Shown: one piece after another, positions 1 to 40,471 of the stretch
Layout: the number at the start of each line of letters is the position of its first letter
Numbering within the stretch: the first letter of the stretch is position 1
From: a virus
Lineage: Duplodnaviria; Heunggongvirae; Uroviricota; Caudoviricetes
Reading direction: 5' to 3' (one strand)
IMG/VR virus record: IMGVR_UViG_2547132281_000014
Location: 1 to 40,471 of that record
Length of the DNA: 40,471 nt
The notes under the pieces: generated by a model
Seen by the model: the letters and a program-made list of their open reading frames with translations, nothing else
Database searches by the model: none
What the model was told of the DNA's origin: nothing
Translations under genes and position numbers: made by a program

Positions 1-1254
1 ATGCTGGAACAAATGGGCATTGCCGCGAAGCAAGCCTCGTATAAATTAGCGCAACTCTCCAGCCGCGAAAAAAATCGCGTGCTGGAAAAAATCGCCGATG
101 AACTGGAAGCACAAAGCGAAATCATCCTCAACGCTAACGCCCAGGATGTTGCTGACGCGCGTGCCAATGGCCTTGGCGAAGCGATGCTTGACCGTCTGGC
201 ACTGACGCCCGCACGGCTGAAAGGCATTGCCGATGATGTGCGCCAGGTGTGTAACCTCGCCGATCCGGTGGGGCAGGTAATCGATGGCAGCGTACTGGAC
301 AGCGGCCTGCGTCTTGAGCGTCGTCGCGTACCGCTGGGGGTTATTGGCGTGATTTATGAAGCGCGCCCGAACGTGACGGTTGATGTCGCTTCGCTGTGCC
401 TGAAAACCGGTAACGCAGTGATTCTGCGTGGCGGTAAAGAAACCTGTCGCACTAACGCGGCAACGGTGGCGGTGATTCAGGACGCCCTGAAATCCTGTGG
501 CTTACCGGTGGGTGCCGTGCAGGCGATTGATAATCCTGACCGTGCGCTGGTCAGTGAAATGCTGCGTATGGATAAATACATCGACATGCTGATCCCGCGT
601 GGTGGCGCTGGTTTGCATAAACTGTGCCGCGAACAGTCGACGATCCCGGTGATCACAGGTGGTATAGGCGTATGCCATATTTATGTTGATGAAAGTGTAG
701 AGATTGCTGAAGCATTAAAAGTGATCGTCAACGCGAAAACTCAGCGTCCGAGCACATGTAATACGGTAGAAACGTTGCTGGTGAATAAAAACATCGCCGA
801 TAGCTTCCTGCCCGCATTAAGCAAACAAATGGAGGAAAGCGGCGTGGCATTACACGCAGATGCAGCTGCGCTGGCGCAGTTGCAGACAGGCCCCGCGAAG
901 GTGGTGGCTGTTAAAGCGGAAGAGTATGACGATGAGTTTCTGTCATTAGATTTGAACGTCAAAATCGTCAGTGATCTTGACGATGCCATCGCCCATATTC
1001 GTGAACACGGCACACAACACTCCGATGCGATCCTGACCCGCGATATGCGCAACGCCCAGCGTTTTGTTAACGAAGTGGATTCGTCCGCTGTTTACGTTAA
1101 CGCCTCTACGCGTTTTACCGACGGCGGCCAGTTTGGACTAGGTGCGGAAGTGGCGGTAAGCACACAAAAACTCCACGCGCGTGGCCCAATGGGGCTGGAA
1201 GCACTGACCACTTACAAGTGGATCGGTATTGGTGATTACACCATTCGTGCGTAA
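1..1254 (+). CDS. proA: gamma-glutamyl phosphate reductase (proline biosynthesis), complete 417 aa
   Basis: Full-length ORF; translation matches my memory of enterobacterial ProA from [11 protein letters not shown] to the C-terminus; TAA stop at 1252-1254. Confidence 0.95.
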
Positions 1255-1368
1255 ATAAAACCGGGTGATGCAAAAGTAGCCATTTGATTCACAAGGCCAT
1301 TGACGCATCGCCCGGTTAGTTTTAACCTTGTCCACCGTGATTCACGTTCGTGAACATGTCCTTTCAGG

Positions 1369-1444
1369 GCCGATATAGCTCAGTTGGTAGAGCAGCGCAT
1401 TCGTAATGCGAAGGTCGTAGGTTCGACTCCTATTATCGGCACCA
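1369..1444 (+). tRNA. thrW: tRNA-Thr (anticodon CGU)
   Basis: 76-nt sequence GCCGATATAGCTCAGTTGGTAGAGCAGCGCATTCGTAATGCGAAGGTCGTAGGTTCGACTCCTATTATCGGCACCA with cloverleaf arms, anticodon loop TTCGTAA and encoded CCA; directly downstream of proA as in E. coli-type genomes. Confidence 0.9.
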
Positions 1445-1458
1445 TTTAAATCAATAAG

Positions 1459-2622
1459 TTACACATCATTAGTACCTTCCTTATTTTTTGACTGGGACAA
1501 ATTTGGGACCGATGGGTTTAGGATCGAGTCTATTTGCCGTGCGTGTTCGGTAAGGTGATTAGGTGCAAGGTGAGCATATCGACGAACCATTTCGATAGAC
1601 TCCCAGCCTCCCATTTCCTGTAACACTGACAACGGGACTCCGGCTTGAACTAGCCAACTTGCCCAGGTGTGTCTCAAGTCGTGAAATCTGAAATCATCAA
1701 TACCAGCCCGTCTCAGCGCCGCTTTCCAGGCTGTGTTTGCGTCATACCGCATCTTCCTGACTGTTGGCGCTTTCGTTCCGTCTGGTTTGGTACAGCTTTC
1801 CTTGTACACAAATACCCAACGGTGATGATTCCCGATTTGTTTTTTCAATACGCGACATGCAGTATCATTCAGCGCAACGCCAATTGCGCGGTTTGATTTA
1901 CTCTCTTCCGGGTTTATCCATGCCACCCGGCGCTGCATATCTATTTGTTGCCATTCAAGGTTGATGATGTTCGAGCGTCTTAGGCCTGTTGCCAGTGCAA
2001 ATTCAACAACAGACTTTAATGGCTCCGGACATTCATCAATCAGCCTTTGTGCTTCATGGGGCTCCAGCCAGCGGATCCGTTTATTCTTTGGTTGGGGCAC
2101 TTTAATAATTGGTGCCTTATCCAGCATTTTCCATTCACGCTCTGCGGCTCTTAGTAGGGCCTTTATAAATGAAAGATGCGTAGCCTTCGTTGCAACGGAC
2201 GCTGGTTTTGGCGTGTATTCTGGAACAGGTTTCCCTTTTTTTCTGCATGCTTCTGCCCTGAGTTTCCAGTTTTCCTCATGACGCCGGTTCGTCATTTTCT
2301 GCATTGCTGAATAAATTTTTGATTCAGTAATGTCTCTTAGTTGCATTCCTGCGAAATGTTGAAGCCAGAATCCGATCCGGCTTTTGTCATCGTCCAGTGA
2401 TTTTTTATGTGCTTTCTCTTCAAGCCACCTGACACACGCTTCCTCGAACGTTATATCAGGTATTTCACCAAGTTTGCTGACCCGCCATGCTTCAGCCTTT
2501 AGCTTGTCATGGAGTTCTGTCGCCTGCCTTTTGTCCTTTGTTCCAAGAGACTGTTTAAATCTTTTACCGTTCGGCAATGTGAAACTGGCGTACCATATTT
2601 CACCTCTGCGGAAGAGTGACAT
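1459..2622 (-). CDS. int: phage tyrosine integrase (site-specific recombinase)
   Basis: 387-aa ORF reading toward the tRNA; C-terminal [10 protein letters not shown]...MVRRYAHL tyrosine-recombinase motif; ATG at 2622 with GAGGAA Shine-Dalgarno. Confidence 0.9.
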
Positions 2623-2849
2623 TTTCTTTCCTCTGTTATGCCATCACCCGCGCTCACCTGGACAGTATGCAGCGGAGACTGAAGAGCCGCAATGCAGGCT
2701 TGTCGTGTTGTGAGGTAAGGAGATTTATTCTTAGTGGGATCTTTGCGTGTTGCCTGAAGACGCCCTGTGCGTATCCAGTTAATGGCAGTCGGTCTGGATA
2801 TCTTGAGAAAATGACAGGCCTCATCGAGTGTGAGGCTGTATGGCTCCAT
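2499..2849 (-). CDS. excisionase / AlpA-like HTH DNA-binding protein (start and extent uncertain; 3' end overlaps int)
   Basis: Internal ATG at 2849 preceded by GAGGTG and overlapping the upstream stop (TAATG); N-terminal [26 protein letters not shown] resembles AlpA/Xis-type HTH; sits directly upstream of int. Confidence 0.5.
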
Positions 2850-3154
2850 TATTTCACCTCTTGCTGTGACATTGTTGAAAAATGGATACCAGCTCGTTGC
2901 TGCCAGACGATCCAACCGAGAGTCATATCCCATGCCATGTATTCGTTATCGCCGTTTTTTGCTCTCCGACGATCTACTAAGTCACCGAAACGCTTTTCCA
3001 TGAATAATTCATAAGCTTCGCGTTCATCTGGTTCTACTTCCAGAGATAGGAGTGCGATTTCATAAGCACGGCGCTCAATATCGTCTCGCACGTCAAGGCT
3101 GCTGATACGCTCTTTAATTTCTTTAATCAGTTCTTTGTCGGTAAAAGTGGTCAT
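2849..3154 (-). CDS. hypothetical phage protein, YfdT-like by size and position (101 aa)
   Basis: ORF translationally coupled on both sides (TAATG overlaps); matches the 101-aa slot of the CPS-53 yfdQ/R/S/T cluster. Confidence 0.55.
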   Translation of the reverse strand: MTTFTDKELIKEIKERISSLDVRDDIERRAYEIALLSLEVEPDEREAYELFMEKRFGDLVDRRRAKNGDNEYMAWDMTLGWIVWQQRAGIHFSTMSQQEVK

Positions 3155-3516
3155 TATGCTCCAGCCTCCGGTGCTTTTGGCATTACTGCCCAGTGAGTGA
3201 TATTGACGTTTTCAAGGTCCCCGACCTGAAATGTCCACTGCCATTCTCCGGTTTCTTTTTGTCCCCAGGTGTACCAGAGAGAACGCCAGCCAATTAGCCA
3301 GCCTTCTCCGTTAGCATCGAATAACAAAACACTTTCATTTGCTGGTGGCAGTTCAGTTGACACTGGTATTACTTTGTTTTCCTGTGCTGCACATTTAGCT
3401 TCAAGCGCATCGAATTTACGCACCAGGTATTCAGCATCTGTTTCATTTACTTTCAGATCTCGCGGTACACATCTCCCACGAAGAAACCCTTCCATTTCGA
3501 AAACATTCATGCGCAT
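3154..3516 (-). CDS. hypothetical phage protein, YfdS-like (120 aa)
   Basis: ATG at 3516; the upstream gene's stop codon falls within its first codons; 120 aa as in YfdS. Confidence 0.55.
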   Translation of the reverse strand: MRMNVFEMEGFLRGRCVPRDLKVNETDAEYLVRKFDALEAKCAAQENKVIPVSTELPPANESVLLFDANGEGWLIGWRSLWYTWGQKETGEWQWTFQVGDLENVNITHWAVMPKAPEAGA

Positions 3517-4043
3517 TTGCGTAACTCCGATAACTCGTTAAAGCGTTCCATAAACATCCCGTAGGCATGGCCCGGTGCCAGTGGAATCACGTTGAACATC
3601 TCTGTTGCCGGGATATCTTCCAGTACAGGCCAGAAAGAGCCATCATCAAGCCCGAGATCGCGGCGTTCGGTTGCCAGCATGATGAGATCGGCATATTTCA
3701 CGGGCGTACTCATAACTGGCGGTAACCCGTATTTCTCACGGATTACGGCGTCTATTTTTTCTTCCATTTGTTTATAGTCAGGAAGAAGGCGTTTCAGTGG
3801 TGCGGGAATGTCCTGGCAATACGCTTCTGTTGCATCATGCATTAACGCTTCAAAAGCAAATTCCTGCGGCACCAGCTGGCTGCAAAGAACCGCATGTTGG
3901 GCGACGCTGTAGAAGTGCGAAAGATGACCGGCAAAGCGACAGATATTTGAAAGGGAAACCGCGATATCGTTAATATCGATGTCGTCTTTATTTATCCTGT
4001 CATAATAAAAATGCTTCCCGGAAAAAGTTTTAATAAATGACAT
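3507..4043 (-). CDS. HD-domain phosphohydrolase (5'-deoxynucleotidase-like), YfdR-like, 178 aa
   Basis: HD motif LMHDATEAY; internal ATG at 4043 with GGAG Shine-Dalgarno gives 178 aa; the ORF track extends to 4070 with an alternative start. Confidence 0.75.
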   Translation of the reverse strand: MSFIKTFSGKHFYYDRINKDDIDINDIAVSLSNICRFAGHLSHFYSVAQHAVLCSQLVPQEFAFEALMHDATEAYCQDIPAPLKRLLPDYKQMEEKIDAVIREKYGLPPVMSTPVKYADLIMLATERRDLGLDDGSFWPVLEDIPATEMFNVIPLAPGHAYGMFMERFNELSELRKCA

Positions 4044-4170
4044 TTTGTTCTCCACGTATATGCGCTGCACCGCGCTGAATTCTGGTAAAAAGAATCCCTC
4101 ACCATCCGGCGATTATTGAGTAAATTACGTTTCCATAAATGCCCCCGCAGGGGCATTTGCAGTAATGAAA

Positions 4171-4995
4171 TCAGGCGGTGAAAGTACCAATAAAGGTTTC
4201 TACTTTGCTGTCCTTGAATTTCTCAACAAGCAGATCACGAAATTCGTTAGCCATTTCTTCCTGCACCGCCTCCAGCTGAATAATGCGCAGAACCAGTACA
4301 GGACGATCGCCAGTGATAATACTGAGGCGTAATTTAAACGGACGTTCTTTCAGACCTTCAAACGGAACGCATTTAAATTCAAATGCCACTGGCATAATGT
4401 CTTTGGTCTTCGCTTCGACAGACTCCATCAGGGAGCGTTTGCCGCTGAAGTCATTATCTTCAAAATCAGCGGTCTGGTTTGCTTCAATCGTGATTTTACG
4501 GACAGCCGCAGCCGCTTTTGTTGCCTGAATAGCGTCACCATTAGCATCAAAGCCCACAAGATAGTCGGCCCAGTCTTCAATCCATTCTGCTAGTGACTTC
4601 TGGGAGTTACGCTCGCCGTTAACAGACAACAGAGCAGAGAACGGTGCTGTCTTTTTCAGTTTGAGTGTGGCGGTGTTATCTGCGTGACCTGGTTCATCAA
4701 TAGTACCCAGGTTAAGCACACTGACGGCACGCATATTATCAGCATCGATAAAGCAGCGGGTGCCTTCATCTGCAAGATCTTTAGAATAACGGGTAAAGTC
4801 ATCGATGCTGGCAGTGGAAAGCGCACCACGGAAACGGAAGCGATTTAAATTAAATTTTTCCAGATCATGAATGCGGAAATTCTCAGGCAATGCCACAGCA
4901 TCGGCACCAATCTTACTGATAATTTCATTAACACCCTGAGCAGAAATAAGGGCATGGATTTGATTAATTGCGGTTGCGTCTAAGTTCTGAGACAT
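4171..4995 (-). CDS. YfdQ-like protein (DUF2303-type), 274 aa
   Basis: ATG at 4995 with GAGGA Shine-Dalgarno; size and position match YfdQ upstream of the YfdR-like gene. Confidence 0.65.
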
Positions 4996-5060
4996 AATAA
5001 GTCCTCACTATATAAAGATATTCAGTGATGAGATAAATAATCAGTTAATTAAAAACGATA

Positions 5061-5423
5061 TTAACGACCTGCTGCGCGGAGTTTTCCGTCAGGTTCACCG
5101 GCAAGAGTCAGTAACTGTCCCTGGTCTTCCTGCAGAATAGTCAGGCGACCACCGCGATTGACATACATCGGCGTTTCGGTGGTGTCTTCTTCGGAAATTT
5201 TCCCGCGGTTAGTCGGGCGAACATATGAGAGTTTGTGTTTGATTTTCACTCGGTTCTCATCAAACGGTTCGATTTCCAGGTTGAGCGAGACCTTACCTTT
5301 GGTTTTCGTGTTCATCACACCGGAAGCGACTTCACTGAGAACTGCGCCGATTTTGGTTTCAAATACGCCGCCGTCCAGCTCCCCGATAAATGCCTGCACA
5401 TCAGTACTGCGTTCGCTAGCCAT
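5061..5423 (-). CDS. hypothetical early-left protein, 120 aa (begins MASERSTDVQAF)
   Basis: Internal ATG at 5423 preceded by GAGGAG; the longer track ORF (to 5741) would run through the GC-rich structured noncoding block and looks like an artefact. Confidence 0.55.
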   Translation of the reverse strand: MASERSTDVQAFIGELDGGVFETKIGAVLSEVASGVMNTKTKGKVSLNLEIEPFDENRVKIKHKLSYVRPTNRGKISEEDTTETPMYVNRGGRLTILQEDQGQLLTLAGEPDGKLRAAGR

Positions 5424-5560
5424 TTTGCTGCTCCTCATCATATCGACTCTGCAAGGTCGGTTAGTTTCTCCACAAAACAGAGAAGAACACCTGCGGTGAC
5501 TGCCGCCCGGATGGATTGGGTTATGAGCCCGTCGTCCGGTGATGCTCTTCTCTGTTTTGT

Positions 5561-5604
5561 AAAAAGGACGGTACCAGCCGGAAGCAAGGGTACAAGCTGG
5601 TACC
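5561..5604 (-). terminator. putative intrinsic terminator for leftward (minus-strand) transcription
   Basis: 9-bp perfect stem GGTACCAGC/GCTGGTACC with 17-nt loop, followed on the minus strand by CCUUUUUAC. Confidence 0.5.
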
Positions 5605-5627
5605 GCCAAGACTACACACAGCATCAA

Positions 5628-5751
5628 GTTGTGGTGCCGGGTGCCTCCCGGTGCCTGGCGAAGGTTGCACACCAGGCGGGTGGGTATCCACAGAAGGTCG
5701 ACTGTCAGCCTCAACCTTAACCCGCGTGCGCTGAGCCGCATTCACCACAAC
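5628..5751. other. closed multi-helix structured element of unknown function (candidate ncRNA or cis-regulatory RNA)
   Basis: Long-range 9-bp helix GTTGTGGTG (5628-5636) / CACCACAAC (5743-5751) encloses nested hairpins CCGGG..CCCGG, GCCTGG..CCAGGC and GCGGGT..ACCCGC; GC-rich island with no convincing ORF on either strand. Confidence 0.3.
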
Positions 5752-5891
5752 GCTAAGGATTCTCTCTGGTTGAAAATACTTAGCTGTTATGTGCCTGCTT
5801 TTAGCCACATCAGGCGAGGTGGACCTGGTTATTCCCCAACAACAAGGATTCGGTTAATCTGGTTATCCCCAACAACGCAAAAGGAAAAGAA

Positions 5892-6326
5892 ATGTCCGGT
5901 AATATCTATACGCTGTACAAATCCCACTGTGAAAATGTTGGAAAGTATCGGGGCATTGAAATCAGTGGGGTAGTGTCATCAGTCGAAATAAGCAAAGTTG
6001 AATCAAGGGCAACATTACTTACTCTTTTGGACCTTGTCTTACATGAGCACCGGAAGAAATTCGGCACTCCCTATAATCAGTTGAATGGGAAAAAGGCTCT
6101 GGTTCACCTTATTCTGATGAAGCATCACTGGATGCCAAAACAGATTAATGAGATGAAATTTGATGAACTTCTTCTTTCAATTCAGGATGAACTCACACTT
6201 GATAAAATAAGCGTAACCGCCCAGAAATTTTTAGATTATCGAGACTGGAGAGCACAAATTCATCACTTTGATGATTTTGACGAAAATGAATGGGATCCTA
6301 ATTTGTCTGCACAATATCTAAAGTAA
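5892..6326 (+). CDS. hypothetical protein, 144 aa; AT-rich moron transcribed antisense to the early-left operon
   Basis: ATG at 5892 preceded by AAGGAAAAG; low GC; opposite orientation to all neighbours; two direct repeats upstream and a plus-strand terminator downstream. Confidence 0.6.
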   Translation: MSGNIYTLYKSHCENVGKYRGIEISGVVSSVEISKVESRATLLTLLDLVLHEHRKKFGTPYNQLNGKKALVHLILMKHHWMPKQINEMKFDELLLSIQDELTLDKISVTAQKFLDYRDWRAQIHHFDDFDENEWDPNLSAQYLK

Positions 6327-6504
6327 CATCCTGTGATAAAACCGTGATTTCCTGATCCAGTTTTTTTAAGGAGTCTATTGTTTCCTGTCGATAAGACAGC
6401 ACTTCACGAAGCTGGTTTATAGCTGCCAGCTTCTTTGTCATCCACTCATAAATTTCCTCATCTGTGTAGCCAGGCGCGACGATTTTGGGTTCTGTTTTGT
6501 GCAT
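6298..6504 (-). CDS. hypothetical protein, 68 aa, first gene downstream of the putative PL
   Basis: ATG at 6504 with GAGGAG Shine-Dalgarno 8 nt upstream (the track ORF starts at an upstream TTG); no arginine-rich N-like motif. Confidence 0.45.
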   Translation of the reverse strand: MHKTEPKIVAPGYTDEEIYEWMTKKLAAINQLREVLSYRQETIDSLKKLDQEITVLSQDVTLDIVQTN

Positions 6505-6562
6505 TTCACATCTCCTCAAGTTATCAGTTACTTGTTGATGGGGACCAGATTGTTAAAGAGCT

Positions 6563-6586
6563 AAGCGTCCTGTAGGGCGCTTTTTT
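6563..6586 (+). terminator. putative rho-independent terminator (plus strand)
   Basis: AAGCGTCC-TGTA-GGGCGCTT hairpin followed by TTTTTTG; lies about 240 nt downstream of the 5892..6326 gene, within and antisense to the 68-aa minus-strand gene. Confidence 0.5.
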
Positions 6587-6668
6587 GTTGCTAACGAATC
6601 ATCCTGGACTTCATATGCCCCAGGCGGCTACTTCGTGGGCGTCCTGCCTGTTCGTTGTCGGCAAAATG

Positions 6669-6697
6669 ATATTGCTACTTAAAGTTGCAAAAATCAA
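6669..6697 (-). promoter_or_regulatory. putative PL promoter with embedded operator (OL)
   Basis: Minus strand reads TTGATT-N17-CAATAT; the spacer holds CTACTTAAAGTTGCAA, the same motif as in the PR spacer. Confidence 0.45.
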
Positions 6698-7016
6698 CTA
6701 CAAAAAGTAGAAGTTAAGGGCATAAAAACGCATTTTGAAATTAATTCATTGAATTTACAGGTAAAATATTTTGGGGGCTATGATCAAAAAATTATATTGT
6801 GAAGTTAGCTGAGTTGTAGAACGTGATGGATTGTTTCATTGTGGCTGAGATCAGTATGTGATCTAGTTAATCATCAAGTGGGGAGAAGTCAATCATGAGA
6901 GTATTGTTGAGTTTTTGGAGGCTAAGTGTAAAACGGTAGGGAATTTACTACTCAATGGATTGTGTGATTTAGCCTCGATAGTAAGAAAACTAGGGCAGGT
7001 CATAGTCAAAAACTTA

Positions 7017-7301
7017 TCAAAACATAAATTTGGCGAGACCTAAAATCGCCAAGCCTGTTGCAACAGTCCATGCGATCTGTTTATTTACGGCTGATGAAAT
7101 AGCGCTGTTGACTTCACTTAGGCTAGGTTTTTTTGACAACTTTTCATCTATATCTATTTGTTTTTGAAGGATAACAGCGACATCGCGTCGGGTGTCGGAG
7201 AGAGCGTTTCGCAAATCACGAATGTCAGCTCTCATCTCTGCGAGATTTGTTTTTATATCCTCAACATTCGCTTCTAACTTAGCGACTCGGGCTTCAAGCA
7301 T
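7017..7301 (-). CDS. coiled-coil protein with C-terminal transmembrane helix (XhlA-like architecture), 94 aa; alternative upstream start at 7424 gives 135 aa
   Basis: ATG at 7301 with GGAGGTG 7 nt upstream; heptad-like MLEARVAKLEANVEDIKTNLAEMRADIRDL followed by hydrophobic IAWTVATGLAILGLAKFMF; occupies the lambda rexB position. Confidence 0.5.
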   Translation of the reverse strand: MLEARVAKLEANVEDIKTNLAEMRADIRDLRNALSDTRRDVAVILQKQIDIDEKLSKKPSLSEVNSAISSAVNKQIAWTVATGLAILGLAKFMF

Positions 7302-7368
7302 GTCATCACCTCCGCCATCTCCACCGTGTCTTCTAATTGTGGGAAGTTCACTATTAAATGGTACTACA

Positions 7369-7716
7369 TTATTTTGCGGCGTCGGCATTTTTTTCATCTT
7401 CCGTTTTTGCTGGGAACTTTTCATTTACCCAGTTCAAAACTGAAAACGCATTTATATGAATTTCATTTCCACAATTGTTGCATATTAGTGAAAAGTAATA
7501 CTGGTTAGCAGTATCAGAATAAATGCTTTTTTCAGTAAAAACATTCACATAACTACCAAGTTTCATAGTACATGGCATGCCCACATTCGCGCTGACTTGA
7601 GGCACAGTCAATCTGTCGTGTCCACATAGTGTACATTTTAGATATATATTCTTTTCTGAGAAATAAGAGACCAACATATCCATGTTAATCTTTTCGAATC
7701 CCTGCTCACTAGCCAT
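7369..7716 (-). CDS. zinc-ribbon-like protein, 115 aa (CTLCGH ... CNNCGN), immediately downstream of cI
   Basis: ATG at 7716 with AAGGG Shine-Dalgarno, 15 nt after the cI stop; two CxxC pairs; AT-rich; occupies the lambda rexA position. Confidence 0.6.
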   Translation of the reverse strand: MASEQGFEKINMDMLVSYFSEKNIYLKCTLCGHDRLTVPQVSANVGMPCTMKLGSYVNVFTEKSIYSDTANQYYFSLICNNCGNEIHINAFSVLNWVNEKFPAKTEDEKNADAAK

Positions 7717-7731
7717 TATATGCCCTTAGAA

Positions 7732-8472
7732 CTATAACCGATTGTATTTTATTGACTCATGAATCAACGCCTTGCCCATTACATAAAGCTGATCCTGCGA
7801 TTTTTCATCGATGTACCATTTCTCATAGGCAGGGTTATCCGAAAGAACGGCTAGCTTGTCACCTTGCATTTGAAGACGTTTAACATGAAAAGTCTTACCG
7901 TAAACGAAAGAGTAAATTCCATCAGTCTGGAAGTGACGAACAGAAATGTCGACAAACAGTCGATCTCCGGAAACGAGAGTAGGGGACATACTATCGCCAT
8001 TTACAGTCATAACCTTAATATCATCCTGAGAACGGTTACCGAAAAGAGAACGGGCATGTTCTGTTGTGAACTCAATGGCGTAGAGCACATCAACATAGTC
8101 TGAAAGCATATAGGTTCCAGGTCCTGCGCTAACGCTAAGATCTAAAACTTCTATCCTGTATACGTCGGGTTTTGTTGGATTGGGGATGCTTGCCATTTCC
8201 TTACATCCTTCTCTCTCGCCAACACCATATTCTAAATATGAAGCCGATACCCCCAGAGCCAACGCAAGTTTATTCATGACAGAGGCACGAGGCTTCGCTG
8301 CGCCGATTGTGTATCGCCGCGCCATTTCATATGTAACGCCAACAAGACTTTTGAGTTGGGTGACAGAAATTCCCTTGTTTGTCATTAACTCGTTTAGTCT
8401 CTTGGCGAAATCTGGATACTTCTGTTCTTCTACCATAGGTAGAAGATTACTCACATCACATACGCTCGTCAT
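7732..8472 (-). CDS. CI-type prophage repressor (N-terminal HTH plus C-terminal S24 LexA-like peptidase domain)
   Basis: HTH region GISVTQLKSLVGVTYEMARRY and peptidase motif VNGDSMSPTL; divergent from the cro-like gene across operators; the track start at 8493 is a TTG, and the ATG at 8472 may give a leaderless start. Confidence 0.85.
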   Translation of the reverse strand: MTSVCDVSNLLPMVEEQKYPDFAKRLNELMTNKGISVTQLKSLVGVTYEMARRYTIGAAKPRASVMNKLALALGVSASYLEYGVGEREGCKEMASIPNPTKPDVYRIEVLDLSVSAGPGTYMLSDYVDVLYAIEFTTEHARSLFGNRSQDDIKVMTVNGDSMSPTLVSGDRLFVDISVRHFQTDGIYSFVYGKTFHVKRLQMQGDKLAVLSDNPAYEKWYIDEKSQDQLYVMGKALIHESIKYNRL

Positions 8473-8489
8473 TTCTATTTTAAGTAGTT

Positions 8490-8518
8490 GCAATTCGCTA
8501 CTTTAAGTAGCATTATCC
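8490..8518 (+). promoter_or_regulatory. putative PR promoter with embedded operator (OR)
   Basis: TTGCAA-N17-CATTAT with spacer containing CTACTTTAAGTAG; followed by AGGAG and the cro-like ATG at 8544; inverted AAGTAG/CTACTT half-sites across 8480-8510. Confidence 0.5.
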
Positions 8519-8543
8519 CCTCTGGATTTCAGAGGAGAAAGAT

Positions 8544-8807
8544 ATGTCATCTCAAAACTACACCGAGAAAGCAGTAAAGGCTGCGGGAAAGTCTTTATCT
8601 GAAGTAGCTCGTCGCTTTGGTTTTAAATCTACTCAATCTGTCGCTAATTGGGTAATTAACAATCAAGTCCCGTCGGAACGAGTTTTACAACTTTGTGAGC
8701 TGGGGAACTGGTCCGTAACCCCCCATGAGCTGCGTCCTGATATTTATCCAAATCCAAATGATGGATTACCAGAGTGCTATTCAAAAGTTAGCGGTTCAGT
8801 TGCGTAA
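8544..8807 (+). CDS. Cro-like HTH regulator (YdaS family)
   Basis: First rightward gene after OR; HTH SLSEVARRFGFKSTQSVANWV and ELRPDIY motif recalled from YdaS-type proteins. Confidence 0.7.
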   Translation: MSSQNYTEKAVKAAGKSLSEVARRFGFKSTQSVANWVINNQVPSERVLQLCELGNWSVTPHELRPDIYPNPNDGLPECYSKVSGSVA

Positions 8808-9387
8808 ACGTAACCACAGAAACGAGGAGTTAACCGTGGGTAAGCATCACTGGAAAGTAGAAAAACAGCCTGAGTGGTACGTGAAAGCTGTCAGAAAAAC
8901 TATCGCGGCGTTGCCGGGTGGTTACGCTGAAGCTGCTGACTGGCTGGATGTAACAGAGAACGCATTATTTAACCGCCTTCGTGCCGATGGCGATCAGATT
9001 TTCCCGCTGGGATGGGCAATGGTTTTACAGCGCGCAGCTGGCACTCACTACATTGCTGATGCTGTCGCACAGTCTGCTGGTGGGGTGTTCGTATCGCTTC
9101 CTGAAATTGAGGAAGTAGAGAACGCCGATATAAACCAGCGCCTGCTGGAAGTCATCGAACAGATCGGGAGTTACTCAAAGCAGATTCGTTCGGCAATCGA
9201 AGATGGGGTAGTGGAGCCACACGAGCAGACAGCAATTAATGATGAGTTGTATCTGTCAATTTCGAAGCTCCAGGAGCATGCAGCACTGGTCTACAAAATC
9301 TTTTGCGCTCCAGAAAAGAGTGACGCCCGCGAGTGTGCAGCTCCGGGCGCCGTGGCGTGTCGTGACTGTGGAGAAACTAACGCATGA
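8758..9387 (+). CDS. CII-like regulator (YdaT family)
   Basis: Position after cro; tandem ATG at 8758 and 8761; resembles proteins annotated as YdaT family in E. coli prophages (from memory). Confidence 0.6.
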
Positions 9388-9722
9388 ACAGTTTAACAAC
9401 ACACTACCGTCGCTCGCAACTGATTGCGCTTCCTGTACCGGGTGGAAAAGCGAAGGTGGAGTATTGCTATGCAGTAAATGTACCAGGTGACAGGGAAATT
9501 GTAACCCACAGCTTTGCAGAGTGGGCTGTGGGTGATTTCAACCGGCAGAAGGAGACAGTCCTTTGCGACAAGTTAACCGCTGGTTCAAAGATCACTACGG
9601 AGTGCCCGTCAGAGTCATTCGTTGGGAGCCGGAAACACAACGGGTTATCTACCTCCGTGAAGGCTATGAGCATGAGTGCTTCAGCCCGCTCGAACAGTTT
9701 CGTCGTAAATTCAGGGAAATAG
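9384..9722 (+). CDS. hypothetical protein; C-terminal half may be frameshifted
   Basis: ATGA overlap with the upstream stop and GGAGAAA Shine-Dalgarno support the start; after about 9536 a different frame encodes the more protein-like [44 protein letters not shown] but has no ATG. Confidence 0.4.
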
Positions 9723-9731
9723 AGGTCGGTC

Positions 9732-10673
9732 ATGAGCACTAAATTAACCGGCTATGTATGGGATGGTTGCGCTGCGTCAGGCATGAAATTATCCAGCGTG
9801 GCAATTATGGCCCGCCTGGCTGATTTCAGTAATGACGAAGGTGTGTGCTGGCCATCAATTGAAACCATTGCCCGTCAGATTGGCGCGGGGATGAGTACCG
9901 TCAGAACGGCTATCGCACGGCTGGAAGCAGAAGGCTGGTTAACGCGTAAGGCGCGTCGCCAGGGTAACCGCAATGCGTCGAATGTTTATCAGCTTAACGT
10001 TGCGAAGCTTCAGGCAGCGGCATTTTCTCAACTGTCAGATTCTGACCCGTCAAAATCTGACGCATCAAAATCTGACCCGTCAAAATTTGATGCGTCGAAA
10101 TCTGGCAAAAAAGCGGGTTTTCACCCGTCAGAATCTGGCGGGGATCCGTCAGTAAAATCAAAACATGATCCGTCAGATAAAAAACCTTCTCGTCCGGACG
10201 CTTCGCAACCGGACACGCAGACGGCTGAACAGGATTTTTTAACTCGCCATCCTGATGCGGTTGTATTCAGCCCTAAAAAGCGCCAGTGGGGAACGCAGGA
10301 TGATTTGACCTGCGCACAGTGGCTCTGGAAAAAAATCATCGCCCTGTACGAGCAGGCCGCCGAATGTGACGGCGAGGTGGTTCGTCCCAAAGAACCGAAC
10401 TGGACAGCCTGGGCAAACGAAATTCGCCTGATGTGTGTGCAGGATGGTCGTAATCATAAACAAATCTGCGAGATGTACAGCCGCGTCAGTCGCGATCCGT
10501 TCTGGTGCCGTAACGTGCTCAGCCCGTCGAAGCTGCGGGAAAAATGGGATGAGCTTTCCCTGCGCTTATCGCCGTCCATCAGCACATACACAGAAAAACG
10601 CGAAGACCCATATTTCAAATCCAGTTACGACAACGTGGACTACAGCCAGATCCCGGCAGGATTCAGGGGGTGA
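9732..10673 (+). CDS. phage replication initiation protein (N-terminal winged-helix, O-like) with internal iteron-encoding linker
   Basis: N-terminal MSTVRTAIARLEAEGWLTRKA wHTH; position after cII; low-complexity SKSDASKSDPSKFDASKSG linker encoded by tandem DNA repeats. Confidence 0.7.
   Translation: MSTKLTGYVWDGCAASGMKLSSVAIMARLADFSNDEGVCWPSIETIARQIGAGMSTVRTAIARLEAEGWLTRKARRQGNRNASNVYQLNVAKLQAAAFSQLSDSDPSKSDASKSDPSKFDASKSGKKAGFHPSESGGDPSVKSKHDPSDKKPSRPDASQPDTQTAEQDFLTRHPDAVVFSPKKRQWGTQDDLTCAQWLWKKIIALYEQAAECDGEVVRPKEPNWTAWANEIRLMCVQDGRNHKQICEMYSRVSRDPFWCRNVLSPSKLREKWDELSLRLSPSISTYTEKREDPYFKSSYDNVDYSQIPAGFRG
10033..10180. repeat. iteron-like tandem repeats (about 15 bp, consensus near CGTCAAAATCTGAC), putative replication origin inside the replication gene
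   Basis: At least six degenerate tandem copies (CCGTCAAAATCTGACG, GCATCAAAATCTGACC, CCGTCAAAATTTGATG, GCGTCGAAATCTGGC, CCGTCAGAATCTGGC and others); analogous to lambda ori iterons inside gene O. Confidence 0.5.
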
Positions 10674-10675
10674 GC

Positions 10676-11164
10676 ATGAGTCTTTTGAATGAAGTTCAGA
10701 AATTCATTGAAGCCCATCCGGGCTGTACTTCCGGAGACATTGCGGATGCTTTTGCAGGTTACTCACGGCAGCGCGTTCTGCAGTCAGCAAGCAAGTTACG
10801 TCAGAGTGGGCGTGTGGCTCACTATTGTGAAGGGGATACACGCAGACATTTCCCGCGCCTGACTGAGAGAGCGCAGGAGCCGGAACCGCAACCAGTTCGT
10901 GAAACCAGACCTGTGCGCAATTTCTATGTCGGCACTAACGATCCACGGGTGATTTTGTGCCTGACCCGCCAGGCTGAAGAACTGGAGTCCAGGGGCCTAT
11001 ACCGTCGTGCTGCAACGGTGTGGATGGCGGCATTCCGTGAAAGCCACTCCCAGCCAGAACGAAACAATTTTCTGGCGCGTCGTGAGCAGTGCTTACAGAA
11101 AAGCAGCAAGCGCGCTGCATCGGGTGAAGAGTGGTATCTGTCAGGGAATTACGTGGGGGCTTAA
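10676..11164 (+). CDS. PerC-like transcriptional regulator with N-terminal winged-helix
   Basis: C-terminal LESRGLYRRAATVWMAAF resembles the PerC signature LEDKGLWRRAADRWM (from memory); ATG at 10676 just after the upstream stop. Confidence 0.5.
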   Translation: MSLLNEVQKFIEAHPGCTSGDIADAFAGYSRQRVLQSASKLRQSGRVAHYCEGDTRRHFPRLTERAQEPEPQPVRETRPVRNFYVGTNDPRVILCLTRQAEELESRGLYRRAATVWMAAFRESHSQPERNNFLARREQCLQKSSKRAASGEEWYLSGNYVGA

Positions 11165-11817
11165 TGAGTAATAAATATTGCCAGGCGCTGGTGGAACTGC
11201 GGAACAAACCAGCCCATGAACTGAAGGAAGTGGGCGATCAGTGGCGCACGCCAGATAACATTTTCTGGGGAATTAACACCCTGTTTGGTCCGTTTGTTCT
11301 GGATCTGTTCACTGACGGTGATAACGCCAAATGTGCCGCGTATTACACGGCGGAAGACAACGCGCTGGCGCATGACTGGTCAGAACGTCTTGCGGAGCTT
11401 AAAGGTGCTGCCTTTGGTAATCCCCCATACAGCCGCGCCATTCAGCATGAGGGGCAATACATCACCGGCATGCGTTACATCATGAAGCATGCCAGAGCCA
11501 TGCGTGATAAAGGCGGGCGCTATGTTTTCCTGATCAAAGCTGCCACCAGCGAAGTGTGGTGGCCGGAAGATGCAGATCATATTGCTTTTATTCGCGGGCG
11601 TATTGGTTTTGAACTGCCTGCCTGGTTTATCCCGAAGGATGAGAAGCAGGTGCCGACAGGCGCTTTCTTCGCTGGTGCTATTGCTGTTTTCGACAAGACC
11701 TGGAAGGGACCGGCAATCAGCTACATCGGGCGCGATGAACTTGAGGCATGTGGTGAGGCGTTTCTGGCGCAGGTTCGCCAGCAGGCGGAAAAACTGGTCA
11801 GGGAGATGGCGGCATGA
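11164..11817 (+). CDS. phage DNA N6-adenine methyltransferase (Dam-like, orphan)
   Basis: Catalytic GNPPY motif; TAATG coupling to the upstream gene; no adjacent restriction endonuclease. Confidence 0.8.
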   Translation: MSNKYCQALVELRNKPAHELKEVGDQWRTPDNIFWGINTLFGPFVLDLFTDGDNAKCAAYYTAEDNALAHDWSERLAELKGAAFGNPPYSRAIQHEGQYITGMRYIMKHARAMRDKGGRYVFLIKAATSEVWWPEDADHIAFIRGRIGFELPAWFIPKDEKQVPTGAFFAGAIAVFDKTWKGPAISYIGRDELEACGEAFLAQVRQQAEKLVREMAA

Positions 11818-12140
11818 CGACGTTAACTCAATGCCAGCAGCAGGTGCTGGATATGCTGATTTCTTACCAGAAAGAACGTGGCTTTCCGCCAACCAATCAG
11901 GAGGTGGCAACCATGCTGGGATACCGTTCAGTGAATGCAGCAGTGGAGCATCTTCGCGCACTGGAGAAAAAAGGCGTCATCACGATAAAGCGTGGCGTGG
12001 CCCGGGGGATAACGCTTCATACCGCGGTGAAGGCCGACGACAGCGAGGCGGTCGGGATTATCCGCGCACTGCTTGCCGGTGAGGAAAACGGCAGGCTGCG
12101 TGCAGCCCACTGGTTACATGAGAGGGGCCTGAAAGTATGA
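11814..12140 (+). CDS. LexA N-terminal-domain-like DNA-binding protein (no peptidase domain), 108 aa
   Basis: LTQCQQQVLDMLISYQKERGFPPTNQEVATMLGYRSVNAAVEHLRALEKKGVI parallels the LexA winged-helix domain; ATGA overlap with the methyltransferase stop. Confidence 0.55.
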   Translation: MTTLTQCQQQVLDMLISYQKERGFPPTNQEVATMLGYRSVNAAVEHLRALEKKGVITIKRGVARGITLHTAVKADDSEAVGIIRALLAGEENGRLRAAHWLHERGLKV

Positions 12141-12526
12141 AGCTGATCCTGCCTTTCCCGCCCAGCGTGAACACGTACTGGCGACACCCCAACAAAGGGG
12201 CGTTTGCTGGTAAGAGCCTGATAAGCACGGCGGGGCGAAAATTCCAGAGCGCGGCGTGCGCAGCAATAGTTGAGCAGTTACGTCGTCTGCCGAAACCAAC
12301 GTCGGCACCTGCTTCAGTGGAGATCGTGTTGTTTCCTCCGGATAACAGGATCCGCGATCTGGACAACTATAACAAGGCGCTGTTTGACGCCCTGACCCAC
12401 GCGGGGGTGTGGGAAGACGACAGTCAGGTGAAAAGAATGCTGGTGGAGTGGGGACCGGTTATCCCGGAAGGGAAGGTCGAGATCACTATCAGTAAGTACG
12501 AGAAACCGGCGGGTGCAGCCGCCTGA
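12137..12526 (+). CDS. rusA: RusA-family Holliday junction resolvase
   Basis: LPFPPSVNTYWRH and RDLDNYNKALFDALT motifs; typical lambdoid nin-region position. Confidence 0.85.
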   Translation: MKLILPFPPSVNTYWRHPNKGAFAGKSLISTAGRKFQSAACAAIVEQLRRLPKPTSAPASVEIVLFPPDNRIRDLDNYNKALFDALTHAGVWEDDSQVKRMLVEWGPVIPEGKVEITISKYEKPAGAAA

Positions 12527-12545
12527 TTAAGAGGAGAAACGAAGT

Positions 12546-13343
12546 ATGAATAATCTGATGGTTATTGATGGTATTGAAGTTCGTCGTGATGCTTATGGGC
12601 GTTACAGCCTGAACGATCTGCACAGGGCTGCCGGTTCTCTGGATAAACATAAGCCTGCATTCTGGCTCCGCAATGAGCAAACCGAACGTTTAATAAGCGA
12701 GTTGCAGATTTGCAACTCGGTCAATATAGCGCCAGTTAACGTTATTCGTGGCGGAAATAACCAGGGGACGTATGTCTGCAAAGAACTGGTGTATGCCTAT
12801 GCAATGTGGATCAGCCCGTCATTCCATCTGAAGGTGATCCGTACTTTCGATATGGTAACCAGCACACCGGAAAAATTATCCGGGCAGGCTGCTGACAAGA
12901 TGCAGGCTGGCGTGATCCTGCTGGACTTTATGCGCCGGGAGTTAAATCTGTCTAACTCATCTGTGCTTGGGGCCTGTCAGAAACTCCAGGAGGCTGTTGG
13001 CTTACCGAATCTGGCACCGCGCTATGCCATTGATGCTCCTGCTGACGCGCCTGATGGCTCAAGTCGCCCTACGCTGTCGCTGAGTGCACTGCTGAAACAG
13101 TATGGTATCCGCCTTACGGCTAATCAGGCATATCACCAGATGGCGAAGCTGGGGATCGTCGAACAGCGCGAACGATACAGCCGTACAGCGATTAACAACA
13201 TCAAAAAATTCTGGTCGCTGACGGCGAAAGGCTGCATGTTCGGCAAGAACATCACCAGTCCTGCAAATCCGCGCGAGACGCAGCCGCATTTCTTCGAATC
13301 CCGATTCCCTGAGCTGTTAAAGCTGCTCGATACCGTTCATTGA
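12546..13343 (+). CDS. KilA-N domain protein (antirepressor-like)
   Basis: N-terminal IDGIEVRRDAYGRYSLNDLHRAAG ... FWLRNEQTERLI ... ELVYAYAMWISPSFHLKV typical of KilA-N. Confidence 0.7.
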   Translation: MNNLMVIDGIEVRRDAYGRYSLNDLHRAAGSLDKHKPAFWLRNEQTERLISELQICNSVNIAPVNVIRGGNNQGTYVCKELVYAYAMWISPSFHLKVIRTFDMVTSTPEKLSGQAADKMQAGVILLDFMRRELNLSNSSVLGACQKLQEAVGLPNLAPRYAIDAPADAPDGSSRPTLSLSALLKQYGIRLTANQAYHQMAKLGIVEQRERYSRTAINNIKKFWSLTAKGCMFGKNITSPANPRETQPHFFESRFPELLKLLDTVH

Positions 13344-13344
13344 G

Positions 13345-14340
13345 GTGACCGTGAGAGCACTACTGACCCCTGAAATTGCCCCGCGTATGGGGATCGTATT
13401 GTTCAGGCCTGGTTCAGAGCTGATGCCCCTGTTTATGCAGGGGCGTGTCCTGCTGGAGCCTGAGCCGGAAAGTTATTCATCTTTCGCCAGTGGTGCCGTT
13501 CCGGCGGCATCACAACCGCTGGCGGATGATCCTGCCGTTCGGGCCGTGTTCCGCAATGAGGCAGTGATCCGTCGTGCTGGTGGCGTGGAATGTCTTGAAA
13601 GCTGGTTACTTCGTGAAAAGGGCTGCCAGTGGCCTCATTCCGACTGGCACAGCGAGAACATGACCACAATGCGACACGCTCCGGGCGCAATCCGTCTGTG
13701 CTGGCACTGCGATAACCAGCAGCGCGATCAGTTCACGGAACGGCTGGAATCAATGGCAACGGATAACTGTGCCCGCTGGGTGTTGTCTGTTGTGCGTCGG
13801 GATCTCGGTTTTGATGACAGTCACGTTGTGACAATGCCGGAACTGTGCTGGTGGCTGGTTCGTAATGACCTGGCGGGTGCCTTGCCGGAAAGTGCAGCCC
13901 GTAAGGCACTGAGATTACCGAAGCCTGTTGTGCCGTCTGTCACCCGGGAAAGTGACCTTGTTCCTTCGGTTCCTGCCACCAGCATCATCCAGGATAAAGT
14001 GAAAAAGGTGCTGGCGCTGAAAGTGGATCCGGAGTCGCCGGAGTCTTTTATGTTACGCCCAAAACGTCGCCGCTGGGTTAACGAAAAGTACACGCGCTGG
14101 GTTAAGACACAGCCGTGTGCATGTTGTGGAAAGCCTGCTGATGATCCCCACCACCTGATAGGCCACGGTCAGAGGGGAATGGGTACAAAAGCGCATGACC
14201 TCTTTGTGTTGCCTTTGTGCAGAAAGCATCACGACGAGCTGCATGCGGATACCGTGGCATTTGAAGAGAAGTATGGCTCCCAGCTGGAGCTGATATTTCG
14301 TTTTATCGATCGCGCGCTGGCAATTGGCGTGCTGGCCTGA
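13345..14340 (+). CDS. DUF968-like phage protein with C-terminal Cys/His cluster
   Basis: C-terminal CACCGKPADDPHHLIGHGQRG ... LPLCRKHHDELH; the predicted start is GTG, so the true start is uncertain. Confidence 0.55.
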   Translation: MTVRALLTPEIAPRMGIVLFRPGSELMPLFMQGRVLLEPEPESYSSFASGAVPAASQPLADDPAVRAVFRNEAVIRRAGGVECLESWLLREKGCQWPHSDWHSENMTTMRHAPGAIRLCWHCDNQQRDQFTERLESMATDNCARWVLSVVRRDLGFDDSHVVTMPELCWWLVRNDLAGALPESAARKALRLPKPVVPSVTRESDLVPSVPATSIIQDKVKKVLALKVDPESPESFMLRPKRRRWVNEKYTRWVKTQPCACCGKPADDPHHLIGHGQRGMGTKAHDLFVLPLCRKHHDELHADTVAFEEKYGSQLELIFRFIDRALAIGVLA

Positions 14341-14355
14341 TTTTTTCGGAGAAAG

Positions 14356-14721
14356 GTGATGCGTGATATTCAGATGGTTCTGGATCGTTGGGGAGCATGG
14401 GCGGCGAGTGATAGTTCAGGAGTAGATTATTCTCCTATAGCTGCTGGGTTTAAAGGGCTTCTTCCCTATACAAGCAAAACACGTCAGGCTTGTTCAGATA
14501 GTGATGCATTAATTATTGAAGGTTGTCTTGCTCGTCTAAAGCAAAAAAGGCCGGACGAACATTCGCTTCTTGTTGCCCATTACCTATACGGTATCTCTAA
14601 AAGAAAGCTCGCCAAGGCTAGTAAAAAGGATGAGAAACTAATACGCATTGAGATACAGATGGCTGAGGGATTTATCGATGGTTGCCTTAGTATGCTCGAT
14701 ATACGTTTAGAATGTGAATAG
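14356..14721 (+). CDS. late-gene antiterminator Q (QuuD-like family)
   Basis: N-terminal MRDIQMVLDRWGAWAA ... IAAGFKGL matches my memory of DLP12 QuuD; upstream of the lysis cassette. Confidence 0.75.
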   Translation: MMRDIQMVLDRWGAWAASDSSGVDYSPIAAGFKGLLPYTSKTRQACSDSDALIIEGCLARLKQKRPDEHSLLVAHYLYGISKRKLAKASKKDEKLIRIEIQMAEGFIDGCLSMLDIRLECE

Positions 14722-14726
14722 ATACA

Positions 14727-14758
14727 ACAACGGCTCTTAGAGAGCCGTTGTTTTTAGA
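14727..14758. terminator. intrinsic terminator, potentially bidirectional
   Basis: CAACGGCTC-TTAGA-GAGCCGTTG perfect 9-bp stem followed by TTTTT; 6 nt after the Q stop and at the 3' end of the convergent minus-strand unit. Confidence 0.6.
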
Positions 14759-14933
14759 AACTGTTTTTTATGACTGAACCTGTGGTGCAACTTAAAAAGT
14801 TACTGTAGCCATTGACGCCATTGTTGCTTGTTTTTTGAGCAGTGGATGGAATGCTTGCTGGCTTAGGCGCAGCTGTAGTTGTATGCCTGTTAGTATAGAC
14901 TACAAAGTTACCTGTAGATGATTTGTTATCCAT
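14754..14933 (-). CDS. possible small ORF (59 aa, Ser/Thr/Asn-rich) coupled to the serine peptidase gene
   Basis: ATG at 14933 overlaps the peptidase stop (ATGGATAA); MDNKSSTGNFVVYTNRHTTTAAPKPASIPSTAQKTSNNGVNGYSNFLSCTTGSVIKNSF; below the 60-aa track cut-off, low complexity, may not be translated. Confidence 0.25.
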   Translation of the reverse strand: MDNKSSTGNFVVYTNRHTTTAAPKPASIPSTAQKTSNNGVNGYSNFLSCTTGSVIKNSF

Positions 14934-15921
14934 GTCGAGCCCACCCCTCTGAGATAAGGTTATGATTTATGCCGAACTGACCTGGGACGCCTGGAACTTG
15001 CAAACGCTGTAACATCCCCTCAGTGCGGAATTGATATGAAAACGTGTCTGGAGCCTCTAAAATGCTTCTGACAGATACGTACGATGCCTGGTTAACTGTT
15101 CCTAAGATAGCATTTGGGTCAAAAGGTTCACCCAGATGCATCTCAGTTTTGAAATCTTCATAAATTTCTTTGATCAGACTGTAAAGGTGCTCATCTGGTT
15201 TTTCCACCGTAAGACCTAAATCGTTTACCGCTTCAATCCTATTTATAGTGTAGTCATGGCTACCAGAATCACTACAAAGGAAACTTACAATTTTCTCAAT
15301 GCTTTCACTATCAGTGAGTTGGTGAGACAGTAGTTTTCTTGCGAGCATTTGAATCTGCGCTTTAGCTCGATAGACTTTTCCAAGTACCAAGGGATGAACC
15401 TTTTCACTTAATGCAAGGAGGATCTGTGCAAGTGAGGCATCATCTTTGATATTCAAATCATGCTTAACTACTTCAAGATAGCCATTGATTTCTTCAACAC
15501 TGACTGGAAGTTGAAGTGGCTGCCCATTGATTATGGCCGAAGGGTTAAGTGGTGTATTCACACTTGGATCGATTGGCCCTAAGGTTGCCTGCTTGGTCAT
15601 AACCAAGTTGTTCGCGCCAAGGCACATTATCGTCCCAGAACTATGGCATTTTGATGGGATTATGATTTCGAGTTCTTTACAAAACTGACGAAGCAGGTTT
15701 ACAAGGCTCCATGCTGTTAAAGTGTCGCCGCCTCGCGTATAGAGCACGAGGCTAATTTTTTGAACATCACCTATCACATCAAGATGATTGACGAACAGAT
15801 CGAATACATCAGCGCTGATTTGAGCTTCTTGGTTTGGTCTATCACCTGTTACATAGCATAATACTTTTGAATTGCGTGCTTGTTCCAGTTGCGCATACAG
15901 GGCTTTACGCTGCTCAAACAT
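14926..15921 (-). CDS. ClpP/SppA-fold (SDH-type) serine peptidase, 331 aa, cargo gene in the Q-to-S interval
   Basis: LYTRGGDTLTAWSLVNLLRQF ... SKCHSSGTIMCLGANNLVM ... GPIDP aligns with the ClpP GG..TA / active-site Ser / LGA pattern; ATG at 15921 with AAGGA; AT-rich and opposite to the late operon. Confidence 0.65.
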   Translation of the reverse strand: MFEQRKALYAQLEQARNSKVLCYVTGDRPNQEAQISADVFDLFVNHLDVIGDVQKISLVLYTRGGDTLTAWSLVNLLRQFCKELEIIIPSKCHSSGTIMCLGANNLVMTKQATLGPIDPSVNTPLNPSAIINGQPLQLPVSVEEINGYLEVVKHDLNIKDDASLAQILLALSEKVHPLVLGKVYRAKAQIQMLARKLLSHQLTDSESIEKIVSFLCSDSGSHDYTINRIEAVNDLGLTVEKPDEHLYSLIKEIYEDFKTEMHLGEPFDPNAILGTVNQASYVSVRSILEAPDTFSYQFRTEGMLQRLQVPGVPGQFGINHNLISEGWARHG

Positions 15922-16375
15922 TCAGATGTCCTTATGTTAAGAATTTTCAAACCAAGAGGTAACATTCATTCAGAACTTACCACACAAGTGGTTAGATTCT
16001 ATCGGCAAAAAAAGTCCAAAAATTAGCGCATTTACAAAACTCAAAGAGAGCAATGAGATTTTGCAAACGTACAGTGTGGATAACTTATGTGCAAAGTGGC
16101 GTTGATTTTACTCATTCGCTTCAAAAAAACCATAGTTTTCCTCACGCGGTCCGCATTTTATCGTGTAATCTGTTAAGAGTGGTTACTTCGCCACACAGCT
16201 TAAACCTGCCGTCGAGCGGGTTTTGTCATTTCTGGGCCTTGGTATTCGTTGGGCTTGGTCTATCTAGCACTTATCCATTGGCTCGGCTTCTTTTACGTTT
16301 CCGCTTCTGGTTTGCGGTTCGTGGTACTCCCTCAATTTGCACCTCCTGTATCGGCGAGGTGAGAGATAACTACAA

Positions 16376-16702
16376 ATGCCTCATAACCCAAATACCTGGC
16401 TGGAGTTGGTCCAGAGCTGGTGGCGTGGAGACACACCGCTGGGCGCAGTGATTATGTCGATCGTTATGGCTGGCTTGCGCATTGCCTATTTTGGCGGTGG
16501 TGGTGGCTGGAAACGAAAAACGCTCGAGATTTTGCTCTGTGGTGCTCTGACGCTGACTTTTGCATCCGCTCTTGAGTATGTCGGATGGCCTAAATCTCTT
16601 TCTGTTGCCATTGGTGGCGGCGTTGGGCTGATCGGGGTCGATGCTATTCGTGGGGCTGCAATGAGAGTAATCGGTAATAAGTTTGGTGGCTCTAAGGAGT
16701 AA
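16376..16702 (+). CDS. holin (lambda S-like, three predicted TM segments)
   Basis: 108 aa with hydrophobic segments LGAVIMSIVMAGLRIAYF, LEILLCGALTLTFASALEYV, LSVAIGGGVGLIGVDAI; immediately upstream of the endolysin. Confidence 0.7.
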   Translation: MPHNPNTWLELVQSWWRGDTPLGAVIMSIVMAGLRIAYFGGGGGWKRKTLEILLCGALTLTFASALEYVGWPKSLSVAIGGGVGLIGVDAIRGAAMRVIGNKFGGSKE

Positions 16703-16705
16703 TTT

Positions 16706-17182
16706 ATGCAGGCACTAAATTCCCAGCGTAAAGCTTTCCTTGATATGGTGGCATGGTCAGAAGGAACGGATAACGGGCGACAACCGACACGTAACCACGG
16801 TTATGACGTTATTGTTGGTGGTGAACTGTTTACTGATTACTCCGATCATCCTCGCAAACTTGTCACGCTAAACTCCAAACTCAAATCAACAGCCGCCGGA
16901 CGTTACCAGCTTCTTTCACGTTGGTGGGATGCTTACCGTAAACAGCTTGGTTTGAAAGACTTCTCCCCCAAAAGCCAGGACGCTGTGGCATTGCAGCAGA
17001 TTAAAGAACGTGGCGCTTTACCGATGATTGATCGTGGTGATATTCGTCAGGCTATCGACCGTTGCAGCAATATATGGGCTTCATTACCCGGTGCAGGTTA
17101 CGGTCAGTATGAACATAAAATCGGTGACCTGATTGCCCGATTTAAAGAGGCTGGTGGGGTGGTAAATGAAGTTGAGTTATAA
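16706..17182 (+). CDS. endolysin, lambda R-type lytic transglycosylase
   Basis: 158 aa, near-identical over most of its length to my recollection of lambda R (QRKAFLDMVAWSEGTDNGRQ ... DRCSNIWASLPGAGYGQ). Confidence 0.9.
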   Translation: MQALNSQRKAFLDMVAWSEGTDNGRQPTRNHGYDVIVGGELFTDYSDHPRKLVTLNSKLKSTAAGRYQLLSRWWDAYRKQLGLKDFSPKSQDAVALQQIKERGALPMIDRGDIRQAIDRCSNIWASLPGAGYGQYEHKIGDLIARFKEAGGVVNEVEL

Positions 17183-17558
17183 GCTGACTATCTCTGCTTT
17201 CTTCTTTACTGTTATTGGCTCTTTCATCTGGTCAGCGAATCACTACTACAGCAAATATCAGCACGAAAAGAAACGTGCTGATGAGGCTGTACAAAATGCC
17301 AAATCGGCAACTGCCATTACCAATAACGTCCTGCAATCACTGCAAATCGTCAATACAGTACTGGAGGCTAACCAGCATGCAAAACAGCAGATCGCACTGG
17401 AGTCACAGAGAACCCAGGAAGATATCAAAATGGCTGTTGCGGATGATGATTGTGCTTCACGTGCTGTGCCTGCTGCCGCTGCTGACCGGTTGCGGAAGTA
17501 CGCGGACAGTTTACGTGAGCGTTCCGGTGGCACCACTGCCACCCAGCCTGACTTCTGA
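17166..17558 (+). CDS. Rz-like i-spanin
   Basis: N-terminal TM (ISAFFFTVIGSFIWSANHYY), coiled-coil body; follows the endolysin. Confidence 0.7.
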   Translation: MKLSYKLTISAFFFTVIGSFIWSANHYYSKYQHEKKRADEAVQNAKSATAITNNVLQSLQIVNTVLEANQHAKQQIALESQRTQEDIKMAVADDDCASRAVPAAAADRLRKYADSLRERSGGTTATQPDF

Positions 17559-17700
17559 TACTCCTGTACCGTTTATACCTAATCCGCTGACGTATGGTGC
17601 CAGTCTGGAGCTGAATGTGAGTCTGTTGTCTGCGCTGGCTAACTGCAATCGGGATAAAGCTGATATTCGTAAAATAGATGCAGAGAGAACTAACCATTAA
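17443..17700 (+). CDS. Rz1-like o-spanin lipoprotein (overlapping Rz in another frame)
   Basis: MMIVLHVLCLLPLLTGC lipobox, proline-rich; starts inside Rz and extends past its stop. Confidence 0.7.
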   Translation: MMIVLHVLCLLPLLTGCGSTRTVYVSVPVAPLPPSLTSDTPVPFIPNPLTYGASLELNVSLLSALANCNRDKADIRKIDAERTNH

Positions 17701-17721
17701 GCAATAAAATTGTCAAATTAA

Positions 17722-18348
17722 TCAGTTGTCAAATGAATATACGTTAAAGGTATATGTCGACATAATTTCACCAAGTACCTCAATACATACACTTTTTTTA
17801 TGAAAATTACTGGGAAATGAACTTAGCTCCTCAAGACATTGCACATAAGTGCTGATATCACTTGCATCACGTTCAAGGAATTTCACTTGACCAAAAGAAG
17901 GAGTTTTAATCTTGGTTCTTTGCTGGATTATATGGATAAAGTGTGTAGTTGGTGAAACTATTACTCTTGAAATATCGGAAATGATGTCTTCTTGAACTTG
18001 CCGATAAAGTAAATCCTTTGGGTAATGGTGTTTAATCTCGATGGTTGCAACATTGCCATTATGTTCAGACGTTAATATCGACTGGTTATAAAGTGATATG
18101 TCAACAGCGCCGATACCGAGTTTTGGATGCTCACTTAAAGCAGTTAGTGTGCTGATTTGATTGAGTATAACAACTAACTCATCACGTATTTGTGTTTCAT
18201 GTTTGCGATTGTAGAAGTAGCCATTCAGTTCATTTAACTTTTTATGCATCCTATCGTGACTAATTGCTTCGATCAGTAAATCCTGAATCATACTTTTCTC
18301 TAGATAATCCGAACGGTTGTAAGTGACAGTATTGTGCTGGCATGTCAT
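17722..18348 (-). CDS. hypothetical protein, 208 aa (AT-rich cargo, second gene of a minus-strand pair)
   Basis: Long ORF with ATG start, low GC, opposite to the late operon; no motif I recognise. Confidence 0.55.
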   Translation of the reverse strand: MTCQHNTVTYNRSDYLEKSMIQDLLIEAISHDRMHKKLNELNGYFYNRKHETQIRDELVVILNQISTLTALSEHPKLGIGAVDISLYNQSILTSEHNGNVATIEIKHHYPKDLLYRQVQEDIISDISRVIVSPTTHFIHIIQQRTKIKTPSFGQVKFLERDASDISTYVQCLEELSSFPSNFHKKSVCIEVLGEIMSTYTFNVYSFDN

Positions 18349-18391
18349 TAATATGTAAAGGTATTGTGAATGCCAGAAAGATAACGAAGTA

Positions 18392-18727
18392 TCATCGATA
18401 GAAAAACTTTACAGCCCACTCGTAAACAGCTTTGTAAATCGGTTCATGGTAAATACTATCGATACTATTCAGATGTGCGATCATCGCCTCCACAGTTGTA
18501 GTGGTTGTTTCTAATATTTCGATTATTGCAGGGCGGTCATCATCTTCATCGAAGTATTCGAACAGCAGTACAGGTTTACCATGCAATTCAGCATCTGAGA
18601 CTCTAAGGTTACAACTACCGCTCAACTCAAAGTGAATTTTGTAATTACCTTCTACAGAATGGCCTACGGGGAAAAAGTATAGGGTGTCATCTTTGTTCAA
18701 AAGCCATTCCCATTCATAACTATTCAT
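18392..18727 (-). CDS. hypothetical acidic protein, 111 aa (first gene of the minus-strand pair)
   Basis: ATG at 18727 with AGGAG 7 nt upstream (the track ORF extends to 18745); acidic EYFDEDDD stretch; no motif I recognise. Confidence 0.55.
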   Translation of the reverse strand: MNSYEWEWLLNKDDTLYFFPVGHSVEGNYKIHFELSGSCNLRVSDAELHGKPVLLFEYFDEDDDRPAIIEILETTTTTVEAMIAHLNSIDSIYHEPIYKAVYEWAVKFFYR

Positions 18728-18877
18728 TTGTGAACTCCTGTTCATTGAGTTTCAACAACTATCAACTACATCCAGCGAAGCATAAAAGATCGTTTATGGC
18801 AAAACCGGAATGGAGTGCGATTCGATTCTGAGAAGGGTGCCACGTATCGTACGCGAACCATCCAAGAGGATTATGCA

Positions 18878-19228
18878 ATGCCCCTACGAACCCCAAAAGC
18901 CTGCCGCGTTCGCGGCTGCCGTAATACCACTACAGACCCGTCAGGCTACTGCGAAAGCCACAAAAACGAAGGCTGGAAACAATACAAGCCGGGGCAATCT
19001 CGTCATCAGCGCGGTTATGGTTCGAAGTGGGACAGTATCCGCGCGCGTGTGCTGAAGCGTGACAAAGGTTTATGTCAATTATGTCTGCATGCTGGTGTGG
19101 TGGGTGAGGCGAAAACCGTTGACCACATCATTCCCAAAGCGCATGGCGGCACCGATGCCGACAGTAACCTGCAGAGTCTGTGCTGGCCGTGTCATAAGGC
19201 GAAGACGGCCCGTGAACGGCTGAAGTAA
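18878..19228 (+). CDS. HNH endonuclease (terminase-associated)
   Basis: Cys/His-rich HNH core CQLCLHAGV ... VDHIIPKAHGG ... NLQSLCWPCH; ATG at 18878 with AAGAGGA; directly upstream of the terminase genes. Confidence 0.8.
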   Translation: MPLRTPKACRVRGCRNTTTDPSGYCESHKNEGWKQYKPGQSRHQRGYGSKWDSIRARVLKRDKGLCQLCLHAGVVGEAKTVDHIIPKAHGGTDADSNLQSLCWPCHKAKTARERLK

Positions 19229-19353
19229 GAACCAGTTCCCATTGCCAGAGGGGAGGGGCGGGTCAAATCCCTGTGACCTGACGTCTTCCGGACTGCCCGC
19301 CCCATCGTTTTTTTATACCCGCGAAAAATGAAATTTAACCAGGAGTGCCGCAT

Positions 19354-19848
19354 ATGGCTGGAACGGCGGGGCGTTCCGGGCGTCGCCCCAAGCCAACGGC
19401 GCGCAAGGCGCTGGCCGGAAACCCCGGCAAGCGAGCCCTGAATAAAGATGAACCTGTTTTTACGCCCATCAAAGGTGTTGAGCCACCGGAGTGGTTCGCA
19501 GAAGAAAATCTCCCTCTCGCCACGATCATGTGGCAACTGACAACCAAAGAACTCTGCGGTCAGGGCCTGTTGTGCGTGACTGACCTCGCGGTGCTTGAGC
19601 GGTGGTGCGTGGCCTATGAGTTCTGGCGACGTGCCGTGAAAAATATTGCCATACAGGGCAACACCATCACCGGTGCAATGGGCGGCAGGGTCAAAAATCC
19701 GGAGCTGACCGCCAAAAAAGAACAGGAGTCCGAGATGAGCAGCACGGGGGCAATGCTCGGACTCGACCCCAGCAGCCGCCAGCGTCTGATTGGCCTGGCG
19801 GGGCAGAAGAAAGCCACTAACCCGTTTCTGAAAATCATCGAGTCATGA
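19354..19848 (+). CDS. terminase small subunit
   Basis: ATG at 19354 with AGGAG; basic N-terminus; immediately upstream of the large subunit with ATGA overlap. Confidence 0.7.
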
Positions 19849-21578
19849 GCCGGAAATCTTACCCCAACGTAAATGCTGCCAATCAGTATGCCCGTGATGT
19901 TGTGCGCGGAAAGATTGTGGCCTGCCAGTTTGTGATTCAGGCCTGCCAGCGCCATCTTGATGACCTGATGGCGGAAAAAAGTAAGTCGTTTCGTTACCGC
20001 TTCGACAAGGACCTGGCTGAACGGGCCGCCAAATTTATTCAGCTGTTGCCGCACACCAAGGGTGAGTGGGCATTCAAGAGGATGCCCATCACGCTGGAGC
20101 CGTGGCAGCTATTTGTGGTCTGCTGTGCGTTTGGCTGGGTCAATAAAGGGTCCCGGCTGCGCCGCTTCCGGGAGGTGTATACCGAAATCCCCCGTAAGAA
20201 CGGCAAATCGGCAATCTCTGCCGGTGTTGCCCTGTATTGTTTTGCCTGTGATAACGAGTTTGGCGCGGAAGTGTATTCCGGTGCCACGACAGAGAAACAG
20301 GCGTGGGAAGTCTTTCGCCCGGCGCGACTGATGTGTAAACGCACACCCATGCTGACGGAAGCGTTCGGGATTGAGGTTAACGCCTCAAACATGAATCGTC
20401 CGGAGGATGGCGCGCGGTTTGAACCGCTGATCGGTAACCCCGGTGATGGTTCATCACCCCACTGTGCGGTGGTGGATGAATATCACGAGCACGCCACCGA
20501 TGCGCTTTACACCACGATGCTTACCGGGATGGGGGCGCGACGTCAGCCACTGATGTGGGCCATTACTACTGCCGGGTACAACATTGAGGGGCCGTGCTAC
20601 GACAAGCGACGGGAAGTTATCGAGATGCTCAACGGGTCGGTACCCAACGATGAACTGTTCGGGATCATCTATACCGTTGACGAAGGCGATGACTGGACCG
20701 ACCCGCAGGTGCTGGAAAAAGCTAACCCGAATATTGGCGTGTCGGTTTATCGCGAATTTTTGTTAAGTCAGCAGCAGCGTGCGAAAAATAACGCCCGTCT
20801 GGCAAATGTCTTTAAAACAAAACACCTCAATATCTGGGTGTCGGCGCGTTCGGCGTATTTCAACCTGGTGAGCTGGCAGAGCTGCGAGGATAAATCACTG
20901 ACCCTTGAGCAGTTCGAGGGGCAGCCGTGCATTCTGGCCTTTGACCTGGCCCGTAAGCTGGATATGAACAGCATGGCGCGACTTTATACCCGCGAGATTG
21001 ACGGTAAAACGCATTACTACAGTGTGGCCCCGCGTTTCTGGGTACCGTATGACACGGTGTACAGCGTCGAGAAAAATGAAGATCGCCGGACAGCCGAACG
21101 CTTTCAGAAATGGGTGGAAATGGGCGTCCTGACCGTTACCGATGGTGCAGAGGTGGATTATCGCTACATCCTCGAAGAGGCCAAAGCGGCGAACAAAATC
21201 AGCCCGGTCAGCGAGTCACCCATCGACCCCTTCGGGGCGACCGGGCTGTCACATGACCTTGCTGATGAAGACCTGAATCCCATCACCATCATTCAGAACT
21301 ACACCAACATGTCCGACCCGATGAAAGAGCTGGAAGCGGCAATTGAATCGGGGCGCTTTCATCATGATGGCAATCCCATCATGACCTGGTGTATCGGCAA
21401 CGTGGTCGGCAAAACCATTCCGGGTAACGATGATGTGGTGAAGCCCGTCAAGGAGCAGGCGGAAAACAAAATTGATGGTGCAGTTGCGCTGATTATGGCG
21501 GTTGGCAGAGCCATGCTGTACGAGAAAGAAGACACGCTGTCTGATCACATTGAGTCCTACGGGATCCGCTCGCTTTAA
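19845..21578 (+). CDS. terminase large subunit
   Basis: 577 aa; ATPase-like N-terminal region and nuclease-like C-terminal region; canonical position before the portal. Confidence 0.9.
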
Positions 21579-21589
21579 CTGAGGTAATT

Positions 21590-21772
21590 ATGATCATGCT
21601 GATTCTCGCGCCTCTGGTGGGCGTGCTGGGTGCGCTTTTGCTGGCGTATGGTGCCTGGCTGATTTATCCCCCGGCGGGGTTTGTTGTTGCCGGGGCGCTG
21701 TGCCTGTTCTGGTCGTGGCTGGTGGCGCGATATCTCGACCGTACACAGCCGTCTGTCGGCGGAGGTAAATAG
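21590..21772 (+). CDS. small membrane protein, 60 aa
   Basis: Two hydrophobic helices; tightly packed between terminase and portal. Confidence 0.4.
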
Positions 21773-23013
21773 TGTTCTTTTCGGGATTATTTCAACGAAA
21801 AAGTGACGCACCGGTGACCACGCCAGCAGAGCTGGCGGATGCTATCGGGCTGTCATATGACACCTATACCGGAAAGCAGATCAGCAGCCAGCGGGCCATG
21901 CGACTGACGGCGGTTTTTTCCTGCGTCAGGGTGCTGGCGGAGTCGGTCGGGATGTTGCCCTGCAACCTGTATCACCTGAACGGCAGCCTGAAACAGAGAG
22001 CCACCGGCGAACGTCTGCATAAGCTGATCTCCACGCATCCCAATGGCTATATGACGCCGCAGGAGTTCTGGGAGCTGGTGGTCACCTGTCTGTGCCTGCG
22101 GGGAAACTTTTACGCCTACAAAGTGAAAGCATTTGGCGAAGTGGCTGAACTGCTGCCCGTCGACCCAGGTTGTGTGGTACCGAAGCTTAACAGTAGCTGG
22201 GAACCGGTTTACCAGGTCACATTCCCGGACGGCTCCACGGATGTACTGAGCCAGGAAGATATCTGGCATGTGCGCACGCTGACGCTGGACGGTCTGGTGG
22301 GACTGAATCCCATCGCCTATGCCCGCGAGGCAATATCGCTGGCAGCTGCGACCGAAGAGCACGGGGCCAGACTGTTCAGCAATGGTGCGGTGACGTCCGG
22401 TGTGTTGCGTACAGAGCAGACGCTGTCGGATCAGGCTTATGAGCGTCTGAAGAAAGATTTTGAGGAGCGTCACACCGGGCTTGGTAATGCTCACCGCCCG
22501 ATGATCCTTGAGATGGGGCTGGACTGGAAGTCGATGGCGCTGAACGCCGAGGACAGCCAGTTCCTGGAAACCCGCAAGTTTCAGCTTGAAGAAATCTGTC
22601 GTCTGTTCCGTGTTCCATTGCACATGGTGCAGAACACCGATCGCGCCACCTTCAACAATATCGAAGAACTGGGGCTGGGATTTATCAACTATTCACTGGT
22701 GCCGTATCTGACCCGCATTGAGCAGCGGATCAACACCGGACTGGTACGAAAAAGTAAGCAGGGCGTTTATTACGCCAAATTTAACGCCGGGGCGTTACTG
22801 CGCGGGGATATGAAGTCCCGTTTTGAAGCCTACGCCACCGGGATTAACTGGGGAATTTACTCTCCCAATGACTGCCGCGACCTGGAAGATATGAATCCGC
22901 GTCCCGGTGGGGATGTCTATCTCACACCGATGAACATGACCACGAAACCCTCCGATGGCAGTAAAGCCGGTAAGCAGAAGGATAACGCCAATGCAGACGA
23001 AACAACGTCTTGA
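21772..23013 (+). CDS. portal protein (HK97 family)
   Basis: 413 aa, follows the terminase, composition and size typical of HK97-type portals. Confidence 0.85.
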   Translation: MFFSGLFQRKSDAPVTTPAELADAIGLSYDTYTGKQISSQRAMRLTAVFSCVRVLAESVGMLPCNLYHLNGSLKQRATGERLHKLISTHPNGYMTPQEFWELVVTCLCLRGNFYAYKVKAFGEVAELLPVDPGCVVPKLNSSWEPVYQVTFPDGSTDVLSQEDIWHVRTLTLDGLVGLNPIAYAREAISLAAATEEHGARLFSNGAVTSGVLRTEQTLSDQAYERLKKDFEERHTGLGNAHRPMILEMGLDWKSMALNAEDSQFLETRKFQLEEICRLFRVPLHMVQNTDRATFNNIEELGLGFINYSLVPYLTRIEQRINTGLVRKSKQGVYYAKFNAGALLRGDMKSRFEAYATGINWGIYSPNDCRDLEDMNPRPGGDVYLTPMNMTTKPSDGSKAGKQKDNANADETTS

Positions 23014-23641
23014 TGTACCGCTGAGTCTGAAATCTGTCAGTGACTCCGGTGAGTTTGAAGGGTATGGCTCCGTCTTTGGTGTAAAGGACAGCCACGATGA
23101 TGTGGTGATGTCCGGGGCATTTGCTGCTTCCCTGCGGGCGTGGAGTGACAGAAAAGCGTTACCTGCGCTGCTCTGGCAGCACCGCATGGATGAACCCATC
23201 GGTGTTTACACCGAAATGAAGGAAGACGATGTCGGGCTTTACGTCAGGGGACGGTTGCTTATTGATGATGATCCCCTCGCAAAACGCGCACATGCACACA
23301 TGAAGGCCGGTTCGTTAACCGGCCTTTCTATTGGGTACGTCCTGAAAGACTGGGAATACGACCGGAGCAAAGAAGCCTTTCTGTTGAAAGAAATCGACCT
23401 CTGGGAAGTCAGTCTGGTGACGTTTCCGTCTAACGACGAGGCGCGGATCAGCGACGTCAAGAACGCGCTGGCCCGCGGGGAAATCCCCGAACAGAAAAAA
23501 ATCGAAAGAGTCCTGCGTGATGTCGGACTCTCCCGTACCCAGGCCAAAGCATTCATGGCCGGGGGCTATGGCGCACTGTCCCTGCGCGACGCTGAGGATG
23601 TGAGCTCTGCACTGAATGCACTGAAAAATCTGAACTTCTAA
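22991..23641 (+). CDS. prohead maturation protease (HK97 family)
   Basis: ATG at 22991 with AAGGA; overlaps the portal 3' end; between portal and major capsid gene. Confidence 0.75.
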   Translation: MQTKQRLDVPLSLKSVSDSGEFEGYGSVFGVKDSHDDVVMSGAFAASLRAWSDRKALPALLWQHRMDEPIGVYTEMKEDDVGLYVRGRLLIDDDPLAKRAHAHMKAGSLTGLSIGYVLKDWEYDRSKEAFLLKEIDLWEVSLVTFPSNDEARISDVKNALARGEIPEQKKIERVLRDVGLSRTQAKAFMAGGYGALSLRDAEDVSSALNALKNLNF

Positions 23642-23655
23642 TCAGGAGAAATACG

Positions 23656-24861
23656 ATGGCGGTAGATATTAAAGATGTCGAACAGGTCGCGCAGGAGCTG
23701 CAGCAGAAGTTTGACGACTTCAAAGCAAAGAACGACAAGCGCGTGGATGCGATTGAGCAGGAAAAAGGCAAGCTTGCCGGGCAGGTGGAAACCCTGAACG
23801 GGAAACTCAGCGAGCTGGAAAACCTCAAAAGCGATCTTGAAAAAGAGCTGCTTGAGCTGAAACGTCCGGCAGGTGGTGCGCAAAATAAACTGGCCACCGA
23901 GCATAAAGAAGCGTTTGTGGGCTTCCTGCGTAAAGGCCGTGAAGATGGTCTGCGCGATCTGGAGCGCAAGGCATTACAGGTGGGCACCGATGAAGACGGC
24001 GGCTATGCCGTGCCGGAAGCACTGGATCGCAACATTCTCACCCTGCTGAAAGATGAAGTGGTGATGCGCCAGGAAGCCACGGTGATCACCGTTGGTGGTT
24101 CCGACTACAAAAAACTGGTGAATCTGGGCGGCACGGCTTCCGGATGGGTTGGCGAGACTGACGCGCGCTCCCAGACTGCCACCTCAAAACTGGGCCTGAT
24201 TGAACCTTTCATGGGGGAAATCTACGGTAACCCGCAGGCCACCCAGAAAATGCTGGATGATGCCTTTTTCAACGTGGAAGCATGGATCAACAGCGAGCTG
24301 GCAACCGAATTTGCCGAACAGGAAGAAATTGCCTTTACCACCGGCGATGGTACCAAGAAGCCGAAAGGGTTCCTGGCGTATGAATCCACGGATGAAACCG
24401 ATAAGGTCCGGGCGTTCGGCAAACTTCAGCATATTGTATCCGGCGACGCGACGGCGGTGACCGCAGACGCCATTATCAAACTGATTTACACGCTGCGTAA
24501 GGCACACCGCACCGGCGCGAAGTTCATGATGAACAACAATAGCCTGTTTGCCATCCGTCTGCTGAAAGACAGCGAGGGTAACTATCTGTGGCGTCCGGGG
24601 CTGGAGCTGGGGCAGCCGTCCTCTCTGGCGGGTTACGGTATCGCTGAAAACGAACAGATGCCCGATATCGCCGCTGATGCGAAAGCCATTGCATTTGGTA
24701 ACTTCAAACGGGGTTACACCATCGTTGACCGTATCGGCACCCGCATTCTGCGTGACCCGTACACCAATAAACCGTTTGTCGGTTTTTATACCACCAAACG
24801 CACCGGCGGCATGCTGGTCGATTCGCAGGCCATCAAACTGCTGAAGATTGCAGTGGCGTAA
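23656..24861 (+). CDS. major capsid protein (HK97 fold) with N-terminal coiled-coil scaffolding-like domain
   Basis: 401 aa; coiled-coil N-terminus (KLAGQVETLNGKLSELENLKSDLEKELLELK) then capsid body; follows the protease. Confidence 0.9.
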   Translation: MAVDIKDVEQVAQELQQKFDDFKAKNDKRVDAIEQEKGKLAGQVETLNGKLSELENLKSDLEKELLELKRPAGGAQNKLATEHKEAFVGFLRKGREDGLRDLERKALQVGTDEDGGYAVPEALDRNILTLLKDEVVMRQEATVITVGGSDYKKLVNLGGTASGWVGETDARSQTATSKLGLIEPFMGEIYGNPQATQKMLDDAFFNVEAWINSELATEFAEQEEIAFTTGDGTKKPKGFLAYESTDETDKVRAFGKLQHIVSGDATAVTADAIIKLIYTLRKAHRTGAKFMMNNNSLFAIRLLKDSEGNYLWRPGLELGQPSSLAGYGIAENEQMPDIAADAKAIAFGNFKRGYTIVDRIGTRILRDPYTNKPFVGFYTTKRTGGMLVDSQAIKLLKIAVA

Positions 24862-24868
24862 TCACTCA

Positions 24869-24895
24869 GGGGCGCGGAACCGCGCCCCTGTTCTG
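24869..24895 (+). terminator. possible attenuating hairpin after the capsid gene
   Basis: GGGGCGCGG-AAC-CGCGCCCC stem followed by TGTTCTG (weak U-tract). Confidence 0.3.
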
Positions 24896-24909
24896 ACGGG
24901 TGAAGAATC

Positions 24910-25110
24910 ATGATCCTGAAACAAGATCTGAAATGGTCACCGGACGGTATGCGTGTTGAGGTCATTCGGGCCGGTGAGTATGACGACGGGGCGCTTCCTG
25001 CCCGGGTGCAGGAGATTGCACTTCAGGCCGGGTTAGCAGAGCGCGGAACCAGTGCAAAAAGCAGTAAAGCGACAAAAGAGAAAAAAGCCACGACCAGTAA
25101 AGAGGGCTGA
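24910..25110 (+). CDS. hypothetical small head-module protein
   Basis: 66-aa ORF between capsid and connector genes. Confidence 0.4.
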   Translation: MILKQDLKWSPDGMRVEVIRAGEYDDGALPARVQEIALQAGLAERGTSAKSSKATKEKKATTSKEG

Positions 25111-25112
25111 GT

Positions 25113-25436
25113 ATGCTTCTGACAATGGAAGAGATTAAAGCCCAACTCCGGCTGGATGAGGATTTCGATGCTGATGACCGCCATCTGCAACTGCTGGCCT
25201 GTGCGGCACAAAAGCGGACGGAAACGTATCTGAACCGGAAGCTCTATGCACCGGATGAAACCATTCCGGACAGCGATCCGGACGGGCTGCACCTGCCGGA
25301 TGATATTCGTCTGGGGATGCTGATGCTTATCAGCCATTTTTACGAAAACCGCTCGTCGGTTACGGAAGTGGAGAAACTCGACATGCCGCAGAGTTTTGGC
25401 TGGCTTGTCGGCCCGTACAGGTACTTTCCGCAATGA
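25113..25436 (+). CDS. head-tail connector protein (gp6-like)
   Basis: 107 aa; position and acidic composition typical of gp6-like connectors. Confidence 0.65.
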   Translation: MLLTMEEIKAQLRLDEDFDADDRHLQLLACAAQKRTETYLNRKLYAPDETIPDSDPDGLHLPDDIRLGMLMLISHFYENRSSVTEVEKLDMPQSFGWLVGPYRYFPQ

Positions 25437-25843
25437 AAATTCGTCAGGCGCAGACCAGCGCAACCTACATTCTGCCGGACCCCGGTGAACTGAATAAACG
25501 CGTCCTGATCCGCCAGCGGGTGGATATGCCCGCGGATAACTTTGGCGTGGAGCCTCAATACCCGGTTACGTTCCGGACATGGGCGAAGGTTATCCAGACC
25601 AGTGCCACCACCAGGCAGGAAACCGCGCAGACCGGGGACGCCATCACCCATTACATCACCATTCGTTACCGCCGGGGGATCACTGCTGATTATGAGGTGG
25701 TCTGTGATGACAGTGTGTACCGGGTGAAACGTCAGCGTGATCTGAACGGGGCGCGGCGCTTTCTGCTGCTGGAGTGTACGGAGCTGGGCGAATGTAGGCA
25801 GAGTCACGGAGGCAGCAATGGCGACTCCCTTTTTTCACGTTGA
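25433..25843 (+). CDS. head closure / head-tail adaptor protein
   Basis: ATGA-coupled to the connector gene; position within the head-completion block. Confidence 0.55.
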   Translation: MKIRQAQTSATYILPDPGELNKRVLIRQRVDMPADNFGVEPQYPVTFRTWAKVIQTSATTRQETAQTGDAITHYITIRYRRGITADYEVVCDDSVYRVKRQRDLNGARRFLLLECTELGECRQSHGGSNGDSLFSR

Positions 25844-26324
25844 TGTTCAGCAGCCCGCCGAGATGCGCTTTAACCGCGCCCGTGTCCGGCGGGCGTTTGT
25901 CATGATTGGGCAGCGTCATATGCGTGATGCCCGTCGGCTGGTGATGCGCCGTGCGCGGTCGGCACCGGGTGAAAACCCCGGTTATCAGACCGGACGCCTG
26001 GCTCGTTCGATTGGTTATATGGTGCCGAGAGCCAGTAAAAAGCGAGCCGGTTTTATGACACGCATTGCCCCTAACCAGCGCAACGGGAAGGGGAACCGGA
26101 TGATCTCTGGTGACTTCTATCCGGCGTTTCTGTTTTTTGGTGTCCGGGGAGGAGCAAAACGTCGTCGTAGTCATCATCGTGGTGCATCCGGTGGCAGCGG
26201 CTGGCGACTGGCTCCACGTAATAACTTCATGGTGGAAACGCTTGAAAAGAACCGCAGCTGGACACGCTATTTTCTGGCGCGGGAATTGCGTAAATCACTG
26301 AAGCCGGAGCGACGACACAGATGA
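25818..26324 (+). CDS. virion morphogenesis protein (HK97 gp10-like)
   Basis: ATG at 25818 with GGAGG; basic protein in the neck block. Confidence 0.5.
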   Translation: MATPFFHVDVQQPAEMRFNRARVRRAFVMIGQRHMRDARRLVMRRARSAPGENPGYQTGRLARSIGYMVPRASKKRAGFMTRIAPNQRNGKGNRMISGDFYPAFLFFGVRGGAKRRRSHHRGASGGSGWRLAPRNNFMVETLEKNRSWTRYFLARELRKSLKPERRHR

Positions 26325-26881
26325 AACTGACGCCTGTTATTGCTGCACTGCGTGCCCGTTGTCCGTATTTTGAAAACCGGGTTGCAGGCGCGGCCCAGTT
26401 CAAAAATCTGCCGGAGGTCGGAAAACTGAAACTCCCGGCGGCATATGTTGTACCGGGTGATGATTCTCCGGGAGAAAACAAAAGCCAGACCGACTACTGG
26501 CAGGAGCTGAAAGAGGGTTTCTCCGTGGTTGTCATACTGAGTAACGGGCGTGATGAGCGCGGTCAGTTTGCCTCGTATGATGTGGTGGACGATGTCCGGC
26601 AGATGCTCTTTAAGGCTCTGCTGGGCTGGAACCCGGAGGCGTGCGGTAACCCGATTACCTATGACGGCGGCACGCTGCTGGATCTGAATCGTCATGAGCT
26701 GATTTATCAGTTCGATTTTTCGGTCATCAGCGAGCTGACTGAAGACGATACCCGCCAGCAGGATGATCTGAACAGTCTGGATGAACTGCAAACGCTGGCG
26801 ATTGATGTTGATTATCTCGAGCCCGGTAACGGGCCTGACGGCGATATCGAACATCACACCGAAATAACCCTTCCTTCCTGA
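26321..26881 (+). CDS. tail completion or sheath-terminator-like protein
   Basis: 186 aa, precedes the sheath gene. Confidence 0.45.
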   Translation: MKLTPVIAALRARCPYFENRVAGAAQFKNLPEVGKLKLPAAYVVPGDDSPGENKSQTDYWQELKEGFSVVVILSNGRDERGQFASYDVVDDVRQMLFKALLGWNPEACGNPITYDGGTLLDLNRHELIYQFDFSVISELTEDDTRQQDDLNSLDELQTLAIDVDYLEPGNGPDGDIEHHTEITLPS

Positions 26882-26889
26882 GGATCCTC

Positions 26890-27060
26890 ATGTTTGTCAA
26901 ACCTGTTAAAGGGCGGTCAGTGCCTGACCCTGCCCGCGGCGACCTTTTGCCCGCCGAAGGGCGAAATGTTGACGAGAACAACTACTGGCTGCGCCGTGAA
27001 GCAGCGGGTGATATCCGGCGCGTGAATAAAAAGGTGAACACCGATGACGATAAGCTTTAA
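26890..27060 (+). CDS. small Mu-like protein (DUF2635-like), 56 aa
   Basis: ATG at 26890; MFVKPVKGRSVPDPARGDLLPAEGRNVDENNYWLRRE...; overlaps the sheath gene start; below the ORF-track cut-off. Confidence 0.35.
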   Translation: MFVKPVKGRSVPDPARGDLLPAEGRNVDENNYWLRREAAGDIRRVNKKVNTDDDKL

Positions 27061-28540
27061 CACCATTCCGTCGAATACGCTGGTTCCGTTGTTTTATGCG
27101 GAAATGGATAACCAGGCGGCGAATACTGCACAGGACAGCGGAGCATCGCTGCTGATTGGTCATGCCAATAACGGTGCAGAGATTGTTGCCAACAGTCTGG
27201 TACTGATGCCGTCGGCAGACTATGCACGCCAGATTTGTGGTGCGGGAAGTCAGCTGGCGCGTATGGTCGAGGCTTATCGCCAGACCGACCCGTTTGGCGA
27301 GCTGTATGTGATTGCCGTTCCGGAAGCCACAGGCGCGGCGGCAACGGTTACGCTGACGGTGACCGGGGCGGCAACCGAAACCGGCACGGTGAATGTTTAT
27401 GTGGGACGTACCCGCGTGCAGGCACCGGTGACCAACGGCGATAACGTCGCGACGATTGCCAGCAGTATCAAAGATGCCATTAATGCCGTTCCGGCCCTGC
27501 CGTTTACGGCCTCATCTTCGGCAGGCGTGGTCACGCTGACCGCGCGTCATAAGGGGCTTTGCGGGAATGAAATTCCTGTCAGCCTCAATTACTACGGCTT
27601 TGGTGGGGGCGAAGTGCTGCCAGCGGGCGTACAGATTGCTATGGCGACGGGGAGCGCCGGAACGGGCGCTCCTGTTCTCACCGGCGCGGTGGCTGCAATG
27701 GCGGATGAGCCGTTTGATTATATCGGCCTGCCGTTCAACGACACGGCCTCCGTTAACACGCTGGTGACCGAGATGAACGATACCAGCGGTCGCTGGAGCT
27801 ATGCGCGTCAGCTGTATGGTCATGTGTATACGGCAAAGATCGGCACGCTGTCAGAACTGGTGACCGCAGGTGACCAGTTTAACCAGCAGCACATTACCCT
27901 GGCGGGGTACGAAAAAGAGACCCAGACGCCTGCCGACGAGCTGGCGGCAAGCCGTACCGCCCGCGCAGCGGTGTTTATCCGCAACGATCCGGCACGTCCC
28001 ACGCAGACCGGTGAGCTGGTGGGTATGCTGCCTGCGCCGAAGGGGAAACGGTTCACGATGACCGAACAACAGACCCTGCTGTCTCATGGCGTGGCAACGG
28101 CGTATGTCGAAAGCGGGGTACTACGCATTCAGCGTGATGTCACCACGTACAGGAAAAACGCTTACGGGGTTGCGGATAACAGTTACCTCGACAGTGAGAC
28201 GCTGCATACCAGCGCGTATGTACTGCGCAAACTGAAATCCGTCATTACCAGTAAGTACGGGCGTCACAAGCTTGCCAGTGACGGTACCCGCTTTGGTCCC
28301 GGTCAGGCGATTGTCACCCCGGCGGTGATCAAAGGGGAACTGCTGGCAACCTACCGTCAGCTTGAGCGTGCGGGGATCGTGGAAAACTACGAACTGTTTA
28401 AGCAGTACCTGGTTGTGGAGCGTGATGCCAGCGATCCGAACCGCCTGAACACGCTGTTCCCGCCTGACTATGTTAACCAGCTGCGTGTCTTTGCCGTGGT
28501 TAATCAGTTCCGTCTTCAGTATTCAGAGGAGTCTGCATAA
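27044..28540 (+). CDS. contractile tail sheath protein (Mu gpL-like)
   Basis: 498 aa; followed by the tube gene, chaperone pair and tape measure in Mu-like order. Confidence 0.85.
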   Translation: MTISFNTIPSNTLVPLFYAEMDNQAANTAQDSGASLLIGHANNGAEIVANSLVLMPSADYARQICGAGSQLARMVEAYRQTDPFGELYVIAVPEATGAAATVTLTVTGAATETGTVNVYVGRTRVQAPVTNGDNVATIASSIKDAINAVPALPFTASSSAGVVTLTARHKGLCGNEIPVSLNYYGFGGGEVLPAGVQIAMATGSAGTGAPVLTGAVAAMADEPFDYIGLPFNDTASVNTLVTEMNDTSGRWSYARQLYGHVYTAKIGTLSELVTAGDQFNQQHITLAGYEKETQTPADELAASRTARAAVFIRNDPARPTQTGELVGMLPAPKGKRFTMTEQQTLLSHGVATAYVESGVLRIQRDVTTYRKNAYGVADNSYLDSETLHTSAYVLRKLKSVITSKYGRHKLASDGTRFGPGQAIVTPAVIKGELLATYRQLERAGIVENYELFKQYLVVERDASDPNRLNTLFPPDYVNQLRVFAVVNQFRLQYSEESA

Positions 28541-28896
28541 TGGCCCGTATCGGGGGAACCTGTTATTTCAAAATTGACGGTCAGCAGCTATCGCTGACCG
28601 GCGGCATTGAGGTGCCCATGAACAAAACGGTTAACGATGACATCATCGGCCTGGACGGTTCAGTGGACCGCAAGGAAACTCACCGTGCGCCTTATGTCAA
28701 AGGGACCTTCAAGGTGCCGAAGAATTTTCCGGTAAGCAAAATCACCTCGTCTGATGAGATGACCATCACTGCCGAGCTGGCGAACGGTCAGGTCTATGTA
28801 CTGTCGTCTGCCTGGCTGCACGGCGAAGCGAACCATAATGCCGAAGAAGGCACGGTTGATCTTGAGTTCCACGGTGAAGAAGGGGATTACCAGTAA
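28540..28896 (+). CDS. tail tube protein
   Basis: 118 aa immediately after the sheath gene (ATAATG coupling). Confidence 0.7.
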   Translation: MARIGGTCYFKIDGQQLSLTGGIEVPMNKTVNDDIIGLDGSVDRKETHRAPYVKGTFKVPKNFPVSKITSSDEMTITAELANGQVYVLSSAWLHGEANHNAEEGTVDLEFHGEEGDYQ

Positions 28897-29165
28897 TGAA
28901 AGAGCTTGAGTTAAAGAAACCGATTACTGCTCATGGCGAGACACTCTCCGTACTGGAGTTTGATGAACCCACCGGGAAGGATGTCCGCGAGCTGGGGTAT
29001 CCCTACCAGATGAATCAGGATGAGTCAGTCAGACTTCTGGCGCATGTGGTGTCGAAATACATTGTGCGGCTGGCGAAAGTGCCGCAAAGCTCTGTCGACC
29101 AGATGTCTCCGGCAGACCTGAATGCAGCGGCGTGGCTTGTGGCCGGTTTTTTCCTCCAGGCCTGA
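28896..29165 (+). CDS. tail assembly chaperone (possible frameshift partner ORF at 29132..29320)
   Basis: Small acidic ORF before the tape measure with an overlapping out-of-frame ORF, the usual G/GT-like arrangement. Confidence 0.5.
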   Translation: MKELELKKPITAHGETLSVLEFDEPTGKDVRELGYPYQMNQDESVRLLAHVVSKYIVRLAKVPQSSVDQMSPADLNAAAWLVAGFFLQA

Positions 29166-29306
29166 CGGCTGAATACCTCACTGATCGCTTCTTTGACTGC
29201 GCCAGCTACTGGCGCATTAATCCTTTCGAATTGCTGAATATGCCGATCAGTGAAATTCCCTTGCTGGTCAGTCAGGCAAACAGGATAGAGCAGGAGAAAC
29301 GCACAC

Positions 29307-31142
29307 ATGGCGGAATTTGAGCTTAAGGCGTTGATCACCGGTGTCGACAGGCTTTCTCCCGCGCTGTCGAAAATGCAAAAGAAAATCCGGGGATTTAAAC
29401 GCCAGGCGGAAGAAGCGTCACAGGGTGGGCTGGCGCTTGGTGGCGGACTGGCAGCGGGTCTGACGCTTTCCCTGAAATCTTATGCCGATCAGGAAAACGC
29501 CGCCACCGGGCTGAAAGTCGCCATGATGGATGCGAACGGCGAGGTTGGAAAGCGCTTTCAGGACATCAATAAACTGGCTATTGGCCTGGGTAACCAGCTA
29601 CCCGGTACAACGGCTGATTTCCAGAACATGATGCAGATGCTGGTGCGTCAGGGGATCCCGGCAGAAAACATTCTTGGCGGTGTGGGTAAAGCGACAGCTT
29701 ATCTTGCGGTACAACTGAAAAAAACACCGGAAGCGGCTGCTGAGTTTGCTGCAAAGATGCAGGATGCTACCGGAACGGCGTCAGAAGACATGATGGGGCT
29801 GTTCGACACTATCCAGAAGGCGTTTTATCTGGGTGTTGACGATACCAACATGTTGTCCTTCTTCACTAAAACCAGCTCTGTTCTGAAGATGGTGAACAAG
29901 GACGGTCTTCAGGCTGCACAGAGCCTTGCCCCCATCAGCGTCATGATGGATCAGATGGGGATGAACGGGGAGTCGGCAGGTAACGCCCTGCGAAAAGTTA
30001 TTCAGTCCGGATTAAGCGTTAAGAAAATCAGGGACGTCAATAAAATCATGGCCCGCCAGAAACTCGGGGTACAGCTCGATTTTACTGACGGCAAAGGAAG
30101 TTTTGGCGGTCTTGATAACATGTTCAGGCAACTGGCAAAGCTGCGAAAACTGACCGACGTTAAGCGAACAGGTGTACTTAAGGCAATATTTGGTGATGAT
30201 GCCGAAACCCTTCAGGTGGTCAATGCACTAATCGATAAAGGAAAGGATGGCTACGATCAGATCCAGCAGAAGATGAATAAACAGGCCAGCCTGAATAAAC
30301 GTGTTCAGGCCCAGCTTGGTACGCTGTCCAACCTGTGGGAGGCAATGACGGGGACCGCAACTAACGGCCTTGCGGCTATTGGCGGCGCATTTTCTGGTGA
30401 CGCCAAAAATATCACGCAATGGCTGGGGGAGTTAGGGGAAAAATTCACGAAGTTTGCGGATGAAAATCCCCGGGTTATTCGCGGCGTCGTCGGGCTTGCT
30501 GCCGGTCTTGCGATTCTGAAACTGGGATTGATGGGCGTTGGCGGTGCCATCAGTATTGTCAGCAGGATCATGTCGATGACGCCGATTGGAATGATTGCGA
30601 CGGCGATAGCCCTGGCTGCGGGATTAATTATCACTAACTGGGATGTTGTCGGACCTTATTTCAAGAAGCTCTGGGAAACCATTGGTCCTTATTTTGAGGC
30701 TGGCTGGGAACTTCTGAAGAAGGTTTTTGCCTGGTCGCCGCTGGGGATGGTAATCAATAACTGGGGACCGGTTGTTAAGTGGTTTCAGGATATGTGGGAC
30801 AAACTGAAGCCAATTATTGAGTGGTTTACCGACAGTTCCGGTGACACGGTCGATGCCATTAACTCTGCGCAGTGGGGCGCGGGTGCTTATGATGCTTATG
30901 GGACGGGAATACCGGCACGGGGATACACACCTTATCAGGCGGTAGATCCGGCTCAGTCAAACAACGCCTCCGGTGCCACAGGCCCGAATCCCTTCATGAT
31001 TAACAAAGCTTCTGCGCCAAAAGTTGATGGTGAGATCAAGGTCTCTTTTGTGAATTCGCCTCCGGGTATGCGGGTTATGGAAACGCGATCCAGCGGTTTT
31101 GATGTCAGCCATGATGTTGGCTATACGCGCTTTGGCAGGTAA
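29307..31142 (+). CDS. tail tape measure protein
   Basis: 611 aa; Ala/Gly-rich with hydrophobic central segment and helical repeats; canonical position. Confidence 0.8.
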   Translation: MAEFELKALITGVDRLSPALSKMQKKIRGFKRQAEEASQGGLALGGGLAAGLTLSLKSYADQENAATGLKVAMMDANGEVGKRFQDINKLAIGLGNQLPGTTADFQNMMQMLVRQGIPAENILGGVGKATAYLAVQLKKTPEAAAEFAAKMQDATGTASEDMMGLFDTIQKAFYLGVDDTNMLSFFTKTSSVLKMVNKDGLQAAQSLAPISVMMDQMGMNGESAGNALRKVIQSGLSVKKIRDVNKIMARQKLGVQLDFTDGKGSFGGLDNMFRQLAKLRKLTDVKRTGVLKAIFGDDAETLQVVNALIDKGKDGYDQIQQKMNKQASLNKRVQAQLGTLSNLWEAMTGTATNGLAAIGGAFSGDAKNITQWLGELGEKFTKFADENPRVIRGVVGLAAGLAILKLGLMGVGGAISIVSRIMSMTPIGMIATAIALAAGLIITNWDVVGPYFKKLWETIGPYFEAGWELLKKVFAWSPLGMVINNWGPVVKWFQDMWDKLKPIIEWFTDSSGDTVDAINSAQWGAGAYDAYGTGIPARGYTPYQAVDPAQSNNASGATGPNPFMINKASAPKVDGEIKVSFVNSPPGMRVMETRSSGFDVSHDVGYTRFGR

Positions 31143-31202
31143 TGAAAAATTAATCTGTTAATGAGTCCCACTCCGGTGGGATTTTTTATGTACGGAGTTT
31201 AT

Positions 31203-32531
31203 ATGACGTGGAAAGACAGACTTCAGGACGCGTCATTTCGCGGTGTGCCGTTTAAGGTTGAAGAAGAAAGTGCGGGAACCGGTCGTCGTGTGGAAACGCA
31301 CGAATACCCGAACCGCGACAAACCCTATACCGAAGACCTGGGGAAAATCACTTTCCGCCCGTCCATCACAGCTTATGTGGTGGGAGATGACTGCTTTGAC
31401 CAGCGCGATCGCCTGATTGACGCGCTGAATAAACCCGGTCCCGGCACGCTTGTCCATCCGACTTACGGTGAGCTGAAAGTCTGTGTTGACGGGGAAGTTC
31501 GGGTCAGCACATCGAAGAGTGAAGGACGTATTGTCCGCTTTGACCTGAAGTTTGTCGAAGCGGGAGAACTCTCTTACCCCACTTCAGGTGCGGCGACGGC
31601 GCAGACGCTGATGTCATCCTGTTCTGCACTGGATGACTGCATCAGTGACAGCTTCAGTGGTTTCAGTATCGATGGCGTGGCAGATTTTGTGCAGAACGAC
31701 GTCGTCGGTAATGCCAGCACAATGCTTGGGTATGTTTCTGATGCGATGAAAGTGGTGGATTCTGCCGTATCGGATGCCGCCAGGCTGTTGCAGGGGGATA
31801 TCTCGGTACTTCTGCCGCCACCATCGTCAGGCAAAAATTTCGTTGAGCAGGTGCAGAAAATGTGGCGTACCGGGAAACGCCTTTATGGTAACGCCAGCGA
31901 CCTGGTCACCATGATCAAAACGCTTTCCGGTGTCAGCCTCGGCAGCGATCTGCAACCGCGCGGCGTCTGGAAAACGGACAGTAAAACTACCGCCACGGCG
32001 ACGCAGCAGCGTAACGTGGTTGCCAGCACCCTTCGTACGACCGCAATCAGCGAAGCGGCGTATGCCGTCACACGATTGCCTGCGCCCACAACTTCCGCGG
32101 TGATGCAGAATGCCACAGTAGGGCAGTCAACAACACCCGCGCAGAGCACCGGCTGGCCTTCTGTCACGCATCCGGCACTGAACAATGCACCGGCGGTGAA
32201 AAACACGGTTGACCTGCCAACGTGGGAAGAACTGACCGACATTCGCGACACACTGAATACGGCAATTGATAAGGAGTTGTCCCGTACAACCAGTGATGCG
32301 CTGTTTCTGGCGCTGCGCCGGGTGAAAGCAGATCTGAATGCGGATATCAACACGCGCCTTGAACAGTCTGCACGGATCATTCAGCGCACGCCGGATGAGG
32401 TTTTACCCGCGCTGGTGCTGGCGGCGACCTGGTTTGATAACGCGGCGCGTGACGCGGACATTATCCGGCGTAATGCCATTACGCATCCCGGCTTTGTGCC
32501 GGTGATCCCTCTGAAGGTGCCAGTGCAATGA
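31203..32531 (+). CDS. Mu gpN-like DNA circularization / tail protein
   Basis: ATG at 31203 with ACGGAG; N-terminal MTWKDRLQDASFRGVPFKVE resembles the Mu N family. Confidence 0.65.
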   Translation: MTWKDRLQDASFRGVPFKVEEESAGTGRRVETHEYPNRDKPYTEDLGKITFRPSITAYVVGDDCFDQRDRLIDALNKPGPGTLVHPTYGELKVCVDGEVRVSTSKSEGRIVRFDLKFVEAGELSYPTSGAATAQTLMSSCSALDDCISDSFSGFSIDGVADFVQNDVVGNASTMLGYVSDAMKVVDSAVSDAARLLQGDISVLLPPPSSGKNFVEQVQKMWRTGKRLYGNASDLVTMIKTLSGVSLGSDLQPRGVWKTDSKTTATATQQRNVVASTLRTTAISEAAYAVTRLPAPTTSAVMQNATVGQSTTPAQSTGWPSVTHPALNNAPAVKNTVDLPTWEELTDIRDTLNTAIDKELSRTTSDALFLALRRVKADLNADINTRLEQSARIIQRTPDEVLPALVLAATWFDNAARDADIIRRNAITHPGFVPVIPLKVPVQ

Positions 32532-33607
32532 ACGACAATGTCACGCTACGGGTAAATGGCCGGGAGTGGAATGGCTGGACATCAGTGCGCATCGGTGCCG
32601 GTATTGAACGGCTGGCGCGGGATTTCAGTGTGGAGATCACTCGCCAATGGCCGGGAGATGAGGGTATCACCACGCTTCAGCCGCGCATTAAAAACAGTTC
32701 AAAAGTGGAAGTGCTGATTGGTGATGAGCTGGTGATCACCGGCTGGGTGGAGGCGACTCCCGTTCGTTACGATGCCCGTTCGGTCAGCACCGGTATTGCC
32801 GGACGTAGTCTGACGGCTGACCTGATTGACTGTGCAGCCGAACCGACACAGTTTAACGGACGCTCGCTGGTGCAGATCGCGCAGGCGCTTGCTGCGCCTT
32901 TCGGCATTGAGGTGGTGAACAGCGGTGCGCCGTCGGGTGTTATTCCTGATGTTCAGCCTGATCACGGTGAAACGGTGATTGAGGTAATCAACAAAATACT
33001 CGGTCAGCAGCAGGCGCTGGCTTACGACGACCCGCACGGCAGGCTGGTGATTGGCGGTATTGGCTCAACGCGGGCACATACCGCGCTGGTACTTGGGGAA
33101 AACATCCTTTCCTGTGATACGGAGAAGAGTATCCGGGAGCGGTTTTCTGTTTACCAGGTGGCGGGGCAGCGTGCCGGAAACGACGATGATTTCGGTGAGG
33201 CCACCACCACCGCGCTGCGGGCCCGCACAGAGGACGCATTTATTGCCCGTTACCGTCCGATGTATATCAGGCAGACAGGGCAGGCCACGGGGGCTGGCTG
33301 TATTGCGCGTGCTGACTTTGAAGCCCGAAAACGGGCGGCGCGGACGGATGAAACCACCTATGTGGTGCAGGGCTGGCGACAGGGTAACGGTACGCTGTGG
33401 CAGCCCAACCAGCGGGTGATTGTCTTCGATCCGGTCTGTGGTTTCGACAATACCGAACTGCTTGTCTCGGAAGTCACGTTTACTCAGGACCAGAACGGCA
33501 CCCTGACGGAAATCCGTGTCGGCCCGCCTGATGCTTATCTGCCTGAACCCGAAGCCCCCGGCGCGCGGAAAAAGAAAAAAGCCAGAGTACAGGAGGACCC
33601 GTTCTGA
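32528..33607 (+). CDS. Mu gpP-like baseplate hub / tail protein
   Basis: 359 aa; synteny after the gpN-like gene. Confidence 0.65.
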   Translation: MNDNVTLRVNGREWNGWTSVRIGAGIERLARDFSVEITRQWPGDEGITTLQPRIKNSSKVEVLIGDELVITGWVEATPVRYDARSVSTGIAGRSLTADLIDCAAEPTQFNGRSLVQIAQALAAPFGIEVVNSGAPSGVIPDVQPDHGETVIEVINKILGQQQALAYDDPHGRLVIGGIGSTRAHTALVLGENILSCDTEKSIRERFSVYQVAGQRAGNDDDFGEATTTALRARTEDAFIARYRPMYIRQTGQATGAGCIARADFEARKRAARTDETTYVVQGWRQGNGTLWQPNQRVIVFDPVCGFDNTELLVSEVTFTQDQNGTLTEIRVGPPDAYLPEPEAPGARKKKKARVQEDPF

Positions 33608-34155
33608 TGAGGACGATTGAAGCCATGCAGCGACAACTTCTCGGCCTGATTGGGCGGGCAGTGGTGAAAAGCATCAGTGCCGCCACGAAATGTCAGACCG
33701 TGGATGTGTCCCTGATTGCCGGTGAACCCAAAGCCGGGGTTGAACATCTTGAACCCTACGGTTTTACCGCAAGGGCAAACAGCGGTGCGGAAGCGGTGGT
33801 GTTGTTTCCGGATGGCGACCGTTCTCATGCGGTGGTTGTTACGGTGTCGGACCGGCGCTACCGCCTGAAAGGGCTGCAAACGGGTGAGGTGGCTGTCTAT
33901 GACGATCAGGGGCAGTCTGTGACGCTGACCCGGGAGGGGATCGTGGTGGACGGTGCAGGGAAAACGATCACGTTTCGCAATGCACCTGAAGCACGTTTTG
34001 AAATGGATCTGGAAGTGACCGGACAGGTGAAAGACCTGTGCGACTCCGGCGGTACCACCATGTCAGCGATGCGGCTTGCCTATAACGGGCATCGTCACAG
34101 AGAGAACGGTCAGGGCAGTAACACCGACAAACCTGATAAAGCGATGGAGGCATGA
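33607..34155 (+). CDS. baseplate assembly protein V (spike-like)
   Basis: 182 aa; position in the Mu/P2-type baseplate block. Confidence 0.6.
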   Translation: MRTIEAMQRQLLGLIGRAVVKSISAATKCQTVDVSLIAGEPKAGVEHLEPYGFTARANSGAEAVVLFPDGDRSHAVVVTVSDRRYRLKGLQTGEVAVYDDQGQSVTLTREGIVVDGAGKTITFRNAPEARFEMDLEVTGQVKDLCDSGGTTMSAMRLAYNGHRHRENGQGSNTDKPDKAMEA

Positions 34156-34580
34156 TGGAACTGTGGCTGACGGTGAACGGTAAACGCACCTGCGCCAGCG
34201 CACCGCTGGATCCGCTGACCCGCGCCGTGGTGATTTCCCTGTTCACCTGGCGGCGGGCGGAGCCTGATGACAATGCCGACGTCCCGATGGGATGGTGGGG
34301 GGATACCTGGCCTGCGGTACAGAATGACCGTTACGGCTCCCGACTGTGGTTGCTTCAGCGCAGCAAACTGACCAATCAGCTGGTGCAGACGGTAAGGGGA
34401 TATATCCGCGAATGCCTGCAATGGATGACTGATGACGGCGTGGTGTCCCGTATTGATCTGGATATCCGCCGCACCGGGATTAATGAGCTGGGTAACAGTA
34501 TCACCCTCTGGCGTCGTGATGGACCAGTAATGATTTCTTTTGATGATCTGTGGAGTGCGATAACGCATGGCGGACAGTGA
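34152..34580 (+). CDS. GP46-like baseplate protein
   Basis: 142 aa; Mu gp46-like position. Confidence 0.55.
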   Translation: MMELWLTVNGKRTCASAPLDPLTRAVVISLFTWRRAEPDDNADVPMGWWGDTWPAVQNDRYGSRLWLLQRSKLTNQLVQTVRGYIRECLQWMTDDGVVSRIDLDIRRTGINELGNSITLWRRDGPVMISFDDLWSAITHGGQ

Positions 34581-35625
34581 ATTTCAGCGCCCGACGCTGG
34601 CAGAAAATATCAGTATGCTCCGTAACGATTTATTCGCCAGGCTGGACGTCAGCGACACGCTCCGGCGCATGGATGAAGACGTGCGGGCAAAGGTGTATGC
34701 GGCGGCGCTGCATACGGTCTACGGTTACATCGATTATCTGGCAATGAATATGCTGCCTGACCTGTGCGATGAGTCCTGGCTGGCGCGACATGCTGCGATG
34801 AAACGGTGTCCGCGCAAGGGGGCCACGGTTGCCAGCGGGTATATGCGCTGGGAAGGTGTCAGCGATGGCCTGAAGGTGACTGCCGGGAGTGTTATTCAGC
34901 GCGATGACCTGGTGCAGTACACGACAACTGACGATGCAATCAGCTCCGGTGGTGTCCTGCGCGTGCCGATCGCCTGCTCAAGTGCAGGTGCGGTCGGTAA
35001 CGCTGACGACGGTACGGCATTAATCCTGGTCACGCCGGTGAATGGTCTGCCGTCTTCCGGTGTGGCTGACACCCTTACAGGCGGATTTGATACTGAAGAG
35101 CTGGAAACGTGGCGCGCCCGCGTCATTGAGCGGTATTACTGGACGCCTCAGGGCGGGGCTGACGGGGACTATGTCGTCTGGGCTAAAGAAGTGCCCGGCA
35201 TTACCCGCGCATGGACATACCGTCACTGGATGGGAACGGGAACTGTCGGTGTGATGATTGCCAGCAGCGACCTGATTAATCCCATTCCGGAAGAATCAAC
35301 GGAAACGGCGGCAAGGCTGCATATCGAGCCACTGGCCCCGGTGGCAGGCTCTGATTTGTATGTGTTCAGGCCGGTGGCGCATACGGTGGATTTTCATATC
35401 CGTGTGACGCCGGATACACCAGAAATACGGGCTGCCATCACCGCCGAGTTGCGTTCGTTCCTGCTGCGTGATGGTTATCCGCAGGGAGAACTGAAGGTGT
35501 CGCGTATCAGTGAAGCGATTTCCGGTGCGAACGGGGAATACAGCCATCAGTTGCTTGCACCGGCAGACAATATCTCCATTGCAAAAAATGAACTGGCGGT
35601 ACTGGGGACGATTTCATGGACGTGA
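34567..35625 (+). CDS. baseplate J-like protein
   Basis: 352 aa; position and size typical of gpJ/gp47. Confidence 0.7.
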
Positions 35626-36200
35626 CAAACGATGATTACATCCGTCTGTTGTCGGCACTGTTGCCCCCCGGTCCGGCGTGGTCAGCCAGCGATCCGTCGA
35701 TTGCCGGTGCGGCACCGTCATTAACCCGCGTTCATCAGCGTGCGGATGCCCTGATGCGGGAGCTGGATCCGCGCACCACCACTGAACTGATAAACCGCTG
35801 GGAGCGTCTGTGCGGTCTGCCGGATGAATGTATTCCCGCAGGGACACAGATCCTTCGCCAGCGTCAGCAACGGCTGGATGCGAAGGTTAACCTGGCGGGC
35901 GGCATCAACGAGGATTTTTACCTTGCACAGCTTGCTGCCCTGGGCAGACCAGACGCTACCATCACGCGATACGACAAAAGCACGTTCACCTGCTCATCGG
36001 TCTGTACTGACGCTGTGAACGCGCCTGAATGGCGGTATTACTGGCAGGTCAACATGCCAGTCACCACCAACACCACCTGGATGACATGTGGCGATCCCTG
36101 TGATTCCGCGCTGCGTATCTGGGGCGACACCGTCGTCGAATGTGTGCTTAACAAACTCTGCCCTTCGCATACCTACGTAATTTTTAAATATCCGGAGTAA
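35616..36200 (+). CDS. Mu gp48-like tail protein (DUF2313-type)
   Basis: 194 aa between baseplate J and the tail fibre gene. Confidence 0.55.
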
Positions 36201-36203
36201 TCC

Positions 36204-36986
36204 ATGCATCGTATAGACACGAAAACCGCGCAGAAGGATAAGTTCGGCGCGGGTAAGAACGGTTTTACCCGTGGTAACCCCCAGACTGGCACGCCTGCCA
36301 CCGATCTGGATGATGACTACTTTGACATGTTGCAGGAGGAGCTTTGCAGCGTGGTGGAGGCATCCGGTGCCAGTCTGGAGAAGGCGCGGCACGACCAGCT
36401 GCTTACCGCGCTTCGTGCGCTGCTGTTAAGCCGCAAGAATCCGTTTGGCGATATCAAATCGGATGGCACGGTGAAAACGGCTCTCGAAAACCTTGGTTTG
36501 GGAGAAGGCTCTGCATTACCTGTTGGTGTCCCTGTTCCGTGGCCTTCAGCCACTCCGCCGACAGGCTGGCTGAAATGCAACGGTGCGGCTTTTTCTGCTG
36601 AAGAATACCCGGAACTGGCAAAGGCTTACCCGACAAATAAATTGCCTGATTTACGCGGTGAGTTTATTCGTGGCTGGGATGACGGACGTGGAGTGGATAA
36701 CGGAAGGGGATTATTAACGCTTCAGGACGGTGCGATTGTCAGTCATAACCACTATTGGGGAATCTGGACTTCACGAACTAACGACCAGACTCTGGAAAGT
36801 TTTACAGGCACCACGATTTTAAAACAAATCACGCCCCTGTCTCCGGCCATTGACTTCGATAATTACCCAATTCCCAACCCGGCTATTACAGAGGGTGGTG
36901 TTGTTGCGGCAACGACTAAACCTGCTGGTGCGAATGAAACACGCCCACGAAATGTCGCTTTTAACTATATTGTGAGGGCTGCATAA
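36204..36986 (+). CDS. tail fibre protein; constant N-terminal part fused to the currently expressed variable C-terminus
   Basis: Tail-collar-like [24 protein letters not shown] ... [12 protein letters not shown]; the crossover site sits inside the gene at the LGLGE codons. Confidence 0.75.
36481..36506. repeat. inversion crossover site, left (gix/hix-like)
   Basis: CTCTCGAAAACC-TT-GGTTTGGGAGAA, an imperfect palindrome of the Gin/Hin site type. Confidence 0.6.
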
Positions 36987-37588
36987 TGAATAACGCAGAA
37001 TTAAACAGTGAATTAATTGCCACTATGGCAGGAGAAATTACTGTTTATAACTTTGATGTCATGAGTCGGGAATATATTTCAGCTTCAACTGAATATCTTG
37101 CTATTGGTGTCGGCATTCCGGCATATTCCTGTTTAGATGCCCCAGGCGCATACAAAGCTGGTTATGCAATCTGCCGATCTGCAGATTTTAACTCATGGGA
37201 ATATGTGCCAGACCATCGCGGTGAAATCGTCTTTAGCACCGAAACAGGAGAATCAAAAGAAATCACAGTTCCGGGTGATTACCCTGATAATACAACCACT
37301 ATCGCCCCGTTAACGCCATACGATAAATGGGATGGTGAGAAATGGGTGACGGATACCGAGGCACAGCATAGCGCCGCAGTAGACGCGGCAGAAGCACAAC
37401 GTCAGTCACTGATTGATACTGCAATGGCTTCCATTAGTCTGATTCAACTGAAATTGCAGGCCGGACGGAAGTTGACGCAGGCAGAAACAACCCGACTTAA
37501 CGCCGTGCTGGATTACATTGACGCGGTGACGGTAACAGATACCAGCACCGCGCCGGATATCATCTGGCCTGAACTGCCGGAGGCGTAG
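36986..37588 (+). CDS. tail fibre assembly protein (Tfa/U-like), expressed orientation
   Basis: 200 aa; C-terminal DYIDAVTVTDTSTAPDIIWPELP resembles Tfa C-termini; ATAATG coupling with the fibre gene. Confidence 0.7.
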   Translation: MNNAELNSELIATMAGEITVYNFDVMSREYISASTEYLAIGVGIPAYSCLDAPGAYKAGYAICRSADFNSWEYVPDHRGEIVFSTETGESKEITVPGDYPDNTTTIAPLTPYDKWDGEKWVTDTEAQHSAAVDAAEAQRQSLIDTAMASISLIQLKLQAGRKLTQAETTRLNAVLDYIDAVTVTDTSTAPDIIWPELPEA

Positions 37589-37979
37589 GCCATTCAATAT
37601 CTGGCGCACTGGAAGTATCGACCAGCTCCAGTGCGTCCAGATAATCCAGCCACAAATTATATTGCGCCAGTTCCTCACCTTTCAGACGACCAATAGCCGC
37701 TTTACCAGGCCATTGCCTGCTGTTCATGTGCTCGTTGGCTTCATTAATAAGTTTTCCTTTTTTCAACTCTGCCAATGCAATAAGGTTTTCTTTTGATAAA
37801 GGTGGTTGCTCTGTCAAAACCGGATATCCCTCCTGATTGCTGACTATTTTCATGCCATTATCCTGACCATCCAGTAGTGATAGCCATTCATCCGTGGTTA
37901 TCTCAACAGCATCTGAAGGTGCTTTATTTAAATCGGTAAAAAAACCATTTTCTTTTTGTGAATAGAAGTATCTGTCCAT
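37560..37979 (-). CDS. alternative tail fibre assembly protein (U'-like), silent orientation
   Basis: 139 aa on the minus strand inside the invertible segment; C-terminal DYLDALELVDTSSAPDIEWPTPP parallels the plus-strand Tfa. Confidence 0.7.
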   Translation of the reverse strand: MDRYFYSQKENGFFTDLNKAPSDAVEITTDEWLSLLDGQDNGMKIVSNQEGYPVLTEQPPLSKENLIALAELKKGKLINEANEHMNSRQWPGKAAIGRLKGEELAQYNLWLDYLDALELVDTSSAPDIEWPTPPAVQAR

Positions 37980-37982
37980 TTA

Positions 37983-38384
37983 TTAATCTCCAAAAGCAAT
38001 CCAGTAAGCAAAAGGATTTATTCCTTGCTCAGTCACAGATGACATCAGGGAAAATTGCGATGGTGAAACAGGTAATGCTGCAAAACTAACCATTGTTGAC
38101 ACACCTGACCGTGCATTATCGTACGATGCAACAACACAATAATTGGTATTGCTGAAAGATATCGGCAGGGTGATATTTACAGGTGAGCCTAATGGCCCTG
38201 ATGCTGATATTCCCATTTGAATGATGGTTCCATCAGGCAATTTTCTCCAGCGATTAGAACTCGGATTTCTTTTCCAGGCTGACATATCCGGTATCTGATT
38301 TTCTCCTGTACCCACATCCCTTTTCGCCGCTTCTCCCAAACCAACGTTTATGAAAATGCAGAAATAACGAGCAAATGGCATCAT
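37983..38384 (-). CDS. alternative tail fibre C-terminal cassette (S'v-like); would fuse to the fibre N-terminus after inversion
   Basis: Minus-strand ORF whose codons crossing the right site encode VGLGEAAKRD, matching LGLGE at the left site. Confidence 0.6.
   Translation of the reverse strand: MMPFARYFCIFINVGLGEAAKRDVGTGENQIPDMSAWKRNPSSNRWRKLPDGTIIQMGISASGPLGSPVNITLPISFSNTNYCVVASYDNARSGVSTMVSFAALPVSPSQFSLMSSVTEQGINPFAYWIAFGD
38331..38356. repeat. inversion crossover site, right (gix/hix-like)
   Basis: TTCTCCCAAACC-AA-CGTTTATGAAAA, inverted relative to the left site and about 55 bp upstream of the invertase ATG. Confidence 0.6.
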
Positions 38385-38410
38385 TCCTGCTTTTGTCAGG
38401 GAGATCTACC

Positions 38411-38965
38411 ATGCTTATTGGCTATGTACGTGTGTCAACAAATGACCAGAACACAGATCTACAACGTAATGCGCTGAACTGTGCAGGATGCGAGCTGATT
38501 TTTGAAGACAAGATAAGCGGTACAAAGTCCGAAAGGCCGGGACTGAAAAAACTGCTCAGGACATTATCGGCAGGTGACACTCTGGTTGTCTGGAAGCTGG
38601 ACAGGTTAGGGCGCAGTATGCGGCATCTTGTTACGCTGATAGAAGAGTTGCGCCAGCGTGGCGTGAATTTCCGAAGCCTGACTGACAGTATTGATACCAG
38701 TACCCCAATGGGCCGTTTCTTTTTTCATGTCATGGGTGCCCTGGCTGAAATGGAACGAGAACTGATTGTTGAACGAACAAAAGCTGGACTGGAAGCTGCT
38801 CGCGCACAGGGACGAATTGGTGGACGTCGTCCCAAACTTACACAAGAACAATGGGCGCAGGCCGGGCGATTAATTGCATCAGGCGTTCCTCGCCAGAAGG
38901 TGGCGATCATCTATGATGTTGGTATATCGACACTGTATAAGAAGTTTCCGGTCGGAGATAAATGA
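38411..38965 (+). CDS. serine DNA invertase (Gin/Hin/Pin/Cin family)
   Basis: MLIGYVRVSTNDQNTDLQRNAL ... GDTLVVWKLDRLGRS resolvase catalytic domain plus C-terminal HTH; ATG at 38411; adjacent to the right crossover site. Confidence 0.9.
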   Translation: MLIGYVRVSTNDQNTDLQRNALNCAGCELIFEDKISGTKSERPGLKKLLRTLSAGDTLVVWKLDRLGRSMRHLVTLIEELRQRGVNFRSLTDSIDTSTPMGRFFFHVMGALAEMERELIVERTKAGLEAARAQGRIGGRRPKLTQEQWAQAGRLIASGVPRQKVAIIYDVGISTLYKKFPVGDK

Positions 38966-38966
38966 A

Positions 38967-39009
38967 ACCGTAGCACGTCGTATGCAAGAAGATCGTGCTG
39001 CGGTTTATG
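38967..39009. terminator. hairpin between the convergent invertase and GIY-YIG genes (possible bidirectional terminator)
   Basis: AACCGTAGCACG ... CGTGCTGCGGTT inverted repeat with 16-nt loop, followed by T-rich sequence. Confidence 0.35.
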
Positions 39010-39025
39010 CTTATCACTTAAAGAC

Positions 39026-39895
<870 letters not shown>

Positions 39896-39952
39896 CTAAC
39901 CCTTTGAATTTACATAGCGCAAAAAGATACCTTTCCTCATAATGTGAGCTAA

Positions 39953-40471
39953 GGTAATGACTCCAACTTATTGATAGTGTTTTATGTTCAGATAATGCCC
40001 GATGACTTTGTCATGCTGCTCCACCGATTTTGAGAACGACAGCGACTTCCGTCCCAGCCGTGCCAGGTGCTGCCTCAGATTCAGGTTATGCCGCTCAATT
40101 CGCTGCGTATATCGCTTGCTGATTACGTGCAGCTTTCCCTTCAGGCGGGATTCATACAGCGGCCAGCCATCCGTCATCCATATCACCACGTCAAAGGGTG
40201 ACAGCAGGCTCATAAGACGCCCCAGCGTCGCCATAGTGCGTTCACCGAATACGTGCACAACAACCGTCTTCCGGAGCCTGTCATACGCGTAAAACAGCCA
40301 GCGCTGGCGCGATTTAGCCCCGACGTATCCCCACTGTTCGTCCATTTCCGCGCAGACGATGACGTCACTGCCCGGCTGTATGCGCGAGGTTACCGACTGC
40401 GGCCTGAGTTTTTTAAGTGACGTAAAATCGTGTTGAGGCCAACGCCCATAATGCGGGCAGTTGCCCGGCAT
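39953..40471 (-). mobile_element. IS1 insertion sequence, partial (right end plus insB; continues beyond the window)
   Basis: Terminal sequence GGTAATGACTCCAACTTATTGATAGTGTT (IS1 end) at 39953; InsB-coding region follows on the minus strand. Confidence 0.85.
39968..40471 (-). CDS. insB: IS1 transposase InsB reading frame
   Basis: 167-aa translation [27 protein letters not shown] ... HYLNIKHYQ matches IS1 InsB from memory with a few substitutions; its ATG is the last codon in the window. Confidence 0.85.

Follow-up and report, generated by a model that had tools for sequence, protein, structure and literature searches.

What is encoded in the roughly 460 bp that lie between the OL/pL region and yfdP in this phage genome? 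The window analysed here is the whole 40,471-nucleotide stretch of a Caudoviricetes record (IMGVR_UViG_2547132281_000014). An earlier note, made from its sequence alone, described a densely structured noncoding block in the early-left operon and proposed either an sRNA gene or a cis-acting regulatory RNA. Every structure it listed can be found there, in each case on the minus strand of the early-left (pL) operon (Table 1). The proposed minus-strand sRNA of about 150-250 nt is upheld by an Rfam match, covarying helices, a terminator and the RIL-seq behaviour of the copy in the Escherichia coli K-12 prophage e14. We therefore read the block, with a probability of about 75%, as the gene of an Hfq-type trans-acting sRNA that also serves as a transcription stop before yfdP.

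Table 1. Coordinates of the element and its neighbours in the window
Feature	Position	Strand	Description
yfdP start region	5423..5461	-	Small hairpin 5442-5461, Shine-Dalgarno GAGGAG, yfdP start codon at 5423
Long hairpin in yfdP leader	5472..5560	-	22-bp basal stem, conserved apical part CGACGGGCUCAUAACCCAAUCCAUCC
Rho-independent terminator and Hfq-type 3' module	5561..5607	-	Stem GGCGGUACCAGC / GCUGGUACCGUC, U-tract 5561-5565
Single-stranded linker with candidate 20-nt seed UUGAUGCUGUGUGUAGUCUU	5608..5627	-	Directly after core
STnc100/PasD-type core	5628..5751	-	P1, P2, variable region, P4, P5, pseudoknot
Second leader hairpin	5752..5784	-	GCUAAG-(21 nt)-CUUAGC, directly abuts P1
Conserved 5' leader	5793..5822	-	CCACC, then hairpin GCCUG-(13 nt loop)-CAGGC
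Two direct repeats CTGGTTAT(T)CCCCAACAAC	5825..5876		Upstream of plus-strand moron
ECs1072-family moron, 144 aa	5892..6326	+	Antisense to pL transcription; outside RNA element
OL/pL region	6665..6724	-	Inverted copy of OR operator block; inverted repeat I1, 6668-6724 / 8461-8517

Location and transcription of the element

The placement in the early-left operon stands, with the pL/OL region at about 6665-6724 and the element between it and yfdP. Operator-like palindromes (CTACTTTAAGTAG) occur at OR/OL. Judged from its sequence, TTGATT-17-CAATAT is a candidate pL and would lie about 890 nt upstream of the core. A sigma-70 promoter adjoining helix P1 of the core was found in none of 18 early-type copies. 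An own promoter was considered and rejected, since GAGAAT stands at the proper distance without a -35 element; ST64B has GAGAAC there. The Q gene of the window is at 14356-14721 and has no core copy after it, and a search with model R1, a covariance model built in this analysis, gave no second core anywhere in the window. Pfam searches of the neighbouring small proteins gave nothing informative and no N-like protein, and the 144-aa moron protein matches no Pfam family. In relatives, other genes stand in place of this moron.

A structured core of the STnc100/PasD type

The minus-strand fold comes to -88.5 kcal/mol (z = -2.87), compared with z = -1.61 for the plus strand. The 9-bp long-range helix described earlier is found again as P1, the closing helix (5743-5751 / 5628-5636); a 9-bp inverted repeat alone is about what chance gives in 460 bp; the helix is validated by its covariation in relatives. 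Where at least three nested hairpins had been claimed, the minus-strand fold places four or five. P1, P2, P4 (GCCUGGUG / CGCCAGGC) and P5 (CCGGG-AGGCA-CCCGG) all form in the window. This analysis adds a pseudoknot, which was not noticed in the Rfam structure line and which pairs AAGGUUG, after P2, with CAACCUU in the P4 loop. A local hairpin, AAGGUUGA/UCGACCUU, is an alternative to this pairing.

The two computational checks that the earlier note had suggested, an Rfam scan and a covariation analysis, both favour a conserved RNA. The scan matches STnc100 (RF02076) over the full model (positions 1-206 of 206) with 43.0 bits and E 4e-8, a score that does not reach the gathering score of 47 bits. 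This match spans 5558-5769 (212 nt, minus strand) and begins, at 5769, inside the second leader hairpin. With R1 the window scores 95.6 bits, and the model recovers sequences that were not in its seed, namely LLS (42.9 bits), Kp4866-6 (40.6), mEp460 (29.4) and PasD1 (27.6). The helices covary, those of the window with 19 relatives: across 20 diverse relatives and over all 26 pairs, 94.8% of cells pair against 79.1% in shuffles (0/500), double changes occupy 80 cells against 26.8, and slid controls are 39-50% paired. The pseudoknot is preserved by at least 12 unrelated sequence pairs, such as AAGGCUGG/UCAGCCUU in phiES15, and cognate pairing exceeds non-cognate pairing in all permutations (0/5000).

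For the window itself, the analysis establishes structure, conservation and covariation as well as homology to STnc100 and PasD1/PasD2 (EcOnc13), prophage sRNAs of Salmonella, EHEC and EPEC that have the same P1-closed multi-helix core. They share with the window UGGUGAAU, the P5 hairpin and the CACCA closing strand, and in both a linker bearing the seed leads into an intrinsic terminator. Both conserved stretches, UGGUGAAU and CACCGGGAGGCACCCGGCACCA, occur in the window, the 22-mer exactly. PasD depends on Hfq. For PasD1, an Hfq sRNA confirmed by Northern blot, the 5' end falls exactly on P1 and the seed lies in the same linker. Unlike STnc100/PasD, the window's element has no promoter abutting P1 and has a different seed; its P2 is GCGGCUCAGCGCACGC instead of CCCCU..AGGGG, and it lies in the pL early-left operon rather than between Q and the lysis genes.

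Many late-type members of the family follow the order Q gene, promoter TTGACx-N17/18-TAAATT, core, terminator, holin, and they give abundant sRNA in lysogens. They are exactly the kind of short terminated pR' transcript represented by StxS and lambda 6S RNA; those two sit at pR', whereas the window's copy does not.

Several other relationships were tried and set aside. The PasB probe sequence is absent from the element, and HnrS (EcOnc10-12) is an unrelated 66-nt late-region sRNA. The yfdO-yfdP spacer of K-12 CPS-53 lacks the element and has only the yfdP ribosome-binding site in common. A possible degenerate copy at lambda 44858-44940, which we take to be the late leader, reaches 10 bits (E 0.11) and is not significant. 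Upstream tRNA genes in relatives were considered too; T-arm-like hairpins occur there, yet ARAGORN finds no tRNA.

Upstream of the core, the 5' leader is the start of a block common to SfV, mEp460_4F5, phiES15, sal3 and K-12 e14, and similarity is lost beyond it. Its stem is replaced by GCCCGG/CCGGGC in C. braakii, a compensatory replacement. The second leader hairpin is identical in SfV, mEp460_4F5 and e14 and is absent in ST64B. Pairing of leader and seed as a form of self-inhibition was rejected, with duplex energies no better than those of shuffled tails (0.07-0.34).

Seed, terminator and the relation to DicF

Within the linker, UGCUGUGUG.AG.CUU is invariant in relatives from E. coli, Salmonella, Klebsiella, Cronobacter and Citrobacter, despite their differing cores and terminators. 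A search of the window for phage targets of the seed gave a sole match, at 8443-8458, with 3 mismatches, which is chance level. A 10/11 match to GcvB R1 was also discarded, being reached by 4.6% of shuffles.

The minus-strand terminator is real. It has perfect 10-bp arms (5569-5578 / 5596-5605) that extend to 12-13 bp and are followed on the minus strand by CCUUUUUAC; given the position of the U-tract, the earlier span of 5561-5604 is correct to within a few bases. The loop of 15-17 nt is the only reason why a consensus scanner missed it. Relatives have five different stems, each followed by C(C)UUUUU(U)AC; the window's U-tail has 5 U only.

The 5' arm of the terminator is DicF-like, and homology to DicF is weaker than that to STnc100/PasD: the Rfam model (RF00039) gives 19.4 bits and E 0.09, short of its gathering threshold of 48. 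A C. braakii RNA with the window's seed is intermediate, scoring 43.2 bits as DicF, and makes this homology plausible, with membership in the family not established. Like DicF in the dicB operon of prophage Qin, the window's RNA belongs to an early-left operon under the immunity repressor and has its 3' end at an intrinsic terminator, which in both is of the type UUGGCGGUA.CAG. We count as a further likeness the long duplex, suited to RNase III, that follows the window's RNA. Seed and terminator loop differ between the two; the window's loop is UUGUACCCUUGCUUCCGG and does not match the DicF loop UUUUACUCCG, the part of DicF that pairs with ftsZ. Qin carries the same core type next to dicF, with the modules in the order sRNA then core, compared with core then sRNA in the window.

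The e14 copy and its pairing with mepS

The copy in K-12 prophage e14 is about 97-98% identical to the window over core plus seed and is annotated in RefSeq as the CDS ymfH (b1142). It is expressed in uninduced K-12. In the published RIL-seq data of Bar et al. 2021 (Table S1), 'ymfH' is listed with 81 and 117 chimeric fragments, an sRNA score of 0.113, and SIC scores that reach 0.667 and 0.75 (k = 3 and 4); it is always the second partner in Hfq chimeras and is ranked beside dicF. A second dataset (PMC12262471 supplement) contains 63 and 183 mepS.5UTR::ymfH chimeras, with odds ratios of about 2,500 and p values of 3.6e-180 and 0, and gives 1201195 as the RNA2 boundary of the 'ymfH' chimeras. 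That boundary is the last U of the predicted tract; K-12 positions 1201195-1201199 correspond to 5561-5565 in the window. What is shown for the e14 copy, then, is association with Hfq, the chimera polarity of an sRNA, the position of the 3' end, and mepS as partner.

The product of mepS (spr) is a peptidoglycan endopeptidase, a cell-wall enzyme. Pairing of the seed with the mepS 5'UTR is predicted at -23.4 kcal/mol for e14 and -22.4 kcal/mol for the window, the latter energy being matched by 15% of shuffled seeds. The two seeds differ by one base (UUGAUG in the window, UUUAUG in e14), which shortens the window's duplex. The predicted site is CUCACA, where PasD1 also hits spr. The seed letters are AUGCUGUG and their mepS-side counterpart is CACAGCAU. 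On this model, ligation junctions of the chimeras would lie in or beside UAUGCUGUGUGUAGUCUU.

Proposed mode of action

The sRNA reading can be put as follows. A minus-strand RNA of about 190-210 nt would be encoded inside the leftward early (pL) operon, its 5' two-thirds forming the pseudoknotted five-helix domain of the STnc100/PasD class and its 3' third a DicF-like Hfq module in which a single-stranded seed of 20 nt is followed by a terminator hairpin with its U-tail. The sRNA would be released by termination at 5561-5565 and would then bind Hfq and pair through its seed with host mRNAs, the mepS (spr) 5'UTR being the best candidate. The same terminator would limit transcription into yfdP-yfdQ-yfdR...int. 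In read-through transcripts, the 22-bp hairpin would be the likely site of an RNase III cut separating the sRNA from the yfdP mRNA. The direction of mepS regulation and the formation of the 5' end are points that we infer. As for the core, a protective or protein-binding scaffold is our guess.

The yfdP leader and a possible cis-acting role

The 15-bp perfect inverted repeat reported earlier belongs to a longer hairpin, with arms at 5472-5496 and 5536-5560 (25 nt, 84% complementary) whose outer 15 nt are perfect; by our estimate, about 1e-4 such repeats would be expected by chance within 460 bp. Six variants of the hairpin show compensatory change at 5 pairs, and their G-U pairs fit a minus-strand RNA only. 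RNase III probably processes the transcript at the 22-bp stem, and the earlier idea of a processing site is plausible here. The small hairpin downstream is replaced in ST64B, sal3, Kp4866-6 and LLS by another (GGCGG..CCGCC).

One alternative is that the block acts only in cis, as the leader of the yfdP operon, in which the terminator is an attenuator like lambda tL1, the hairpin a site of RNase III action or translational control, and the RNA a by-product lacking targets. The location inside the pL operon immediately before yfdP fits such a leader, as do the lack of a detectable own promoter and the fact that the long hairpin moves with yfdP and is missing where kil follows instead. However, the seed stays unchanged across genera while terminators change, and the e14 copy, which has no yfdP downstream, is nonetheless conserved, Hfq-bound and chimeric with mepS. 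We consider a purely cis-acting leader unlikely. The cis-leader and sRNA readings are compatible.

The core as a possible regulatory device

A second alternative gives the pseudoknotted core a function of its own, as an autonomous riboswitch-like or put-like device that gates the terminator and so controls downstream host-killing genes. Its architecture is aptamer-like, with a junction, a pseudoknot and invariant loop and junction bases. A terminator lies within 130 nt of 89% of cores (17/18 early-type and 78/89 late-type), and the lysis cassette, dicB or kil lies downstream in the contexts inspected. No known riboswitch or ribozyme family matches, however; among these Rfam classes the scan returned only 'Hairpin ribozyme', at a chance-level 14.5 bits (E 5.8). 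Between P1 and the terminator the linker is variable in both length and sequence, and no conserved alternative pairing was found. Since both PasD and the e14 RNA build up in terminated form, the core does not prevent termination at its own terminator, and in Qin the core comes after the DicF terminator, not before it.

The comparison with the HK022 put RNAs bears on the antitermination role that had also been suggested. Like the window's element, the put RNAs are structured and lie early in the leftward operon of a lambdoid phage without N. The put RNA is a cis-acting antiterminator of about 70 nt with two stems, present after pL and again after pR (PMC9378689). The window's element, by contrast, occurs once, is about 125 nt long and pseudoknotted, and has a terminator of its own that functions in the e14 copy. 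Run with filters off, R1 finds nothing in HK022 at 22-40.7 kb, and a second copy in the window is lacking. Put-like antitermination thus receives no support, and a device that gates the terminator is improbable, more so than the cis-acting leader.

In Qin, an Escherichia sp. and Enterobacter, the core is followed immediately by an ORF, and neither a seed nor a terminator comes after it; the core therefore has a function outside the sRNA model. A broader conjecture, a long shot in our judgement, is that the core is more than a scaffold, namely a portable RNA device that acts autonomously, takes its signal from a protein, a ligand or RNA polymerase, and is put by lambdoid phages immediately upstream of host death or division-arrest genes. 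The genes after it would be the lysis cassette at pR', dicB in Qin, kil in phiES15 and the yfdP operon here.

Coding and DNA-level alternatives

That the block codes for a protein, whether YmfH or a 'hypothetical protein', is very improbable. The RefSeq CDS ymfH (b1142) and annotated frameshifted hypothetical proteins speak for one, and frames of about 100 aa stay open in GC-rich sequence. Mechanical ORFs of 95-226 aa do cross the block, and PGAP calls a 'frameshifted hypothetical protein'. Yet relatives show no conserved frame, whose discovery the earlier note had named as able to overturn its view, and this agrees with its statement that the block has no credible ORF; in phiES15 and Qin the longest open stretches are 52 and 58 aa. 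Indels other than multiples of three occur within the core, where 1-nt indels separate the window from ST64B, substitutions in helices are compensatory, and the RNA is always second in RIL-seq chimeras, as an sRNA would be.

The weakest alternative, a DNA-level element whose repeats are protein-binding or recombination sites, draws on the perfect and near-perfect repeats and on the direct repeats at the moron-exchange junction. It is extremely improbable: read from the opposite strand, G-U pairs in P1, P4 and the long hairpin would turn into A-C mismatches, folding favours the minus strand over the plus, the U-tract is oriented, and pairing is kept by entirely different sequences.

For the direct repeats alone, a DNA-level role is possible. 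The two copies reported earlier are present at 5825-5843 and 5859-5876; their minus-strand sequence, GTTGTTGGGGA(A)TAACCAG, is similar to the RNA's leader/P1 5' segment. Matches to the 5' end of the core (5745-5762 vs 5834-5851 at 78%, 5740-5756 vs 5865-5881 at 76%) suggest that they are degenerate copies of it. One relative (L134) has both copies before a different moron and another (L135) has one copy left, whereas SfV, mEp460_4F5 and e14 have none. The idea that they are CI operators finds no support: no further copy exists in the window within 3 mismatches, and the OR/OL palindromes CTACTTTAAGTAG differ in sequence. A proposed inverted repeat copy flanking the moron at 6532-6551 was rejected as well, since 75% over 20 nt is chance and it was not recovered within 3 mismatches.

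Distribution and biological significance

Of 5,426 complete E. coli genomes, 1,874 contain the core-plus-seed variant, which also occurs in SfV/SfII/SfIV and in some other E. coli phages. In Salmonella ST64B and in phages of Klebsiella and Cronobacter the same seed goes with related variants of the core, and at this site Stx2a/Stx2c phages have a core of a third type and another seed. All annotations inspected give a protein gene, a pseudogene or nothing. Recognition of the sRNA removes such a phantom gene, which in K-12 is ymfH, and accounts for a very strong and so far unexplained mepS.5UTR::ymfH signal in RIL-seq of K-12.

It also shows cassette-like shuffling of core, seed and terminator among modules of the STnc100/PasD and DicF types. 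One of the swapped seeds, that of mEp460 and the Stx2 phages, copies the RybB seed, which is direct evidence that phages re-target a common sRNA chassis. If the conjecture of a portable sensing device were true, phages would have in this family a riboregulator of a new class, one member of which is the unannotated copy that E. coli K-12 carries between dicF and dicB. The sRNA reading suggests that many prophages may tune a host cell-wall hydrolase, as DicF tunes cell division.

Locus architecture and genomic setting

The minus-strand block at about 5430-5890 is a composite prophage sRNA locus, in which an STnc100/PasD-type core is combined with a DicF-type seed and terminator and a putative processing hairpin. 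All the structures listed in an earlier, sequence-only note are present (Table), and its proposal of an sRNA gene or regulatory RNA is supported by an Rfam match, by covariation and by RIL-seq data for the homologous copy in the K-12 prophage e14. The long inverted repeat has 25-nt arms with 84% complementarity and a perfect outer 15 nt, the terminator stem is followed by CCUUUUUAC on the minus strand, and the 9-bp helix encloses several hairpins. The minus-strand fold reaches -88.5 kcal/mol (z = -2.87; 0/200 shuffles as good), while the plus-strand fold is unremarkable (z = -1.61). A protein gene was rejected: its sole claims are PGAP's 'frameshifted hypothetical protein' and K-12 ymfH, no frame is conserved, indels within the core are not multiples of three, and substitutions follow the helices.

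The window represents a lambdoid, SfV-like E. coli prophage that sits beside a tRNA-Thr gene. This tRNA-Thr(CGU) gene directly adjoins the integrase gene, and the prophage probably attached there. The operator block is duplicated in inverted orientation over 57 nt; the duplication holds the palindromes CTACTTTAAGTAG and defines OL/pL and OR/pR for this immunity type. From these palindromes and the sequences read there, a leftward pL is predicted at about 6665-6700 (TTGATT-17-CAATAT), which would put the block about 890 nt into the early-left operon. The block lies downstream of a 73-aa ORF, and pL transcription has to cross the moron antisense before reaching it. Two strong plus-strand terminator-like hairpins, one between pL and the 73-aa ORF and one inside that ORF, lie downstream of the plus-strand moron; because their T-run is on the plus strand only, they would keep moron transcription out of pL.

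Table. Coordinates of features in the window and in related sequences (L-numbers are handles of sequences examined)
Feature	Sequence	Position	Strand
tRNA-Thr(CGU) gene	window	1369-1444	
Integrase gene	window	1459-2622	
yfdR	window	3507-4070	minus
yfdQ	window	4171-4995	minus
yfdP	window	5061-5423	minus
Long inverted repeat	window	5472-5496 / 5536-5560	
Terminator stem	window	5567-5578 / 5596-5607	minus
9-bp helix	window	5628-5636 / 5743-5751	
ECs1072-family moron, 144 aa	window	5892-6326	plus
Terminator-like hairpin inside 73-aa ORF	window	6408-6433	plus
Terminator-like hairpin, pL to 73-aa ORF	window	6563-6582	plus
Operator-like palindromes, OR	window	8475-8510	
Operator-like palindromes, inverted 57-nt copy	window	6668-6724	
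Operator-block duplication	window	6668-6724 / 8461-8517	
LexA-type repressor	window	7732-8493	
Q antiterminator	window	14356-14721	
T-arm-like hairpins	L131	~1190-1290	
T-arm-like hairpins	L132	1200-1285	
T-arm-like hairpins	L129	1760-1850	

A covarying, pseudoknotted core

A tRNA is the sole Rfam hit in the window at the gathering threshold. In E-value mode, the scan proposed in the earlier note aligned the full STnc100 model (RF02076) with 5558-5769 (minus) at 43.0 bits (E 4e-8), below the gathering score of 47. STnc100 is a prophage sRNA family without assigned function, which a 2026 preprint ties to PasD1 and PasD2, Northern-validated Hfq sRNAs of EPEC.

Retrieval with the 22-mer CACCGGGAGGCACCCGGCACCA as bait gave at least 120 IMG/VR contigs, in which this 22-mer is invariant by construction, and 78 distinct cores in 32 clusters. 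RNAalifold together with a count of pairs, applied to 20 diverse cores, yielded 26 pairs in five helices. In the covariation analysis, as suggested in the earlier note, 94.8% of cells are paired versus 79.1% in column shuffles (0/500) and 39-50% with slid partners, and 80 cells carry both-side changes versus 26.8 in shuffles. P5 also covaries outside the baited set (CCUGG/CCAGG in Qin, GGUGG/CCACC in Kp4866-6 and LLS), with an identical AGGCA loop despite the swapped stems. A pseudoknot joins the P4 loop to the segment directly after P2 through at least 12 unrelated sequence pairs, including AAGGUUG/CAACCUU in the window, AAGGCUGG/UCAGCCUU in phiES15, and CCAGUC/GACUGG, CUGGUG/CACCGG and AGACUGACAAA/UUUGUCAGUCU in further relatives. 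Cognate partners scored 194 against 146.7 +/- 5.8 for permuted ones and were better in 5000/5000 trials. Within the window's core region 5636-5689, AAGGUUGA has two options, the local UCGACCUU of the minimum-free-energy hairpin or the P4 loop CAACCUU of the family pseudoknot; these modelled alternatives could form a structural switch peculiar to this subtype.

The covariance model R1, built from the 20 cores, scores the window at 95.6 bits and, among non-seed sequences, LLS at 42.9, Kp4866-6 at 40.6, the mEp460 core type at 29.4 and PasD1 at 27.6 bits. An R1 search found no second copy in the window. In the lambda late leader, between tR' and S (L136 44858-44940), the P1-like UUGUGCUGAAU...CAGCACAA was not significant (10 bits, E 0.11). 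Two same-strand cores stand in tandem in some viral contigs (L020, L037, L051 and L071, 484 nt apart; L076, 267 nt; L013, 922 nt).

Late-type and early-type cores

Late-type cores, with P2 as CCCCU..AGGGG, are typically found downstream of the Q gene and ahead of the holin, lysozyme and Rz genes. A promoter (TTGACx-N16-19-TAnnnT) ends a few bases before P1 in 32 of 89, and a terminator follows within 130 nt in 78 of 89; late-type cores are thus the 5' part of a short pR' transcript. The experimentally mapped 5' end of PasD1 is the base of P1, two bases upstream of AUGGUGAAU.

The window's core belongs to an early-type clade (P2 GCGGCUNAGCGCACGC), whose members lie between the immunity repressor and the first delayed-early genes in SfV, mEp460_4F5, ST64B, sal3 and phiES15; in phiES15 the adjacent gene is kil. 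Of 18 early-type cores, none has a promoter beside P1 and 17 have a downstream terminator. The 5' end of the early-type RNA would come either from an undetected promoter or from processing of the pL transcript. Among species-representative genomes, the clade occurs only in Escherichia, Shigella, Citrobacter and Enterobacter, plus two metagenome bins labelled Veillonella and Collinsella, which are taken to be contaminated. Directly upstream of the core, Kp4866-6 (L131), sal3 (L132) and Stx2a_WGPS2 (L129) have hairpins that resemble a tRNA T-arm (GGTTCGATTCC, GTCCGTTCGATTCGGAC); ARAGORN called no tRNA in these upstream regions.

In Qin, Escherichia sp. MOD1-EC7003 (L141) and Enterobacter (L145, L146), the early-type core lies right before an ORF and lacks a downstream seed and terminator. 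This suggests that the core probably has its own role, as a 5'UTR element; a put-like or riboswitch-like role is disfavoured. The L141 core has AAGCA as its P5 loop, and the product of the ORF after it resembles one encoded in L023; as a guess, this product is TerB-like.

Seed, terminator and the link to DicF

The stretch from P1 to the terminator, UUGAUGCUGUGUGUAGUCUU, is essentially constant in E. coli, Salmonella, Klebsiella, Cronobacter and Citrobacter relatives, although their cores are of three types and their terminator stems of five. C(C)UUUUU(U)AC follows each of the five stems. A pairing seed with a genuine terminator behind it should show this pattern. The terminator 5' arm, UUGGCGGUACCAG, resembles UUUGGCGGUAUCAG of DicF. 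The Rfam DicF model gives the window no more than 19.4 bits. The two are bridged by a C. braakii RNA that combines the seed of the window with a DicF-like terminator and reaches 43.2 bits.

K-12 Qin holds an unannotated early-type core between dicF and dicB (L130 2447-2587 = NC_000913 ~1649446-1649586). It scores 34.1 bits in Rfam (E 1e-5) and has an 11-bp P1, P5 CCUGG/CCAGG and the pseudoknot CAGUUAA/UUAACUG; the arrangement is kept in E. albertii, E. ruysiae, Shigella and C. braakii. Since the core follows dicF here, unlike the window order, core and DicF-type sRNA are two separate modules that can occur in either order. Tandem cores would allow reshuffling between the two orders. At the same site upstream of yfdP, mEp460 (L128), mEp460_4F5 (L005), Stx2a_WGPS2 (L129) and Stx2c phages H43-H59 carry a different seed, AGCCACUGCUUUGG. 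In this seed, the first 11 informative bases (GCCACUGCUUU) match the 5' seed of K-12 RybB (L154) exactly; AGCCACUGCUUUGG may be a phage-encoded RybB-seed mimic.

The hairpin and the direct repeats

The 15-bp inverted repeat of the earlier note is the base of a 22-bp stem within the leader of yfdP, where it directly follows the U-tract. The stem is kept in six variants with compensatory changes at five pairs, its G-U pairs are compatible with minus-strand RNA only, and its apical sequence is highly conserved. A duplex of this length is a classical RNase III substrate. By analogy with DicF maturation, the hairpin would process read-through transcripts.

The two direct repeats, also present as described, read GTTGTTGGGGA(A)TAACCAG on the minus strand, lie outside the block common to SfV, mEp460_4F5 and e14, and are 76-78% identical to the RNA's own leader/P1 5' segment. 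Other genomes have both copies before a different moron, or one copy left, and the window has no similar site elsewhere. From these comparisons we read the repeats as probable recombination scars, partial duplications of the core 5' end at a moron-exchange junction.

The e14 copy and mepS

Core and seed occur in 1,874 of 5,426 complete E. coli genomes, including K-12, whose prophage e14 has the complete element, leader to long hairpin, with xisE next to it downstream. There it is annotated as the CDS ymfH (b1142; R1 78.8 bits), with two changes in P5 (CCGGG-GGCACCCGAC). The ymfH coordinates (L156 5070-5381 = NC_000913 1201069-1201380) coincide with the whole element; in all likelihood, ymfH is an RNA gene that has been misannotated.

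Expression of the e14 copy is seen without induction. In Table S1 of Bar et al. 2021, a RIL-seq-based sRNA predictor gives ymfH 0.113 (cut 0.1), next to dicF, with 81 and 117 chimeric fragments, 3 and 4 partners, and SIC scores of 0.667 and 0.75. Under the formula of that study, these scores mean that ymfH is the second RNA in every chimera, the signature of an sRNA bound to Hfq. Among the strongest pairs in the supplementary data of a 2025 RIL-seq preprint on K-12 (PMC12262471) is mepS.5UTR::ymfH, with 63 and 183 chimeras, odds ratios near 2,600 and 2,400, and p values of 3.6e-180 and 0. The main text of neither study mentions ymfH. In our mapping, the ymfH side of the chimeras is bounded at 1201195, the last U of the predicted U-tract.

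RNAduplex predicts that the seed (AUGCUGUG plus UAGUCU) pairs with GGUAGAUUAUCCUCACAGCAUA in the mepS leader with energies of -22.4 (window) and -23.4 kcal/mol (e14), which shuffled seeds match in 15% and 3.4% of trials, respectively. PasD1 contacts CUCACA in spr of EPEC, the same site as this predicted pairing. The sRNA locus is widespread and unannotated, and K-12 offers a direct handle for experiments.

Follow-up and report, generated by a model that had tools for sequence, protein, structure and literature searches.

Phage morons are autonomous units of promoter, gene and terminator that lie between conserved phage genes, a concept that comes from HK97 and HK022. Prophage genes adjoining the immunity region have proved rich in anti-phage and host-conversion functions, and how a prophage avoids harm by its own lysogen-expressed genes is known for few systems only. 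In the case of BstA, the self-immunity element is a DNA element within bstA and not a protein.

Here, we analyzed a stretch of phage DNA of 40,471 nucleotides (IMG/VR record IMGVR_UViG_2547132281_000014), referred to as the window throughout. It carries a temperate phage of the SfIV/SfV/e14 type, integrated adjoining a tRNA gene, with the following landmarks.

1369-1441, tRNA gene
1459-2622, int
7017-7424 and 7369-7716, both minus strand, two small genes between cI and PL
7732-8493, minus strand, cI-like repressor gene (S24 peptidase and HTH domains)
8544-8807, plus strand, cro-like gene
8725-9387, plus strand, cII-like gene (activator)

The two small genes occupy the same place as rexAB in lambda. 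To the left of PL, a plus-strand gene of 144 aa faces the leftward operon and converges with a minus-strand gene of 68 aa. On balance, we lean towards the view that the former is an ECs1072-family cargo gene, a separate unit opposite PL with a YdfC-like lytic partner, and that the two would be wired as a lysogen/lytic switch.

Several described systems resemble this locus in part. As in morons, the 144-aa gene lies between conserved flanks, is absent or replaced in relatives, is low in G+C and has its own terminator; it also adjoins the immunity region, like rexAB and sieB of lambda. It differs from them in that a promoter is not demonstrable, in its position on the opposite strand inside the PL operon and in its conserved lytic-strand partner. 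A YdfC-family gene is likewise found near the start of the repressor-controlled leftward operon of Qin-type phages (ydfABC-dicF-dicB), followed by an sRNA. There, ydfC precedes the DicF sRNA and dicB, whereas in the window the sRNA position is held by an STnc100/PasD-like element; moreover, Qin-type phages lack an antisense gene of the ECs1072 type, and their operon does not begin with YdfC. In lambda and in rrn operons boxA is an antitermination element, and the PL transcript of the window also carries an rrn-type boxA early in its course. Like the put RNA of HK022 (PMC9378689), a conserved structured RNA comes straight after PL. However, the two have only this position in common: the leader of the window is built from an outer helix, a 23-mer and a hairpin, and its covariance model (R1) gave no match at E ≤ 10 over positions 20000-34000 of HK022, leaving homology to put unsupported.

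A counterpart in geometry is the pair ymfI-ymfJ of the K-12 prophage e14, listed as a convergent excludon from RNA-seq by ExcludonFinder (PMC12288877). Both pairs are convergent, their transcripts must overlap, and they share the slot and its flanks; in the window the ORFs overlap by 29 nt and the distal terminator lies past the start of the partner. YmfI and YmfJ are, however, unrelated to the ECs1072-type and YdfC-like proteins, and the RNA evidence belongs to e14, the geometry being read here from the sequence. With BstA-aba (PMC8585504), the likeness is one of logic, namely a lysogen-side gene near the repressor locus combined with an element that spares the own prophage. The ECs1072-type/YdfC-like pair has no sequence or fold similarity to BstA, and a defence role would here be an analogy.

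The 144-aa gene and the slot that carries it

The preliminary description had singled out an AT-rich 144-aa gene with a Shine-Dalgarno sequence as the only plus-strand gene of the early-left arm. The features at its 5' side are listed below.

5801-5860, plus strand, candidate promoter region for the 144-aa gene, homologous to the TTYACC-N17-TATCYT element of related cassettes
5818-5876, plus strand, conserved left frame of the slot, formed by two direct-repeat copies CTGGTTAT(T)CCCCAACAAC at a spacing of 34 nt
5881-5885, plus strand, Shine-Dalgarno AAGGA, 6 nt upstream of the ATG, from direct reading of the sequence
5892-6326, plus strand, 144-aa ECs1072-family gene with ATG start, from the ORF list and family matches

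The gene, its ribosome binding site and its base composition (G+C 0.37-0.41 over 5850-6450, against 0.52-0.55 immediately to the left) are as described. Other plus-strand ORFs are present between int and PL, all of which overlap known minus-strand genes or the sRNA-like region; the 144-aa ORF is thus the sole credible plus-strand gene there, and the earlier statement holds with this qualifier.

A homology and structure search of the protein, which had been proposed earlier, assigned it to a family. Full-length HMM matches were obtained with NF033230 (ECs1072 family phage-associated protein, NCBIfam; residues 4-144, 157.1 bits against a curated cut-off of 70, E 2.9e-46) and phrog_5286 (144/144 positions, E 3.5e-90). 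Both are already named families without assigned function. These scores, together with an excess of terminator-like sites (nine found, 3.6 +/- 1.8 expected) and the recurrence of the terminator block in nine cargo clusters (see below), argue that the ORF and its terminator are not a product of chance. Hence, the sequence evidence identifies the ORF as a real ECs1072-family gene in a predicted opposite-strand transcription unit with its own ribosome binding site and terminator(s). An exhaustive HMMER search was needed to delimit the family, which comprises 76 clusters at 50% identity, consisting of stand-alone proteins mostly of about 145-155 aa; a word-index homology search reached only 14 close relatives. 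In an alignment of 41 sequences, two residues (H72 and W134) do not vary at any position, and L50, R54, L64, G66, A69 and W80 are nearly invariant. With this alignment as input, AlphaFold2 predicted an all-alpha protein (pLDDT 92.2, pTM 0.86), and the sequence has neither a signal peptide nor a transmembrane segment. A search for a relative of characterised function, by fold or by family, returned none. When the 144-aa and 68-aa proteins were scanned against Pfam, PADLOC and NCBIfam, neither a functional family nor any similarity to known toxin or antitoxin families emerged, and the defence models of PADLOC-DB 2.0 gave no match to either protein at E ≤ 0.1. The literature on ECs1072 and on PhiR29 yielded no functional information; ECs1072 itself gave an array signal in uninduced O157 Sakai (PMC2241611).

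The direct repeats noted earlier upstream of the gene are present (5818-5836 and 5852-5870, 79% identical, spaced 34 nt), but their nature has to be corrected. As judged by sequence comparison, they are a 34-bp duplication of a promoter-proximal and 5'-UTR segment that homologous cassettes carry only once. At the equivalent place these cassettes have a sigma-70-like promoter, TTYACC-17-TATCYT, both in PL and in late contexts (scores of 8-11 in L144, L146 and L014), and the same element precedes other cargo genes of SfV, SfII and e14. The window has ACCTGG at the homologous -10 position, with the 34-bp duplication after it. Consensus and weight-matrix scans upstream of the 144-aa gene found no convincing sigma-70 promoter in the window; the best local candidate, TTCCCC-17-TAATCT (5832-5860), reached a weight-matrix score of 5.55, the median of random 250-nt windows. 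Given the promoter of the homologous cassettes and the lack of a convincing one here, independent transcription of the 144-aa gene is plausible.

Comparison of related phages indicates that the site is a hypervariable cargo slot between the conserved PL leader RNA and the early-left genes. Over 5700-6660 the window shares 98-99.9% identity with Shigella phage SfIV and with three Escherichia phages (Kati, 569R4 and 689R6), and the complete cassette was found in 407 of 5426 complete E. coli genomes (about 7.5%). In SfV, SfII, mEp460, ST64B, 118970_sal3 and K-12 e14 the sequence is conserved to the left of 5822 and to the right of 6593, and the interior differs; e14 has the convergent pair ymfI (plus) and ymfJ (minus) between the same flanks. 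A nested inner frame, common to PhiR29 and two E. coli prophages, carries other plus-strand genes of 243, 171 and 167 aa, all starting at the same offset. This frame ends at 5876 and resumes at 6545, and therefore includes the repeats and the terminator. The recombination junction lies at 5876/5877 in PhiR29, L009, L010 and L016, cargo swaps beginning at 5877. The inverted repeat 5856-5875/6532-6551 was considered as the ends of an invertible segment, for which there is no evidence; all cargo genes in the frame have the same orientation.

Scanning viral contigs with the conserved right flank yielded at least 120 loci, of which 109 had enough downstream sequence for clustering and fell into 55 sequence clusters. 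An antisense ORF of 110-170 aa is present in about 16-20 of these, and many slots have no antisense gene. Pfam and PADLOC scans of 14 other slot cargo proteins found no functional family, only a weak mad1 HTH match in mEp460. Thus, three hallmarks of a moron are seen at this site, namely flanks conserved in relatives without the gene, atypical base composition and, on sequence evidence, a terminator of its own.

The YdfC-like partner

The gene that converges with the 144-aa gene had been described as the first downstream of a putative PL, which required PL to be placed.

6298-6504 (read from 6504 to 6298), minus strand, 68-aa YdfC-like gene, first ORF of the PL transcript, ribosome binding site GAGGAG at 6516-6511
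6669-6710, minus strand, PL TTGATT-17-CAATAT (6697-6669) with operators 6675-6687 and 6698-6710, operator repeats common to PR

The operator palindrome CTACTTTAAGTAG of the cI-cro intergenic region recurs in both PL operators, and the PL hexamers are nearly identical to those of PR (TTGCAA-17-CATTAT, 8488-8516). On these grounds PL transcription would start near 6662, with the 68-aa gene as its first ORF, as had been supposed. The two convergent ORFs share 29 nt at their 3' ends. The 68-aa protein resembles the products of annotated ydfC genes of Qin-type phages over its full length (39-41% identity, 66/68 residues, E ~2e-9), which places it in the YdfC family, and it matches phrog_1744 (E 6e-35). 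No Pfam model matches it, and the literature on YdfC gives no function.

The convergent orientation of this gene and its position as first PL gene, as given in the preliminary description, stand; the gene is, however, not a bystander but a conserved partner of the 144-aa gene, and upon a pairing survey the idea of a chance neighbour was dropped. Across nine representative pairs the ECs1072-type proteins are 25-68% and the YdfC-like proteins 14-71% identical, the 3' overlaps range from 29 to 140 nt, and the divergence of one partner correlates with that of the other (Spearman rho 0.76). A further 19 loci were retrieved with three other divergent ECs1072 family members; all 19 have an opposite-strand YdfC-like ORF overlapping the 3' end (HMM E 1e-7 to 1e-34), and 18 also matched the ECs1072 profile. 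A related-loci scan of genome contigs gave 3 loci only, and one with P0021 found none. In the same PL slot, a distant ECs1072-type gene (L134, 35% identical) faces a YdfC-like gene, again with a 29-nt overlap. The same head-on pairing is seen in a Serratia prophage, ST64B and Klebsiella phage KPP5665-2, where the ECs1072-type gene lacks annotation and the YdfC-like genes opposite it include Sb50 and GP45.

The YdfC-like gene comes first behind a lytic promoter in all the cases that were examined, whether this promoter is PL, resembles PR or is the late one downstream of Q. The pair is found at PL adjoining cI in the window, L134 and L144 (cI confirmed by Pfam), between a divergently oriented cI-like gene and replication genes in L145, and between Q and holin in L146 (by Pfam) and KPP5665-2 (by record annotation). 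In L148, L156, L158, L014, the Serratia locus and ST64B it lies beside the lysis cassette, downstream of a Q-like gene without Pfam match. The head-on arrangement is thus kept in distant relatives and in three genomic positions. Among the 55 slot clusters, a YdfC-like gene occurs only alongside an ECs1072-type gene, with one exception, a domain embedded in a 193-aa protein.

Other exceptions exist. A 55%-identical family member (L015) has no YdfC-like partner, and in Qin-type phages YdfC-like genes are unpaired. Recombination in E. albertii has replaced the 144-aa gene, the first 52 residues of the partner being kept and only its C-terminus changed; the pairing is therefore not absolute. Furthermore, overlapping genes are hard to split by recombination, which could inflate co-occurrence. 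In the searchable literature, there appears to be no description of the conserved pair or of its coupling to lytic promoters.

Predicted terminators, a boxA-like element and the leader RNA

Between the stop codon of the 144-aa gene and PL, four further elements were found.

6408-6433, plus strand, first hairpin, 9 bp, followed by TTTGTCAT, inside the 68-aa coding sequence (dG -17.1, z -3.7)
6550-6562, minus strand, boxA-like AGCTCTTTAACAA, immediately following the hairpin on its 3' side in the PL transcript
6563-6588, plus strand, predicted strong intrinsic terminator with 8-bp stem, UGUA loop and T6, from hairpin prediction and conservation
6587-6661, minus strand, conserved structured 5' leader of the PL transcript, from a covariance model and compensatory changes

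The preliminary description placed a clean rho-independent terminator about 240 nt past the stop codon. This is borne out by the hairpin AAGCGTCC-TGTA-GGGCGCTT (6563-6582), which begins 237 nt past the stop codon and is followed by TTTTTTG. The hairpin at 6408-6433 might serve as a weak, proximal terminator. Located past the start codon and ribosome binding site of the 68-aa gene, the distal terminator ends about 75 nt before the PL start, so a plus-strand RNA reaching it would be antisense to the whole 68-aa gene, in agreement with the 3' UTR proposed earlier.

This geometry invites the view that transcription, or the RNA itself, is the function. In the lysogen, plus-strand transcription would serve as an insulator or antisense brake on leaky PL, silencing the YdfC-like gene, the sRNA-like element, xis and int, and the protein would matter less. 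It would explain why very different cargo genes share frame, orientation and terminator, and why the terminator sits just short of PL, and excludon behaviour has been reported for ymfI-ymfJ of e14. ECs1072 is, however, conserved as a protein, as judged by its invariant H72 and W134, the confident structure model (pLDDT 92) and the 76 clusters of the family. Moreover, the same partner is kept in all three genomic positions, and many slots have no antisense gene. We regard this explanation as unlikely, though it is the one of the alternatives that survives best.

Conservation of the terminator block speaks for a role on the plus strand. The block is found in nine cargo clusters, alongside differing cargo genes, and each of the nine carries an antisense ORF of at least 125 aa. 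Stem variants (L132) keep pairing on the plus strand only, through G.U pairs that are A.C mismatches on the PL strand, and the hairpin of the window itself (6563-6582) is stronger on the plus strand than on the PL strand. Both observations suggest selection for a plus-strand terminator. In late-region relatives, a plus-strand terminator lies inside the partner coding sequence, 17-45 nt past the stop codon, with compensatory stem changes and no boxA.

The reading of the block as a plus-strand terminator thus stands, but needs to be widened, since the PL transcript carries a boxA-like element at the same place. AGCTCTTTAACAA agrees with the rrn boxA at 12 of 13 bases, is the sole such site in the window and is reached by the PL RNA after about 100 nt. 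Cargo variants differ in the hairpin but retain GCTCTTTAA, so the block may have a function on either strand. Of the features of a lambda-type nut site, a boxA-like match with an adjacent hairpin is seen, the hairpin preceding boxA, an order known from rrn operons. The first PL protein (68 aa), the one read in this respect, is acidic and has no arginine-rich motif, and no N-like protein was identified there.

Pushed further, these features could mean that the 6545-6594 block is mainly a signal of the PL transcript, a hairpin and boxA for nut- or rrn-like antitermination, with only an incidental likeness to a plus-strand terminator. Transcripts of the 144-aa gene would in that case originate elsewhere, or would arise only in lytic growth or establishment from an activator-dependent promoter, by analogy with the antisense RNAs paQ of lambda and sar of P22. 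In addition to the boxA match and the constancy of GCTCTTTAA, this would fit with the fact that a constitutive promoter was not found upstream of the 144-aa gene and with the presence of the cII-like activator gene (8725-9387). It accounts poorly for a hairpin that is stronger on the plus strand, where alone some variants pair, for a T6 tract on that strand only, for a block that occurs only where an antisense gene is present, and for the plus-strand terminators of late-region relatives, which have no boxA. Terminator and antitermination roles are compatible with each other. The boxA reading leaves the sequence evidence for a plus-strand terminator intact, and we consider the block quite unlikely to be mainly a PL signal.

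The leader RNA that follows PL is conserved independently of the promoter, the same leader being found downstream of at least five different promoter/operator types. It consists of an outer helix enclosing an invariant 23-mer and a hairpin. Compensatory changes affect 10 of 14 base pairs, 94.8% of pairs are formed, and the covariance model scores 92.7 bits at a single copy in the window. Rfam has no family for the terminator and leader region; a sub-threshold STnc100 match was obtained further left only.

A possible lysogen/lytic switch

Taken together, the conserved pair, the position of the YdfC-like gene first behind lytic promoters and the cargo slot support the lysogen/lytic wiring that the preliminary description put forward as a possibility, and the arrangement suggests an effector with a lytic-phase partner. 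In the lysogen, with the lytic promoter shut, only the ECs1072-type protein would be made, at a low level. Firing of the lytic promoter would shut off the ECs1072-type gene through collisions between oncoming RNA polymerases and through antisense pairing. Simultaneously, the YdfC-like protein would be made first and would counteract or replace the ECs1072-type protein. The likeliest role of the latter, we infer, is that of a lysogen-specific effector, for example in protection against superinfecting phage or in host modulation, which the phage would disarm at the outset of its own lytic growth.

Expression data for the e14 pair bear on this proposal. In an SOS time course, ymfJ was induced late, by about 4-4.8 log2 units, as was ymfM on the PR side, and ymfI rose by 1-2 only (PMC11002266). 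The late induction of ymfJ is as expected of a repressor-controlled gene. The ymfI signal, on the other hand, goes slightly up and not down upon SOS induction, which counts against the shut-off model.

More speculatively, the lysogen-side protein may be an effector that acts in defence or modulates the host and that comes with its own self-immunity partner, following a logic like that of BstA-aba. In its most explicit form this would be a so far unrecognised two-gene prophage module, in which an effector made only in the lysogen (e.g. for abortive infection or exclusion) is combined with a cognate antidote placed first behind any lytic promoter (PL, PR or late) next to which the cassette inserts, and head-on silencing is joined with neutralisation. 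We put this forward tentatively, as a possibility that is more doubtful than the wiring itself.

A related idea is that the pair is a toxin-antidote or addiction module, the two proteins neutralising each other and the overlap only setting their ratio, with no specific link to superinfection defence. A partner made only from a repressed lytic promoter would, however, leave the toxin unopposed in the lysogen, and the complete cassette persists in the 407 E. coli genomes without signs of decay. The proteins show no similarity to known toxin or antitoxin families, and convergent orientation is atypical of type II toxin-antitoxin systems. What speaks for such a module is the tight conservation of two genes that overlap at their 3' ends and diverge in a correlated manner, as well as the fact that both proteins are small and without assigned function; we rate it as decidedly improbable, just behind the preceding alternatives. 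That the arrangement is an accident of phage mosaicism without regulatory meaning was already disfavoured and is very improbable, since, even though lambdoid genomes are mosaics and the slot is a recombination hotspot, orientation, overlap and first-gene position recur at 25-40% identity and in three genomic contexts.

If the effector-antidote module is true, it would represent a portable, promoter-coupled design for self-immunity. The corresponding design rule, should the logic hold, would be to keep the effector on the lysogen strand and the antidote on the lytic strand, and it would provide the first functional context for two y-ome-type families, ECs1072 and YdfC. The slot, with its conserved frame of promoter and terminator and its 55 cargo clusters, is a ready catalogue of candidate lysogen-expressed genes, and the PL leader RNA may represent a new transcription element that acts in cis in a large group of phages.

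A structured leader RNA and boxA on the PL transcript

Two elements were identified on the PL transcript:

6587-6661, minus strand: structured leader RNA at the extreme 5' end of the transcript, conserved
6550-6562, minus strand: rrn-type boxA AGCTCTTTAACAA (12 of 13 bases), immediately past the terminator hairpin

The leader RNA consists of a covarying outer helix that encloses an invariant 23-mer, GGCAGGACGCCCACGAAGUAGCC, with a covarying 5-bp hairpin beside it. Compensatory changes were observed at 10 of the 14 base pairs. This one leader RNA is preceded by at least five unrelated promoter/operator types and is present in at least 120 viral contigs. Rfam holds no family for it, and no match was found in HK022, the phage with put RNAs. 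The leader is a candidate cis-acting element that may serve in antitermination or processing. The boxA is kept in all loci carrying the terminator block (6545-6594 in the window). A search of the region downstream of PR revealed no boxA equivalent.

The cargo slot and its contents

The cargo between the leader RNA and the early-left genes, here the 144-aa ECs1072-family gene, is flanked on both sides by an imperfect inverted repeat:

5856-5875 and 6532-6551: the two copies of AATCTGGTTATCCCCAACAA, 75% complementary

Since the copies bracket the cargo, the same motif lies in the 5' UTR of each of the convergent genes, the cargo gene and its 68-aa YdfC-like partner. Other cargo variants likewise carry the motif at their right end, and no evidence for inversion of the segment between the two copies was seen. 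Comparison of related loci revealed further plus-strand genes, three of them left without annotation in the public records:

SfV (L002) 3162-3407, plus strand: unannotated 81-aa ORF
ST64B (L142) about 2345-2779, plus strand: unannotated ECs1072-type gene
KPP5665-2 (L143) about 2345-2791, plus strand: unannotated ECs1072-type gene
L144 (a related phage) 1350-2905, plus strand: KAP-family P-loop NTPase-like gene on the antisense (lysogen) strand of the same slot, just upstream of the ECs1072-type gene

As L144 carries the KAP-family-like gene besides its ECs1072-type gene, the slot can house several lysogen-strand genes. In L021, L080, L108 and L113 the slot is occupied by another recurrent antisense family, whose proteins are 146-166 aa long and are predicted to have two transmembrane helices, and the L130 cargo is an LprI-like secreted protein; neither gave an above-threshold Pfam match or a PADLOC match.

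Flanking regions

Four further features lie to either side of the slot:

5558-5769, minus strand: STnc100/PasD-like prophage sRNA match (43 bits, below the gathering score of 47; E 2e-7)
5566-5620: weak DicF-like match within that region
5061-5741: 226-aa ORF
7017-7716, minus strand: two small genes directly downstream of cI, in a rexAB-like position

The 226-aa ORF probably consists of the 120-aa yfdP gene plus an extension that runs across the STnc100/PasD-like RNA; in RefSeq this extension is annotated as a pseudogene with a frameshift. The genes behind cI encode a 115-aa CxxC protein (phrog_4293) and a 135-aa coiled-coil protein (phrog_3556). The same position is empty in SfIV and holds a ParA-like ATPase in strain PKF11, so that 7017-7716 constitutes a second variable slot.

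Follow-up and report, generated by a model that had tools for sequence, protein, structure and literature searches.

What do two small genes do that lie directly behind the repressor gene of an Escherichia coli prophage? It was in this slot, behind a prophage repressor, that rexAB was discovered as the first abortive-infection system; RexA and RexB of phage lambda act by abortive infection and are expressed together with cI from the promoter PRM. The window, i.e., the whole stretch of 40,471 nucleotides analysed here, is an E. coli prophage inserted beside proA/tRNA-Thr, and it has genes for an integrase, a Q antiterminator, lysis (a holin/Rz-type cassette), a terminase and the tail. Positions 6700-8600 were 100% identical to E. 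coli strain GB089 and to several other chromosomes. A near-identity DNA search of sequenced phages with the element gave no match, and the element is known only as a prophage. Three genes follow in succession on the minus strand, cI, gene A and gene B, so that cI is the gene directly upstream of the A+B pair. The features of the region are listed by coordinates and strand.

6675-6711 (no strand): OL-type operators, CTACTTAAAGTTG at 6675-6687 and CTACAAAAAGTAG at 6699-6711, which mark the cassette's left border; part of an inverted copy of the OR region
6712-7732 (no strand): exchangeable cassette of 1,021 bp with gene A, gene B and a non-coding tail of about 305 bp, 37.8% G+C; delimited by blastn junctions with four sister prophages
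6850-7000 (plus strand): remnant, interrupted by stop codons, of a small gene in convergent orientation (PHROG 3975)
7017-7397 (minus strand): gene B, 126 aa as in RefSeq, start probably ATG 7388 (123 aa); PHROG 3556, function unknown
7020-7076 (minus strand): C-terminal hydrophobic tail anchor of B, IAWTVATGLAILGLAKFMF-COOH; Kyte-Doolittle mean 1.91 over residues 108-122
7134-7301 (minus strand): coiled-coil helix of B, residues 33-88; AlphaFold2 helix 31-88 with pLDDT 82-93, heptads
7302-7388 (minus strand): N-terminal partner-specific peptide of B, MPTPQNNVVPFNSELPTIRRH, and the Gly-rich linker (GGDGGGDD) after it; kept together with the A subtype, disordered in the model
7369-7716 (minus strand): gene A, acidic cytoplasmic protein of 115 aa; four invariant Cys, fold resembling a split zinc ribbon; PHROG 4293, of unknown function
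7732-8436 (minus strand): cI-type repressor, 234 aa, with HTH and S24 peptidase (Pfam Peptidase_S24 E 8e-17, HTH_3 E 2e-5; RefSeq WP_023145979)
8475-8510 (no strand): OR-type operators between cI and cro, at 8475-8487 and 8498-8510
8544-8807 (plus strand): gene in the cro position, divergent from cI, with a YdaS-type HTH (Pfam PF15943 E 5e-11; RefSeq "transcriptional regulator")

In Salmonella and Enterobacter phage ENT1, the PHROG 3975 gene, a remnant in the window, was intact beside the pair. No RNA family of Rfam was found in positions 6200-8700.

The position of the pair was defined from both sides. The stop codon of cI (TAG, 7732-7734) and the ATG of gene A at 7716 are separated by a gap of 15 nt, with AAGGG placed 7 nt upstream of the ATG. 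Operators of 13 nt, of the type CTACTTTAAGTAG, were found twice in the OR region and twice in the OL region, and positions 6668-6724 are a 57-nt inverted copy of the OR (cI-cro control) region, which together place the A+B pair between cI and OL. The OL-type operators of the window were also present in a Salmonella locus (L033). A promoter and terminator scan found no terminator-like site from cI to the end of B, and promoter-like matches were no more frequent than in shuffled sequence; the same scan found no terminator for the PRM transcript downstream of B. The overlap between genes A and B would in addition allow coupled translation. The G+C content of the cassette was 37.8%, compared with 50.9% for the window. 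The initial annotation had described an AT-rich pair between cI and the PL/OL region, its first gene 15 nt behind the cI stop and so placed for co-transcription with cI, and in all these points it agrees with the coordinates, the operators and the scan given here. A 13-nt inverted repeat at both cassette ends was considered as a mobility signal and rejected, since it is absent from the sister cassettes.

The same slot holds different genes in closely related prophages. The cI-cro segment was found in 205 of 5,426 complete E. coli genomes, and A+B in only 16 of them. When four sister prophages were aligned by blastn, homology stopped at the cI stop codon (7733) and was resumed at 6711, by the outer OL operator, from which the variable unit was set to 6712-7732. 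Between the same junctions some sisters carried the gene of a 120-aa member of PHROG 4293 (E 1.7e-33) and after it, overlapping by 4 nt, that of a 210-aa protein with a coiled coil and one membrane helix, and another sister carried a ParA-family protein. That cassettes are swapped freely at a single junction between otherwise near-identical prophages shows that their function is dispensable for the phage life cycle. That the pair is variable cargo in the rex position, as was first proposed, is thereby borne out by sisters with the same cI. It had also been held that broad conservation of the locus in related phages would make variable cargo less likely; this particular cassette is indeed rare (16 of 5,426 E. 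coli genomes), while the module family to which it belongs is widespread and recurs in the slot across genera.

Gene A, with RefSeq product WP_000135661 (115 aa) in a 100%-identical E. coli chromosome, was matched significantly by the PHROG 4293 profile (E 5e-31). It contains two CxxC pairs, C28/C31 and C79/C82, and these four cysteines were the sole invariant columns in the A family, both in an alignment of 50 close-to-moderate relatives and in one of 60 distant relatives. Two family-invariant CxxC knuckles are what is expected of a four-Cys zinc ribbon, and the protein probably binds zinc. Its pI is 5.3, and it has no hydrophobic segment (best Kyte-Doolittle mean 0.67). The AlphaFold2 model, built from the 50-sequence alignment, reached a mean pLDDT of 80 and consists of a helix, a beta-sheet and a C-terminal helix. 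By exhaustive profile search at E <= 1e-3 the family comprised 333 clusters at 50% identity, nearly all with proteins of 90-180 aa. No family of Pfam or NCBIfam was reached at threshold. A weak match was obtained to CpXC (PF14353; 18.3 bits, E 0.0025), below its gathering cut-off of 25.4 bits; like generic zinc ribbons, CpXC resembles gene A in having two CxxC pairs about 50 residues apart. Among the 60 distant relatives, CpXC was matched at E <= 1e-3 in one, and Pfam gave no family common to them. A profile search of PDB sequences found nothing for gene A, and a fold search of BFVD with its model gave a single unnamed match (E 9e-4).

Gene B has a maximum open reading frame of 135 aa (7017-7424, minus strand), and its product in the identical chromosome is annotated in RefSeq as WP_225387180 (126 aa, 7017-7397). 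The match to the PHROG 3556 profile was significant (E 2e-47). Depending on the start, 7388 or 7397, the gene overlaps the 3' end of gene A by 20-29 nt. The N-terminal peptide MPTPQNNVVPFNSELP was conserved in the Salmonella and Edwardsiella homologues, and in the 22 codons upstream of Met-30 that lie outside the overlap with A there were six synonymous and three non-synonymous codon differences. Conservation of the peptide and the predominance of synonymous differences show that the N-terminal extension is translated, which places the start at ATG 7388 (123 aa) or 7397 (126 aa) and not at ATG 7301. The 94-aa form beginning at ATG 7301 has a strong GGAGG upstream, and it was rejected because the peptide preceding it is kept at the protein level. 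In the AlphaFold2 model, residues 1-30 are disordered and followed by a long helix (31-88), a kink or break at KKPS and a second helix (93-125). The heptad pattern of the first helix is continuous, with hydrophobic residues in 13 of 16 a/d positions. The last 19 residues form the hydrophobic anchor and end the chain, with a conserved end motif, [AV]K[FL]x F; the N-terminal and C-terminal end motifs are shared between the B of the window and the short B-type forms. There is no signal peptide and no exported domain. Gene B thus encodes a tail-anchored coiled-coil membrane protein. A profile search of PDB sequences with it retrieved only coiled coils of the Lpp/GCN4 type. Both genes have many homologues and are under purifying selection.

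The pairing of the two genes was inspected in phage loci (Salmonella phages S107 and SPN3UB, a Klebsiella phage and Enterobacter phage ENT1), in loci of Pectobacterium, Xenorhabdus, Photorhabdus, a Cellvibrionaceae MAG and an alphaproteobacterial MAG, and in further loci of Salmonella, Edwardsiella, Klebsiella, Pectobacterium, Pantoea and Serratia. Every A-family gene inspected was followed by an overlapping B-type gene, i.e., A and B are an obligate pair in every one of these loci. The B-type proteins have a common layout, in which a short N-terminal peptide is followed by a Gly-rich stretch, the motif Met-x-x-Arg-[VLM]-x-[KR]-[LI]-Glu, a coiled coil and a terminal membrane helix. The A proteins of Salmonella and Edwardsiella were 86-87% identical to that of the window; their partner keeps the same N-terminal peptide, while its coiled-coil and anchor part is of a different, shorter type. 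The N-terminal peptide of B thus stays with the A subtype when the coiled-coil and membrane part is swapped. We read this co-variation as an indirect sign that A may contact the N-terminal peptide of B.

The opposite side of the pairing was covered with 79 viral loci of IMG/VR, which were collected by alignment of the B-family gene, the A alignments being without a stretch that was conserved enough. The overlapping or adjacent gene upstream of B belonged to three unrelated families: a protein of about 145 aa with no Pfam match (47 of the 79 loci), the A family (23 of 79) and a protein of 94-105 aa belonging to PHROG 4231 (8 of 79). A fourth arrangement was seen in HK544 and in the Shiga-toxin prophage VT1-Sakai, where a 93-aa protein is followed by a B-type protein of 183 aa. 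The B-type gene is a component shared by several unrelated upstream partners.

A cI-like S24 repressor was located exactly one gene upstream of the pair, on the same strand, in 46 of the 79 IMG/VR loci (21 of 45 after dereplication), and in 19 of the 23 loci with an A-type partner. The module was also found downstream of a cI-like repressor in ENT1, Pectobacterium, Xenorhabdus, Photorhabdus, Salmonella, Edwardsiella, HK544 and VT1-Sakai, and in the latter two PRM, the PRM terminator, OL and PL are annotated around it. In the P22-like phage UPF_BP1 a PHROG 4231 gene and a B-type gene lie after mnt and before gene 16, which we take from the P22 map to be the slot where P22 carries sieA. A sieA-orf59a-mnt clone mentioned in PMC10883804 agrees with this placement. 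In siphoviruses of Klebsiella and Pectobacterium, and in SPN3UB-like ones of Salmonella, an A/B-type pair was located between the tail genes and the tape-measure gene, a region that in HK97 holds the gene-15 exclusion moron (PMC3594210). The slot after cI is itself a mosaic hot spot known to hold rexAB and bstA (PMC8585504). Pairs in apparently non-prophage chromosome were found in Pantoea, between cdaR and dapD, and in an alphaproteobacterial MAG, between gap and pgk. In Photorhabdus, B-type genes were found within tail/baseplate clusters.

Searches of family collections gave no name to either protein. With A and B, Pfam and NCBIfam returned only sub-threshold zinc-ribbon and coiled-coil noise, and no RexA or RexB family and no similarity to SieA or gp15/YebO appeared in the Pfam scan at E <= 1. 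In PADLOC-DB v2 (2023) no system was matched; the coiled coil of B gave noise only (LmuB, E 3e-4), A gave nothing, and eight relatives and partners of the two proteins had no matches either. Neither PDB sequences nor PDB folds yielded a family match. The initial annotation had presented a 115-aa zinc-ribbon-like protein and a coiled-coil protein with a C-terminal membrane anchor, neither of them assignable to a named family; the invariant cysteines, the heptads with the modelled helices and hydrophobic residues 108-122, and the failure to reach any family of Pfam, NCBIfam or PADLOC confirm this description. The B of the window had no match to Pfam XhlA (PF10779) at E <= 1. B-type partners of other A-family genes did match the XhlA model from end to end, with E-values of 7.8e-7, 7.7e-6 and 7e-4, the best scores of 29.6 and 26.4 bits being below the gathering threshold of 34.7 bits. 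One B-type partner matched a PHROG holin family (E 1.4e-8), and a PHROG hemolysin was matched as well. B has the architecture of XhlA, a short protein with an N-terminal coiled coil and a single C-terminal membrane helix, but it lies in the immunity region and not in a lysis cassette by holin and endolysin, and coiled-coil similarity is a weak guide to function. One UniRef entry labels a B homologue "Hemolysin XhlA", where the label is the name of the family and not the result of a test. In the literature we found no paper naming the A/B proteins or their accessions, and they were not among the entries in those parts of the DefensePredictor supplements that were accessible. As far as sequence comparison goes, neither RexAB nor any defence family tested is related to A and B, and no description of the two proteins was found.

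We tentatively favour the explanation, at somewhat less than even chance, that A and B form a two-gene module for phage exclusion which is expressed in the lysogen and exchanged horizontally, and which resembles RexAB in the way it works but is unrelated to it. The pair would then be a candidate new defence system, with a function suggested by guilt by association. The mechanism that we propose starts with transcription of cI-A-B from PRM, the cI promoter, in the lysogen. A would dock on the short N-terminal peptide of B, which the flexible Gly-rich linker would join to the coiled coil, and the coiled coil would oligomerise B in the inner membrane. There, A would either restrain B or sense an incoming phage. 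Infection by another phage would change the contact between A and B, the B oligomers would then damage or depolarise the membrane, as XhlA/holin-type proteins do, and this damage would end the infection before progeny are made, by abortive infection or premature lysis. A role of B as the lysis protein of the prophage itself was rejected, because a complete late lysis cassette is present elsewhere, downstream of Q, with holin and Rz-like genes at 16376-17558.

Abortive infection of this type is ranked first among the mechanisms as a possible but by no means assured one, above a superinfection exclusion at DNA entry, which we regard as unlikely. In the latter, B, located in the inner membrane, would block genome injection by other (or related) phages and A would serve as a chaperone or a specificity factor. 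B-type cassettes do occur in the sieA position of a P22-like phage and in the HK97 gene-15 moron region, two slots that encode inner-membrane injection blockers (PMC10883804, PMC3594210), and B is likewise a small inner-membrane protein in a lysogen-type position. However, the B of the window and most of its relatives have no real periplasmic part, as the chain ends at the anchor or 1-2 residues from it, and the obligatory, translationally coupled partner, drawn from interchangeable families, suggests cytoplasmic sensing and not a passive block. The absence of SieA or gp15/YebO similarity in the Pfam scan speaks in the same direction. The order of the two was decided by the partner, always present and interchangeable, and by how little of B would be outside the membrane, both of which fit intracellular sensing.

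A self-directed function, to which we assign a low probability, would make the pair either a toxin-antitoxin-like addiction system, with B as the toxin and A as the antidote, or a device for tuning lysis or the change from lysogeny to lysis, as proposed for RexA/RexB. Gene overlap and universal pairing are typical of toxin-antidote pairs, PBSX lysis involves XhlA acting jointly with a holin (PMC5589764), a preprint reports that RexAB helps the change to lytic growth (bioRxiv 10.1101/2021.04.19.439022), and pairs are also found outside prophages. However, the window has its complete late lysis cassette at another place, and the pair is no part of it; a gene order with A ahead of the putative toxin, and a place in the operon of the repressor, accord with expression in the lysogen, and the dispensability shown by cassette exchange is a further point against a self-directed function. 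Least probable of all, in our judgement, is a moron for host fitness without relation to phages, acting, e.g., in membrane stress or colonisation or as a factor of the "haemolysin" type. The UniRef label on a B homologue would agree with this, chromosomal copies exist, and morons may carry functions other than defence (PMC3594210), but the label derives from a family name, B has neither signal peptide nor exported domain, and most of the distribution falls in slots of temperate phages that are known for exclusion genes.

The phage-exclusion module can be extended to a more general and rather doubtful proposal, that A and B represent an unrecognised, widespread and modular anti-phage family of temperate phages in Enterobacterales and beyond. 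Its effector would be an XhlA/holin-like tail-anchored protein with a docking peptide, held by interchangeable cytoplasmic sensors (the four-Cys A family, the beta-rich family of about 145 aa, PHROG 4231 and the HK544_041 family). It would occupy all three exclusion slots (rex, sieA and HK97 gene 15) and act as a pre-armed hole-former which fires on infection.

The cargo of the slot behind prophage repressors, a site known as mosaic, mostly has no assigned function. What is gained here is a precisely delimited exchangeable cassette, an obligate pair across many genera, and a membrane component that is common to unrelated partners. If the pair is a defence system, its two proteins, about 240 residues taken together, would make up a compact module in which the sensor can be exchanged and the membrane effector is very simple, and which would be attractive for studying how an effector is restrained and triggered. 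As homologues lie behind the repressors of VT1-Sakai and HK544, the result would in that case also matter for the competition between phages in pathogenic E. coli. Otherwise it is still a common unexplained gene pair in a lysogen position.

Among known systems, the pair is similar in arrangement to RexA/RexB of lambda. Both lie on the cI strand in the slot between cI and OL/PL and are placed for expression with cI, and both consist of two genes, for a soluble cytoplasmic and an inner-membrane protein, which are variable cargo in related phages. In contrast to RexAB, to which there is no sequence relationship, the A and B genes overlap. RexB is polytopic. It has been described as an ion channel (PMC8585504), whereas B is a single-pass tail-anchored coiled coil. 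RexA, reported as a DNA-binding protein (PMC11077077), is much larger than A, a 13-kDa four-Cys protein. B alone resembles XhlA of Bacillus subtilis PBSX (PF10779) and small phage holins in its small size, with a cytoplasmic coiled coil at the N-terminus and a single membrane helix at the C-terminus. Lysis by PBSX requires the membrane protein XhlA as well as the holin (PMC5589764); B differs from XhlA by the extra N-terminal peptide and the Gly-rich linker, by a longer coiled coil, and by its place in the immunity region instead of a lysis cassette.

BstA, a single-protein abortive-infection system downstream of cI in BTP1-like prophages (PMC8585504), shares with A/B the slot and the logic of lysogen expression, but it consists of one large protein that associates with DNA, and it has a DNA self-immunity element; no similarity was found. 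P22 SieA, which acts alone (PMC10883804), and HK97 gp15 (PMC3594210) are inner-membrane proteins that block injection. Like B, they are small inner-membrane proteins made by a prophage, and B-type cassettes occupy equivalent slots; unlike B, which always comes with a cytoplasmic partner gene, they are single proteins, and they are unrelated in sequence. As a candidate, the pair would belong to a known kind, the two-gene exclusion cassette behind a repressor with one soluble and one membrane protein; the proteins themselves are uncharacterised and the modular design is unusual.

In and around the exchangeable cassette, which lies between the cI stop and the OL operators and carries gene A (four-Cys protein) and gene B (coiled-coil protein with a membrane anchor), the following features were recorded in the window:
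5892-6326, plus strand, phage-associated gene of the ECs1072 family (PHROG 5286; NCBIfam, E 3e-46)
6298-6519, minus strand, first leftward gene, 73 aa
6408-6433, plus strand, intrinsic-terminator-like hairpin in the interval from OL to the first leftward gene
6563-6582, plus strand, a second such hairpin in the same interval
6715-6727 and 7716-7728, 13-nt inverted repeat (TAAGGGCATAAAA / TAAGGGCATATAA), just within each cassette end
6850-7000, plus strand, remains of a small gene, convergent and broken up by stop codons, downstream of B
8544-8807, plus strand, cro-position gene (Pfam YdaS_toxin PF15943, E 5e-11)

The right arm of the inverted repeat takes in the ribosome-binding site of A. The repeat is not present in the sister cassettes, and is therefore probably due to chance. 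No terminator-like site was found by the terminator scan immediately past B; the hairpin at 6563-6582 could also hinder leftward read-through from PL or PRM. Further leftward, the ECs1072-family gene runs against the early operon of the leftward side, and the 73-aa gene overlaps it with its 3' end. YdaS_toxin, the HTH family to which the cro-position gene was assigned, is that of ydaS in the Rac prophage.

The small gene reduced to a remnant beyond B was found intact, as PHROG 3975, immediately after A/B-type pairs at two loci, and may be a third cassette member, one that is dispensable:
L033 (Salmonella prophage) 4648-4854, minus strand, 68 aa
L008 (Enterobacter phage ENT1) 3684-3911, minus strand, 75 aa

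B-type genes also occur in other genera. In Photorhabdus (L014, L018) the proteins are 210-295 aa long with internal tandem repeats, e.g., SNKIQSVESSL units, and their genes adjoin baseplate genes, each with a 143-150-aa partner ahead. Two loci carry tandem B-type genes with neither an A-type nor any other partner, those of Erwinia adjoining housekeeping genes:
L021 (Pantoea) 3552-4291, two tandem B-type genes
L022 (Erwinia) 3622-4318, two tandem B-type genes

Other cargo occupies the same slot in E. coli sister prophages:
L030 (E. coli F344) 1258-2334, minus strand, ParA-family protein, 358 aa
L002 3964-4955, minus strand, alternative cassette behind the same cI, also in L029 and L031

The F344 prophage is approximately 93% identical in cI/cro, and its ParA-family protein gave a weak local match, over about 38 residues, to the PADLOC candidate PDC-M28B (E 6e-9). 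The L002-type cassette, the commoner alternative behind the same cI, encodes another four-Cys protein of PHROG 4293 (120 aa) together with a 210-aa coiled-coil protein of PHROG 5820, in which a Pro/Gln-rich tail, about 35 aa long, comes after the membrane helix. Its architecture is analogous to that of A and B, the likeness to B being one of layout.

Follow-up and report, generated by a model that had tools for sequence, protein, structure and literature searches.

The gene encoding an SDH-type, ClpP-fold serine protease in the prophage analyzed here is, judging from comparative sequence analysis, one half of a widespread two-gene mobile module, the other half of which is a real gene encoding a small partner protein. 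The window, by which we mean the whole stretch of DNA analyzed (40,471 nucleotides), corresponds to an entire prophage of the lambdoid, HK97-like type. RefSeq, Pfam, and PHROGs already contain the protease gene and the name of its family.

Location of the Module in the Prophage

On the 5' side of the protease locus, the window carries a DUF968/HNH-like gene and then the antiterminator Q gene. The features of the prophage to which we refer are the following:

tRNA gene: 1369-1441
Integrase gene: 1459-2622
S24/HTH cI-like repressor gene: 7732-8493
Antiterminator Q gene: 14356..14721, plus strand (PF06530, E 6e-53; phrog_79), left boundary of the cargo hotspot
Perfect 12-bp hairpin: 14726..14752, between the Q stop (14721) and the partner stop (14754), with a T-run on the plus strand
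Partner gene: 14754..14933, minus strand, 59 aa (MDNKSSTGNFVVYTNRH...GSVIKNSF), present in the ORF list of the window and unannotated in RefSeq
Codons of E325-G326-W327 (GAGGGGTGG): 14941..14949, minus strand, Shine-Dalgarno-like, 7 nt upstream of the partner ATG (14931-14933)
Protease gene: 14926..15921, minus strand, 331 aa (ORF list of the window)
Upstream non-coding region of the module: 15922..16140, minus strand, with the protease Shine-Dalgarno AAGGA (15929-15933) 7 nt before the ATG
Terminator-like hairpin: 16202..16223, plus strand, in the phage-shared block upstream of the holin gene; candidate tR', outside the module
Lambda-family holin gene: 16376-16702 (PF05106), followed by the endolysin and Rz/Rz1 genes
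Peptidase_S78 prohead protease gene: 22955-23641, between the portal and capsid genes

The original prediction described the protease gene as reverse-oriented cargo lying between Q and the lysis genes. Its coordinates, strand, and length were all reproduced from the window sequence, and its placement was borne out, the holin being that of the lambda family. The order Q-protease-holin was found at an identity of at least 99% in 46 of 5,426 complete E. coli genomes, where the protease bears the RefSeq name "SDH family Clp fold serine proteinase"; no DNA-level copy of the protease was found in the deposited phage genomes.

The GC content is about 0.41 across positions 14400-16200, as against about 0.55 on both flanks. 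Homology with phages cdtI, SfIV, and SfII resumes at around 16141-16164, positions 15922..16140 being the last stretch that is unshared with other lambdoid phages. Phages with the same type of Q carry alternative reverse-strand cassettes at this site (a DUF6731 protein and a 147-aa protein in cdtI, and a 148-aa protein in PhiR40_1), which agrees with the accessory character attributed to the site in the original prediction. The module is therefore best read as prophage cargo in a variable hotspot. Since the shared sequence resumes at around 16141 and includes the hairpin at 16202-16223, the cargo probably lies between Q and the late-leader region. The hairpin at 14726-14752 is likely to be a bidirectional terminator, at which both the minus-strand unit of two genes and, past Q, the early transcript would end. 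The cargo, insulated by this putative terminator, would then be outside the late transcript. The lambdoid hotspots already known (rexAB beside cI, and stx downstream of pR') likewise harbor reverse-oriented or independent units of foreign GC content at variable sites. The stx genes are located downstream of pR' and tR' and are Q-dependent. The analogy drawn earlier with the stx site thus holds as regards an accessory site beside Q and probably fails as regards a location inside the late transcript, given the point at which homology resumes (around 16141): unlike stx, the present cargo directly follows Q and precedes the shared late-leader block, with a putative bidirectional terminator as its bound.

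The minus strand of 15922..16140 showed no sigma-70 consensus site, promoter scans detected neither a module promoter nor pR', and no Rfam RNA family was detected in the interval.

The 59-aa Partner Gene

The partner ORF overlaps the end of the protease gene by 8 nt. A small ORF on the same strand was observed at the equivalent place in Pectobacterium, Raoultella, Nitrosomonas, and other loci sampled. An ORF of at least 50 aa starting between -45 and +30 nt from the protease stop was present in 93.5% of 77 loci, as against 2.6% in the reverse-strand control, and shuffled sequences gave a mean length of about 14 aa. When 75 IMG/VR loci were added, the non-redundant set comprised 124 loci from many phyla, of which 123 had the equivalent small ORF. 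ORFs were called mechanically, and since the loci were retrieved with family-specific motifs, these statistics cover only this subfamily (at least 43% identity to the query). Clustering of the flanking ORFs yielded no third conserved gene and no ATPase gene conserved near the protease.

The position of the partner start is tied to the end of the protease. In the family alignment, residues G326 and W327 are invariant and E325 is nearly so, and their codons read GAAGGATGG, GAAGGGTGG, or GAGGGGTGG, i.e., they follow the Shine-Dalgarno-like pattern GA(A/G)GGNTGG. At 90 of 112 loci, the Trp codon is followed by the partner ATG at a distance of 4-11 nt (7 nt in the window). The partner is thus coupled translationally to the protease, since the E-G-W codons of the latter form the predicted ribosome-binding site. 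Since the predicted terminator hairpin lies 3' of the partner gene and not of the protease gene, the transcription unit appears to end after the small gene.

The partner proteins are highly divergent and share an architecture consisting of two motifs: an N-terminal motif, (V/I)xYx(D/N)Y..[ST][ST][SA], followed by a short linker, and a C-terminal motif, [ST][ST]Ax.(D/E)(S/N)LxxI(I/M)(K/R)N, followed by a hydrophobic stretch. The partner protein in the window has a high content of Ser, Thr, and Asn and conserved motifs at both its N- and C-terminus, and is proposed to be largely disordered. When the 742 stop-to-stop fragments of the window were scored with an HMM of the small ORFs built without the window copy, this copy came out on top, which gives modest support to its identification; the match with the family HMM is weak (E 0.006) and involves only the N-terminal motif, and the window partner is divergent within its family. 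Stronger support comes from the codon pattern in close relatives differing by 17-21 nt over 180 nt, in which the partner ORF is intact and 10-14 synonymous changes were counted as against 4-5 non-synonymous ones, a pattern that is the signature expected of purifying selection. All but two of the amino-acid changes are in the middle linker; the remaining two, found in one relative each, are near the C terminus.

The small ORF had no match in NCBIfam or Pfam, and a search of a large protein database with the small-protein alignment recovered 21 relatives, all of them unnamed; from this number, we take the family to be too divergent for word-seeded searches.

Family, Fold, and Catalytic Residues of the Protease

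The protease matches the Pfam family SDH_protease (PF01972) with 54.2 bits, above the gathering score of 31.3, over residues 53-124 only. The score obtained with the NCBIfam equivalog NF047768 is 69.8 bits, which is far below the cutoff of 250, so the protein is best assigned to the SDH superfamily as a member of a distinct subfamily and not as an equivalog. Residues 1-286 correspond to phrog_11747, which is annotated as being of unknown function, and there was no match in PADLOC-DB v2 at E-values up to 0.1. The AlphaFold model, built from 40 homologues and of high confidence (pLDDT 86.7, pTM 0.83), shows a ClpP-like fold with an extra C-terminal domain. Foldseek comparisons with viral models retrieved "serine dehydrogenase proteinases" of giant viruses over 240-290 columns (E 1e-12), and since these matches extend over the full length, the two-domain architecture can be said to be of the SDH family type. 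The ClpP/SDH fold predicted originally is supported by the Pfam score, the model, and these full-length matches alike. The C-terminal half, which had been left unassigned, belongs to the architecture of the SDH family and carries a conserved histidine (H222); it comprises a helical domain and a three-stranded sheet ending in the residues EGW. Homologues of 390-500 aa were considered as possible protease-peptide fusions, and this was rejected, their extra length consisting of insertions in the C-terminal sheet. No membrane segment was predicted in the protease on inspection, and we propose that it is a cytoplasmic ClpP-fold enzyme of the SDH type.

The residues of interest, all encoded on the minus strand, are as follows:

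S94: codon 15640-15642, conserved member of the candidate triad, likely nucleophile
D118: codon 15568-15570, conserved member of the candidate triad
H222: codon 15256-15258, conserved member of the candidate triad
G64 and G65: oxyanion-hole residues

Among 48 family members showing down to 30% identity, only G64, G65, S94, T97, D118, H222, A231, and W327 are invariant. H222 belongs to the invariant SGSHDYT motif in the C-terminal half. K110 and H176 are not conserved across this alignment, position 110 being a Lys in the present clade and S, R, G, or N in distant relatives. Since S94, D118, and H222 are invariant whereas K110 and H176 vary, the predicted catalytic set is Ser94-Asp118-His222. 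The name of the SDH family presumably reflects the order Ser, Asp, His given in its Pfam description, and S94, D118, and H222 occur in this order.

The active-site serine predicted originally is thus likely to be the nucleophile S94, which aligns with the catalytic serines of both 1510-N and ClpP. A search of the PDB with the single protease sequence gave nothing meaningful; in profile alignments, 1510-N was the best PDB sequence match, and S94 falls on the residue mutated in the 1510-N S97A chain. In an hhalign comparison with ClpP, YTRGG was aligned with NSPGG, and the ClpP nucleophile with S94. The earlier expectation that a profile search and a structure model would reveal a catalytic Ser/Lys or Ser/His dyad was borne out for the SDH family and the ClpP-like fold and not for the dyad. 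A Ser/Lys dyad with K110 as the general base was rejected, since K110 varies and H222 is invariant, and the position of K138 in 1510-N (given by the K138A mutant chain) corresponds in the profile alignment to a variable loop of the protease with no conserved Lys. Nor does the protease show the Ser-His-Asp triad of ClpP, in which the His belongs to the VMIHQP strand; reading VMTKQ against VMIHQ, we take the ClpP catalytic His to be at the position of K110, and the conserved His is H222, in the C-terminal half.

Distribution and Mobility

The protease was identified at 354 loci among 185,579 species genomes (one genome per species) and on 77 IMG/VR contigs. The best 80 of the 354 loci, all of which encode proteins at least 50% identical to that of the window, are distributed among Proteobacteria, Bacillota, Bacteroidota, Spirochaetota, Chloroflexota, Patescibacteria, Planctomycetota, and Verrucomicrobiota, and also include an archaeon. 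The location of the module varies: it directly follows a cI-like repressor gene on the same strand in Pectobacterium, lies at the prophage edge by the tail fibre genes in Raoultella and Klebsiella, is inside a Mu-like remnant in Nitrosomonas, and is beside Q and the lysis genes in E. coli-type phages.

Based on Pfam searches, the four nearest genes at 39 viral loci include those encoding DUF968, lysozymes, holins, integrases, S24 repressors, portals, and terminases. At 39 genome loci, they include integrases, transposases, and, repeatedly, parts of restriction-modification systems (the type I S subunit, Vsr, EcoRII, DpnII, and DUF559). The latter neighborhoods resemble mobile elements or defense islands, this enrichment being judged by eye. 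In view of its genomic distribution, the module is horizontally mobile and accessory.

Fusions to Antitoxins

At about 12-16 of the 124 loci, the partner is longer: the usual peptide module makes up the first ~55 residues and is continued by a C-terminal extension resembling antitoxins. In these cases, a toxin gene is located 0-20 nt downstream on the same strand. The loci for which the downstream gene was characterized are as follows:

L066, L073, and L075: SocA/Panacea domain (PF13274, E 2e-18, L066 only); downstream, a conserved gene of 105-110 aa with no Pfam match
L058 and L089: antitoxin-like tail; downstream, YafQ (E 6e-26 and 2e-21)
L067: antitoxin-like tail; downstream, PIN (E 7e-12)
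L082: antitoxin-like tail; downstream, Fic/Doc (E 2e-19)
L091 and L132: antitoxin-like tail; downstream, MazF/PemK (E 5e-26, L091)
L040 and L081: antitoxin-like tail; downstream, a conserved 183-aa protein with no Pfam match

The partners at L041 and L051 looked HicB-like and the genes downstream of them HicA-like; these guesses were unconfirmed by Pfam and were dropped. The minimal two-gene form, which has no toxin gene, accounts for about 90% of the loci, including that of the window, and the fusions occur in relatives of the window copy only. One and the same peptide module is thus joined to antitoxins belonging to five or more unrelated families, in every case with the protease gene upstream. 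The simplest reading of this pattern is that the peptide module may be the element by which proteins engage the protease, as an inhibitor, a decoy substrate, or a degron.

Possible Function of the Module and Alternative Explanations

[quoted passage not shown] We give about an even chance to the hypothesis that it is a TA-like or abortive-infection module in which the small protein is the cognate ligand of the protease. The small protein would bind the protease via the two conserved motifs at its ends, acting either as an inhibitor or as a slowly consumed decoy substrate. The active site would be completed by H222, carried by a loop of the C-terminal helical domain, together with S94 and D118 of the core. 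The module would be expressed in the lysogen, where the protease would be kept occupied. If the labile partner were no longer supplied, either because the element was lost or because of phage-induced shut-off, the protease would be freed and might degrade cellular or phage proteins, resulting in abortive infection or addiction. In about 10% of the lineages, the peptide module replaces the DNA-binding domain of classical antitoxins, and in these fused variants, the same protease would control an additional toxin (YafQ, VapC-PIN, Doc, MazF, or one neutralised by Panacea). The role in defense and the expression in the lysogen put forward originally remain plausible.

The antitoxin fusions would fit equally well with a non-toxic protease having regulatory or sensor functions and cleaving proteins that bear the peptide module as a portable degron, which is the main alternative, although we consider it rather unlikely overall. 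In three-gene systems, a phage cue would activate such a protease, the tagged antitoxin would be destroyed, and the RNase, Doc, or other toxin would be released; in the two-gene form, the free peptide would be a decoy or a regulator, and phage proteins would be the targets of direct antiviral proteolysis. In favor of this explanation, antitoxins belonging to five or more unrelated families, each of them followed by a toxin gene of its own, have the peptide module in place of their N-terminal domain. In the model, residues 219-221 beside H222 are the only segment with a pLDDT of less than 50, so the His may be on a mobile loop, which would be compatible with regulated activation. By analogy, the Panacea protein SocA is an adaptor directing ClpXP (PMC8832971). 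However, since about 90% of the loci, including that of the window, have no toxin gene, the commonest form of the module would be left without an obvious effector, and no sensor domain is evident.

The coupling of a small, fast-evolving peptide gene to a protease gene might also suggest a protease-precursor pair maturing a bioactive peptide (a signal, a bacteriocin-like, or a RiPP-like product) from the small protein, and the best PDB sequence match, 1510-N, is of the NfeD type, which might be taken as a parallel; NfeD/1510-N proteases cleave a partner encoded in the same operon (the stomatin/NfeD pair). This is improbable, since no signal peptide or hydrophobic leader was seen in either the protease or the partner on inspection, no transporter or modification enzyme is conserved nearby, the fusions involve intracellular antitoxin segments, and the conservation of both ends around a variable middle is unlike a leader-core layout.

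The protease is annotated alone in RefSeq and PHROGs, as it was in the original prediction of a single-gene effector for defense or lysogenic conversion, to which the small ORF would be irrelevant. This explanation is very improbable and has been largely refuted by the near-constant presence of a coupled small partner gene downstream, which starts at a fixed position with respect to the Trp codon, shows signs of purifying selection, and is followed by a putative terminator. Lastly, a housekeeping role in prohead or scaffold processing or in lysis timing is scarcely credible. The protease shows a weak likeness to ClpP-related head maturation proteases (PHROG E 0.003-0.009; an NCBIfam head-protease match of 28 bits as against a cutoff of 120 bits), and its gene adjoins the lysis cassette, but these matches are marginal, and since the prophage has its own HK97-type Peptidase_S78 between the portal and the capsid genes, the present enzyme is not the prohead protease, homology with which the original prediction had named as the finding that would count against it. 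In addition, the module is reverse-oriented, has a low GC content, is missing from most related phages, and is common outside phages, where it occurs next to restriction-modification genes and also in an archaeon.

Comparison with Known Systems

The protease resembles the SDH-type ClpP-like proteinases (PF01972, NF047768) in its ClpP-fold core, its helical C-terminal domain, and its Ser-Asp-His order, whereas its own subfamily is distinguished by the invariant SGSHDYT motif, the sheet ending in EGW, and the obligatory small partner gene. No description of the function of any member of the SDH proteinases was found in the open-access literature. NfeD/STOPP 1510-N (PH1510) and SppA (S49) are also ATP-independent ClpP-fold proteases; they use a Ser-Lys dyad, the Lys138 of 1510-N having no counterpart in the window protease, and they are membrane-associated, unlike the latter, given the absence of any predicted membrane segment noted above.

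The compact, co-oriented, overlapping two-gene layout on mobile elements is shared with the type II TA systems showing the toxin-then-antitoxin order and with the Panacea (PanA) systems, a further likeness being that the relatives' partners are fused either to a Panacea domain or to tails upstream of YafQ, PIN, Doc, or MazF. The differences are that the putative toxin is a 331-aa protease and not a small RNase or kinase, and that the partner has no DNA-binding domain; no ClpP-like toxin is mentioned in the Panacea survey. In the three-component Xre/COG2856 systems, a metalloprotease of the ImmA/IrrE type controls the antitoxin or repressor. In IetAS, which consists of a subtilisin-like protease and an AAA ATPase, the protease IetS is the toxin (PMC13069673). 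These systems and SocAB-ClpXP are similar in concept, the protease acting either as a toxin or in the control of an antitoxin or repressor, but their protease folds and partners are unrelated to those described here, and they include neither an SDH protease nor a portable tag of about 55 aa. Nothing was found in the open-access literature on the function of the protease, on the partner gene, or on any ClpP-fold protease coupled to TA modules.

There is a sizeable, though less than even, chance that the module is the founding example of a previously unrecognised class of TA or abortive-infection systems with a ClpP-fold protease of their own and a portable tag, a peptide of about 55 aa. The way in which antitoxins are removed in type II TA systems is a long-running and contested question, to which the usual answer is the host Lon or Clp proteases. 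If this classification is correct, the tag would tether its bearer to the protease or feed it to the protease; on its own, it would make the latter a self-timing protease toxin, and when borne by YafQ, VapC, Doc, MazF, or Panacea antitoxins, it would replace host Lon/Clp as the switch for toxin release. This would be the first case of antitoxin turnover encoded within the module itself, in the form of a transferable degron-protease pair. Comparative genomics thus points to modules that may bring with them their own protease and a recognisable, transferable peptide element, which makes the question of antitoxin removal directly testable. Should the peptide prove to be a specific degron or inhibitor, its combination with the protease might also serve as an orthogonal protein-degradation tool. 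As regards the family itself, the partner gene adds a conserved micro-protein that genome annotation had missed and gives a first functional context to this SDH protease subfamily, which comprises about 700 clusters at 50% identity, and as regards E. coli, the module is a candidate defense or addiction cargo in the variable hotspot just after Q in lambdoid prophages.

Variable sites and likely attachment site of the prophage

The site lying immediately past an antiterminator gene Q of the type present in the window is a variable hotspot among phages. It is occupied in phage cdtI (L092, 1945-3333) by a reverse-oriented DUF6731 protein along with a 147-aa protein, and in PhiR40_1 (L093, 2009-2455) by one reverse-oriented 148-aa protein; the E. 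coli hits H56 and H60 are further instances of differing reverse-oriented cassettes at this post-Q site. Beyond the lysis genes, the window carries a second pair of reverse-strand ORFs, which are low in GC (about 0.36) and are labeled as hypothetical proteins in RefSeq:

17722-18348, reverse strand: ORF of 208 aa, phrog_12494
18392-18745, reverse strand: ORF of 117 aa, phrog_14397

This pair, which is flanked by the Rz/Rz1 and HNH/terminase genes and gave no match in Pfam, NCBIfam or PADLOC, probably constitutes a further cargo site within the same prophage.

In lambdoid phages, exclusion genes expressed in the lysogen are often located just downstream of the cI-like repressor gene. The following ORF was identified there:

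7017-7424, reverse strand: ORF of 135 aa, on the same strand as the cI-like repressor gene (7732-8493) and closely following it in the direction of transcription

No Pfam match was obtained with this ORF, and the equivalent position in Pectobacterium (L002) is occupied by the SDH module (the ClpP-fold protease gene and its small partner gene).

The prophage attachment site is likely to be the following gene, which immediately adjoins the integrase gene and has an aldehyde-dehydrogenase-like host gene on its left:

1369-1441, forward strand: tRNA gene (Rfam, 71.8 bits)

Structure and distant relatives of the protease

Only one segment of the AlphaFold model of the protease, residues 219-221, shows pLDDT values below 50, and it directly precedes the invariant candidate catalytic residue His222 on the N-terminal side:

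15256-15267: low-confidence segment and His222 (residues 219-222)

Judging from the model, these three residues may form a mobile loop gating or completing the active site. The more distant relatives of 390-500 aa in the representative library (P0191, P0223, P0264, P0291, and similar proteins) carry long Gln/Ala-rich insertions within the C-terminal beta-sheet region, despite which both the S/D/H set and the terminal GW are retained.

Candidate toxins and a copy in an archaeal MAG

Two conserved ORFs follow antitoxin-like forms of the partner:

L040, 9260-9808, and L081: 183-aa ORF after the extended partner
L066, L073, and L075: ORF of 105-110 aa downstream of the Panacea-fused partner

These proteins, which have no Pfam match, are candidate new toxin families: their genes take the exact place of YafQ, PIN, Doc, or MazF in other variants. 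The contig L083 from a Candidatus Methanofastidiosum MAG encodes a 52% identical protease (121-1104) with a typical small partner ORF downstream of it, which suggests, if the MAG binning is correct, that between-domain transfer has occurred.

Follow-up and report, generated by a model that had tools for sequence, protein, structure and literature searches.

Positions 17670 to 18877, approximately, of the E. coli prophage described here form an exchangeable cargo (‘moron’) segment, lodged in a hot spot between the lysis and packaging genes of a temperate phage. The segment is of a known kind, exchangeable prophage cargo, and it holds one member of a new, rare family of PD-(D/E)xK proteins (gene B), a reasonable candidate for a role in defense, together with one orphan acidic protein (gene A). 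Taken as a whole, this account—two stacked, independent genes, of which B is a candidate defense nuclease—has in our estimation about an even chance of being right.

The window, by which we mean the whole 40,471-nt stretch of DNA that was analyzed, is an E. coli prophage inserted beside proA at a tRNA-Thr gene, the sole match in a scan against Rfam. The prophage is a mosaic: its early and lysis genes are lambdoid, its head is of the HK97 type, and its contractile tail is Mu-like. The STEC1575 prophage (L001) is 96–100% identical to the window across most of its length. Q (14356–14721, plus strand) is the first gene of the late operon and is followed on the same strand by those for holin, endolysin, i-spanin and o-spanin, the last of which ends at 17700. 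Beyond the cargo come an HNH endonuclease gene (18878–19228, plus strand), a P27-family small terminase gene (terS) and the large terminase gene (terL). A gene for a phage Dam methyltransferase (11131–11817) lies some 6 kb from gene B. Between o-spanin and HNH there are two minus-strand ORFs, 18392–18745 and 17722–18348, just where the sequence-only reading of this DNA had placed them. As annotated here the cargo comprises, all on the minus strand, gene B (17722–18291), a 100-nt A–B spacer (18292–18391), gene A (18392–18727) and the region upstream of A (18728–18877).

Related prophages delimit the slot. In one E. coli prophage in which it is empty (L124), just 26 nt separate Rz1 from HNH, and homology with the window ends at 17669 and starts again exactly at 18878. 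The right border, 18877/18878, is seen again in three others (L123, L125 and L051). The first of these is an O157:H7 prophage whose HNH and P27-terS flank matches that of the window; its slot is filled by iss, a homologue of bor, on the minus strand. The second has a DUF2441 gene in the slot, on the plus strand. Further E. coli prophages with matching flanks—endolysin/spanin on one side, HNH/P27-terS on the other—have a GrlR-like gene or other hypotheticals. Because prophages with the same flanks are either empty at this point or loaded with such different genes, we regard the slot as a hot spot for cargo. The likeness to the position of bor that had been suggested from the window alone is a sound one: lambda bor is a minus-strand gene lying 32 nt past Rz, and iss occupies the very slot in question.

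Both genes are AT-rich, as had been remarked. The GC content is 0.39 in A and 0.35 in B, whereas that of positions 19000–36000 of the window is 0.56; the GC3 values are 0.38 and 0.31, and that of terL is 0.65. On the opposite strand, 17701–18877 contains no plausible ORF, the sole candidates being one of 44 aa that begins with GTG and lies antisense to A, and a second frame, which overlaps HNH; very small genes could escape such a search. No terminator-like sites were predicted across 17400–19100, and so late transcription must cross both A and B, antisense to them, in order to reach HNH and the terminase genes.

Gene A encodes an acidic protein of 111 aa (pI 4.56; 20 Asp + Glu versus 8 Lys + Arg), in agreement with the earlier description. 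The sequence AGGAG at 18739–18735, within the upstream region, precedes the ATG at 18727 by 7 nt and, together with the PGAP annotation (WP_001089763.1) and the PHROG profile (phrog_14397, matched at 1.3e-77), it argues for this form rather than for the full 117-aa ORF. Homologues fall into 15 clusters, all from Enterobacterales or from metagenomes. Beyond these the protein has no relatives that we could detect: nothing rose above noise in Pfam, PADLOC or NCBIfam, and a profile of the family matched no PDB sequence significantly. One hit in the last search, CPR-C4 at E 0.08, was taken as chance. The AlphaFold2 model is poor (pLDDT 53) and too unreliable for a fold search. No hydrophobic segment, transmembrane segment or signal peptide is present, and there is no homology to TaiEcA, phi80 orf65, Bor, lambdap78 or the 77-aa ORF found upstream of B in Enterobacter.

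Gene B was described at first as encoding 208 aa, but it probably encodes 189. PGAP calls the shorter form, and the profile of PHROG 12494 (matched at 1e-126) and all homologues begin at MIQDLL, the Met of which is residue 20 of the longer ORF. Five enterobacterial homologues whose upstream regions can be aligned have a purine-rich, Shine-Dalgarno-like stretch before the ATG of MIQDLL, whereas the ATG at 18348, which opens the 208-aa ORF, has none. The 189-aa form is thus the best reading, and with the start at 18291 the gap between A and B becomes 100 nt instead of the 44 nt first counted.

A and B are real genes rather than chance ORFs, and both are under purifying selection. Homologues of each occur across Enterobacterales. 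For B, dN/dS is 0.10–0.16 where dS can be measured; for A, dN is approximately 0.2 and synonymous sites are saturated. We considered whether the two might be functionless hitch-hikers in the course of decay, as the interruption of B by an IS3-family element, or its truncation, in a minority of copies might suggest. Some 74 of the 79 E. coli genomes with B have it intact, however, selection is strong across genera, and the catalytic residues of B are invariant among relatives down to 18% identity, all of which make decay very improbable.

The family to which B belongs is rare. An exhaustive profile search of 1.84 billion clustered proteins returned 42 representatives, and B itself gives nothing above noise against Pfam, NCBIfam or PADLOC. 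Six residues, and no others, are invariant among 61 relatives, 18–69% identical: K30, E32, D64, E85, K87 and D93. Their positions fit the predicted secondary structure—E32 in the first core helix, D64 where strand 2 begins, E85…K87 in strand 3—and the model possesses both the core alpha-beta-beta-beta-alpha-beta fold and the canonical PD-(D/E)xK catalytic signature. We predict E32, D64, E85 and K87 to be the catalytic residues. The statement that neither protein carries a recognizable motif is therefore wrong for B. Neither protein proved homologous to phage structural or lysis accessory proteins.

The best structural matches of B are type II restriction enzymes. Foldseek searches of PDB and BFVD with the model gave no hit at E 0.001 or better, and the family profile matched no PDB sequence significantly. 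One relative (P0084), found by the B-family profile at 3e-42, scores 24.1 bits against Pfam PDDEXK_4, for which the gathering score is 22.3; the B of the window and 30 other relatives give no match to this family. Other relatives have weak, sub-threshold matches to HSDR_N, PDDEXK_9 and DpnII-MboI, and weak ones also to SduA and REase_II. Some carry a C-terminal DUF6508 domain, on which a search of the literature found nothing. B has, then, the PD-(D/E)xK nuclease fold, as a stand-alone protein with an intact active site, and it would be expected to have the corresponding enzymatic activity.

Are A and B partners? The sequence-only reading took them for a two-gene operon and perhaps a toxin-antitoxin-like pair, and there is something to be said for this. 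The genes follow one another on one strand, A has a strong Shine-Dalgarno sequence, and among 5426 complete E. coli genomes A is present in 78 and B in 79, at identities of at least 95% and usually together—a near-perfect co-occurrence. A is small and acidic, moreover, as are many nuclease inhibitors and DNA mimics, and it might neutralize or regulate the B nuclease within a toxin-antitoxin-like or two-component defense operon. This linkage is limited to a single lineage, however, with identities of at least 94%, and it vanishes with divergence. Among IMG/VR loci, none of the 27 with B at 71% identity or less has A, and none of the 10 with A at 74% or less has B. In Klebsiella electrica B has no companion, and terS is its immediate neighbor; upstream of the B genes of Yersinia enterocolitica and Y. 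frederiksenii there is neither a called gene nor a credible ORF; and in Enterobacter and Proteus B is preceded by unrelated ORFs, of 72–77 aa in the former and of 103 aa, secreted, in the latter. Conversely, Escherichia sp. ESNIH1 and several metagenomic phages have A without B, next to terS.

The partners can be exchanged even within the E. coli lineage. In two contigs of the prophage lineage to which the window belongs (L051 and L052), A and its upstream region (18418–18877) have been replaced by a gene for a 151-aa membrane protein, on the late strand, and B has been kept, along with 126 nt of the sequence upstream of it. The 100-nt spacer also tells against an operon of partners, as does the lack of any match, for A or B, among the toxin-antitoxin families in the profile libraries. 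A functional pair is in consequence a distinctly improbable explanation. Comparison of the loci shows A and B to be, on this evidence, separately mobile, independent cargo genes and not a pair that has evolved together. The separate distribution of A suggests that its accessory role is self-sufficient; that role may be in defense, in anti-defense, where a DNA-mimic-like inhibitor is conceivable, or in something else. The negative result matters, we believe: adjacency in one genome, and a good ribosome-binding site, hinted at an operon or a toxin-antitoxin pair, and the comparative data speak against it.

Their surroundings show how the two came to be neighbors. Within the region upstream of A, on the plus strand, lie 18 nt (18796–18813) that are a relic of a foreign terS, of the Terminase_2/Sf6 type: its first six codons (ATGGCAAAACCGGAATGG, MAKPEW). 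The same sequence is the true start of terS, adjoining A, at the loci where A is alone, and these share their upstream sequence with the window from 18813 downstream; the same element borders B at loci where B is alone. Since the phage of the window uses another terminase, HNH with a P27-type terS, the relic marks a recombination joint by which the cargo arrived. A and B each normally adjoin terS singly, and they have been stacked here, head to tail, by one recent lineage.

Where A has been replaced, the A–B spacer has remained with B. It includes a promoter-like match, TTTACA-17-CACAAT (18359–18331), two direct repeats that contain CACAATAC and lie 32 nt apart (18368–18352 and 18336–18320), and the inverted repeat CTGGCAT/ATGCCAG; in local alignment with the element at the start of terS its similarity is weak and ambiguous. 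The promoter-like match does not exceed chance (2 found versus 4.4 expected in shuffled sequence), so any function for it is conjectural. No convincing sigma-70 match was found upstream of A (18728–18877), and promoter and terminator scans of the window, and of loci with A alone or B alone, did not exceed the expectation from shuffled sequence. One further candidate, a TATAAT upstream of B in other genera, was set aside; it overlaps the ribosome-binding region of terS, and its conservation is ambiguous as a result.

Where relatives of B are found bears on what it does. Close relatives, of at least 50% identity, invariably occupy this slot in prophages as cargo, oriented against the late genes. 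Searches of 50,697 GenBank phage records, by tblastn and megablast, gave no match to A or B in isolated phages, and the two are accordingly known only from prophages. Distant relatives of B keep other company. One (L023) is embedded in a type I R-M operon, with a CBASS-like SMODS/SLATT pair on one side and AbiEi/AbiEii on the other; just 3 nt separate another (L030) from hsdR, which follows it; small Rep3/Mob plasmids carry others, and on one of these plasmids (L024) there is a gene for a HipA toxin as well; and yet another, on a separate contig that resembles a mobile element, is beside a HigB toxin module. Approximately three of nine such contexts are associated with defense, and the rest are uninformative.

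These observations suggest a mechanism. B would be a Mg2+-dependent endonuclease, with E32, D64, E85 and K87 as its predicted catalytic residues, expressed from the prophage in the direction opposite to the late operon. It would cut foreign nucleic acid entering the cell, the likeliest target being the DNA of other phages, and would shield the lysogen, whether directly or through abortive infection, with no recourse to a neighboring methyltransferase. A is an unrelated acidic, cytoplasmic protein that would have an accessory role of its own. During lytic growth of the phage itself, Q-dependent transcription would run through A and B in antisense and their expression would fall, an expectation that follows from the need for late transcription to cross both genes on its way to HNH and terminase, and one for which taiEcA of phi80 offers a parallel.

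That B is a prophage-expressed nuclease directed against incoming phage DNA we consider a matter of roughly equal chances for and against; nuclease activity, expression in lysogens and the role in defense are each presumed. The neighborhoods of the distant relatives, with type I R-M, CBASS-like and AbiE genes or with hsdR, count in its favor. Against it counts the fact that the promoter-like sequences preceding A and B occur no more often than in shuffled sequence, and so too does the fact that B has no specificity or reader domain by which a nuclease without a methylase might spare the DNA of its host. For the larger protein, then, the earlier proposal of a defense function remains a fair guess; for the pair it is not supported.

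Could the host be spared by methylation from elsewhere? B might be the endonuclease half of a dispersed R-M system, with protection coming from the prophage Dam at 11131–11817, from the methyltransferase that follows Q in related prophages, or from host Dam or Dcm. Enterobacteria are Dam-positive, and the hosts of close relatives are all enterobacteria. Type II restriction enzymes are the best structural matches of B, and methyltransferases do occur in the vicinity: the phage Dam in the window, a different methyltransferase, after Q, in the sister prophage—from which the Dam segment is absent—and one of the D12 class near the Yersinia locus (L010). None adjoins B, however, at any locus examined, that is, in the window and at loci L001–L010 and L019–L021. 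The methyltransferases of the two E. coli prophages compared are non-homologous and differently placed, which fits poorly with a single cognate specificity but would be compatible with protection by host Dam, and orphan methyltransferases are common in phages anyway. A dispersed system strikes us as distinctly unlikely.

Alternatively B, and perhaps A, might serve the phage's own lytic cycle or its counter-defense, instead of the lysogen, by degrading host or competitor DNA, by acting in recombination, or by inhibiting the defenses of the host. The genes lie inside the late region, after all, adjoining HNH and terminase, and neither matches a known defense family; small acidic phage proteins are often anti-defense inhibitors. 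Their orientation argues otherwise, opposed as it is to the late operon, with late transcription antisense to both. So does their AT-rich, foreign composition. The slot is empty in related prophages, and the cargo must therefore be dispensable, while relatives of B turn up in contexts that have nothing to do with phages, on small plasmids and in an island of type I R-M genes. We think a lytic or counter-defense role unlikely, if slightly less so than a dispersed R-M system.

The bolder form of the defense reading is that B represents a new family of single-gene anti-phage systems: a restriction-like nuclease of approximately 190 aa that is independent of methylases and tells self from foreign by some means other than a cognate methyltransferase. 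Possible cues are such as under-methylation at host Dam sites, DNA modification, or an intermediate of replication or packaging. A would then be another new accessory factor in its own right, perhaps a DNA-mimic inhibitor. We offer this tentatively and think it has appreciably less than an even chance of being correct. In this reading the sites of the family are the lysis-packaging slot of prophages in enterobacteria, small plasmids and the interior of type I R-M islands.

If B is a working defense nuclease, it adds to prophage-borne immunity a single-gene system that is compact and easily tested. E. coli prophages of the P27/HK97 type would be shown to have, in the Rz1/terminase slot from which bor/iss and the tai of phi80 are already known, a cargo hot spot comparable to those of P2 and P4. 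The practical gain is modest. Approximately 1.4% of complete E. coli genomes are involved, and two un-annotated ‘hypothetical proteins’ acquire a name and a catalytic hypothesis.

Several known systems invite comparison. Equivalent in position are lambda bor and E. coli iss, which lie, like A and B, on the minus strand directly after Rz/Rz1. These specify a serum-resistance lipoprotein, whereas A and B have no sequence similarity to it (BLASTP E 0.98 or worse against lambda Bor and lambdap78), no signal peptide, no lipobox and no hydrophobic segment (maximum 19-residue hydropathy 0.95–0.97), and are on that account cytoplasmic proteins, not envelope conversion factors. In the TaiEcA/AtiEcA system of phi80, taiEcA occupies the same slot, also on the minus strand, with the Rz/Rz1 region on one side and the packaging end of a lambdoid late operon on the other (PMC11364771). 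TaiEcA (orf63), at 204 aa, is similar in size to B, at 189 aa, and taiEcA is constitutive in lysogens and falls when Q is expressed (PMC11364771); such damping of lysogenic expression by Q-driven antisense transcription is the regulation that, by analogy, A and B may share. The likeness ends there. Neither A nor B shows homology to TaiEcA (BLASTP E 24; hhalign probability <1%), B has the PD-(D/E)xK fold, inhibition of tail assembly is not implied, and no late-strand counter-defense ORF, of the kind that accompanies Tai, was seen beside B.

As to function, type II restriction endonucleases of the EcoRV/SwaI/BglI structural class resemble B in fold and differ from it in sequence (13–18% identity, with no sequence-level match in PDB) and, as R-M systems, in having an adjacent methyltransferase. 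Pfam PDDEXK_4 (PF14281), an uncharacterized PD-(D/E)xK family that is merely listed, with no biological role assigned (PMC3424549), is approached by way of P0084, the relative of B that passes its gathering score, and not by the B of the window. Further parallels come from E. coli prophages, in which single proteins with PD-(D/E)xK-like domains, and no methylases, have been found to confer immunity (PMC9519451). PADLOC-DB v2.0.0 has no match for A, B or 60 of the 61 relatives of B, the exception being one distant relative that matches SduA at 1e-5. In organization, even so, B is like these PD-T4, PD-T7 and PD-lambda systems (PMC9519451) and like Shedu SduA: it stands alone, its similarity to PD-(D/E)xK nucleases is remote, it has no methylase, and it is carried by a prophage.

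The stretch immediately around genes A and B, the cargo carried between Rz1 and the HNH/terminase genes, bears marks of how it may have been assembled. Upstream of gene A, on the + strand, lies an 18-nt relic of the start of a foreign Terminase_2-type terS gene (18796-18813), comprising its first six codons (MAKPEW); it is a footprint left by the recombination that delivered the cargo. Two direct repeats of 17 nt that share a CACAATAC core, at 18368-18352 and at 18336-18320 (32 nt apart), lie in the spacer between the two genes, together with a 7-bp inverted repeat, CTGGCAT/ATGCCAG, the whole repeat region spanning 18320-18383. These repeats could be operator-like, or they could be a duplicated junction element, instead.

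Elsewhere B is found broken, or A replaced. An IS3-family insertion sequence splits gene B after codon 38 in one IMG/VR locus (L081), and gene B breaks at this same codon in two others (L082 and L083); a few complete E. coli genomes (hits H67 and H68) also carry split or truncated copies. In L051 and L052, prophages of the same E. coli lineage that have kept B, the place of gene A is taken, within 2238-2874, by a late-strand gene for a predicted membrane protein of 151 aa that has no match in Pfam.

Relatives of B keep varied company. In Yersinia frederiksenii (L019), the B homologue in the slot is flanked by two more unannotated genes, coding for proteins of 240 aa (4080-4802, - strand) and 206 aa (5602-6222, + strand), neither of which matched anything in a Pfam search. 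A distant relative of 221 aa occurs within a metagenomic Type I R-M operon (L023, 755-11938; hsdM, hsdS … hsdR), as part of embedded cargo that also includes SMODS/AGS_C and SLATT_4 (CBASS-like), an unknown 228-aa protein, and AbiEi/AbiEii.

Directly after the Q antiterminator gene, the window carries an AT-rich gene on the opposite strand to Q (14926-15921, - strand), for an SDH/ClpP-like serine protease of 331 aa (PF01972, 1.4e-14; NCBIfam Clp_like_SDH); a PADLOC search with this protein gave no match. The sister prophage of strain STEC1575 has three genes in its place, one with an NYN domain, one hypothetical and one for a DNA methyltransferase, and because the genes there differ, the site after Q is a second cargo hot spot. 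The two prophages, otherwise near-identical, also differ at 11168-11807, a segment missing from the STEC1575 prophage that falls within the window's gene for a phage Dam-type N6-adenine methyltransferase (11131-11817, + strand; PF05869, 1.9e-45).

Protease-like genes adjoin the cargo in other loci, too, echoing the window's post-Q gene: in Klebsiella electrica, B is followed by a gene for a ClpP-like protease (L008, 6773-7650), and A, in a metagenomic phage, by an Asp_protease_2 gene (L016, 5518-5982).

TaiEcA, the tail assembly inhibition protein encoded by phi80 orf63 (L027, 6366-6980, - strand) in the same slot and on the same strand as A and B, contains the sequence ‘RNDLAH’ when its translation is read by eye, and this appears to resemble the Rx4H motif of the HEPN type.
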